Shown here piece after piece: positions 1 through 64,000 of a stretch of DNA of 64,000 nt. How positions within the stretch are numbered: position 1 is the first letter of the stretch; each line of letters starts with the position of its first letter. The notes below the pieces were generated by a model. It did not search any database and was not told where the DNA came from. It worked only from the letters and a program-made list of their open reading frames with translations. The translations under genes and the position numbers were made by a program. Origin of the DNA: Tubulanus polymorphus (taxonomy: Eukaryota > Animalia > Nemertea); contig NC_134033.1 of NCBI RefSeq assembly GCF_964204645.1, positions 5,852,231 to 5,916,230 on the forward strand, written 5' to 3'.

Positions 1-1623
1 GGAATAAGAAACCGGTCACTGGGGAAAATCAAATTTACCACGTTTGTATTCGGTAATTAGTTAACTACTTCATTTTCGGTGTTTCGAGCGAAAATTTTGG
101 AACTCTCCGATTCAATGAAAAGTATCTTGAACCAGTGTCAATCATTCAAGAAAAAAAGTAAACGCTGCGACTAAACAAATACCTGTTCCTTCGAAATTAT
201 TTATATAGAGACCGCATCCAGTAACGATAACAAGATTGTTTAGATCCAAGGAATCGCTGAAATCATAATATAGATGCACGACACGCATGAACAATACAGA
301 AGCAGAGAAAAATGCATAATGTCTATTTATTTTCGTTTGACATCGATAATTTAAAATATGTCTGCATCTCTGATTTCTGCACTGTGCAGCGATATTTTGT
401 ATTCTGTACAATAGGGCTCACAATAAGACACGTATTGCCTAGGTTATCCCATGCTCCCTCGACATGGATTCGAACCTGATGGCATCGCTACACTCCGTCA
501 CAGCACGAACCCCTGCCACATTCGACCAGGTGGGCGTGTTTACCGTACAAAAACTTGCGGCACCAATCAGCCGATTACTCGTTGTATATCTCTGACTGCA
601 AACGGAAGAACTATTAACGGGAATTCTCGGGCTAAAACGAAACGGGATATCACGTACCGTGGCGAGTCTCCGAGTCATCAGGTTCGAATCCTTTCCGCAG
701 GAGGACGAGGGACTCCATTTTTTCGCTTGGAACCATCGTCACATTGTTGGGTGACGATAGTCATAAATCATCGTTGCCATAATGAAAAATAAATCTGTCC
801 TGTGCCTTGTCCGACACTCGGGTACTATTTGTAACGAAAATGAAGAAATTCCGTGATTTTAGAAAATTCAAATGATAATCCACCGGCGAAAAAATGTTTG
901 TTTTGAAGATGTCGCCAAAATAGTAGTTCTCATTATTATCTCGTTATTTCTCGCATTTAACCCGGAATACATCGGAATATAGCACCGGCCGCGCCTGTTT
1001 AGTAGCTAATATACGTTACATGCTTCATTATGATCAAAATAAACGGATTGATTATGATGTTATGTGCAATTTAAATATAGGTTACAAATGTGCAGCAGTG
1101 TGGATGAGCAATTTTTGAACGTTTGCCGATAAAGTGTGTAAATGTGTGGTATAATTTGTGGCTCTGAACAGACGATGGGATTTACTATAATAGAGGTTTA
1201 ACTGCAGTTTGGGTCACCCTTCCACTACGTGGTGCTAGTAGTTCCAAAATTAATACTAATTACCAATTTTCAATTCAATTGAATAAAATTTTATTGAACA
1301 AACTCAAAATTTGCAATTCAATTCAATTCGTTTATATTGAACAAACCTCATATTTTCAATTCAATTTCACTTTATTGATCACACTTTCAAATCTAAATAT
1401 GACGTATAACACCCCCATAATCGAACAGCCAGTACAATTCATATTCGAAGGAGGAAAGAGCATCGTATCCTCAATTGATACGCTTTATTCACAAGTTAGA
1501 TCATGGATTAGGATAAGATTTAAGGGTTAGGGAACCAAACCGAAGGTTTGGAGACCCCACTAGTGCACGAGCAGCGGGTTATCCCTGTAAAGAAAGTTTG
1601 AATTAATTTTTGTGGTGAGGCGT

Positions 1624-2260
1624 CTACGGGACATTGATGCCTCGGGGTGTGTTCGTGTCGAGTCGTCGTTAACTATCCAGTCTTGTTCGGCTGCTTCGCG
1701 GATCGGTCTCGTCGAGCCTGGTAGGTGTGGGAGACCGTACACACGAAAGTGTTGGTGGGTATGGTCGACCTGGTTGAAGTGGTTCGAAAATGGAGTCGAA
1801 TTCTTCTTTCTGATGCGTGAGACGTGATGTGTGACGCGTTCTCGTAGAGACATTCCAGTTTGGCCGACGTACAGCATGTTGCACTTGGTGCATTCGATGC
1901 AGTATATAATTTCACGGGTCGCGCAATTAATTGTCCTGCGGATCGCGTGCATTTTGTTGTGGCTGCGGCAAACGGTTGTTTCTTGGATGAGGGGACACGT
2001 ACGACATCTCGGTGTTCCGCATTTCTTGGTGCCTCGACGTCGGGTTGACGGAGTTCTTTGAGTAGACCTAGAAATAGAAGAATTGGAAACAACGGAAGTA
2101 TTTCGGATAAGATGCGTTGAAGAGGGGACTCGGGGAGGGGGTGGCTCCGTGGGTTTGAGCTGCGACGAAGTTAGGAGATCTATGAGACTCTTGTGCTTGG
2201 TGTAGACGGTAACCGTGGTTACCTCGTCCGAGCGGCCAGTGGCCGTGTTGTGGAGAAGTT
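1624..2260 (-). pseudogene. Penelope-like GIY-YIG endonuclease and linker
   Basis: YTKHKSLIDLL, CGTPRCRTC, NCATREIIYCIECTKCNMLYVGQTG, HFNQVDH, E..WI, PRGIN (after a frameshift). Confidence 0.9.
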
Positions 2261-2303
2261 TAGTAGTTTAGATAAATGTACGGAAGCTGGAGCTCATGGC
2301 CAC

Positions 2304-2938
2304 TGTTGTTATTGCCAGATAAACCGCGTTGATGCGTACGTAATAAATAAACATAAATAGAAGTAATATAAATAAACAAGTCTCGAACTGACGTATGTGT
2401 CTACGTAGGTAAACCTAATATGGCGCGGCAATGAGCTCTGTTGAGTGCAAAAGGGTATTTATAGATAATTGTGACGTGTGCAGATACGTCATCACCCCTA
2501 CATGGATGGGAGGAATGTTGTGACGTATGAATGCGTCACAATCCATGAATTCCAAGCCATGTGTGGAAAAGGGCCTGCACACGTTACTAAAGATAATATA
2601 ATATAAAAGGGTTTAAGGAAGCTTTAGGGGGAGGCTGGGGAGAGAGCTCCGAGGAATGATCTTGTATACATCTGGAAAGAGGAAATAAAGGAAAGATATC
2701 TTTAGAAATTGTAAAGTTATATCCGGGAGCCATGTAAGAATGTCAAGACCAAGGACTGGGATCTGACCTAAGAGAGTGTCCCTCGCAACATCGTCGAGAG
2801 GAATTATTACCACAACGCTAGTTGGACAACCCAGCCCGGATTCACAGCACTGGTAGATATACGCGACCATAACATTGGTGGAGAATCCATCACCACAACA
2901 GCCGTAGCCAGTTCCGTAAACCTGGTTCGGATGTTACA
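2304..2938 (-). mobile_element. Probable LTR fragment inserted between RT and endonuclease
   Basis: Minus strand starts TGTAACA, has TATAAATA, ends ACAACA and is followed by a TGG PBS-like start; non-coding; no TSD found. Confidence 0.55.
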
Positions 2939-2940
2939 GG

Positions 2941-3457
2941 CTAGGGTTCGGTTGGCTTCGGTTGGCTCCCCTTTTTCGGGGGTTCGTTGGCCCGTTGCTG
3001 TTCTCGTTCGACGTGGTGCCGTAGAGCTTTGCTTTTGATGTGACGCAGTTCGCGGTCTTTGTAGCCACGACCTCTGAGAACTTTAAGGACGGTTCCGGAC
3101 GCTGCGTGTAGGTCCAAATCGTTATTGCAGATGCGCCGGAACCTGAGAATTTGACTTTTAACTATACCGGAAAATCTGTGCCGAGGGTGAAACGAAGATC
3201 GATGTAGTAATTGATGCGAATCGGTTGGTTTAAAGTAGACTTTGATGTCTGTTATACCACTTGTTTCGAATCGCGGGCCTTTGAAAGTGTTCACGTCCAG
3301 GAAGTTGACGCGGGTGTCGCTGATTTCGAACTTGAGTTTGATGGATCGGCTCACTGTTTCTAGGACGTCGATGAATTCCATCAACGTTTCGCGGCAGTGT
3401 TCCCAATCCATGTAGATATCATCGATGAACCGAGCGTATAGCGGTGGTTGGAGTGCG
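2941..3457 (-). pseudogene. Penelope-like RT, C-terminal half
   Basis: RFIDDI, VNFLDV, YFKPTDSHQLLHRSSFHP, SQILRFRRIC, RGY. Confidence 0.93.
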
Positions 3458-4008
3458 AGTAATTGGAAGATGTGGGTTTCATACCAGAGGACGAGAGGAC
3501 GAGACACCCCTCATCACCACAAGTAATTTTTTTTCCTAATAAATGGGAGACAGTGAGTTCCAACTAGAAAACAATAATGTCAATAAAAATCAATATTATT
3601 GTCAATATTGTAAAAAATACATCGATACATCTAATAAAACACGACATGAAAAAACTGCAATTCATATAAAAAATGTAATAGATTTTGAAACTCCAGAAAA
3701 TTCCAATGAAAGAAAAGAACGATTAGAAAATATGAATGTGGATGAAATAAAATGTGAAGTTTGTAACGAATTTATAGTAAAAAGGAATTATAATAGACAT
3801 CTCGAATCACAAAAACATTATAAAAATTTAAATAAAAATGTTTTAGGATTAGAATATTTTGATAATAAACCTCAACAAGTAAAAGAATCAACTTCAAAAA
3901 CAAAATCCATTTCAAATAAACCTTTCATGGAAAATGTTAGAAATTATATTGATTCACTAGAAATAAAAGATACAATTGAAATCTTAGAAACATTACATAG
4001 TAAAATTG
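3458..4008 (+). repeat. Left terminal inverted repeat of the Maverick (includes the polymerase 5' end)
   Basis: 3458-3626 and 3918-4008 match the reverse complement of 20076-20335. Confidence 0.9.
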
Positions 4009-7000
4009 GTCCTGCAGCTATTATATTTAGATTTTTTAAAGGTACAACAATAGAAGATTATAGTAAATTTAATGAAATAATAGAAAAAATACTAGATTTG
4101 ATAACAGATGTTGAATATCCAAAAATTAGTATCTCTAGGAAAGTAAGTTTTATAAAGTCAGAAGAAAAAATGAATTATAATATTCAAACACACTCTGAAG
4201 AAATAATTTCAAAAACACAAATAAAAGAGAAGTTAGAAAAAATATTGAATGAATTTAAACGTCATATTGAAGAAAGATATTTTGAGGCTTCTGGTTTAAC
4301 ATTGAATGAAATTATATATTTAGATTTAAATGTTTATAATACAAAAAGAAATAAAACATCAAAAAGTAATAAAATGTTTAAAAATAATTCAAACTTTATA
4401 ATAGAAAAAGATATGAAAGCATCAAGTTATATTAAATTACCATTTTTATCAAAAGCAATTATAAATGTTCAAAATGAAGACAACAAATGTTTTCTGTGGG
4501 CGATTATAAGTTGCTTACACCCAACAGAAGATATGACACATAGTTTTAGAATAACAAATTACCGGAAATATGAAACATTATATAAAATTGATCAATATCC
4601 AGTAACTATAAAAATGATTCCTAAAATAGAAAAAGTAAATAATTTAAAAATAAATGTATTTGAATTAATACAATTACCAAAGACAAAAGGTGAAAATATT
4701 AAAGATTATACATTGGAAGCTTTATATTTAACAGAATATTATGATGATGAAAATGCTATAGATTTGTTATATTACAAAAAAGATGAAAATGAACATTATA
4801 TGTGGTTAAAACAAATTGATTTATTCTTTAGAACAGAAAGTGATCATCATCGTAAAATTTATCTATGTAGAAAATGTTTATCTAAATTTATGACTGAGAA
4901 TACATTATTAAAACATAAAGAATTATGTGATAATAAAGATTTTTGTAAATTAATAATGCCAACAGAAAAAGATTATAAATTGAAATTTACTAATCATAAA
5001 TTTAAGAATATTGTTCCATTTGTAATTTATGGGGATTTTGAATCGTTGAATAAAGAATTAACTGATCAAGATAGAAAAGAAATATATAACAAAAAGCAAT
5101 TATTAAAATCAATGGATAAAGGAAGTGAATTAAATGAAGATATAATTCAAGACCCACCAATTATAAATACAATTAAAAAAGTTCATCAAAGAGCTGCTGC
5201 TTATGGAATTTATATAAAATCAAATTATCCCGAATTATATGAAAGTCAATATATTTCTTTTAGAGGTGAAAATGTAGTTAATGATTTTTGTGATAAAATT
5301 ATTGAATTAGAAAGTGATTTTGCAAAATTATTAAACAAAAATAAAAGAATAGTTATGACAAAAGAAGATGAAATTGATTTTAATTATGCAACTCATTGTT
5401 GTTATTGTGAAAAACGTTTTTATTCATTTGATAAAAGAGTTAGAGATCATGATCATTTAAATTCAAAATATCGTGGAGCTGCTCATGAAGATTGCAATTT
5501 ACAAGCTAAAAAAGTAAATTTCGTACCAATATTATTTCATAATTTATCAGGATATGATACCCATCTATTTATAAAACAATTATCGGGAAAATTGGGTGCA
5601 ATTAATCAAGAAATAGAAGAATATAATGCTATAAATGAAGCAAATGTAAGAAAATATGATTTTAAACTATTAGCTAAAACATCTGAAAATTATATTTCAT
5701 TTCAATTTGGTTGCATTAGATTTTTAGATTCTTATAGATTTCTAGCAAGTTCATTAGATAATTTATCAAAAAGTTTAGTTGATAATGATTTTATTATAAC
5801 TCGATATTATTATCCAAATGACCAAGATTTTAAATTATTGAGATATAAAGGCGCAATTCCTTATCCATTTTATAAAACACATGATGATTTTAATGTAACC
5901 GAATTATTAAAAGATCAATTTTATGATAAATTAAAAGAGGAGTATGTGAAAGACGAAGTTTTTGATAGAACATTAAATATTTGGAACCATTTTAAGATGA
6001 AAAATCATGGTGAATTAGTTGATTTATATTTAAAATCAGATGTTATGATATTGGCTGACATATTTGAAAAGTTTAGAGAAGTTAATCTAAACCATTTTAA
6101 TGTTGATCCTTGTTATTGCTACTCTAGTCCTGGTTTAACCTGGCAATGTGGTTTAAAATATACAAATGTAGAATAAGATTTATTAAAAGAACCAGATATG
6201 GTTTTATTATTTGAAAAATCAATTAGAGGTGGAATTAGTGGTGTTATGGGAGATAGATATTTTAAAGCAAATGATGAATATAAATTATTATATATTGACG
6301 CCAATAATTTATATGGTTGGGCAATGATGCAACCTCAACCATATAAAAATTTTATATTAACAGAAGTTGAAAATGATGATAAAACTGATTGGGAAAGCGC
6401 AATTATTAGTTTAAAAGATGAAGCACCAATTGGTTATTTCTTTGTAGTTGATTTAGAATATCCTGAAAATATAAAGTTTAAAACAAGAAACTTACCTTAT
6501 TGCCCAGAACATTTAACTGTAGATGATAGTTATTTAAGTGAATACCAGAAGAAAATAAAACCGAAAGATCATGTTTTTACAGAAAAATTAATACTTACTC
6601 AAAATAATAAATACAATTATATTGTTCATTATAGAATGTTAAAATTTTATCTAAAACAAGGAATGAAATTAAAGAAAGTACATAGATATATTGAATTTAA
6701 TCAATCGAAGTGGTTAGAAAAATATATAGATTTCAATACTCAACAGAGAACAATATCAAAAAATGATTTTGAGAAGGATTTTTTTAAGTTAATGAACAAT
6801 GCATTTTATGGAAAAACATGCGAAAATATTAGAAATAGAAATGATATTGAATTAGTGAATAATTATGAAAGATTAAGGCATTTACAATCAAGTCCTAGAC
6901 ATCTAGGAAATAAAAGATTTGAAGATTATTTAACAGCAGTAAAATTAAAAAGAACATCTATGAAATTTAATAAACCAATATTTATAGGTTCAACTGTTTT

Positions 7001-8605
7001 AGAAGTTTCAAAATTATTAATGTATGATTTTTATTATAATGTTTTGCAACCACTTTTTGGGGAAAAGCATATTGAAATATTATATTTTGATTCTGTAACA
7101 GCTGACACCCCAATATTATTAAAATGTAATAATAAAATATTGGTAAGAAGAATTTCAGAAATAATTCCAAAACAAAATGAATTTCATATGGTGAAAAAGA
7201 ATTAATACAAATAAATGGATTAATGGATGTTTGGACAAGAAATGGATGGAAAAAATTAAATAATATTATTAGACATAAAACAAATAAGAAAATCTATAGA
7301 GTTAGAACTAAATTAGGATTTGTAGATGTTACAGAAGATCATAGTTTAATTAAACAAAATGGTGATGAAATAAAACCAACTGATATAAAAATTGGAGATG
7401 AATTATTACATAAAAGATTTTACCCAAGAATGAATCATATGTCATTTGATGAAATAATTGATAATATTTATAATATAGAACCCGAAACATTGGAAGAAAA
7501 AGAATATTTTATCAAAGGATTTTTCATGGGTGATGGTTCAGCAGGTGTGTATAAATATGTTTGGGGCAATAAATATTGTTGGTACTTATGCAATCAAGAC
7601 TTAAAATTATTAGAAAGAATTAAGAAATTCTGTGAAGAAGTTTATCCAAATAAAATATTTAGAATCATGGATCATATGAAATCATCCGCTGTTTATAGAA
7701 TATTTGTAAATAATCCTAAAGATTTTGCTACAAAATATAATGATGAATTCTATATTCATGCAATAGTGAAAAGTAATACTTCAACAAAAGAAAAGATAGT
7801 TCCAGATTATGTATTAAATGCAAAAAATAATTTAAGAAAATGGTTCTTCATTGGATTCTATGCAGCAGATGGTTCAAAAAGTTTCCAAAACCGCAAAACA
7901 ATATCCTTTGCTCAAAAAGGAAAAGTTGCTATATCAGGATTGAATATATTATGTAATTCATTAGGTTTCAATATGAATATTGGGTTGATTAAATCTAAAC
8001 CAAATTGTTTTAATTTAAGGCATGTAGAAAAAGAATTAACAGAAGAAGTTAAAGATTTATTTGAAATATATAACCCAACTGACTATGTTTATGATTTATC
8101 AACAGATGATGGAACATTCAATTCTGGGTTCCCATTAATCCAAAAAAATACTGACAGTTACATACCAAAAATAAAGACAAATGATATAACAAAAGACTTA
8201 AAAACATTAAAACATTATTTTGATTTTAGCAATTACCCCAAAGATCATGAATTGTTTAGTAATGATAATAAAAAGATTCCTGGTAAGTTTAAAGATGAAT
8301 TAGGAGGTGATGAAATGATTGAATTTGTTGGTATAAGAAGTAAAATGTATAGTTATAGAACAAAAGATCATGAAGCTAAAAAGTTAAAAGGAATAACAAA
8401 ACATGTGGTTGATAAACATATAGAATTTCAAGATTATATAAAGTGTTTATATAAATCAATTGTAATGAAACACAAAATGAATTGTTTAAGATCAGAAGAT
8501 CATGAGATGTACATTAATGAAGTTGAAAAAACTAGTTTAAATCCAATTGATGATAAAAGGCATATTTTAGATGATGGTATAAAAACATTACCTTATGGCT
8601 ATTAA
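3543..8605 (+). pseudogene. polB: Protein-primed family B DNA polymerase with N-terminal Zn fingers, OTU-like segment, EndoVII-like insert and intein; one nonsense codon and one frameshift
   Basis: ExoI YGDFES, ExoII FHNLSGYD, ExoIII YLKSDV, motif A YIDANNLYG, motif B KLMNNAFYGK, motif C YFD/TDS split by the intein, KLKG. In-frame TAA at 6174-6176 and a 1-nt loss near 7182-7184 split it into three ORFs. Confidence 0.96.
7092..8149 (+). other. Intein with LAGLIDADG homing endonuclease (~353 aa after frameshift repair) in PolB motif C
   Basis: LYFD|SVTADTPILL (block A), VDVTEDHSL (block B TxxH), FIKGFFMGDG and FFIGFYAADG (LAGLIDADG), YVYDLST (block F), LIQKN|TDSY (terminal Asn, +1 Thr). Removal restores YFDTDS. 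Confidence 0.95.
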
Positions 8606-9903
8606 AACATAAAATCAATATCATCATACTCGAAATCATTATTAGCTTCTTCATTTTCATTTAATTGTTCAGGTTCTTCTTCCATTCCATTTTTCTCATT
8701 TAAATAAAGTTCTATCTTGTTCCACATTTCATTTCGCTCTCTTTGTTTCTTTTTGTTTGTTAATTCATCAAATGGAATTATAATATCTAGGTTTAAATAA
8801 TTTACAATCTTATTTAAAAAGAATTCATAATTTATTGAATCTGTTATTCTATTTTCCAAATGATACATTAATATTTGTTTAAATATTTTTTTTATATTTT
8901 CCATATCTTCTTCTGTTAATTTAGGTTTTTCATAATAATCGTTAAATAATAAATATAAATACATTTTCTTTTCTTTTGTGTTAAATGTTGGTGGAATAAT
9001 TGTTTTTATAATATCTTTTTTAGTTATTTCACCATTTTTATTTTCTATTATTTTCATTTTTTCAAGCCATTGTATATATTCTGGTGTATGATCTTCTATA
9101 GAAAATATTTTAAAAATTTCATCAAGATAATTTAATTTTGGATCTATGAGAAAATCTCTAGTTTTTTCTTCACCCCATAAATTCTTTTGCCATCCACAAT
9201 CAACACAAAATAACACAGTACCTTCTTGTCTTAAGGTCGCATAAATACATTGTGGGCATTTTTGTTTATAATTTATTAGTAATAGATCTTCATTAAGCTC
9301 TTGGTATTTTCTTATGTTTTCTTTATGTTTTATTGTTCTATTATGTAGATTTAAATTACTTGTTGTAATAATCAATTTACAATATTTACAATAATATGTT
9401 TTTCTTGTTAATTCATTATATTGTTTTTCTAACTTTTCAATTGTTTCTTCATTATCTGGTAACGTTTTCTCATATTTTATTTTTTCTAATAAATTATTTT
9501 TTCTTTCATTGAATTCAGTTTCAAATTTATTAGAAATTTTATCTATATGTGCTTTACAAAATTGATGATTCTCCCAATCTTCTATATTGTCAGGGCTATA
9601 TTTTACTTGACAAGGCTCACAGAAATTATTCTTTACATTATTCTTGTTATAAAATAAAAAAGGTTTTTTCCAAATAACTTCAGGTTCAACTTCAGCAGAA
9701 TTACTATCAACATTAGCCATTGCGCCATTAATTCTACACTTCTCTGAATGTTTTTTAACATAATTTCTTGAGAATAATTGATTACATTTTGGGCAGTTTA
9801 TTTTAGGGGGTTTATAATTTTCATCATGTTTTTTCATATGTCGAGCCTTATTACTTTTTCTTAGAAGTTCACCACAAATTTCACATGCTATCTTCTCTTC
9901 CAT
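8602..9903 (-). CDS. Multi-zinc-finger protein of the Maverick
   Basis: 433 aa with five CxxC groups plus His ligands (CEIC..H, CPKC..H..C, CEPC..H..H, CKYC..H..H, CPQC..CVDC); acidic C-terminus. Confidence 0.85.
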   Translation of the reverse strand: MEEKIACEICGELLRKSNKARHMKKHDENYKPPKINCPKCNQLFSRNYVKKHSEKCRINGAMANVDSNSAEVEPEVIWKKPFLFYNKNNVKNNFCEPCQVKYSPDNIEDWENHQFCKAHIDKISNKFETEFNERKNNLLEKIKYEKTLPDNEETIEKLEKQYNELTRKTYYCKYCKLIITTSNLNLHNRTIKHKENIRKYQELNEDLLLINYKQKCPQCIYATLRQEGTVLFCVDCGWQKNLWGEEKTRDFLIDPKLNYLDEIFKIFSIEDHTPEYIQWLEKMKIIENKNGEITKKDIIKTIIPPTFNTKEKKMYLYLLFNDYYEKPKLTEEDMENIKKIFKQILMYHLENRITDSINYEFFLNKIVNYLNLDIIIPFDELTNKKKQRERNEMWNKIELYLNEKNGMEEEPEQLNENEEANNDFEYDDIDFMF

Positions 9904-9971
9904 TTATTTAAGAAAAATTTTATTAAAATTAATTTTTAGTGATGAGCGGTAATTTTTTTATGTTATAAATA

Positions 9972-10730
9972 ATGGTAGAATTAAAAGAATACAGAATATT
10001 TATAGATTCTAGAAGGCTTACAAATTATAAATCACATAATTTACTAGTACAATTAGACAGAGAATTCAAAAATTGTGTAGATTTAAAATTAGTAAATATA
10101 AGTTTATGTAATTCTTTTTACAATATATCGAATAAAACTATTGAACATAATACTTTTTTAATTCATATTAGAAGTATAAATAAATGGTTTAATCTATTTC
10201 TAAGACCAGGATTATATAATTTAGAAACATTATCTCAAGAAATTAATCGTAGAGCACGATTAAAACTTAAAAGTGAAGATAAATTTTTAATAAGATTTAT
10301 AAAAAGTGATAGTTCTGGTAAAATTAAAATAAAGTTAGATGATGAAAACAAACATGCATTTATGGTAAAAAAACCTATAGCTAAATTGCTAGGAATTGCA
10401 CCAGATATTGTTACAGGAAACGTAGAAGGTATTTCAAATATAATACCTTTTACACACTTTTATATTTATTGCAATTTAATCGATCCTACAAAAACATTCG
10501 AAGCAACTAAAGATATAACTTGTAATTCTGGTTTACTAAACATTTTACCATTGAAGAATGTTAAAGAATTTGGAACGCAAATAAATTATAATTTAACAGA
10601 ATGTGATTTCAAACCATGCATTCCTCGTTTTAATAATTTTAGATTAGAAATTAGAAATCATAATGGATACTTAATTGATTTAAATAATTTCCCTGTAATT
10701 TATGAATTAGTTATAAGATGTAGAGAGTAA
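9972..10730 (+). CDS. Minor capsid (penton) protein
   Basis: IFIDS, NSFYNI, PGLYN, YIYCNLI, LNILPL and IRNHNGYLIDLNNFP resemble Polinton penton motifs. Confidence 0.8.
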   Translation: MVELKEYRIFIDSRRLTNYKSHNLLVQLDREFKNCVDLKLVNISLCNSFYNISNKTIEHNTFLIHIRSINKWFNLFLRPGLYNLETLSQEINRRARLKLKSEDKFLIRFIKSDSSGKIKIKLDDENKHAFMVKKPIAKLLGIAPDIVTGNVEGISNIIPFTHFYIYCNLIDPTKTFEATKDITCNSGLLNILPLKNVKEFGTQINYNLTECDFKPCIPRFNNFRLEIRNHNGYLIDLNNFPVIYELVIRCRE

Positions 10731-10745
10731 TTTTTCACTATATAA

Positions 10746-11087
10746 ATGAATATAACTGTTGGACCGAGTATATGTTTTGGGTTTGATTTTAAACATGGTA
10801 AAGAAATGAGAATTAAACTAAATGATGTAATTACTGATATAAAAAGTAAATCATTTAACAATGCATCAATGATTGATAAAGAAAAGTATAATATAGAAAA
10901 AGTAATTGATTTAATTAAATCACCTTTAGAATATTATGAATTAAATGAAGATGGAATTATTGATGATATTAAAAACATATTATCCAAAATATATGATAAT
11001 CATAAAACTAGTAATGAAATAAATGTTGAAATAATCATAAATAAGATAACTAAATATTTTGATGATAGTAATTTTTTTGATAAATAA
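10746..11087 (+). CDS. Hypothetical Maverick protein
   Basis: 113 aa, TAAATG start, within the tightly packed gene array. Confidence 0.7.
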   Translation: MNITVGPSICFGFDFKHGKEMRIKLNDVITDIKSKSFNNASMIDKEKYNIEKVIDLIKSPLEYYELNEDGIIDDIKNILSKIYDNHKTSNEINVEIIINKITKYFDDSNFFDK

Positions 11088-11309
11088 ATGAGTGATAATA
11101 AGTGGATAATAACTGGATTATATAATGGCGCATTACTATCAGTTGGAACTGTTGGTTATTCAATGGTATTAAAAAAAGTTTTCAAAATGGGAAGTGTTAA
11201 TGTTGATAGATTTGATATAAATGATATTTTGAAATTAACGTTAGCAGTTACTTTATCTAATTTAACTATTGATTATTTGGAAAAACAAAAATATATTCCT
11301 CCCATATAA
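11088..11309 (+). CDS. Small hydrophobic Maverick protein
   Basis: 73 aa with two hydrophobic segments, TAAATG start. Confidence 0.75.
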   Translation: MSDNKWIITGLYNGALLSVGTVGYSMVLKKVFKMGSVNVDRFDINDILKLTLAVTLSNLTIDYLEKQKYIPPI

Positions 11310-11333
11310 ATGTATAATTTTTTTGTTAAATAA

Positions 11334-11756
11334 ATGGCTTCTGCAATTATAACTATTATAGGATCGGCAATTGTTAACGCTTTAGCATTTACTGGTGGTG
11401 GTTATTTATTTAAACATATTGATAAAAATAGTTCATTAGGAGAACAAAGAAGACATAACTTAGCATTAGAGAAATATAATAAAGCAGCAGAAGAATATAG
11501 AGAAAAGAGGCAAAACTATATGGATTATATTAACAAAGAATTATATGATCAGAAGATTTCACATAGAGATTTTCAATCAGTTGATGATGCAATGAGTTTA
11601 TATAACGCGGTAACCAATAAAGAAAAATTACATCTATACAAACCTAAATTATCAGATTATTATACCCCAAGTAAAGAACAACAGAAATATGAAATAATAT
11701 GGATTTTAGGTGGAACAGTTATAGTTATATTTGTTGCTTATAAGTTTACTAATTAG
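11334..11756 (+). CDS. Maverick membrane protein
   Basis: 140 aa; hydrophobic N-terminus, central helical region, C-terminal TM (IIWILGGTVIVIFVAY). Confidence 0.8.
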   Translation: MASAIITIIGSAIVNALAFTGGGYLFKHIDKNSSLGEQRRHNLALEKYNKAAEEYREKRQNYMDYINKELYDQKISHRDFQSVDDAMSLYNAVTNKEKLHLYKPKLSDYYTPSKEQQKYEIIWILGGTVIVIFVAYKFTN

Positions 11757-11775
11757 TAATTTTTTTGCTAAATAA

Positions 11776-12210
11776 ATGGAAGATAAAGTTGATAGTATTG
11801 ATATTATTCCTCATGATATAAATAAAACTAAATTAAAAATATATTTAGAAAAACAAATATTAGAATTTGAAAGTGACTTAAAGATAAAAAAGAAAAAATA
11901 TTTAAAAATTAAAATTATATATTATTTAATTATAAGTGGTTCGGTTACAATTAGTTCTGTAATAACATTTCTAGCAATATTCAGTCCATTAACACCTTTA
12001 GCTATATCAATTGGTGTGTTAGGATTAAGTTCAAGTGTTTTAACTGGTATAAGTTCAAAATTAAATATAAAAAGTAATAAAGAAAAAATAAAATCTAATA
12101 TAAAAGAAATTAATAAATTAAAGAATACACTAGATTATATAATCAGTTTAAATGGTCATATAACAGTTGAAGAACAAGATAAATTATTAAAAGAATTAAT
12201 AAATTATTAA
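11776..12210 (+). CDS. Two-TM Maverick protein
   Basis: 144 aa; two adjacent TM-like stretches flanked by Lys-rich helices. Confidence 0.78.
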   Translation: MEDKVDSIDIIPHDINKTKLKIYLEKQILEFESDLKIKKKKYLKIKIIYYLIISGSVTISSVITFLAIFSPLTPLAISIGVLGLSSSVLTGISSKLNIKSNKEKIKSNIKEINKLKNTLDYIISLNGHITVEEQDKLLKELINY

Positions 12211-12226
12211 TTTTTTAGTTATATAA

Positions 12227-13615
12227 ATGGTAGATAGTTTTCCAAAAGCTTTCCAATATAATAAATCAATTAAATATAATATTCCAGCAATAGATTTTAA
12301 TAAAGATATTACATATAGAAATGAAGTTTTAGATTCATTAACTAATTTAGAAATTTATGTTACTGAAACTAATAATTTTAATGCAAAGATGGAAAATATA
12401 TTTCATGTATATTTAATTAATTTTAAAAAATTGAAAGATGAAAAACAATGGTTATTAAAATCTAATATGAAGTATTGGCAGAATCAATTAAATTTTGCTG
12501 TTTATTGTGCAACAACAGGATGTGGAATTAGTTGGAATGATCATTTGAATAATTCTAAATATAAACTAATTCAAAGTTTATTTAGATTTCATACATACTT
12601 TCAAATCAGAATAATATTAAATGAATTAGAGTGCGCTTTACCAGGATCTAGATATTTTAAAGAATTAGATAATAATATTAATTTATCTAAGTTTTATAAA
12701 ATTTGCAATGAATTTAATATAGATATAAATAATTCTGATTTTAGAACAAAAATTGGAACAATAAGATCACTTCCTTGCCCTAGAAAGATTGCAGAATATT
12801 GTGCACTTCCTATACCATCTAATAATTTTTATAATATCTATAATAAAAAATTAGGTTATGGTAAAATAGAAACAAAGGATTTAGAAACATTAAATTTCAA
12901 TAAATTACCAAAATTTTATGATAATTTAAAACAAGAAAACAATAATGGTTGGGTTTATTTTATTTTAGAAAATAGTGAAGGTTTTACAAAATCAGGTATA
13001 GAAAGAATAAATCAATCTATTAGAACTTATTTGATTTGTATTCTAGGATCACAAGTTGAAACAAGATCCCCGATAATTGGAAATTTGAATACATCATTCG
13101 ATACACAAAAACAATTTAAAGTTTTATTTGAAGATTCAATTCATAATGATAAAAATAGATCGATTCCAGAAAACATTATAAGATATCAAAATTATTTAGA
13201 TAAATCTCATGTAAGACTTAATTATTGTATAGGCCCTAATCTATTAATTATTTCTAATGATTTAGTATTGAAGATGGGAAACATAATTGGTTATAATAAT
13301 CTAATTAAAACTGCAACAATAAATAATTCATTTGGATTAAATGATATAAATAAAAAGATTATTACTGCTCCAAAATTAATGGAAGGTGAAAAAAATAAAA
13401 AACACATTCAATCAACAGAAACTAAAACTAATAATATTAAATTAAATAATGATTCCAAAATAAAAGATTACAATACTACAGAAAATATAAAAACTGATAA
13501 AATTCAACATGATATAATTAAACTAAATGATGATAATAAATCACATGAAAATACTAAATTAGCTATAACTTGTATAGGAATTGTAATCGGAGGAATATTA
13601 TATTTTAAATTTTAA
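12227..13615 (+). CDS. Hypothetical Maverick protein with C-terminal anchor
   Basis: 462 aa intact ORF; WQNQLNFAVYCATTGCGIS block; C-terminal TM (LAITCIGIVIGGILYF). Confidence 0.82.
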   Translation: MVDSFPKAFQYNKSIKYNIPAIDFNKDITYRNEVLDSLTNLEIYVTETNNFNAKMENIFHVYLINFKKLKDEKQWLLKSNMKYWQNQLNFAVYCATTGCGISWNDHLNNSKYKLIQSLFRFHTYFQIRIILNELECALPGSRYFKELDNNINLSKFYKICNEFNIDINNSDFRTKIGTIRSLPCPRKIAEYCALPIPSNNFYNIYNKKLGYGKIETKDLETLNFNKLPKFYDNLKQENNNGWVYFILENSEGFTKSGIERINQSIRTYLICILGSQVETRSPIIGNLNTSFDTQKQFKVLFEDSIHNDKNRSIPENIIRYQNYLDKSHVRLNYCIGPNLLIISNDLVLKMGNIIGYNNLIKTATINNSFGLNDINKKIITAPKLMEGEKNKKHIQSTETKTNNIKLNNDSKIKDYNTTENIKTDKIQHDIIKLNDDNKSHENTKLAITCIGIVIGGILYFKF

Positions 13616-13631
13616 TTTTTTTATTATGTAA

Positions 13632-15098
13632 ATGGATGTAGAAGGTGGAGAAGATTATGAAATGGGAGAAATGGGAAATAATAATGAAGGATATATTGAT
13701 GATGAACCACAACCCGATTTTAATGAAACTAATATTGATAATGATGATGAATCAGCATATAATTCTAATTTAGCAGATAGTGGTTCTAAAGGTCAATCAA
13801 CAGATGAATTTGATAGAAGAACTAGATCGAGAATAAATCCTGAAAATGAAAATCCAGATTTAGTAAAACAAAATTTAGAATATAATGAATATATTTATAA
13901 TTTCAAACCTATATTTGAAAAATCAGGATATAATATCAATGCTAGAGGCGCCAGACTTTTAGTACAAGAATTAAAATCTTTAGATGGTGAATATTATTAT
14001 CATTTGAAAGATGATTATTATATTGATATCTCTTATAAAAAACAAAACAAAATATTAGCAGAATCAACTTTGCTTAAGTCTGACTCATTACTATCTAGAA
14101 TTAAAAGAATAAGAAATAGTAATGAAATAGAAGATGTAACACAAGAAGAAATTATTAAAAATGAAAGAGTATTTAAACAAAGAATTAATGAATTATTTGA
14201 AACAATCGATAATAATTTAGAAACAGAAACAAGTTCTGAACAGAATATAACTTCCAAAACTAGTAAACTTAAATCAAACACTGAAGTTCAAACTGAAAAA
14301 CTTTTACCGAATGGATTACTTGATGCAACAGATCAAGAAATAGAAGCTTTAAGTATGTTTTCTAAAAAAACAATTAGAGAAATAATAAGTATACGAGATG
14401 AAGCTGATAAAATTGCTCGCGAAAAACATATTAGATATAATAAAATTAAACCTTTAGAAAATAAATTATTTGACACCAGAAAAGAATTAGAACAATTAAA
14501 ATTAGATAGAGAATTTAAAGTTATTGAAGAAATTGAATTTAAAAAAAGAAATGCATATTTAGAAAAAGAAATTGATGATTTAGAATATAACATAGAATTT
14601 CAGAAAGAAAAAATGAAACTATTATTAAAATCATACGATTATTGTATTAATAGATTAAAAGTTGTTGTTAAAGAGTTAATACTAAAACCAAATTCTGACA
14701 TATCACTAAAAGATAGAATAAAATTATTATTTAAGTTTGAAGGAATAACAGTTCTTTCAATTCTAACAGCTGTAACTATGGTATTTACAACAATTGGTTT
14801 AGCAATATCAAATGCTTTAAAATCTACTCCTACTCCAAACAAACCAGATAAACCTCCGGGAAATAATTCTATACAAGATAAAGTTAAGGATGGTTTAAAG
14901 AAATTAGCAAAATATTTATGGGAACTATCAAAGAAATCTGCTGCAGCTTTACCAGGAGTTATTGCATCAATTGTTGGTTTTGTTTTAAAATCTGCAGGTA
15001 ATATTCTTAACTTTGCTGCTGAACATATTATTTTATTTTTAATCACAGTTGTAAGTGCTATTATTTTTGGTTTAGTAAACATGATAAAAAATAAATAA
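13632..15098 (+). CDS. Coiled-coil protein with several C-terminal hydrophobic helices
   Basis: 488 aa; acidic N-terminus, long heptad-like region, three hydrophobic segments around a Pro-rich hinge. Confidence 0.82.
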   Translation: MDVEGGEDYEMGEMGNNNEGYIDDEPQPDFNETNIDNDDESAYNSNLADSGSKGQSTDEFDRRTRSRINPENENPDLVKQNLEYNEYIYNFKPIFEKSGYNINARGARLLVQELKSLDGEYYYHLKDDYYIDISYKKQNKILAESTLLKSDSLLSRIKRIRNSNEIEDVTQEEIIKNERVFKQRINELFETIDNNLETETSSEQNITSKTSKLKSNTEVQTEKLLPNGLLDATDQEIEALSMFSKKTIREIISIRDEADKIAREKHIRYNKIKPLENKLFDTRKELEQLKLDREFKVIEEIEFKKRNAYLEKEIDDLEYNIEFQKEKMKLLLKSYDYCINRLKVVVKELILKPNSDISLKDRIKLLFKFEGITVLSILTAVTMVFTTIGLAISNALKSTPTPNKPDKPPGNNSIQDKVKDGLKKLAKYLWELSKKSAAALPGVIASIVGFVLKSAGNILNFAAEHIILFLITVVSAIIFGLVNMIKNK

Positions 15099-15121
15099 TT
15101 AATTTTTTTTTTGTTAAATAA

Positions 15122-16369
15122 ATGAGTGGGAGTTATATAAGTCCTTCTAAGATTTCTAGAATATCTAATGCTATTAAAGCAGAAAGATCACATCATATAA
15201 TTACTCATAACCCTTCAAATATTAATCCCGATGAAACTTTATACGTTAGAATCCCTCGATTAACACAAAATACTTTTTATGTTCCAAACAGTATTTATTT
15301 ATCAGCCGATATAAAAGTAATCGGTAATAATAATAATTATGTCGTTGATAATGTTGGAAGATATTTGATTAAAAAGTTAACAATAAAGATTGGTCCAGAA
15401 ACAGTTTTCTCATTAGATGATTATAATTTATTTATGCACTATAAAGATTTATGGTTAACTAAAGAAAACAGAAATAATATGATATTTCAAGGAATCCAAT
15501 CAGAAAACCAAAATAAATTAAGATCAGAAGCTAATAGCGCAATATTAACAAATGATGTAGATAAATTGATAAAAAGTATATATGGAAGCAAATATAAAAT
15601 TCCATTAGATTTTGAATTGATAAATAATAATGCACCTTTATATAAATACGCAATTCAAGAAGATATTATATTTGAGATAACATTTGCTCCTGTAAATGAA
15701 ATTGTAATATCTAGCGTTAATAAAGATATGAGTTATAAATTATCGAATATATGTTTAGAATATGATACAGTAACTGATGAAAATATTGCTAGAACAATTC
15801 AAACTCAATATAATCAAGGATTTTCATTATTATATGATTATATTGATAAATTTAAAACTGTAACTATTAATGCAAATGATGAAATAATAAATGAGAATAT
15901 TAACTTCCCAAGAAGATCTATTAAAGGTATATTAATATTTTTTACTATTGGAACGTATACTAATGGCGCAATAAATGTTGACAATTATTATAATCCTGAA
16001 ATAACAAAAGTAGAAATAACTATCGAAGGAATAGCAAATAAAATATTTTGTCAAGGAATGAGAATGATAGATCAATGGGTAGAAATTAAAAAACATTTTA
16101 TGAATGAAAAAGTAAAATCATTTGAAAATTGTAACATTAATCAAATTGATTATTATACTGGTAATAAATATGCATTATGGTTAGATTTTAGAACAACTGA
16201 AGATAACTTATTACATGGTTCTGGAAAAAAACTACAAAATACAAAAGATGGAATACAATTATTCATGACAAAGAAAAAGGGAATCAAAAATTTTAAAATG
16301 CATATTTATATTATATCTGACGCGCAATTAAATATTGTAAATTCACAATTAGATAGTATTCAATATTAG
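15122..16369 (+). CDS. Major capsid protein (double jelly-roll, probable)
   Basis: 415 aa, beta-rich, intact; HNPSNINPDETLYVRIP and ALWLDFRTTEDNLLHGSG resemble invertebrate Polinton-like capsid proteins; size and context fit. Confidence 0.8.
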   Translation: MSGSYISPSKISRISNAIKAERSHHIITHNPSNINPDETLYVRIPRLTQNTFYVPNSIYLSADIKVIGNNNNYVVDNVGRYLIKKLTIKIGPETVFSLDDYNLFMHYKDLWLTKENRNNMIFQGIQSENQNKLRSEANSAILTNDVDKLIKSIYGSKYKIPLDFELINNNAPLYKYAIQEDIIFEITFAPVNEIVISSVNKDMSYKLSNICLEYDTVTDENIARTIQTQYNQGFSLLYDYIDKFKTVTINANDEIINENINFPRRSIKGILIFFTIGTYTNGAINVDNYYNPEITKVEITIEGIANKIFCQGMRMIDQWVEIKKHFMNEKVKSFENCNINQIDYYTGNKYALWLDFRTTEDNLLHGSGKKLQNTKDGIQLFMTKKKGIKNFKMHIYIISDAQLNIVNSQLDSIQY

Positions 16370-16399
16370 AAATATAAAGTTAAAATTAAGGATATATAA

Positions 16400-17527
16400 A
16401 TGGGAGGTAAAAAAACTCCTAATACTAAAGAACAATATTTAAGAAATTTATATTACAACCCTGAGAGTTCGGTTGCTTATTCTTCTACTAAAAATATATG
16501 GTGTAAAGTAAAACAAGATAAATTAGATAAGATAATCCCACAAAATTTAGTTAAATATAAAGATATAAATGAATTTATGTTAGAACAACCAACGTATACA
16601 ACACATAAAAAAATTGTTAGAAAATATAAAACTCGTAAAACTATGGTAAGTTATGTAGATCAACAGTGGCAAGGAGATTTAATTGATATGAAAAATCTTA
16701 AAAAAGATAATAATGATTATTGGTGGATATTGAATATAATTGATATTTTTAGTCGTTATGTATGGAGCTTCCCACTTTATAGAAAAGATGCTGCACAAAC
16801 ATCACATGTTTTAAGAAAATTTCTTTCAGGTGGAAAACTAAAACCAGAAAAAATTCAATTTGATGATGGAAAAGAATTTGATAATTCATTAGTTCATGGA
16901 CTTTTAGATTTTCATAATATTGAATATTTTTCAACAAAATCGGATAAAAAAGCAGCAGTTGTTGAACGATTTAATAGAACATTGAGAACAAGAATATCAA
17001 AATATTTCACAGCAAATAATACTTATAAATGGATTGATGTTTTACCAAAATTTATAGAAGGATATAATAATTCTTATCATTCTTCTATTGGAATGAAACC
17101 TATTGATGCTAGAAAACCTGAAAATGCTGAAATTGTTTGGAATAATTTATATGGAGCATTTCTTGTAGATGATTTTGGTGAACCTAAATTTAAAGTTGGT
17201 CAAAATGTTAGAATTTCTAAGTATAAAAAGATATTTGACAAAGGATACGATCGAAATTTTACTAGAGAAATATATAAAATAAAAAAGGTAATAACAACAA
17301 AACCATATGTCTATTAATTAGAAGATTTAGATGGTGAAGAAGTTGATGGCTACTTTTATGAAGAAGAATTAAGTTTAACTACTGAAAATCTAGAACAAGA
17401 ATATAAAATTGAAAAAGTATTAAAAACAAAAACTGTTAAAAGAAAAAAATATTCTTTAGTAAAATGGGTTGGATGGCCAGATAAATTCAATGAATGGATA
17501 TTATCAAGTAAAATTAAAAATATATAA
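16400..17527 (+). pseudogene. Retroviral-like (rve) integrase with C-terminal chromodomain; one premature stop
   Basis: WQGDLID, IDIFSRY, QFDDGKEF, VERFNRTL (DDE). Past TAA 17315-17317 the frame continues to YKIEKVL..LVKWVGWPDKFNEWI, stop 17525-17527. Confidence 0.95.
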
Positions 17528-18136
17528 ATGAATAAGGAATTATTTATATTTGAGCCTCATAATATGTTAATTTCTGGTGTAACAAATTGTGGAAAAACTT
17601 ATTTTATATTAAATTTACTAGAAACTGTTTACAAAAACTATTTTGATAATATAGTATTATTTTGTCCAACATATGAATTTAATCAAACTTATGATAGAAA
17701 TATTACTAGAAATAATAAATTTATTATATTAGATCCTAAAACAGTAAAAGAAAATTTAGATAATTGTATAAAAATAGCAATTGATATTTATAAAGGATCA
17801 AATACATTATTCATTATAGATGATTGTGCTAATCTACATGATTCAAAAGTTAGAGAAAGTGAGTTATGTTATTTAGCTTTCTCTGGTAGACATTTTTGGA
17901 TAACAACTTGGGTTTTAAATCAAGAATATAATTCAATTGTTAAAGACTTTAGAGAAAACATTAGATTTCTAGTTTTATTCTACAATAAAGATAGAAAATC
18001 GATGAAAAATGCACTTGAGGAAAATGATATTATTCCACATGATTTACATAATGAATATATGGATAAGTTGAAAAATATTAAAAGATCAAAATTACTATTT
18101 AGATTACAACACCCATTTAAATATGAATTTATTTAA
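17528..18136 (+). CDS. A32-like genome packaging ATPase
   Basis: Walker A GVTNCGKT, Walker B LFIIDD, GRH motif, LNQ. Confidence 0.93.
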   Translation: MNKELFIFEPHNMLISGVTNCGKTYFILNLLETVYKNYFDNIVLFCPTYEFNQTYDRNITRNNKFIILDPKTVKENLDNCIKIAIDIYKGSNTLFIIDDCANLHDSKVRESELCYLAFSGRHFWITTWVLNQEYNSIVKDFRENIRFLVLFYNKDRKSMKNALEENDIIPHDLHNEYMDKLKNIKRSKLLFRLQHPFKYEFI

Positions 18137-18390
18137 ATTCAACTAGCTTGTTAATCTAGTTGAATTCTAGTTATTGGTAGTTGTAACAAAAATCAAATAG
18201 ATTTAACAATATTTTAACTAGCTTGTTAATCTAGTTTAATTCTAGTTACATTCTAATTGAATTCTAGTTGTTAGTAGTTGAAACAAAAATCAACTAGAAT
18301 GTAACTAGAAATAAACAAAAACAACAATATTTCAACTAACTTGTTAATCTAGTTGAATTCTAGTTACATTCTAGTTAAATTCTAGTTGCA
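18137..18390. repeat. Internal non-coding array of direct and inverted CTAGTT/AACTAG repeats
   Basis: Three copies of ~AACTAGCTTGTTAATCTAGTTGAATTCTAGTTA plus inverted CAACTAGAATGTAACTAGAA at 18291. Confidence 0.85.
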
Positions 18391-18421
18391 ACATCACACA
18401 ATTAATTTTTTTGTTATATAA

Positions 18422-19028
18422 ATGGTAGGTGAAAAGAAAATAAAATCTAAAAATGGTGATGTTCCAATTGAAAAAACTTTAGATGATTTAGGAATAACAG
18501 AAACAAAATTAACTCCAGATGATGGTGCTTTAAATAATGTTACAACAAATAATAATTATGAATATTATCTTTATTGTAAACATCAATTAGAAATATTAGA
18601 ATAGCATCTGGAAAATGTAAAAATTTTGTTGGTAAAAATTTAACTTATAATGAATTAGACACAATGAAATCAGATGAAATTATTAGATTATTTAAGATTT
18701 ATGAAGCCGCGAGAACAGCTAGAATTAATGATGCGATATCAGAAAATGTAGTAAAAGGTTATGTAAATTATGTAATTATATACTACCAATTGAAAATGAA
18801 AATAGATTATATTCCGATTTAAAAAATGATTATTTAGTTATGACTGAATTAAATAAATGGATTGGATATTTATCATTTCAATTAGGTGGATTTATGACAT
18901 TATTATCAACTGGAGTTATAACATTTTCAAATATTGAAAGTAAAAATATTTCTATAATAAATGAGCGAGGTGAAAGAAGTGAAGGAATTAACTGTGAAGA
19001 AAAAACCGAGAACTCAGAAACAAATTGA
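18422..19028 (+). pseudogene. Frameshifted Maverick gene with C-terminal hydrophobic segment
   Basis: ORFs 18422..18604 and 18840..19028 are bridged by IASGKCKNFVGKNLTYNEL…; frameshifts near 18600 and 18775. Confidence 0.7.
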
Positions 19029-19329
19029 ATGGTCTCGACAATTAGGAATTAAATCACAAGAATATAAAAAAGCTGTAAAAGAAAAAATAAGTAATTAAAA
19101 TGTTAATAAAAATGGTGAAAATATTGTTATTTCTACTCCTTCTGATAGTAGAATATTTGATAAATATTTATATTTTACAGTTGGATTTGTAATTGTATTC
19201 ATTTTGATTGGGTGTAGTTGGTATAAGAAATCAAATAAAATTCATGATATTAGTAATTCTGAACCAACTGCTATCAAAAATGAAAGTACTTCTGAAATTC
19301 CAAAATTGACAATAAAAAAAAAGGATTAA
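18961..19329 (+). pseudogene. Basic single-TM Maverick protein with internal stop (not in ORF track)
   Basis: TAAATG start; MSEVKEVK…KISN*NVNK…YLYFTVGFVIVFILIGCSWYKK…; TAA at 19096-19098. Confidence 0.7.
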
Positions 19330-19507
19330 TATTTTAGAAAAAAAGCAAAAAAAATAATTTTTTTTAATTAATTGAATATCTCACTACTTTTGTCTATCAC
19401 TGTGTGGGTGCCGTTTATGGCACCATCTACGCGGAGCAATTAAATTGTCCAGATAAGTCATTTCGGATTCTAGATATTCATTATTTTTATTAATTCATTT
19501 TTTAAAT

Positions 19508-19834
19508 TTAATCAACAATTTCTAAATCATGATGGCCATCTTCATTTTTTCCATGATAGATTATTTTAAATCCTTCTAAATCTTTTAATTCCTCTGTACT
19601 CAATGAAACCCATTTATCGGGTAAAAACACTTTAAATTCTCGTGATGTACTAACATTACAGTAGCTTAAATTAGCTGATACTTTCTCTCCATATTTAGTT
19701 TTTATCTTTTCTAATTTCAATATTTTATGTTCAATTTCTTTTGTAACATCAACTAACTTTTTTATTTCAAATTGTTTTTTTGCTGGTTTTATTCTGTTAT
19801 TTATTGTTGCTAAGAATGCTTTTCTATCTCCCAT
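19508..19834 (-). CDS. Small Maverick protein, possibly OB-fold ssDNA-binding
   Basis: 108 aa with TKYG…VFLP…YHG pattern; shares its upstream motif with the polymerase; function is inference. Confidence 0.6.
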   Translation of the reverse strand: MGDRKAFLATINNRIKPAKKQFEIKKLVDVTKEIEHKILKLEKIKTKYGEKVSANLSYCNVSTSREFKVFLPDKWVSLSTEELKDLEGFKIIYHGKNEDGHHDLEIVD

Positions 19835-20075
19835 TTATAAGGAAAACAAATTACTTGTGGTGATGAGTGGGGATTACTTCCCCCTATATAACAAGCACGC
19901 TATTAACCGTTCTCACCCAAGCCTCACAGCATCTATTTATCTGGGTACAGTTGACACGCAATCACTGTACTACAGTAATAGCACACACATTAATAACCGT
20001 TCTCAGTAGAGACTCACTGTATCGATCTATCCACACACAGCTGTTGTTACACGCACTCACTGTTTATGTGTGTCA

Positions 20076-20335
20076 CAATTTTACTACGTAATATTTCTAA
20101 AATTTCAATTGTATCTTTTATTTCTAGTGAATCAATATAATTTCTAACATTTTCCATGTAAGGTTTATCGATGTATTTTTTACAATATTGACAATAATAT
20201 TGATTTTTATTGACATTATTGTTTTCTAGTTGGTGTTCATTCTCCCCCATTTATTAGGGGAAAAAATTACTTGTGGTGATGAGTGGTGTCTCGTCCTCTC
20301 GTCCTCTGGTATGAAACCCACATCTTCCAATTACT
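20076..20335 (-). repeat. Right terminal inverted repeat (lacks 291 bp relative to the left copy)
   Basis: ORF 20047..20250 reproduces the polymerase N-terminus (…YCQYCKKYID joined to KPYMENVRNY…). Confidence 0.9.
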
Positions 20336-21107
20336 AGTGCGCTTCTGGACAGACATTCTTTTTCCCATTCGGCTACAAAGATATTGGCATAAGAAGGAGC
20401 AAAATGCGTACCCATTGCGGTACCTTTTACCTGTAGATATGTATTTTCGTAAAAGTTTAAGTCGTTTTTCGTCAGGCTGATTTCTAGTAGTTTCAGCAGC
20501 TCGGCATCCGGGCGTCCCGGGTTCGGGTTATCTCGGAGAGCTTGTCGGATGCTGGCGATACCCTCTTCGCGGGGGATGTTGGTGTATAGCGAATCGATGT
20601 CCATGGTGACGAGAAACGTATCGGCGCTAAATTGTTTACCGGCCAAAATATCTAGAAAGTGGTTGGTATCTTTGACGTACGACGGTTGACTCCGGGCGAT
20701 CGGCTGCAAGTAGTAGTCGATCCATTCCGAAATTTTGTGGGGTATCCCTGGTTTGTTGAGCCAATTCGTGCGCGTCGTTACAGAACTCGGCGATTACTGG
20801 TTCTATTGTATCCGGAGCCCAACTGCTGGGCAAACGGAAACGCGGAGCCTCGCAGTCCGATTTCTCTCGGAAGTGATGGTGGAGTTTCACTAGCCGGTTG
20901 AATCAGCACACTCCCTTGGTGCGCTCGGTCGCGGCGGCATCAGAACTGATTTTCGGAGTCGGGCAATAGGTGAGGCCCTTTCGGAGTAACTGACGTTGCG
21001 CCGGACTTAGGCGGTGTGAACGTGTGAGGTTGACCACCGGGCTCCCGAGAGCGGTTACTGGATCGCATCGCGCTTGGTTTGGTGCCGGTTCGCCGTGTTC
21101 GTCGTAC
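20336..21107 (-). pseudogene. Penelope-like RT, N-terminal half (internal deletion, one TGA)
   Basis: VVNL…LLRKGLTYCPTP, SSWAP, ISEWIDYYLQP, SYVKDT, MDIDSLYTNIP, GTAMGT.FAPSYANIF; the DKG region is missing near 20730. Confidence 0.92.
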
Positions 21108-21191
21108 CTGGAAATGGAAGAAATAGAGAAACATTGGTTAATTCCGGTTGATTTAACTCACCAATAGCGGACCCGTTGGTCTCACTGATAC

Positions 21192-22632
21192 TTAGTTTAG
21201 ACCACTGAGCCAGTTGTCCAGCAGGGTGCTAGCTGTGCCTCGGTCCCAGTGGATCCCATCTCCAACAACTCTGAAGCTTCGATCATCGATTGGTCGTATT
21301 GCGTTGACGTCATCGCGGTTCTCGAGGAATTCGTTGAATTTCCGGGCGAACTGCTGGTGTTCGCGGGCTGTGTTTAGTTGAACGAAGTGGACGAACGAGT
21401 GCTGGCACTTTCGGACTGCGGCGTTGATGAGGCGCTGTGTAGTCTTCCTGGTGGTAGCTTCGAAATGGTTGTCGCGGTCGTTGATTCCGACGCTGATGAT
21501 TACCGTGTCCGGGCGATCTCGGCGCTCCGGTACAGCTTCGATCAGTTCGGCGAGATTAGACGTCTTGCAGCCGGGGAAGCTCTCGATCTGGACGTCATCC
21601 GGACGGCGGCTTGATATGATGTTACTCAGATTTGAATCACCAATCACCAGAATGGGTCGCCTGTTTCTTCCGATTCGTCCTTGGATGACGGCGAACTTCC
21701 TGGGGCGCCAACGGTATCGGTGTTGGCGTCGGACTTCGCGCTGGCAGTAGGCACCCTGGTGACTTGTCAAGAGACGGAGAGCTGGAAAGAGAAGAAGAGA
21801 GAGACGGCATCGGACAGCTAGTTGTTGCGATCGGCGTTCTCTGTTGCGGCGGCGGCGTCGGACTTCTTGGTGGCGTCGGACTTTTTGGCGGCGGCGTCGG
21901 CATCGGACTTCTCGGTGGTGGAGCCATTCTGGTTGGTGGCGTCCTGGTGACATCCGCGTAGCTTCTATTTTTCTATTTCTATTCAGGCGTCCTCGGCGTC
22001 GCGGGCTGTCGAATCTTCCGGCTCGGTCTCGGCGGCGGTCGAATCTTCGGCTCCGTGGGTGCCTCCTGGCGGTGTGACCTGGAATGAGAAAGGGAAGTGG
22101 GCCGGTTATGTAAGAGACTAAACAGTTCGTTACACAGAGTCGGACCGCGGAATTACGAGCGGAAATCGATGGCAACTTGAAAAAGCCGGATCTTTCCGGG
22201 GCTCAAACGGGAGCCGAAATTCTTATGAGCCCATGTCAGGGCGATATCCTGAGCAGACCGCGAGTCCGTCTGAGGATCACTCATTAAGGCGGTAAATATG
22301 AGCGTGTAATGAGTTCTCAACTCAGTGGAAACCGTCTCCATCCAGACGTCTGCGGCAGCGTGCAACTTCACCGTCACTTCTTCAGTGCAGGCAGCCGGCC
22401 GCAGGAACGTCTTGAGGTGCTCTCCCTTCCTCTGCATCGCTCTCAGTACAACGCTCAGCTGGGAAAAGTGGTGCTCCGCTTGCAAAGCCTTGTAGGAGTC
22501 TTTGGGAGACATGGGGCGTCCTCCGCCTGTGCTGGTCTTCTCAGCTGGTGGTCGTTTCTTCTTACGGGTAGATCGCTCAATTGACAAATACTTCGGCGAG
22601 GTTGCCTTCTTCAGTGTCAGTGTAGGAATCAT
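21192..22632 (-). pseudogene. Spliced upstream ORF of the Penelope-like element: N-terminal exon, Pro-rich linker, SGNH/GDSL esterase
   Basis: Intron 22156-22079 (GTAATT…pyrimidine tract…CAG); SGNH blocks IGDSN, FPG, VGIND, DGIH. Confidence 0.8.
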
Positions 22633-22865
22633 GCTGAACTAGGATTAAACACGGGTTTTGATACACGCAGCGCGCAGCAAGTGAAAGGTATTGAGTTAGA
22701 AGTTAAGTGACCATATGAGACCTTTTGATCTATACTAATTGTACTTCTGTGATCAAGCTAATAGACAAACTAGGGGTCTGACTAATTATGCCTTTGATCC
22801 TGAGTGACTAGAAAACAGCACAAATTATGGCCCTTGATCTAGCTGTTGAATAGTTTGCTTTGATG

Positions 22866-25170
22866 TAATAATGATAATAATAAATATCATTTGTATAGCG
22901 CAAAAATCCTATGAACAGTTCTGATGCGCTACACAGGACGGAATGTCATGTCATAAAGTGGTCTTGGAACAGCAGGGTTTTTAAGTGTCTTTTCAACTGC
23001 GAAGAATTTAGTGATGTGAGGTCCACGAGATCAGATTTATTCGAAAGTCAAGGAGCGTAATTGGAGAATGCTTTGCCACCAAAAGTATCTAAGACATAGG
23101 CTGGTTCATTGAGACTAGTTTGGTGTGACTAGCGGAGATAACGTCGAGGGTTGTATAATTCCAAGAGCTGCAACAAGGAGACGGGTGCTTGCTTAGTCAG
23201 ACATTTGTAAGTGATGAACAGTACTTTGAAGGTAATCCTCGATGTAACTGGTAGCCAGTGAAGTTCGTACAGAATGGGTGTAATGTGTTGAAATCACGGT
23301 GTTCTAGTAATCAAACGGGCACAGGAATTTTGCAGTCCCTGTAACTTTTCTTTGTTAACCTGATGTGCAAACCAAAAGACTGTTGCAATGATGAAGCCTT
23401 GAGATAACCAAGGCCTGAACAAGACTCTTAGCAGCCGATTGAGTGAGCTGGTTACTTACTGATGAAATGTTACGTAGGTGAAAATAACCAGATATGAGAA
23501 TACCATTGACCTGAGGTTTCATAGATAGCAGCGGATCAACTGGTAGTTTAGATATAGGAACAACGACACCATCAACACATATTAACTTTACATTTATAGA
23601 CGGCAATCGCTGGGCAGTACCTAACAGTATAGCCTCTGTTTTGGTAGGGTTTGCCTTCAAATAATTATCGGTATACCATCATGGCAATTAGATATTTTTT
23701 CAACACGAGTGATCTGAGTGTTTAGAGTGTCCACATTCAGAATTGATAAAAGCGTGTAGAGCTGGATATCATCAGCAAAGCCATGTCTGTTTAGGTCAAA
23801 CTGTTCGATGACCTGCACTAAGGAAAGAATGTATGCTAGGAATAACAGAGGCCCAAGGACTGAGCCTTGGGGTACTCCAAACTTCAGTTCACATTCAGCG
23901 GAGCGAGATTCAGAGATCAGCACTTGCTGGGTCCTATTAGAAATATATGAACGAAGCCATTAAAGGGCTACACCGTCTATACCAAGATAATCCTGTATTC
24001 GAGCTATGAGCACCTCATGATCGATGGTGTCGAAGGCGGCGCTATGGCCGAGAAGAACAAGTAATCCCACACCACCAGCATCGACCATAAGACGTAGATA
24101 AGTTTGGACGCGGCGTAGTGCCGTTTCTATACTGTGGCAAGTTTTATAGGCTGATTGGAGGTAGTCATGGAGATTGTTTTCGTCCATGTAGCAACGGAGC
24201 CGGCTGGCTATGACACGCTCAAGCACTTTAGAAATGAAGGAGACATTGCTAAACGGACGGTAGTTGCTCAGGATGTTAGGGTCTAACGATGGTTTCTTTA
24301 ACAATTGAGTTACTAATTCGCACTTCATGTCTTTTGGAACGATACCCGCCGATAGCGACTTGTTAATGACCAGAGTAATAAACGGTAGCATAGAGCCTAG
24401 AACCTTTTTGAGTAACGAAGTTGGTATCGGATCCAGTGTACAAGATTTGCTCGGAGCAGCATTAATTATTTCGGAAATTATATTCTCACTAGCTGGATGA
24501 AAATTTAGCAGCCTGCTGCTTGTACGCTGTCCTTGAAGGGTCATCGATAGATACAGTTAGAGTTGATCGTATTCCTTCATCTTTATCAACAAAGAACTTG
24601 ATGAAACGATTTGCAAGTTCAACGTCATCAGAATGATCTGGAAGGGTTGTTGATTTCTTTGACCGAAGTATTTCCTGATAAATCATCTGCAACTTTTTCC
24701 CATCGCCAGCAGCATCTTCAATCCTCTCTGTAAAATAAGATGCCTTTGACCTCCTTAGCAATATATTGAAGGAGTTCCTATTTTCGATGTAAGTTTGTTT
24801 GTGAACGGTAAGCTTGGTTTTCCGCCACTTTCGCTCTGCACGGCGCTTCTTCGTTTTAGCCATCTGTACCTCAGCACTAAACCAAGGATGTGACGGACGA
24901 ACTACGACTGTCTTGGTACGGACTGGAGCATGTTTATCGATAACTGCAATGACGGACGATGTGTACGATTCACTATGATCAGATATATCAGTTACTGTCA
25001 GATTTTCGAATGAGCTGTAGATATCCTGAGAGAATTTATCCAAATCTAAATCTCTTAGTTTCCGCACTTCAACACTGACACGGCGTGGGGATGGCTTTTT
25101 ATAGTTAATACTGAACAGAATAAGGTTGTCATCAGCAATCATGTCACCCAATACAAGCCCCTTGATGAAA
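22866..25170 (-). mobile_element. 5'-truncated degenerate L2/CR1-group LINE
   Basis: PWF, KSCTLDPIP, NYRP, SAAFDTIDH, GVPQGSVLGPLLF, FADD, LHWLPV; 3' tail GCGCTATACAAAT…(ATT)n. Confidence 0.92.
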
Positions 25171-25595
25171 TAACTTACTAGAATTGTCATTTTCAACGGC
25201 AGCAGTAACAACACTTTCGTTCGATTCTGATGTAACGGTTGTGAGCACACCTTTCTTATTTTTGCGTAACGGTTGAGCTCTCATTGATGCATCGGGGCAG
25301 ATCAACGGATCTGCAAAGAGGAAATAAATAAAAATCACGGTTTAAATGTGTCACCAACCCCCAGTGTTGGGTCTTGAAACAGCAATAACGGGTAAACCAT
25401 AACTTACTAGAATTGTCATTTTCAACAGTAGCAGTAACCACATTTCCGCTTGATTCTGATGTAACGGTTGTGATATCTGCAAAGAGGAAATAAATAAAAA
25501 TCACAGTTTAAATGTGTCACCAACCCCCAGTGTTGGGTCTTGAAACAGCAATAACGCGTAAACCATTACTTACTAGAATTGTCATTTTCAACGGC
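25171..25595 (-). repeat. Three-copy tandem duplication with exon-like structure
   Basis: Repeated GTTGAAAATGACAATTCTA|GTAAG donor-like and TTTCCTCTTTGCAG acceptor-like sequences. Confidence 0.7.
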
Positions 25596-26336
25596 ATCAG
25601 TGTCGACGAGAGCGACATAAAGAAAATTACGACAGTTCTTTAAAGCACAAGTTTTATTTCACAGACGAAGATGTGTGGTTAACTACAAATAAACAAATAA
25701 TACAGTATTCAAATTAACAAAATTAACAAAAATAAATAGAAAAATTATCTGTAATGTACATAGTAGGCCTAAATATTTCCTAAATTTAATTCCAACAGAT
25801 TTTTACTTACAAGAACCATGTCGAGTGTACGTCTAATGCTGGCAAAAAGCCCCGAAATATTCTACAACATGACTTTAAATAAAGTTCTACAGTACAGTTA
25901 ACTATACAGGCGTGAATGTGATATGTGATATGTATAGCATGAATGTCAATTCTGGAAGCTTAATTCAATGAAGCACGAAATCTAAACAGAATATAGAAAT
26001 GCAGTTGAATAATTCAAACAAATCAAACCCTAGAAACACAAAGTATGAATATCTAATCAAAGCAAACAAAATAAATAAAAAAAAGAAAAAAGGTTGAATA
26101 TGTAACAAGCAGTATCTACACTTTCACAAAAACCCGAAGGATTCGTTTGAGTAGACTTTTCTGAAAAAGACGAGAAAATGTATATAGACATGACAAGCCA
26201 TTTCGAACACTTCAATAATGCATATAGCAATGTATTGAGCATGGCTAAACATTTAGACCGGTGACCGCTCTGCTCATTGGTCTTCACCGCCCAAGATTTC
26301 TAGACCAATGATGAAACACATACAAGCAATACATAC

Positions 26337-26376
<40 letters not shown>

Positions 26377-26494
26377 CAAAAGACTTTTCGACCTCGTAAT
26401 TGTGGAAGTTATATTCAATTCGTCTTTCGCGATTCGTTTCGAGTGTGATTTGTAATTAATGGTGCCGTATATCATAAAAGAAAACGAAACAAGA

Positions 26495-27345
26495 AATATA
26501 GCTGCAAAGCAGCGATAACGGGTTTTCTGCACAGTCTTAGAATCCTGTTCAACGGTGGATTTCGACGAAGCATTTGATAAGGCACAACATCAGCCATTAC
26601 TAAACAGGCTATTAGGAAATAGTATCAATGATAGGTCGCCCAAATGGCTCAGCAGTTATCTCAACGGAACGCCTCATCTTGGAATAAGTCGGTCAAACTA
26701 GTGGAGTCACGCAAGGTAGTATTCTAAGTTGTCTTCTGTTTAATGTCCTGACAAATGACATACACATACCAGACCAAGTAAATTTCCAAATCGACCTTAA
26801 CACGCTGTTCAACCAAAAAACCTAATGTTCCAACAAGAAAATCTTGTTCGAATGAAAATAATTCTGTTTGATCGAACAATACGCTTTTTGCTTGAACCAA
26901 AAATTTTCTTCATTCTGACAAAAAATGTGTTCGAATAAAAAGCTATGTTATTGTTGAAATGAAAAATTTTTAGTCCTGGCAAAAAAATTTGGTTGAGCGA
27001 AAACAATTTTTTCGAACGAATGTTTAAATGAAAACAATTCCATTCGATTGAACGAAATACTTAATGTTCTGACAAGAAAATTCTGTTCAAATTAAAACAA
27101 TTTTCTTTGTTTTGGCGCGCCAAAACGAACTTTTAGAGAAAATTGGACGTTTTTTTTCGTTTTGGCGTTCTGGCGCCCTCATTTACATACCAGGAATTTT
27201 ACGCTATGGCCCTTATCAGCCACCATACAATACGATTGTGTGCGACTAGTTTCTGCCAGTCGCAAAAGCACGTCGGTTGGTTGTGACAGTCGTGTCGCGT
27301 CGCAGAAAGTAGAACACGTACGACTCCATGTGACTGGCGTTGCTG
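26495..27345 (+). repeat. Composite repeat (LINE RT fragment plus repeat arrays), inverted copy of ~54520-55600
   Basis: Clear reverse-complement identity (GGATTTCGAC…CATCAGCCATTACTAAACAGGCTATTAG); RT remnants DF..AFDK and SGVTQGSIL. Confidence 0.85.
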
Positions 27346-27479
27346 AAAGATGAGGACGCCAGTGATATGACGACAGAGTTTCAAGTCGTCAAAACGTCAC
27401 GATATGTCGACATATTCATGTCGACTTGATGCGATATATCGCGATATATCGACATAAATATGGCGACTTGTCGAGTTGG

Positions 27480-27642
27480 AACGCGACAACTCGAGTCACT
27501 TTATCGCTTCCGTAGATCTTTCATTAAGTAGGATCAATTGAATGATCGCTTTAATATCACTTTAAAAAAAAGAATCTGCCAAAATGACCTTAATATTCGA
27601 CACTATATACGGAAGCGATAAAGGGCCTTGAGATGTCGCGTT
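27480..27642. mobile_element. Small hairpin/MITE-like element
   Basis: ACGCGACA…CTTTATCGCTTCCGTA / TACGGAAGCGATAAAG…TGTCGCGT inverted repeat. Confidence 0.6.
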
Positions 27643-27923
27643 TGGATTACAACACGGCCTTACAGCATTTTAATAGTGCATACGGTGCAGATGATGTTAG
27701 GTGACAATGAGTACAATATGGTGAATATTACAAGTCATTGATATACAAATATGGTGATTGTCAAACATTTCTCTACAACGATCGGGTTACTAAGATATAA
27801 AAAATTATTATGTGTAAAAAGTTAAAAAGCAAACCAAAATGGCCAAATTAGCTCACCTGTTGCCGAAGTGTGCAGAAAATAAATGTTATCAAATAACCTA
27901 CCTCCAATTATTATATACATGTA

Positions 27924-28041
<118 letters not shown>

Positions 28042-28287
28042 GCTGTGTAACGATCCCTATAACCGTTATCAAAAATACATCATATACATGTTATATGGAG
28101 TATTAGACAAAAACATTAAGTCAAAAAGCAGTAAGTGAAAGAGAAAAAAGCATGTTGCACCCCCACCAAAAATATGTTTTGGTATTAAGTATGCAGTCAG
28201 AAAGTCCAGAAGGACTTTCAGACTGTATGCATAAAATACTACATTAAAAGCAATCCAGTGATAGAAGAGTTTCGAAAGTAAATACTA

Positions 28288-28463
28288 TAGTAGACTCCGC
28301 CTATGTCGGATCCATATCAGTCTCGGATTCATTTAGCTCGGATTGAATTTCTGGTCTCTTTGCTTCATATTTCATTCAAAATAGCCTTGCTTACGTCGGA
28401 ATATGTCGTAGCGCTGACAAAGATTTCTGGCCCCAAGAGAACCGAGGTAAGCGGAGTCTACTG
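28288..28463. mobile_element. Tc1/pogo-type MITE
   Basis: TIR AGTAGACTCCGC / GCGGAGTCTACTG with TA on both sides. Confidence 0.8.
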
Positions 28464-28574
28464 TACGAAAACTTACCAGACATGCCGTTGAAACTTAAAT
28501 GAAGATGAAAAAAGAAATTGATCAGTATTACAATTAGATACCTATATTACAAGCACAAGTTAAATCTAATAGCA

Positions 28575-34261
<5,687 letters not shown>

Positions 34262-34639
34262 TTTAGGTACGTAGGTGAAGTCTAAATGTATAATTTGCAG
34301 ACCGAAATGAAGGTGACTCCCAGCCATCTGAAATAGTCAGACCCGATGTTTACGGCTCGACAGTGCTTTTAAAATCTAAAATAGTAAATTTCCAGTGTAT
34401 CGGTAATATGATTTGATGAGGAAAATGGGCTATTGTTAAAATCACTGTTTGAAGACCGCGACTGAATGTGAAGTCTGCGGCAATAAATTAGTACATTTAT
34501 ACTTGAATTGATAATCGAAGTGACAGTCGGCCTGCGGGTTGATTTCGGGATGACGACTCGAAAAACATGTCGCCCCATTGAATGGGTCGAGTGAGTAAAA
34601 ATACAAATAAATTCTCGCACGCTCGAATTTACGTTTATT

Positions 34640-37213
34640 TTTTACTCACTCGACCATTCAACCTTTGACTTGAAACAACATATTCCCATTTACTCTTGAA
34701 ATATTCATGTTTTAAAAGTGAGAGTAAAATGTTAACAGAATAATCTAACAAAATAAGATCAAATATAGTTTTCAGCAATAAAAAATCAATTTTAACATAA
34801 AAAGTGTGAGTAATTGACGAGTAAAATAATTCATATTTAAAACAGTGAATATTCATATTTATACGCGTTTAATTCTTGATTTTATGCATAAAAAGTGTGA
34901 GTAAAGTGTGAGTGAAATAATTCATATTTAAATCATTGAATATTTATATTTGAACGAGTTTTAATAGAAGTTTTGTTATTAAAATGAAGAAAGAAGAAGA
35001 AGAACCCAAATTCAAAATCGAAATAAAAGAAACCAATAAATCATTTTCACAGTTTAACATTAAAAATTTTATTTCAGCAACAAATTTAGTGTCTGCTAGA
35101 CATCATAAAATTGATAATATTACTGTAATTAATCAAATAGCATCAAATGAAACATATTTAAGTACTGAACTTATCGATACTTTAGATAATGGCGTTAAAA
35201 ATCCTAAAATATTCAATACAGTTTTAAATTATAAAGGTAATTTAGATGAAAACGTAACAAATATTCTTAAAATTCCTTTCAATGAAAGAAAAAGTGATTT
35301 AATACTTTCAAAAATTATAATGATTTGATTAACTTAAGAATTGAAAAACGACAAGAAAATTCATCAAATATTGGTATTCAATGTGATTTAGATAATGAAA
35401 AATTATTCAAAGATGTTGCAGTTCAATGTAACTTAGATAATGAAATTGTTACGCCTAAATATGAACCTAATGAAAAAGTTTTATGTAATTGTGGAAAATA
35501 TTATACACGAAGCAATAAATCACACCATCTTAAATCAAAATATCATAACTCAAAAATAATCATTCAACTCTAAATATTGAAAATAATATATTTCAAATTA
35601 CTTTTAATTTTTCTCTTAAATAAATGGAAGATTTCGGCATTCCAATTGGAAAAAATGATTTGAAGCATTATCTTATAGCAGGAGGGTTAATATTGGCTGC
35701 GCTTTTCTTTTATTATGAAAATATTAGTAAAGATTTGATGAATGAAAACATTAAATTGAGTTATAAGTTAAAGAAGTTAAATGGGAATCATAGAAATAAA
35801 AAAGTTAATGATTTAAAAGAATTAGAGGATTAAAACAGCATCTTTTAATTTAATTTATTTTATATATCTTAACTATAAAAATGAGTGAAAATAAGGTATT
35901 AAATATATTACATCTAATATATAAAAATCAACAGAATATTAAATCAATTATTATGATTTCAGGTTTATTTTCTTTCTCAATTTATACTATAAAACAGTTG
36001 TTAGAATTCTATGATAGCTGTAAAATTAGATACGCTGAATTAAAAGAAAATATAAATTATATTTCAGATCGAATAAATAATATTAAGTAATATGCAATAA
36101 GAAGTACAAAAATTCAAAATCATTAAGGAATCATAAATATATTCATGAATTAGATAATAAATTACATAATTCAAATTAAGTTTGAAAATGAAAAAGATCA
36201 ATTTCTATTTTCATATTGATCTACGAGTGTACGAATGGTACGAATGGTACCAGTGTACGAGTGTGCGATAGGGGGGTCTGATATTAAAATATACCCTATA
36301 TCTCACAGATTTATCATATTCATATTTTTAACTCATATAATTTATATTTTCAGCTAACATATTTTATATTTTATTAAAATAATATTTAAATATAGTATAA
36401 AATCGATAAAATAACATAAAATCAGACTCGTACTGTTTTTTAAATAAAAACATATGTAAATTATATATTATTACCCTCGTACCATTCGTACAATTCGTAC
36501 ACTCGTACACTTATACACATTCAAAATTCTATAATACTTCAAATTATGATTTTATTTCATTAATTGCGAATAAGACTGTTAAATTGGTTGGAACGTATGA
36601 TATATTGTAAAAATAATATTTTTGTTAAAAAAGGGGTTGAGGTATCAATGTATTAAATACGTATTAAATGCGTATCAAATACGTATTAAATACGTATTAT
36701 GCTTTATTTGTGAAATTTAAGTCTCAGAAGTAATTTATTCATACATGAAATTAAATTTCTTTACATTTGACTAGGTTTCTTTAACTAATACTAAGTTAGT
36801 TGGTTTATTGTTTTTCTAGTATTATTCTAGTCAAATGTAAAGTAATTTAATATCAATAAGAATTGAATAAAAAGCATTAGAAAAACAATACAATTGAATA
36901 AGCCAACTTATTATATTATTAATATTTATTTTTTTATAATTGCATTCTCTTTAACATTCTTCAAAGGTAAAATATTTAATAGACTAGAATTGACAGTTGT
37001 ACTTTTTAATAAGTCTTAGTCCAAATCCAGCAGATGCAACCATTTTTGACCGAGCCCTTCTATTAATTTCTTGCGAAAATGTATCTAAATTATATAATCC
37101 TGGTTTTAGATATAAATGAAATAATTTATTTCTATTTCTATCATGTATTAAAAAGACTCTATGTTCAATAGTTTTATCCGATACATTATAAAAAAGGTTA
37201 CATAAACTAAGGC
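34640..37213. mobile_element. Remnant of a second related Maverick-type element; boundaries approximate
   Basis: Very AT-rich, small (T)AAATG-started ORFs, Zn finger CNCGKYY…HHLKSKYH; 36930-37213 (-) encodes an internally deleted penton homologue (LSLCNLFYNVSDKTIEH…KPGLYNL…QEINRRAR…LLNILPLKNVKE). Confidence 0.8.
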
Positions 37214-39872
37214 CAAAAAAGATGCCTTATTTCTCATTGTTTTGAAATCCCACCCGCATCGGAAGAATCATCGGCAAATTAGCGATAAAAATAAAGTCTG
37301 CCCTCCCGCATCAGAGAGCTCGAAAATAAATGGTTTTTTTATAAAGATTCAAATCCGCCCGACCGCATTGATATAATAAGCATATCATCATCTTTTTATC
37401 ATTTTATTTCTCTATGAACGTATCGAGAAAAGTTGATCGTATGAATATCATCGGCACCACTGGTGACTCCAACCCCATATCAATGGAGTCGGTTACCGAA
37501 GGCCTACGTCCAATGCCAAGGTCACCGTGGAGCTACTTCCTGGTTTGATTTCTGGCTTGTATTTCTCGCTCAAATGTAGTGCTTATAAATAGCGTCAAAG
37601 ATGTTGATATCTGTTCAAATAATTCTCCAAAAGAAGCCAATACTACGTTGGCCAATTGTACAAGTATCTCCAGAGTCAACGGTGATTGAACTTTTCGAAA
37701 ATGCGGCCGGTTCTTTTAAAACTTGACAGTTACTGTAGAAATGCGTGACGTTCACGAGAAGTATATAGAGATTTACTGAAAGCCGGTATTTCTAGGACCG
37801 CAGAAGGTCACTTCCAATCATTACCTGTGACATCTGTAATCAGTGATTTAAAAGACTTCGGCATATTATGTGAAATATAATTTCGAGACAAAAATGGCCA
37901 GTAGCAGTACAGTACCACAGCAGAATGCATTCCAGAAGTTAATGGCTGCAGCTGGACGAAAATCCAGGCCCCGATGATTGATCCAGTAAGAACTAAAAAA
38001 GATGAACTGTTTAATAATGTGTTGCTAGTTTTAAAAACCATGGGCGGACCAGGCTGGCCAGCATCGTCATTGACGATTGGGAATAACTTCATCACATTAT
38101 TAACCGATGACATGTGGATGTTAGATGGCAATCATGTAAGTAGCTGACTTATACCTGTCTGTTTTTCCTCAAAACTTGCTGTTTTTTTTTTGTTAAAGCT
38201 TTAGGCCTACATTCAATTCTTCAATATCATAATACATGTTGTTATAATAACCAAATTTTGTTTCTCTTCGGACATTAAAATCATCATGATCAATGTGCAA
38301 AAAAGGTTTCAGGCTTATGCGTCAGCATGAAAATTCCACTAACTCTTCGCGCAGGACTCTGAATGGAAGCTATATGCATGTTGTACTAAAATGCTCACTA
38401 TGAACAAACTATGTGGTGAATCAATCCGGAATTTTTCAGTAGAATGTCAGACACTAGGTACCTTTCTTTAAAGGTATATTTGTTGTATGTCATTAACAAT
38501 CAGTTACTTTATTCATAACTTTGAAGTGGCGCACCGGTCAGTCACGTCGGTCAACGATAACACGAAACAGACCACGGTTTTGCCGGGTTAGAGCGTCTCT
38601 CCACATAAATTAGAGCATGGACGTATAAACTAGATTATACGTCCATGATTAGAGGGACTGTAATGGACCATTTGTTGACACTAACCTTTAATAAACTTCG
38701 TATGGATACAATCAAGATAATTCCACCCTATAATTCCACTATTCAACAATCAACGCGCAGCTTAGACATGGCGCCGCCATTCAATACGCAAGTCACGATG
38801 TATCTCTACACACATCAAAATCACACTTGAATTACAAGTGTTGACTTATGAGAAACGATCGAAATCTAGCAATTTGATTGGGAAAATAGCAGCACTATAG
38901 TTGAAAAAAGTTGATAAACCACCTCCGACTGTCTAATCATTTAAAAGCTTTGCATTCACATGGTATAATTTCCGCCTTATCACAGGTGCACTCTGCCGCC
39001 GTGATTCGCCCATTCAACGATAAAAATTTCCCACGGTCTTACTATCGGCATTTTCTAATAATTTAGGGAAATACTTTAAAAAAGCGAAAGTTCAAACTCT
39101 GCATAATTAAGATTAGCGTATTTATTCGTTTGACAAATCTTCCTCTGAACTACCACAAACAAGTTATAAGTGGCGACACGAAAATGACGTCATCGACTCA
39201 CTACCATCTTATGAAGGTAATAAAACGGTAACGACACAGTTCTCGAGAATTATATTATTCCCTTCGGCGCCATCTAAGTATTCCTGCAGTTATAACGATA
39301 CATGACCAGTAGACCATTAGAACTTCTAACCGGAGACCAAGAACTAGTCCACGTGGATCGTAATTATACGGCTTGCTCTATGTTTAAACACAGTCGCCGC
39401 TTAACCACGCGCTTAACCTATTCTACAAAAAAACACAACTGACATTATATGCACCTCCCACAATGACGTCACTTGTTATTGAGATGCTCGTCAAATTAAG
39501 GGGAAATTGCTATACTTAACAGTGAATACGAAGTATGAATGTTTAATGAATATTTGGTTTATTTGGTAAACTCGATCTAGTTCGTTATGTTTTCTTTAAA
39601 GGGTACTGAATGTTTTTCACTGAGCACTATCAATGAGTCAAGTTGAAACGTGAATTCGAAGGACAGGAAAAATTATTGTATTTGTGCCCGTGTGTGTAGT
39701 GTGGAAAAAATAAGCAGCACTATAGAAAATGAAAATCATCGATTTGTTGAAGATAAACGTAGAGTGCGCAAAGTTATTTTTTGAGTTGTAGGAAGCAATT
39801 TACATAAAGTCACTATGTCCAGTTCACACTGAACACCGGTTCAATGTCTTTGAAGTGAATCAATCCTCGAAA

Positions 39873-40829
39873 TCATTGGTTATGTCTGACTGGATTTCTG
39901 CAGCGGATTTTCATACAGAAATACTCACGAATTTCACGTCCCAGTAAAAGATATACGTAAAAATTAACTACATAGTTACAAACATGGAACTGAGTGCAAA
40001 TGTCCAATAGGAAATCTCTCTGTTCCGGCGAGACTGGTAACAACGACGTTATAGTAGTTGGAAGTGTAAATATTGCAAATACGAGAGAAACTGTAACGAG
40101 CATTATTGTAGTACGTTTTGATTTTGTAGTTTTCTGATCAGACGACACCATTTTTGAACTTTTGAATAACTGAACTATTATAACGGAGTTCGATATAATG
40201 ATCACAACTAACGGTAACAGGTTAACATGGATGACAATTATCGTAAAAAATGTTACTTGGTCAAGTAATGCGTAGAAACATCCGAAAAACTGGTCGAAAA
40301 AATGTATCGACAATGCTGGTGTGAGATACAGTACCAGTACATTCACTGCAGTTATTATGAGTATAGCTATTCTAGCGAATAACGGGGTACATATCAAGCG
40401 AGATGTGAACGGGAAGAGCACAACTGCCGCACGTTCTAGTGATATAGCTACTATTAACCACGAACTATTACTGCCTGCAAGTATCATTACAAATTCAAAG
40501 ATTTGACAACTGATCGAAGATTTCATGATAAATATAGGACCGACGTTCTGAAGTAAGAGAACATACTGTAAAACTGGCATCAGCGTATCTATACAGTACA
40601 GGAAATCACAGACTGACAAAACGATGAGATAGTTTGCGTAAGATAAACTGCGAAATCTGCGACTCATCATTATCAGGAAAGTAGCTGAATTACCGAAGAC
40701 CCCAAACACAACCAAGGCTGGCGAAATTATCAGTGACACAGTGCGGTAGATTCCAGACCTGTTCACTACGGACATGAGGATAATGTAACTGCTGTAAGTT
40801 CGACCGATTTGAAAACGAGTCGAATTCAT
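39873..40829 (-). CDS. Intronless class A GPCR (peptide-receptor-like); true start may be the second Met (MSVVNRS)
   Basis: Seven hydrophobic segments; GN in TM1, LSVCD, SLER, LP in TM6, NFYVY in TM7. Confidence 0.9.
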   Translation of the reverse strand: MNSTRFQIGRTYSSYIILMSVVNRSGIYRTVSLIISPALVVFGVFGNSATFLIMMSRRFRSLSYANYLIVLSVCDFLYCIDTLMPVLQYVLLLQNVGPIFIMKSSISCQIFEFVMILAGSNSSWLIVAISLERAAVVLFPFTSRLICTPLFARIAILIITAVNVLVLYLTPALSIHFFDQFFGCFYALLDQVTFFTIIVIHVNLLPLVVIIISNSVIIVQLFKSSKMVSSDQKTTKSKRTTIMLVTVSLVFAIFTLPTTITSLLPVSPEQRDFLLDICTQFHVCNYVVNFYVYLLLGREIREYFCMKIRCRNPVRHNQ

Positions 40830-41429
40830 GATTCGCTACGACTAATAGTCTTGCAGGTGTGGACTGACTGGAGGTAATCCAGTGTAAATGAAATAATGTC
40901 GGTTTGTCGAAGCTCACAATTTATTTGTCATCATCTGATGAAAAATCAATTCTCAGATATTTCACATAGAATATAAATATGTATATATAGCCACATCGAA
41001 TACATGCGCTGTTCTCACAGTTAGTATTCAACTATAGCTGTAACAACTGGATTTACGATATAATAATTTTATGCACATTCATTTCCAGCCATGTCCATGA
41101 AAATGAGAAAATCATTCATCATTATAAGTGTAGGTTTTTATATATGGGGGACATTTGAAGCGATGAAGGAAAGGTGATATTTTTGAGTTCGGAACATGTC
41201 AAATAATATAGTTTTGATACACCAGTCACAATTCTCTCTTCAATCGTCAATTGTAAAATGTACTGATTGGTCCCTGGCGAGAGAACGTGTCCGTGCACAA
41301 CCCAACTATAAACTAGAAATGTCGAGACTGAGCAATAATTGATGATATATTTTTATTTACCTCGATAAGATCTCTATAAATTCCAGTGTTCAGAATTCCG
41401 TAAGACACAATCCAGATCCTAGCTCCCAA

Positions 41430-43011
41430 GTATGGTGGTTGATAAGGGCCATAAAAATATTTCCTGACAAAAAATTATTTCGTCATGAAAAATAAATTTC
41501 CATCGAAAAATATTTCGTTAGTCAGAATAATTTCATGAAAAATAAATTTCCATCGAAAAATATTTTGTGAGTAAACATAATTTCCACTGTGAAAAATAAA
41601 TTTCCATCAAATATATGCGTAAGCAAAAATAATTGTCTTCCCTTCAAAACATATGCTGAGTAAAAATAATTCCGCAATGAAAAATAAATCGCCTTCCTTC
41701 GAAATATATTCCGACGACTAAAATATTTTTGCAGTGTAAAAATAATTGTGGTTTTTTCCGCTAGCGCACGCGTGCGAGCGCTTGTCGATTGAACCGTATA
41801 TACCTGATCTTATTTCATCTATGCTTCTAGCCTGAAGTATAGTATCGTGGTACACACTGCGTGCATATCATACTAGGGGACCACACGGCTCTCGTTTACA
41901 CATGAATCAGGGTACATGGGTAGAACTTTGGTTTTGATCCAAAAATGTCGTCGAGTCCTTGTGACCTAACGTTAGGAAGGGTGGGATGGTGATGCTGTCA
42001 TCGGGTCCATGTGAACACAAATTAGGGCCAAAAATATCAAAGATTTTGTACAGACAAAAACAAAATTAGGGCTCTTGATTTTGATTCCTCCTCACACCTC
42101 CATCAACATCCTAGTGTCCTTCAAGAAATAAAATATTTTGGTCAATGTAGTGAACTCCGCCGATCAATCAAAAGGGCCAAAATACAAGTTGCTGTAGCCG
42201 TAGGATCGAAAACTAGGACATCTTTTTATACTTGATGTCCCTCAACACACTACATACACACACAGGCACTTGAATATGGGCTTTGACCTTGTTGGTGTGT
42301 TAAAATGACAAAATGTATCATAATCTTCGATAAAAACACCAACGGGGTTGCCATCTTAATTATCCATGCAACTGTTTTACCCATGATCCAATGCGCATCC
42401 CTCGTCTACCTATACTAAACAGAAGTCAGTGTTCGGCTGTCCCGATAATTGCGGGTAGATTTAAGCATTACGGAGATAGGATCGTTTCCAGCCTTTCTGT
42501 ATAGTTAAACGACGGGCGCGCGTTGCATCATGGGTAAAATATTATAAAACATGGCGGATTATCGACGTAGGAACAACGTGTCGCTGGTGAATTATTAAAT
42601 ATTTATCCATTATCAAAGCCCATGTTCAAGTGCCTGTGATACACACTACATCCTTAACGGTACAAGCGCCCTAGTTGTAGCGCAATCGATATAGGGCGCG
42701 CGAAAACGTGAAACCCGAAATTATTTTTACAGCAGATATTTTTAGACATAGGAAAATATTTCTTATGGAAATATTTTCACTCACAAAATATATTTCGAAG
42801 GCGATTTATTTTTTCACACCGAAATTATTTTCACTCGCGAAATATTTTTCGATAGAAAATTATGTTTCATGACAAAATCATTTTACACTCAAGAAATATT
42901 TTTCGGTGGAAAATTAATTTTCATGACGAAATAATTTTAACTCACGAATATTTCTCGATAGAAATTTATTTTCATGACGAAATAATTTTTTCAGCTTATC
43001 AGCCACCATAC
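41430..43011. mobile_element. Non-autonomous foldback DNA transposon with 4-bp TSD
   Basis: Ends GTATGGTGG(T/C)TGATAAG inverted; ~300-bp arms of ~45-bp subrepeats; CCAA at 41426-41429 and 43012-43015. Confidence 0.85.
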
Positions 43012-43015
43012 CCAA

Positions 43016-45130
43016 GTGAGTCAGTTCAAAGGTCGAGTCATGTGTTTAACGGTCTGTAAACCGACCTAGTGATTGAACAGGTGTTAATGGCAGGACTAAA
43101 AGGTCGTGGTTGGTTAACCCACGGTCGGGGTTTGACTGAAAGTGTCCGTCACTTTTGGGTGCATTGTGCAGAGCTCCATAATGCTATGGTTACCCTTACT
43201 GGGAAAAAACATGCCACCTTAGAACAGCACATCGACTTGAGCTCTGCCAGACGAGAACGAGACTCCAGAGATCTACAAAAGATAATCACTTGGTTTGATT
43301 CAAATAACCGATTTGACTATAATGTCACAGAATAAGTGTATTTGTCAACTGGTCTGACCGCTGTGAAGGACGATGGGCTAAATTGTGATGATGCCGAAAA
43401 TATATGAAACGGAATCCAGATTAAAATGAACAATCAGAATTTCAATTATGCTAAAATAAAGCGCACTGCTTAAGTCAAAACCCTAGAGGACTTGAAGCCA
43501 GATGTTAAAATTTCCGGTAAACAAATCCACATTGATCCGGCAGTTCTCATGTTGCTCTGTCATGCTGTGGCCTAGCGAAGTGCAGTTGATGTTGAACGTT
43601 TTTTTCGAGCATGAGCTTATACCCGAGCCAGCATCATTGTTTAGTGACCAGTTTATGCGCCATGCCAACAAATCATATTTGGCAACGTTGTTTGGAAATG
43701 TCGGCATCAACCGTACCACCCCGAAAGACTCTGTTCCTGAAATATTGTTTGTGGTCGATGGTGGATGGCTTTTAAACACAGCTCGTTGGAAGAAAATGAC
43801 TACATATGGATCAGTCTTACGGTAGTATATCCAATATGTCAATGAGGATTTTGGGCCGTCACTGGTAGTTTTTGATGGGTATGATCATAGTACAATTCTG
43901 TCATGAACACTTGCGGCGTATGAGGACAAGCATAAAGCGGGAAAACAATATCTCCATTAATCACGCAAACATGACAAACGATAACCAAGATTCGTTTTTT
44001 GCAATTGTGTCAAACAAGAAATATCATTAATCAACGAGTTGTCGAGTACATTGGACGTTGCTGGACATTCTGTGGTTCAATGTAGCTCAGATGCTGATAC
44101 CACAGCTGTGGCAAAAACGAGCCAGCTCTATAGTATTCGAGATATATCTGGGAATTTAGATCCGATCATCAAAAACAATTTTCTCTTTGCACATGCATGG
44201 TCAGGATGCGATACAACCTCCCATTGTTTCGGCTTTGGGAAAACATCCATTTTAAAGTTACTTTTAAGTCATCAGAATATTCGAACACTAGCCAGTACTA
44301 TCGACAACTCAAATGAGGTGACAGAAATTGGATGTGCTGGTTCTATGATGTACGATGCATCATCAGAAGAAAATTTGACTAAGTAACGCTAGTGGTTTGA
44401 AAGTATGATGGCACAGAACGAAATACCATACATGGAAATTGAATTCCACCAACAGAACGGACTGCATATTTCCATTCACTTCGCGTGCAAATTCGGGTGT
44501 GGAAAACACTTCATGCAAATATTCTAAACTCTAGATATTGGGGATGGAAACAGACACCAGATGGCTATATGCCCATTCAAACTGATCTCCAGCCTATTTC
44601 TGATAACATAATGAAATTCATTAGGTGTTCATATAAATCACCAAAGACTCAATGTGCTAACTGTAGTTGCGCGAAATTCGGCATATTATGTGTTGCATCA
44701 TACAAAGGGTGTCATGGAAGAACTTGTCTGAATAGTGAAAAAATAAATCTTGATTTTGCCATCATCATGACAAAAATATGATGCCATTTTGATGTCATAA
44801 CTGCAATATGGCGTCATTTTTATGTCAAAGATGTACTATGACATCATTGTGACGTCACATGTGTGTTTCGATAACATTTTTGGACTCTCCTACATTGGTT
44901 TTATATGAGTGAATTATACATTTAATGTGCTTAAGATGAATATTTTGGAGTTATTTGATGTTAATTGTGAGCAGGGGGTCAAAAATTTTTTATGCCCCTC
45001 AATTTTTTTCCCCAAGCCGGATTTTTACTGGAAATTTTTTGGGATGTCTACACATCACCCTGATTCGGAAAATCCAGAGTTTGCTTATTGCCTAATTGTT
45101 TCCCGCAAATTTTCCAATTCTACCAGGCTA
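43016..45130 (+). mobile_element. Degenerate Academ DNA transposon, 3' part (XPG/PIN nuclease plus Cys8 finger)
   Basis: TDLVIEQVLM..GRG, VVDGG, VVFDGY, DADT, HAWSGCDTTS..GK, PPT..FHSLR, WGWK, Cys-rich tail; end CCAGGCTA; many stops. Confidence 0.8.
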
Positions 45131-45224
45131 AATAATTCATTCTGCGAGAGAAGGCGTAGAAAAATGGGCCGAAAATACTAATTAACTTCTGACCAAACGT
45201 GACTCACCGCAGGCGCCAATATAT

Positions 45225-46210
45225 GGGTAACCGCTAAACGCCGAAACGCCGAATTTTTCCGGACTGCGATACGAATCCTAGATTATTACACCAGCGTTTG
45301 AACATTTTTGTCGAAAATGTTACACTCACAACACAACATTTTAGTTTTCCTCACTTCGCGGATTGACTTTTTACGAAGTGGATATTTAACCGTATGCGGC
45401 ACAGTATTTACTTCCGCTATTTTACCGCGCATTATCACTATAGTATTAACTAATCATAAAAGTAACCAATAAAATCATTATACTGGGTTTGGTTTCGATA
45501 GGGTTAGTGTCGAGAGGGTGAGAAGAGGGTCAAGAGAGTTCCGTTTTACCCCTAGAGATAGGATTAGGGTAAGGTGAGGTACTATATATAGTTAAAACAT
45601 TGGCTTGAGCGAGCTCGGTGGTCTGACGCTGCGCTAGTAGTTTCTGGCCCGGGTTAGAGTCTCGCTCTATTTTCTTCTCCACACTTTCCTTGAATTTTCG
45701 CACCTCTGAAGTCACGCACCTCTGTGCGCATGCGCGGCGTAAATCAGCCAATCAGCGACGATGTACGGTAAAATAGCGGAAATAAATACCCAGCCGTATA
45801 CGGTAAAATATCCACTGCCGACTTTTCGACTATTTTCGTGCTACTTTTGACATTTTTTTAGCTTCAGCGTCGATCAGTGTGAATGCACGAGATTAAACTT
45901 ATTTTCATATACTTACTTTAGTTGACACTTTCTTATAAATAAAGTTTATTCAAATGTTTATCGTTGAATATTTTTGCTTATGAGGAGAGACGAGACTAAA
46001 AAACCGATAACTTTTATTGTTCATGCATATTATAATTCTCTACTGGAATCAAAGGTTGGCTTCCGAGCCTAATGTAGAACATTTTGATTGAATGAATCAT
46101 GTGACAAGTGAGGGTCTCTGGTTGCAAAGGGTCCATTTCGTAGCCCGAAAAATTACAGATATCATTCGGAGTTTCGGCGATTCGGCGTTTTCAGCGTTTA
46201 GCGGTTACCC
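45225..46210. mobile_element. Non-autonomous MULE-like element with a nested IR element at ~45374-45819
   Basis: TIR GGGTAACCGCTAAACGC; 10-bp TSD GCCAATATAT / GCCATTATAT; inner IR AGTGGATATTT…/…AAATATCCACT flanked by GACTTTT. Confidence 0.8.
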
Positions 46211-46483
46211 GCCATTATATGTTGTTGCCTTTTGCCGATGTCTTCGAGCCGTGACGAGAATTGGGTTTCCAATGTCCAGTTAGAGGTTTGTGACTAATTG
46301 CATGAGACCATCTTCCATTTCATGTCGGTTAAGATGCTATGTTATTCCATGAACTGTAAAATGAACTCAGTGTACTCTTCCTATAGGACTCAATGTTAAG
46401 GTATGTAAATGTAAGCATGTAATTGAATTGATTTGCATGCATTTGTACTCCATTTCGAAAAGAGTTTAATGATCAAATATGTA

Positions 46484-46699
46484 CGGTACAGCTGAGAATT
46501 ACCATTGCGTATCGCTTGCTCGTGAACTCGTCGCGTTTTAGTTTTTATCGCATCGTCACGCATTTGGAACGCGTTTTAAAGCCGATCGATGAACGGTACG
46601 CGTTTGATTTCTGCCCAAACGCCAATTAATTACCGTTTTAAACGTAAACGAGACGGAAAATAAACCTTAACGATGTTAAGTTAATTCCAAGCTGTACCG
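46484..46699. mobile_element. TA-flanked MITE
   Basis: TA CGGTACAGCT…AGCTGTACCG TA. Confidence 0.7.
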
Positions 46700-46904
46700 T
46701 ACTATCGACAATGTTTCACGAGTATGATAGGTTAGCAGTTGCTGAGGTCGATATGATATCCACACCTTCACTTTCTGGAGATAAATATTTTAAATTATCA
46801 TAAAGAGAGATATCGTGTATAACTTTCATATACATTATTCAATCAATTTACTTGTTTTCTTTCTGACAAATATCATTTGTTGAACAATGTTTATAGACAT
46901 TCGA

Positions 46905-47306
46905 CTACCAGCAACATCTACCAATAGCCAATCCGCTGCCACTGCAACAGTTGGTATCTGGTCCACCGATCAGCCACCAGGTTCCTCGTTTGCCATTGAT
47001 TTTACAAGTGCAGGGAATGCCTCTCTTGTCGATGTCTACTTCTATAATACATTTACAAATATGTTAACTTTAATTGAGTGCAGTGGCGAATCAATTTTTT
47101 TTTATAACTTGCGAAAAGATTTGTAAATACTGAATGCTTCGAAACCCAGAATTTTGTGGAAATGCCACTATTATTAATGGCTTCAAGCTTTCCACATTAC
47201 TCGTTCGGCTACAAAGAGATTCTCATACAATAGACTAACCTTCAGCAGCAACGACTCCGATGACCATGAACATGGCCAAAGCGACGAAAAGAGTTTTGGT
47301 AAACAT
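46905..47306 (-). CDS. Secreted cysteine-rich toxin/defensin-like precursor A (exons 47306-47240, 47041-46905)
   Basis: MFTKTLFVALAMFMVIGVVAAE-EVDIDKR-GIPCTCKINGKRGTWWLIGGPDTNCCSGSGLAIGRCCW*; phase-1 GT-AG intron, 5'UTR intron, TATATAAA upstream. Confidence 0.9.
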
Positions 47307-48833
47307 TCTGAAAATAGCAATAGATAAGATAAAACTAAAAGGCTGCGGAAAAATGCGAAAACAAATTTTCTCGATTTTTTAGAAACTTACCTGAATGAAT
47401 TGACGTATGAATGTGCGGCGATCCAACAACGGATACTGGTAAAACTCGTTGTTTATATAATATCAACAGCAGTGTTGTACGTATAACCGGCTTTTCGGAA
47501 AATATGATAAATGACACGTTGTCTATAAGCTTAAGCTTTACATTTTTTCATTGAAGTATGTTTATGTTTTTTAGATATTATTGAAATATACATAAGCATG
47601 CCACAGCTTGTAAAATTACATCAGATGTAACGTTCAGATTTTCAACGCTAGGTTAGAAGTAGTAAAGGATATTTTCAAAGAGGACCCAGAATATAGTTTG
47701 GGTTTTTTAGGATGGGGACTTGTACGTATTTTCCATTGTTCCGAATGCTTAGACGAATGTAATAGAGGCCGTTTCTAAAGAATTGCAGAATAAGTTAGTG
47801 TTTCGTAATTAAGGGGTTTTCTCTTTTTATCCCACTACCTCAAAAAATTTTTGAATAGAAATATGGAGAATGGTTTCTTGAACGGATTTACCACAGGGTT
47901 TACCAGACTCCTAACGAAAGTTCTGAATATATTCGGGTGAAGATTCCGCCCTTATTCATGGGTGCAGCATGTCCCTTGTTATCGGGTTAACGCTGGACTT
48001 AATTCGTTAACTTGTTTGCACTAGTTGGTTGATGTGACGGCTTCGATTGCGACCAAGCAGTATATATCGCTAGCTAAGCGGCACGCATTTCACGACTGTC
48101 GGTACTCGCATCGAGATGTTAACTTCCTAAAGATATAATTTTGCTATCAGATACATAAACCAAGAGCATATGTAGGCCTACTGACAAAACCATCCAAGGA
48201 GATTAGTTGTTAGCTTTGGTGACTGTAAGCCCATGTCGCAAGCTTCCTGAAATCTGTGTTTAAAACAAACGTCGAAATCATCCGTTTGGTCGCGCCAAAA
48301 AAATAATCTTTTTACTTATTTCGGCGTTCTCTTGCCATCATTAAATTAGTTTTTGTTTATACACCATACACCGGGAAATTTGCATATTGCTGCGTTCATG
48401 AGTGAGTCACATTTTCTATCCCGATTATTCAAATGACTGTCTGCACCGAAAAACGAAAAACGAAATACCACATATGCCGCACAAAATATACAGGCTGAAT
48501 AACGATAAATATGAAATTCCGAGGGTTTGAATATAGGATGAGGATAACTATAAGCAGATTTCTGTACATTTTTAACGTTGCCGGGTCAGATACGGTTATC
48601 TCGTTCATTATTTAAAAAAGTAGCAATGGACAAGGTAAGCAGCCGATTGGGTCAACTTTCAAGCTTAAATGCAATGAGAAACAGGGTATAAATAGGTGAA
48701 GCTATATGTACGATACGTAAGAGATCGAATGAGCAATCGCATTTAAGATATTGAATTGATTGTAGTAAAAATCAAAATTTAGTTATAGTAATCATTTTAC
48801 ACCTTACAGAAATAAGATTTATATACATTTATA

Positions 48834-49842
48834 CAGGGTACCCCATTAATTACTATACATAAAGAACTGCCTGTCATTTTGAAACCGCTTGAGATAAAAC
48901 AGCCAAATCTTCTGGAGAGATGGACTACAATAATATTTTTTACCACAAAAAATTGATTTAATAAAATCCAATTAGTTTATACTAGATGGGAGAGCCTTTC
49001 AATTTTATCACATGATTCAGTCTACTATTGAAATTTATCAGTACATTGCCAGTTATCAGTGTTATTGCAGATGTTTTTCTTCAAATCATCAATAGTTTCT
49101 GGTTTGTTTTGGTACACTGTGTCCTTCAGCCAGCCCACAGGTAATAGAAGTCCAATGGATTTAAGTCAGGCGAGTTTGGGGTCTAGTCGTTTACAGTTTG
49201 CAGCGCTGAGATTCTGTAACCGAAATGCCTATGCAGAACATCAATTGTTTTGCGTGCTGTAAGACATTACACACCATCCTGTTGGATGATTGAGACTTCC
49301 TCTAGACATCTATGAAGTTTGGTAATGGGGTACTGAATCTCCATCTTATGATAGCCGGCTCCATTTATAGTCAGCATTCCCTTTTTGTGAAAAAGTATGG
49401 CCCCATTATAGGCCCATTGGATGACCTACTGCATGGCAAATCGAAAGATCACACCTAGTAGACAACAGACAGATCACTTGATGACATTCAGTGGCTTTTC
49501 TGCGATCAAATAAGGATTCTCAACCCAAAAATCTATGGTTCAGACTGACAGAAGGATTTGGTTTCTTACAACCAGCATACCATCTAGGCTTTTTGTTTCA
49601 GAGACATATAGACATTATTTAACAGTGATCTTATCTAAGTCAGAATTACACAAAATCACTAAAACAATGTAATCAGTTGCTAGGAAATCACTAAGCAAAT
49701 TACCATAGCAAACCACAATAATAATCAAAAAGGACCGTTACTTCTATCATTTGGTGGAAAATCTAAAAACTTCATTAAGAAATGTTGAGGATACCGGCAG
49801 TTCATTATGACTTTTTTGTATAGTAATTAATCGGACACCCTG
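48834..49842 (-). mobile_element. Deleted Tc1/mariner-type transposon
   Basis: TIR CAGGGT…ATTAATTACTATACA, TA TSD; remnant SPDLNPLDF…WLKDTVYQNKPETIDDLK. Confidence 0.85.
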
Positions 49843-50402
49843 TACCTTAAAATCCCACAATATGAATAGGAAAACGAGTTGGAGGAAGAGTTAATTCCGA
49901 CATTTCGACTATATTCTAAGAAGTACACCTTCAAGAATACGGTACTAATGCATCTATAATTCTGTTCAATGATACGATTATACGCATCACTCATGATCTT
50001 TGATAAAACATACTATCTCTTGCATATATGTAAGATACACAACGCACATTCCAGCTTCGTTCCGGATTGGAGCTTTTAAACCTGCAATGACTATGATGTC
50101 AAAATATTCCAGCTGCGTCAAATCTCGGTGGATAAATCCTACCAGTCTTTTATTGTTTTTAGGGCGTTAAACAGAGTATTTTCAATAATTTCAAAATTTA
50201 CGAGCTGCATTTAATCTCGGTTGACAAATCCTACCAGGCTTTATTGTTTTCGAGGCGATAAATGCAGAATTTTCACTGGTGAAATCCCAACAGACAGAGA
50301 CGGACACATCAATAACATTCAGGTAAGTACGTTTCAGTAAACATATTTCAAAGCATCCTCGATCGACAAATGATTATACGATAAACAACATCTATATTCA
50401 GA

Positions 50403-50698
50403 ATGTTTGCCAAGACTTTGATCGTTGCTTTAGCCATATTCATGGTCATCGGAGCTGCCACCGCAGGTAACACATCAATTTCCACTGCAATGTTCCCTTT
50501 ATCTTTGAGATTTTATTTTTATTTACTAATACATAACCCTTATTCGAACCAACAGATTATGAAGTACATATTGCCAAGAGAGGCGTACCATGCTTCTGCC
50601 CAGGTAGATTCGGGTTTGGCCAGGGAACCTACTGGCTTATTGGTGGACCTAGCAGCAACTGTTGCAGCTATGGCATCGGAAAATGCTGCAGAAACTAA
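50403..50698 (+). CDS. Secreted cysteine-rich toxin/defensin-like precursor B (exons 50403-50466, 50556-50698)
   Basis: MFAKTLIVALAIFMVIGAATA-DYEVHIAKR-GVPCFCPGRFGFGQGTYWLIGGPSSNCCSYGIGKCCRN*; same intron layout as paralogue A. Confidence 0.9.
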
Positions 50699-52092
50699 AT
50701 ACATTTCATGAATATGTATTGTATTAACAATTAAAAGAATGTGACTAAAATCATTATTCTAATTGATGATATTTCTTCTTATTTGCGTTATTATTTGCTC
50801 ATACACTTTTTATATTGTTATTTCCATGCTTTTTCGAACATTTTCCTTGGCACATTTATCTTAAAAAGGTTACGGTTAATTCTTCCGTCGATTCAGCTAT
50901 ATGTTAAGGATGTGTTCATTTCTTTATTGGACATTTTGAATGGCCCGAAAAGGGGAATTTAAAGTTTTCAAATTGTGGAGGTGCAAAGGTTGCTGAGAAA
51001 GAATGCATGATTTCGGCGTGATGTCAGCAGGGAAATTGAAACCAACCACCTGAAATTTGTACTGTAAATAGTGGAACTTTTCAGAACCGCTCGAACGTGA
51101 CAGCGCCATGAGGCCGCGATCGAAGCATGTTAGAATACCCGCAACATTGGAGTATACGCCATCAGTTATCGCCAGTCAGAACATGTAGATGACTCCTGGT
51201 TTGTCCCATTGCTTGACGTGATTGATGAATACAACGACAATAAAAATGTTGCCAAAACTTTCGCCTTAAAGAATCGGCAAATATACGTGAGGCCACACAA
51301 AGAAATACCCTAGTTTCTCATCAGATTTTTTTTCTGGTAAGTGACAAGGGCGGCCTAATTTTATTTTATTGCTTTTTTTATTTGTCTATTTTTATTGCTA
51401 AACTTGAGACTTATAGAACGGACACGGGAGGGATTTATTTTTTTAAAATGCCAAACAAATACCAGTAATGCAAGTAGAACATATGTAAAATAAACTTTAT
51501 TTAGAATTAAGTAGCTCCCCTAAACCTATAAAAATCAAACTATATCAACTTAATTAGTCGAAACTGAGGCAATAATTTTCGCTATTTTCACGCTTCCTCG
51601 AAATCTAGTAATAGGAAACGAACCTGCTGGCGCTGATTTTGTCACTATAAATGTTGATTACATATGTACGTCGAGGATGAGCATATAAACGCCAGCAGAA
51701 AAACATACCACCGTCGTACAATATACAGTGATGCGGGCGAGCGGGTTTTAATTTTTATTTTTAAAAAGAAGATTGATGCTTTGTCGATGCGGGCGAGCGC
51801 ATTTGTCTTTGAAGTCTTTATTAGGGACTTTTTCATGACGCGGGCGGCATTTGACTTTATTTAGAAGCTAGGATATTTCTTTGTATGGTCTAACCGTGAA
51901 AAAATCAACCGAACTTGGCGTACATTGACTCGACCAGTAAACTTCGGTCGTACCGCTATTGTCGAATTCATCATATCCGATGGATTATTTGCAGATTTGG
52001 GTAAAGAATTGTCCGATTGAGAAATGAACGTAAACATGGATGTTTACAATGTTTACAGACCAAGCTTTGTTTTATAAGTCACTTTGGTTGGG

Positions 52093-52341
<249 letters not shown>

Positions 52342-54519
52342 AGTTGCATATTTCATATTCGTGAATATATCATATTTGAAAATAATTTTTACACAATATT
52401 CTATTTTGACAGCATTTGCTCTTTATTGAAGCCTTGGTTTGTTGTAAAATACGCTGCAGAGGACCAATGCAATATATGATCTTTGAATTTTCTTTGTCAG
52501 GATGTGTACTGATACTACTGCTTGTATTTCAAAGTGCACCGGAGGGTCTCTATATGCACTATGTGCACAGAAATGTCAAACTGTTCCTACGTAACTTTTA
52601 ACTGAATTTGACAAATGTTCGGTAGAGGAATTATGAATTAATAAATGTTATTGCAAATTTAGACAATTCATAACAGTTGTTTGCGTACATGTTGACTAGG
52701 AACTATTAGATCTCGGAAATTAAACCCCGCATTTGCTGCTGTGAAATTCCATAGCAATTGCTACGTCGTCATTTTTACTAATACGACTTCGTTTAGAAAT
52801 GGACATAAGAAAAAATACCATATTGAAATGCCATCTACTATGGTACATCTCGCAAGCACTAACCGTTATGTGGAATATTTGTTTCTCCTCATTAGTGATC
52901 CAATATACTACTACGCTACGAATTGGCGACCGTTGAAGTAATGACATCTTTTCGGAATGAGCGTGGGTAATATTTAGGGTTTTCTGTTACATCACAGAAA
53001 ACCCTATTGAGATTCGCGTGTTTCTTATTATTATTATTTTATGTCACACTATTTTCACTAAAAGAACTAAGGCTTTGTTACCTTGCCGCTGTTGTCGATA
53101 CAATCCGTATGATATCGTTCAGCCCACTAAGATCTACAAATACTCCGCGTGTTTTTTCACGAATCATCGTTACAACAGCACTGTCGGGCCGTAAACATCG
53201 AAAATTTTGCCCCATTCAGTGGGGCGACATGTTTTTCGAGTCGTCATCCCGAAATCAACCCGCAGCCGATTGTCACTTCGATTATCAATTCAAGTATAAA
53301 TGAACTAATTCATTGCTGCAGACTTCACATTCAGCCGCGGTCTTCAAACAGTGATTTTTACAATAGCCCATTTTCCTCATCAAATCATATTACCGATACA
53401 CTGGAAATTTACTACTTTAGATTCTAATAGCAATGTCGAGCCGTAAACATCGACGAATCGACGTGTGTTACTACATCGTCGTTCCGGGGATCAGCCGCGA
53501 GTTTCTCCTCATCATGAGAATCAAATCGAGTACAAATTAATTTATTACTACCAGTGATTTGGCTGTGGGTTTCAAGGAGTTAGTTTAACAATACCTATTT
53601 TTCTTTACCGAATTAACCGTGTATTTACTAAGATAAATCTTTAGTGTACCGGGGAATCGTAGGCCTAAACTAAACACGCCGAAGAGATATAGCGGAGAAA
53701 AGCTGTTATGTCGACGAGGTATCAAAATAAAAGAATATATTACTTTATTCGGCCGCGTGCTTCAATACTCTATATTTCCTACAGTACATACCGATCATTG
53801 TCAAATGCGCAAGGTTTTTACTAAATACAAGTATATAACAAACTCCTATCCGTATGCTGGACTCACACTTGACATTCGGAGTAAGCGTTGGCTGTGGAGG
53901 AAAGGAGATCGTTCGCTGCATCGCTTGAAGATTTTATCGAGTTTTACGCGACCTTAAGGCTTAGGCCTACCGGAACTGACCTTTACTGTCTCAAACAAAC
54001 ACAGTATAATTGTTGCTGTTATTAACGGACTCATTGGATTGAACTTCAAAACAAAATTTACGATATTTAGGAGGGTTGTTATTCAATAGGCCTACGACCA
54101 ATCTGTCCGGATGTTAGGCCTACGCATATACATAGGCCCACATAGGCTAGTAGCCTCTACTAGGTTAAAGCTAAGTTCACTGTAAAGGAGGAATCAGATT
54201 TATTAAAATGCATGTTAATAAGTGATTAACTGGTTCTGACTTGCAACGATCAATCACAATTATCAATTTTATTGGCAAAAATGAAGAGTTTTTTTTTGAA
54301 AATTTCGTCTGAGCAGACAGCTTTATAAGCCAGACTTTTCATTTGAGTTTTTTCATCATAAATGAAACAGGTATTTCATTAATTACTAATGACTTATGCC
54401 AGACGTTGGTCGGCTTTGCGACGGCTTGTGACTGCGACGCCATTCACTGCGACCTCCAGCTACGATTGTGTCACAACGACTCATCGACCTACGCTCCCTT
54501 GTGACGGGTTGCGACTGTC

Positions 54520-55600
54520 AGCAACGCCAGTCACAAGGAGTCGCACGTGTTCTACTTTCTGCGACGCGACACGGCTGTCACAACCGACCTACGCGCTCTT
54601 GCGACTGGCAGAAACTAATCGCACAAAGTCGCTGACAATCGTATCGCAACCGACTTGCAGCGAAACTTGCGATGCAACGCGAGGATCGCATCGCGTCGCA
54701 AGGCCGATCTACGTCCGGCTTTAAGTTACTGCGGAGCCCCAGAAATATCTTTTTTTTCGTTCATAAGACCTTTCGCTTGAAAATCCTTTCATCGGAACAA
54801 AATTTATTTCGTTCGAATCAATAATATTCTGTTCGATTGAACCAATATGAAAAAATCGTTAGAACAAAGTTGAACAAACTTTTTTTGTCCAAACGAAAGG
54901 TTTTCCGTTCGAACAATCATTCGATGGAACAGAATCGTTTCAATTTGAACAGAATTTTCGTTCGAATAAGTATATTGTAAAAAGTTTTTTCTCCGAACCA
55001 AAAGTTTTAAGTATTTCGTTTAATCGAACAGAATTGTTTTCATTCAAACATTTGTTCCAAAAAAGTTGTTTTCGCTCAACCAAATTTCTTTGCCGGGACA
55101 AAAAGTTCTTCATTTCAACAATAACATAGCTTTTTATTCGAACACATTTTTGTCAGAATGAAGAAAAGTTTTGGTTCAAACAAAAAGCGTATTGTTCGAT
55201 CAAACAGAATTGTTTTCATTCGAATAAGATTTCCTTGTCGGAGCTTTAAGATTTTTGGTCGAACGGCGTGTTAAGGTCGTTTTGGAAATTTACTCGGTCT
55301 GGTATATTCAGGATTACTGTGTATGTCAGGACATTAAACAGAAGACGACTTAGGATACTACTTTGCGTGAATCCACTAGTTAGACCGACTTATTCCAAGA
55401 TCCCGTTGATTTCGGCTACAAGTTTTCGTTCAGAGATAACTGCTGAGCCATTTGAGCGACCTATCATTGATACCGTTTTCTAATAGCCTGTTTAGTAATG
55501 GCTGATGTTGAACCTTATCAAATACTTTGTCGAAATCCACCGTTGAACAGGATTCAAGACTGTGCAGAAAACCCGTTATCGCTGCTATGCAGCTATATTT
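54520..55600 (-). repeat. Inverted copy of the composite repeat at ~26495-27345
   Basis: Reverse complement matches over about 1 kb with indels. Confidence 0.85.
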
Positions 55601-56129
55601 TCAATTGTAATTATTGATTCGGGAGTAATATACAGGGTACTGTAAGCGTCTGGGTGTTCTTACGACAGCCTGGCTGAGGAACTAGCATAGCATGCAATCC
55701 TGCGGTACATGATTCCATCCACCAGGTACAACAAGGCAGTTAAACCTCATGCGTACAATCTGTGCATTGTTTCCCGGAACGAGATGTGATTATCATTTTA
55801 ATAAAGAATTTTACATATTCTTACGTCTTTATATACAGAATGATGAGCATATAGTGAGAACTAGGTACCAGACAGATTACAGACATGACAACTTATAAAG
55901 TAACATCTGCAGATGTTACTTTGTAATCATTTTAACTATTTTGTACGTAAAAGGCTTAATTTTATCCGTTCACCACGTTTGAGTGTGGCTATTCATCTAA
56001 ATTTGGGTCAAGATTTTTCGAAATGCAGCTACAACTTTCAGCCTTTTTCAATGGAAAGGTAATTTAAAATTTTCTCAAAATGGTACCCAGGTACCCGTGC
56101 ACTTCGTATTTAATTTCTATCTTTTTTTA

Positions 56130-56730
56130 TGCTCCAGATCAAGGTCGCAGGAAGCCATTTTATAAATATAATTTCCGGGCTCTTACTCATAAACGGTAGA
56201 TAACTTACTGAAATTCTATAGATAGGTTATCCTAGGGACTGTAGGTAACTGATTTGATTTCGGGTCCTGTAGGTCAAAGGTTAAGGTCGTAGGAAGCCAT
56301 TTTGTGAATTTCATTTCCAGGCTCCATAAACGGTCTAAGATAACTCGCTGAAATTCTATGGATGGATTATCCTAGGGACCGTGGGTAACTGATTAGATAT
56401 CGGGTCCTGTTGGTCAAAGGTCAAGGTTACTAGAAGCTGTTATGTATTTTTCATTTCCGGGCTCTATCTCATAGACGGTTTAAGATAATTAAGTGACATT
56501 TTTTGGATTGGTTATCCTAGAGACCGCGAGTAACTGATTACATTTTGGGTCCTGTAGGGCAAAGGTCAAGGTCACCGGAAGCTGTTTTGTATTTTTCTTT
56601 TCCGGGCTCTTATTCATAAATGGTATAAGATAACTTTGTGAAATTTTATGGATAGGTTACCCTAGAGACCGTGAGTGACTGATTACATTTTGCGCCCTGT
56701 AAGTCAAAGGTCAAGGTCACCAGAAGCCGT
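56130..56730. repeat. Minisatellite, about five ~122-bp units
   Basis: Repeated GGTCAAAGGTCAAGGTC…TTTCCGGGCTC…TTATCCTAG. Confidence 0.88.
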
Positions 56731-59700
56731 TTCTAGTTCTAGTTCTACGAGAAAGTACCCCCTTTCATGGTAAAAAGTACACGTTTTCTTAAACTGCCGC
56801 TCAAAAAGCACGGCACGGGATAGGTTTTGGATTTCATTAGATTTGTGCTTAGATATTAGATGACTAAGATATATTTTCCCTTTATCATTTGTAATCTAAA
56901 ACCAATGTGATATTGGACGTATGAATCCAAAAATGTATGAAACATAACTGGTACTAATTACACACAGAACCATCGAATTCCACCGATTCCACATATTCAA
57001 ATTTAAAAGAAAATCTAATTTAATTCTAACATCAGGTCTGGTATTTACGCCCCACTAACACGATCCACACCAGATGTCCCCGCCGCCTCTGTAGACGTTC
57101 AACTGAATTCAGTCAATTGTACTCGCAAAAAAGCGTGGCATTAAGATTTCAGATATGTGATTATTATCCGCCTTAAAAAACTTATTAACAAGAAGAACAC
57201 TTAATTGTTGTTGCTGATTCGGGCCACGTAAAAAAGAAAATATCCCACACGCTCTCCGCCAAGTTTTTTTACATATTACATTTTTTCGTTTAAACGTAAC
57301 GTAAAACCCAGTTTTTCAATTTTAACGCATGGTTAAAACCAGTGGTCTTTTTCGTTTGTAACACCACGTTAAAACCAACTTTGATGTAGTCGCGATAAAA
57401 AGAAAATGACCTCGTTAAAACGAGAAGCTCGTAGAAACTGGTTTTAAAGTAGCGTTAAAACAAAAAGTTTGTTTTAACGTGGCGTTCAAAAACTGGGGGG
57501 TTGGGGGTGCTGTTTGTGAAGAGTGGTGTTTGCGGGCCACGTCAATAGTAATTTCGATAATTTGTGACCGCAAAAAAATGCTGGTGTCGAACCTAGTGTA
57601 GAATTGGAAAGCGTATGGACAGATATTACTTCGAAAGTAATATAGCAGTTTCATCGTTCATCTGATGTCCTTGTCCCAAACCAGAGTTGGACATAGAACT
57701 TATCAAATCGAGGACAAGACGGCTACAATCATAAAAGGTCTAACGCACTTTATTTCCGAATGTGTGAAACGCACAGGTTACAGATACACAGTGAATACGA
57801 GCGAGTGGTTAACTGAAAAATACACAATTAAACCCTAAAAATTTGATAAATAATAATTCAAATTACGGAGAAAAAAAACCTCGATAAATACAATAAATGG
57901 TTGACATTTAGAAATGTATAATTTTAACTTACAACTCTTTTTAGTTGTAGAGAGCCTATGTCTTTCCTCTATCAGAATACTGTGGCGAATGCCCAGAAGT
58001 ACTGTTGTACAGAGCAAACGTAAAGGAAAATTAAACCACCCATGAAACAGCTTACCTACACTGCACAATATCAGTTTATATGAATTCAAACCACACAAAA
58101 CAGCTCGCCAACACTACATAATACCAGATTAATATGAATTCAAACCACACAAAACAGCTTACCAATACTACCTAACAACAACATACTAACATAAAGCACG
58201 CAAAATAAAGAACAAAAAAATAATAAACTAAATTCACTGAAACTTAACAGACCTGAAAGAAAAACTGTTGCCAGTGGGCAACAGTCCTATATGGTACTAT
58301 TTTCTCATCACCCTTGGAGCACGCCTAGATACGATTTGAAGAAAGGGCATTTGCGTCCCTGCTTCTTCCTAAGTCACCTAACCAGTTTCAGTAAATAAAT
58401 ATAATCAGCAATATGGTTGAAACAAATCACGAGAACCTGGAAATCTGAAAATGTGTTATCGTCGGAACATTTTTCAAAGTTCAAAAGTTTTTTTTTTAAT
58501 GTAATGGAAGCAAGTCGGAAAATAGAAGAAATCAATAATGAAAAAGAAATATTAAATTCTAATAGATCAAAAGATATTGATAGAATACCAATTTATAAAT
58601 TCAAAATGTTAGCTAAAATATCTGAAAATGATATATCTTCCCAATTCGGTTGTTTAAGATCAAAGCGTTTAGACTTTGGCAGACGAAATGGTCGAAATTG
58701 ATTAGACAAAGTTTTAGCTGAAAATTGCTTCAACCAACAAAACTCAATCGTTTCCAACTAGAAAGAACAGCTCACCACCGACACACCGACCCTCCCGTAT
58801 AGCAATTTATCTTCGACCGTTGTTTTTTGTGTAATTAGCATCTCGCATTTCGAATAAAACCCCGCCCCTGTTTTATGATGATCTAAAGTTTTGAAATATA
58901 TTCAAATATATATATTTTGCACCTCATCATTTTTTCTTCGCGTTTTGACGTTATTGTTTTTAGGTTTGGAATGAGAACGATGTTTACTGGACTTTTAGTG
59001 TAGCGATGCATCCGATATTCTGGCGCAGCAGATATTCGAATGAAATTGATTTCTGCTTTCACAAAGTATTTGTAGTCAAAATTGTGGTCGTGGCAGCTCT
59101 ATTATATGTAATCATCATTTTATATGCTCCTAGCCTGTGGCAGATCGTGCTCAAGACGAACTAAAATAATCCTTTCACGGCCCACATGTAATTAGGTCAC
59201 TCATAGGTCAATTTTTCAATTTCCGTGTCAGTGTTTGATTGTTTTGGTACAAACCAGTTTATGGCGCGTACGACAAAAGGTCACGTTATAACCTGTTGGC
59301 GGATCTGTGGACTCAGTTCTATACGCAAGAACTTTACAATGAAACAGCGGTTAGAATGAATGTTTTTCCTATGCGAGACACGTCAATCCCTCCAAAGCCC
59401 AGCTTCCGGGGAAAATGGTGTCTATACCATTGCAACCACTTCCAAAACCGACGGAATAAAATAGATTCCAAACCACTCATATATATTTCAGCCCGTTGCA
59501 CATATTGATGCTTATTTCATATTCTTTGCACAAGAAATTATAGTAAGATAATAATCATATCGAATTCTTCTCACAGTTTGTGGGCTTCGCTTCTGCTGAG
59601 GATGAAACTGAGGATTGTTTAAACAACTAGCCATCAATTCGATAAAGCACATATTCAATCAGGTTTTAATTTTCTAGATCTTTGAAATTTCGTTGTCGCA

Positions 59701-61371
59701 CCCCGTCCACCCTGCGCCAAAGTACAAAGCCCTATACAAGTAATGTTGGTATAATGGAGGCCATTTTCCTGAAAAAAAGTTGAACTAATTATTATTTGTT
59801 TTATTTGTCATTGTTTATTTCACTGTTTTCAATGAGGACAACAATATTCAATCTTAAACGTTTTAAGCAACTATTGAAACTGGATCCTGATGGAGCCAGT
59901 TGCACAATCAAGACTATCGTAGTTCACTATAGCCAATTTAACAACTTTGAATCAGTCTCAAGATTAAGGACAACCTTTGGACGAACCTTTGTACAGTTGG
60001 GCCCCACTTAGCAGGCTATTAGGATTATGTCTAATGTCTTCTAAACCCGACCGCCCACGAAGTCACATTTCTTTCGATTCCCTCGTGAAGAAAGGGCGTT
60101 TTGAAATAAAATTGATTTCAAACCCATTTACATAGCGATATCGGTTATACAGATACTTGTTATGTATCTAAATCCGTACCTGTTTTATTCCAATAGAACT
60201 CGAAAATCGAGTGACCTTCGGTTCTTAGAATTTGCTCTCAACCGTATCAAGTGCGTATTTCTGTGCGAAGATTGCAGAGTAGAACTTTGTGAAACTGTTT
60301 CTGAATGAGGGGCGTATCACCGCGACTGACGTCATTCCTAAAATCAACCTTGCCACTGCTAGACGGGGATCACTGACGACACACGGTAAAATTTGAAGAG
60401 CATGGATTTGACAAATATTTCTTCATCGACTACTATGCTCAAACCCGACGTTAAGACCTGTGCCCTCTGCATGCCCTGCACATACATTTAGGAGGAGTTA
60501 TCTTACGCATTGATGACTGGCATTACGGTTGTGAATTTATTCAAGTTGCTATCGGACCGTATTATATATTTCAACAAATTCGAAACTGGTGCATCATTCT
60601 GATCAGTTTAGAAAAACTTATCATAACACTTTTCCCGTTGAGTTCGCGATTGTTCTGGACTCGAAAAGTTGTGAATTTTCTCATACTTGTTATCACATTT
60701 TTCGGTGCGCCTTGTTTTTTCCCGCAATAGCGTTACATATCTGTTAATGACATAATCATACGTGAAATAAACGTGAACCCGGAATACAAGATTCTACCAT
60801 GCATAAGTTCAGCCAATCATCATGAAATTTAATGAAGCTCAATAATAGACTGCAGTTAACCAGGAATATAATCATTGATCGGCGCGTCTGTTTCGAATAC
60901 CATGAAATAGCAATGACGTTAATCAGTTCTACTGCGCTAATGACCTGTAATGTAGGACGTATATATATACGTGACATGTGATAAACGGGAAAACCACTAA
61001 ACACTAGAGTGATTTTATCGGGTCATAGTTATCTCTACTTGCATTACATACACGTATATCAAATACGATTATACACGTATTGTATTAGGCACAAGGCAGT
61101 GATCAGCGAAAGTGTCGGTTTCAGAGGTAACAGGACCTTGCTGGTATGTAAGAAAGTCGGAATTAACTTGACCAGTTTTAATATACACGAATTGCAATGA
61201 TCAGAAAAAGTGCCGGTTCAATAAGCGCCAGGCGTACAAGTAAGTTTCGTACAGGGCGTACAGTACCAGTTTCAACCAGTTACTAGTTATTTCGAGATCG
61301 GGGACATTCTTGAGTGAGTTGAGACATAAAGTTAGTCTTCACTCAGCGGTACCAGGCACAAAGCAAACGCG

Positions 61372-63672
61372 ATGGCAGACACGGGCGAATCCAAGAATCC
61401 AGAACGCATCGATTCATTCGCATGGTCTCGAATAATGGATTCTCTACGCAAGTGCGACACGTCATTAGAATTTCTTTCGGACACGTTAGAAATTTGGAAC
61501 AAGTTCAAAACTGCGTTGTCTTTAAATCCTAATCATGACAGCGAAACTCTAATTAGTAGTCTGTGCACGACGAGCGAGGAAGCCAATCTGAATCGTTTCA
61601 AAAACGCCGCCGAGTCCGGATGCTTCAAACCATCGGTTATATTCGTCGGTGCTTTAAATAGCGGAAAAAGCACTTTAATCAACACGATTTTAGGAACTAA
61701 AAATCTGCTGCCGTCGAAGGAGTTGCCCTGTACGGCGCGTATCACCCGATTGAATTACACCAATCTGAAGCCGTTTTATCAGCTAGTATCGTCGAATATC
61801 GACGGTACTGAAGAGATCGTCCCCGACACGAGGACCGAGTTGGATAAACTGAAAATCGACCACGCGTACGTCCGACCAGACCTCGGTTCGCCGACCCAGA
61901 AAAATGTTAATCGTATTCTGGACGTCTTCATCAATAACGAAGTTCTCAAAACTGGTATACAGATTATCGATACTCCCGGATTATCGGAAAGCGATGGATT
62001 GGATAATCTGGTGAAGAGTCTGGTTAGCAAGGCCTCCGGTCACGTGGCTCGCCCTCTTATTGTGTATGTGATAGACGGAGTCAGGCGGATGTCACTACAG
62101 GTAGGCGTCGATTATCAATCGAACCCAGTCACAGTCGTGGGGGTTGTGTTCATTGTAGAGTCGAATGAGTGAGAATTCATTCATATGTCGAATTTAACAG
62201 AAACCCGTTGAAACGGCTGCTTGGTTTTAATCTATTTTCTTTGAAACAATGCATGCCTTCTAGTAGATAAATGGGTATCTATTGTAGATTATGATTTTAT
62301 TCATACGAAAAATGAAAAAAAAATATAATAAGATCCCAATCACAAGAACGATGGGGAACGACAACGTAACGATAGGGAAGCAATTACATTACGCGCACTC
62401 AACGTGATCGAACCGGGATCGCACGTTGCACCCAACCGATACACTGAAAGTCGATTCAGTTACAGCAACCATTCGGCAATAGTTATAGAGCTCGTCATAT
62501 ATTCGTGCCAATTCAGTTTTAGCCAACGAATGTGGTACCAGATTCAGTGGCCAGACTAATCGAATTCACGATCGGTCACGTTCCCTGTAATAAAACTATA
62601 CATATGCCGAATAATTTTAGGTCTGTCCTCTATTTTAGGACAGAGAAATGATAAAATGGCTGCTCGACGAGTCGGAAATCAAAGTAAAATTCGTCTTCTC
62701 AAAGTGCGATATATCTCGTAAAAACGTAGAAATGGACACACCCGACGGCTATAACGTCGACGAAGAGCGTGGTAAGAAATTCGACTGTCTTAAGAACGAC
62801 ATCGAACTCTTGTATAAACAAATGAAAGACGATTTGATGTATATACCGAACGAAGCTGGCGAGGGAGTCGGCGATGTGAAACTGGACGAATCGAGATGGT
62901 GCAGTTGCGTGTCGGCCCTAAACTATAAACGAGCCAAGAGAAAGAAAGGACCTGGTGCTGCGATGGACGAATGGTTTATCCGTCAGTACGACCGCATGGT
63001 CAGGAATATAGTCACCATCTTGGTGGAGAATATTTCCGAGCAGATACTGTGCATATACGAGGACGCCATGTCTCCGTTGCATCGATGTTTGAATTTCGTT
63101 CGCAACGAAAATTCGATCTTGGCCGAGAATGAACGAGCGAACGTCGAATCGGAAAACGTCGAACAAAATGTCCGTCATAGAATATCGAAAAAATTCGCCA
63201 TTTTCGACGAGAACTGTTCGACTCTGTTGATTTTGCAAAGCGCGTTCACGACTCTGGTCCGAGTTTGGTCAGCGAAGTATATAACCTCTAGTTCAAACAC
63301 GTTGAAGTTGATTTTGTCGAAATTGAATCCTCAAATCGTCGAACTAACTAGAACATGGTTTCCGCACAATGAAAACTGCAACAAGGACAAACTAATACTG
63401 ATGTACCTGTCGATACTAGATACGCTGTTAGGCTACATCAAACGGGAAATGCAACGAATGCTACAGTACAATTTAGTATGTTTAGTTGTTGAAATATGTG
63501 AGGAAGGTGGACAGACTACGGCAGATGAATTTGCAGCTAGTTATGGGCTGTTACTGGCGACGTCGCCGCTACAGAAATTCCAACAGAAGTGCGTGGACAC
63601 AGTTTGGAAAACAACCGAGAAATACTTTCAAAAACTTGTGCGATCTGAACTAATGAAGAACATGTTGGAAAG
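61372..63672 (+). CDS. Dynamin-like GTPase domain gene, first two exons (61372-62100, 62639-63672); 3' part not resolved here
   Basis: G1 GALNSGKS, G2 PCTA, G3 DTPG, G4 SKCD; a phase-0 GT-AG intron joins the two ORFs; donor at 63673. Confidence 0.85.
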
Positions 63673-64000
63673 GTAATTATGATTTTCTTTCTTAAATGAA
63701 CCATTTTGTTATCTGCTCAGAATGATGACAGGTTTCTATTTACCACGCTTGACTGGTCACCACTAGTTAAATGCATTGCCCAGACAATACTTACAAATTT
63801 TGGACTCATACATTGTCGGTCGTTTGCTGCATTGTTCAGAGATATTGATGGCCTAGGGTTGCTGGAGAGCTATCTTTATGGTAACTGTAGTTGGAGCCAT
63901 ACTTTTGGCCATATCAATGCAAAACCTTTGCCTCTCTTGAAAAGATCTCCCCTGTCAATTACAGTCGTTTTTTATCTGAATGAATATTTGAGCAGGGTTC

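Follow-up and report, generated by a model that had tools for sequence, protein, structure and literature searches.

In the DNA stretch of 64,000 nt analysed here (the window), the polymerase gene of a Maverick/Polinton element is interrupted in its catalytic motif C. This raises the question whether the insertion is an intein, whether it moves among the copies of its host element and from where it was acquired. The reading preferred here, with a probability of roughly 0.7, is that of a pol-c-type intein in the polymerase motif of a Maverick, of which intact copies are predicted to splice and whose LAGLIDADG domain likely homes. The first-pass annotation had proposed an intein taken over from a co-infecting large DNA virus. 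Intein, Maverick context and the coexistence of filled and empty copies could be retained, whereas the viral direction was not fixed and the penultimate Lys, which had been called unusual, turned out to be no anomaly.

The Maverick element and its genomic setting

Terminal inverted repeats, a 6-bp target-site duplication and AG...CT ends are hallmarks of Maverick/Polinton elements. All of them were found in the window together with a protein-primed PolB (pPolB) gene, an rve integrase, an A32 ATPase and a likely capsid gene, in which the element resembles known Maverick/Polinton (adintovirus) elements. The following features were annotated:

3458..20335, no strand assigned: whole Maverick/Polinton element, 16.9 kb, about 23% GC, ends AG...CT, delimited by repeats, duplication and genes
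3452..3457, plus strand: left 6-bp target-site duplication, identical to 20336-20341
20336..20341, plus strand: right 6-bp target-site duplication, identical to 3452-3457
3458..3632, plus strand: left terminal inverted repeat, includes the polymerase start, pairs with 20161-20335 (175 nt, 94%)
3916-4008: second inverted-repeat block, pairs with 20076-20168 (96%)
20076..20335, minus strand: right terminal inverted repeat, recognised by pairing with the left end
3543..8605, plus strand: Maverick polymerase (pPolB) gene, 59% to P0001 (which matches DNA_pol_B_2, 5e-17) and 72-79% to P0188, P0190 and P0191
9972..10730, plus strand: virus-type ORF, possibly a minor capsid protein, matches unnamed viral clusters only
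15122..16369, plus strand: likely major capsid protein, ESM Atlas look-alikes at 0.97-0.98 including Capsid_N and DJR-like clusters, recognition score low
16400..17527, plus strand: retroviral-type integrase (rve, E 1.1e-8) with a stop at 17315-17317, then a chromodomain-like tail (tail judged by eye)
17528..18136, plus strand: A32-like packaging ATPase (Pox_A32, E 4.2e-13)
2941..3457, minus strand: downstream half of a split Penelope-like reverse transcriptase, frame resumes ...QPPLYARFIDD at the left end
20336..20793, minus strand: upstream half of the same Penelope-like reverse transcriptase, frame ends ...KECLSRSA at the right end

No Pfam match was obtained for the capsid candidate at 15122..16369, and none to a protease among the 17 ORF pieces searched. 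According to the available part of 10.64898/2026.06.19.733378, a cysteine protease is present in most of Maverick group 1, while group 2 is more variable.

The element landed in the reverse transcriptase of a Penelope-like element (1560-3457 and 20336-22640) that also comprises a GIY-YIG domain, located at 1560-2267 beside one reverse transcriptase half, and a GDSL/SGNH-like ORF. Host-side ORFs at 39873-40835, 31775-32536 and 61336-63676 were read as a rhodopsin-family GPCR, a MULE/ZSWIM transposase and a dynamin-like GTPase, respectively. An animal host is indicated by the rhodopsin-family GPCR and the other flanking ORFs. The named relatives of the polymerase are from a crinoid, a coral and a dragonfly.

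Within the element, 11 of the 12 ORFs examined (3543-19834) start in TAAATG, mostly after a run of T or A/T. The TAAATG pattern was counted 17 times in the element, compared to 4.7 on average and at most 14 in 200 shuffles, and we take such gene starts to resemble the poxvirus late promoter. As a putative promoter, they would fit the use of a large virus's transcription machinery; the literature search revealed no paper on TAAATG starts in Mavericks.

The insertion in motif C

The intein was read to occupy 7092..8149 inside motif C of the pPolB gene, with the N-terminal junction ILYFD/SVTADTP at 7091/7092 and the C-terminal junction GFPLIQKN/TDSY at 8149/8150 (a slash between residues marks the junction). 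The insert has a length of 1058 nt, which is not divisible by 3, and contains Ser1, TEDH, two LAGLIDADG motifs, YVYDL and a terminal Asn, followed by Thr+1. It was divided as follows:

7092..8149, plus strand: intein at the pol-c site of motif C (YFD/TDS), recognised by motifs, Pfam and PDB matches and an exact skip in 31 genomic reads
7092..7423, plus strand: N-terminal Hint part with Ser1 and block A at 7092 and block B TEDH at 7331-7342, frame break inside (TIGR01445, E 0.014)
7466..8032, plus strand: two-motif LAGLIDADG endonuclease domain with GFFMGDG at 7517-7537 and GFYAADG at 7853-7873, by Pfam match and by the match of the P0135 model to I-DmoI and PI-PfuI
8033..8149, plus strand: C-terminal Hint part with block F YVYDL at 8084-8098 and a Lys-Asn end, by motif reading

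Profile searches were based on the unaltered piece 7184-8149, and both the Hint and the LAGLIDADG profiles matched it, as the first-pass annotation had anticipated. The Pfam model Intein_splicing gave an E value of 3.7e-7 at 30.5 bits, which is under its cut-off of 35.8 bits, and LAGLIDADG_3 matched above its Pfam cut-off (E 1.2e-6). NCBIfam models of intein-bearing proteins also matched, and in the PDB the piece matched PI-PkoII (E 4.4e-6). The relative P0002 passes the Intein_splicing cut-off with 37.7 bits. When folded without an alignment, the window's own piece reached a pLDDT of 35; for the intact relative P0135, which is 48% identical to the window intein, the AlphaFold model has a pLDDT of 89.8. 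Its best structural matches are the inteins TliVMA, PI-PkoII and PI-PfuI (E 6e-18 to 9e-15) as well as I-DmoI, and among viral models the polymerases of a phycodnavirus, a pandoravirus and a megavirus. The Hint fold is thus predicted on the intact relative, and so is an I-DmoI-like fold with the two acidic-residue-bearing helices of a LAGLIDADG homing endonuclease.

Ser at 7092, Thr+1 at 8150, the TxxH of block B, the Asp of block F and the terminal Asn are those of a class 1 intein. We infer a class 1 splicing route that would use Ser1, the Thr and His of block B, Asn cyclisation and Thr+1. In class 1 inteins the penultimate residue is usually His, which is not obligatory; in the window intein it is Lys. 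Among 135 parsed relatives, 74 end in KN and 32 in HN, and the Mimivirus PolB intein (P0080) likewise ends in KN. For this reason the view of the Lys as an anomaly was rejected, KN being the commonest ending counted.

The site is that of a pol-c allele, YxD/TDS of PolB, and the closest relatives are inteins of the same site. Y-x-D before and TDS after the intein were found in all 135 parsed relatives, with the restriction that such flanks were demanded by the parser, by which 45 of 180 proteins were left unparsed. The closest intein-free polymerases P0188, P0190 and P0191, 72-79% identical to both exteins, read through the site without interruption as HIEIMYFD/TDSYILKIK; the exteins are therefore collinear and the insertion is precise, as the earlier interpretation would require. 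Junctions, motifs and the Pfam and PDB matches bear out the boundaries and motifs given in the first-pass annotation and confirm 7092-8149 as a LAGLIDADG intein in the pPolB of a Maverick.

The copy in the window carries several lesions. An in-frame stop at 6174-6176 in the polymerase gene had been overlooked before, the frame breaks near 7181 inside the intein, and the integrase ORF has an in-frame stop at 17315-17317. At the stop 6174-6176, 259 of 274 genomic reads of run X5 differ from the base of the window copy, and at the break, where a read check at 7182-7184 had been suggested, 105 of 199 contain bases that the window copy lacks. Since many or most reads differ at these positions, the polymerase stop and the frame break are atypical of the family. 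The break is a short deletion of more than one base. A loss of 1 nt near 7183 had been described earlier; a frame break is indeed present, but one base as the sole lesion was rejected in view of the longer deletion and the additional stop. On its sequence, the window copy is dead, a decayed insertion that can neither splice nor home.

Filled and empty alleles and their distribution

Intein-plus and intein-minus alleles, for which a search had been proposed, were both detected. In run X5, which consists of genomic reads with the same species label and of which about 12% was read, 31 reads from 21 start positions skip the intein exactly. In at least 24 further reads the intein is also missing but the bases next to the join differ; the two most frequent of these variant joins are synonymous for Thr-Asp-Ser. 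No RNA data set was among the listed runs that contain the sequence. The mean depth was 208 for the intein versus 387 for the exteins, a ratio of 0.54 that depends on divergence. From this ratio, roughly half of the similar copies carry the intein, a figure likewise affected by divergence.

Both allele types are also present in the P0002 cluster from another source (136 members, located on contigs of up to 1 Mb), where 7 of 15 listed members are filled, 6 are empty and 2 are fragments. Between filled and empty members, P0129 being excluded, 42% and 40% of the ten residues on either side of the site differ, versus at most 1% beyond ten residues upstream (about 99% alike). Further downstream the difference amounts to 13%, 8% and 4%. 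Filled alleles show 0% difference among each other within ten residues of the site, and empty alleles vary there, reading YFD/TDA, YGD/TDA or YTD/CDS. This site-centred divergence matches the pattern expected of homing with co-conversion and escape alleles. Among filled alleles the intein varies by 1.3% and the N-extein by 0.5%, and because the intein is the more variable part, a very recent sweep would fit poorly. The empty alleles P0127 and P0129 read YTD/CDS, in which Cys replaces Thr at +1 of motif C.

Homing of the intein among Maverick copies is strongly suggested by these comparisons, and the following course is proposed. In an intact copy, class 1 splicing of the precursor would restore the catalytic motif and yield an active polymerase, so the intein would cost little. 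Its LAGLIDADG endonuclease would cut intein-free copies of the polymerase gene, which would then be converted when the break is repaired with a filled copy as template, a few flanking codons being dragged along. This conversion might occur among integrated copies or during replication of the free genome. Empty alleles with changed site codons may resist cutting. Exchange with large DNA viruses would take place in shared cells, more likely from virus to Maverick. With filled, empty and recoded empty alleles at hand, a homing cycle and the resistance to it would become measurable within one eukaryote genome.

Beyond these alleles, 17 of 426 proteins gave a match to the intein profile as well as to that of the Maverick polymerase, and other sources contain intact Maverick polymerases with the intein. 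An extein tree of 85 N-exteins was calculated from a set gathered with intein-bearing queries, with 48 of 133 extein matches left out as near-copies or unparsed (P0181 among them). In this tree 7 N-exteins are from intein-bearing polymerases. Given the well-supported branches, 7 changes are needed, and shuffled labels require no more; the nearest polymerases of the window copy (72-79% identical) are empty. A comparison of intein and extein trees, as suggested in the first-pass annotation, gave a divided picture. Presence is patchy and one jump is indicated, whereas 6 of the 7 filled polymerases fall in one clade of 28 rows in which the intein tree mostly tracks the extein tree. Because of this shared clade and the largely parallel branching, an old acquisition with repeated loss and regain appears to fit best.

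The jump concerns P0004, which has the same intein (48% identical), placed within the Maverick intein clade, yet a polymerase without BLAST match to either extein, and this is evidence for a transfer between Maverick types. Judged by eye, the P0004 polymerase is of another Maverick type with a VSR-like stretch. The endonuclease part of the window intein is 61% identical to that of P0001, compared to 59% for the exteins, with both motif aspartates kept; domain and aspartates are retained across 47-61% identity.

Kinship with giant-virus inteins and competing explanations

In the homology search, four Maverick-type matches are followed by 116 homologues of which 115 are RNA-primed PolBs (DNA_pol_B). 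An alignment scan of IMG/VR returned giant-virus MAGs for 22 of the best 25 loci, at no more than 45% identity; IMG/VR scans with single proteins gave no match. The best identity among 80 metagenome loci was 45%, and full-length archaeal alleles are 24-28% identical to the window intein. Six loci (L081-L086) are contigs of prokaryote MAGs with viral-type pol-c inteins (33-41%) and may be binned viral contigs.

All trees were quick searches, and 24 of the 135 parsed inteins were left out of the intein tree set due to a length outside 300-420 aa or as near-copies. Eight Maverick inteins form one clade with a support of 99. In an LG+G4 tree rooted on archaeal inteins (1 of 46 loci left out), 8 of the 9 Maverick inteins are located outside the giant-virus group, and in a mixture-model tree (21 of 67 rows left out) the Maverick inteins are nested inside it with a support of 97. 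The AU test kept the 'outside' tree (p-AU 0.79), which has the higher score, as well as a single clade of all 9 Maverick inteins (p-AU 0.72). Since the root moved with the model and neither arrangement was rejected, the trees do not fix the direction of transfer. A firm nesting inside the giant-virus inteins was not upheld, and P0189 was dropped as a second independent invasion, the single clade of all 9 having survived the test. The large DNA virus named as the origin in the first-pass annotation is plausible, given that the most closely related inteins occupy the same site in giant-virus PolB.

On abundance and a shared C-terminal signature, a transfer from virus to Maverick is nevertheless judged somewhat the more probable course: inteins of this type are frequent and varied among RNA-primed viral PolBs but rare among Mavericks, and the ending FNxG[FY]PLI is found both in the main Maverick clade and in one subgroup of the RNA-primed PolB inteins. 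Maverick inteins could also be sister to, or the source of, the giant-virus pol-c inteins, which concerns the origin only and is compatible with homing. This is considered doubtful. Both trees kept by the AU test speak for it, whereas the branch to the archaeal outgroup is very long and thus prone to attract fast lineages, and abundance, signature and mixture model point the other way. An assembly chimera or a giant-virus contamination has a negligible chance and was rejected. Among the matches listed, no contig piece spans the whole stretch compared, but reads cover all of it in two studies, the element has a target-site duplication and splits the frame of a host retroelement, codon GC3 is alike in intein (0.15) and extein (0.13-0.15), and intact intein-bearing Maverick polymerases come from other sources.

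Two further explanations concern the endonuclease. If a real intein had been acquired once by the ancestor of the clade, then inherited and repeatedly lost, with homing ended in what are now old subfamilies, the broad agreement of intein and extein trees in the 28-row clade and an intein no less variable than the extein would be accounted for. This is unlikely in view of the endonuclease domain and its aspartates kept across 47-61% identity, the sharp peak of filled/empty differences on about 99% upstream identity and the jump of P0004 to an unrelated polymerase. Alternatively, the endonuclease might be kept for interference in addition to homing, by cutting the matching empty site in the PolB of a giant virus that co-infects as a helper. 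TAAATG starts were counted in 11 of 12 genes and, with their presumed likeness to the poxvirus late promoter, would fit helper-virus transcription; the site itself is also conserved in the PolB of giant viruses (PMC549080, in part). We regard such interference as very unlikely, since ordinary homing already explains the conservation and TAAATG is only a putative promoter.

An intein that is predicted to splice and likely homes remains the preferred reading. Its extension to a gene drive in animal Mavericks is put forward tentatively, with odds somewhat against it: a giant-virus-derived intein would convert dispersed germline or freely replicating copies, with escape by recoded target sites and jumps between unrelated Maverick polymerases. 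If true, this drive and the TAAATG starts would be the footprint of Mavericks that replicate alongside helper giant viruses, like virophages.

The YxD/TDS site and the allele type are known from Mimivirus (Ogata et al., 2005) and from archaea (PMC549080). As far as these sources are available, their pol-c inteins share with the window intein the site, a length of about 350 aa, Ser1/Asn/Thr+1 and two LAGLIDADG motifs. Identity to viral alleles is 28-44%, and the Lys-Asn end is common to the window intein and that of Mimivirus (P0080). Unlike in viruses and archaea, the host protein here is the pPolB of an integrating Maverick, likely in an animal nucleus, with filled and empty copies dispersed over a single genome. 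Inteins are also known from large DNA viruses infecting animals, such as Chilo iridescent virus (cited in PMC549080; Iridoviridae are tabulated in PMC5784728), so that inteins can function in viruses replicating in animal cells; those are neither integrated nor inherited through the germline. Excerpts of PMC5784728 state that inteins are absent from metazoan genomes.

HNH and VSR inserts were described in the pPolB2 of nematodes, oomycetes and molluscs (Jeong et al., 2023, PMC10748475), without the word intein in the accessible text, and excerpts of Krupovic et al. (2024, PMC11161782, citing PMC10748475) speculate that nuclease inserts in polinton polymerases stem from 'intein invasions'. Unlike those inserts, for which no splicing domain is described in the available part, the present one comprises a full Hint and LAGLIDADG unit inside a catalytic motif. 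Polymerase inteins in viral-like genes on nuclear scaffolds of Klebsormidium, Tetrabaena and Hondaea, and also Anaeramoeba inteins, are reported in the accessible part of PMC10710043, with viruses proposed as carriers. They are similarly virus-linked and in eukaryotic nuclear DNA, but belong to algae and protists, and 'polinton', 'maverick', 'animal' and 'metazoa' are absent from the main text. The word 'intein' is absent from the main text of PMC8502044, PMC11296320, PMC10120064 and 10.64898/2026.06.19.733378 and used in general terms only in PMC3671162 and PMC12220804. The literature search, with most subscription papers and Repbase outside its scope, revealed neither a Maverick nor animal nuclear DNA with a Hint-LAGLIDADG intein. 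An intein of an established allele type in a host of a new kind is therefore likely novel. Through the shared allele, Mavericks are connected with giant viruses, which is relevant to whether animal Mavericks are viruses that depend on helpers, and annotation pipelines would call intein-bearing polymerases broken or mis-sized.

Furthermore, several repeats were observed in the window. At the right end of the element a truncated copy of the polymerase start is located (region of 19824-19870 and 20047-20250), and the terminal 47-nt gene-start block recurs there a third time, in front of a small ORF (19834-19508) that it putatively drives. AT-rich direct and inverted repeats follow the ATPase gene at 18155-18388, with an 89-nt pair and hairpin arms of 41 nt. 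A second AT-rich patch at 34900-37300 was recognised as a decayed fragment of a related Maverick, with 81% identity over 165 nt to the ORF at 9972-10730.
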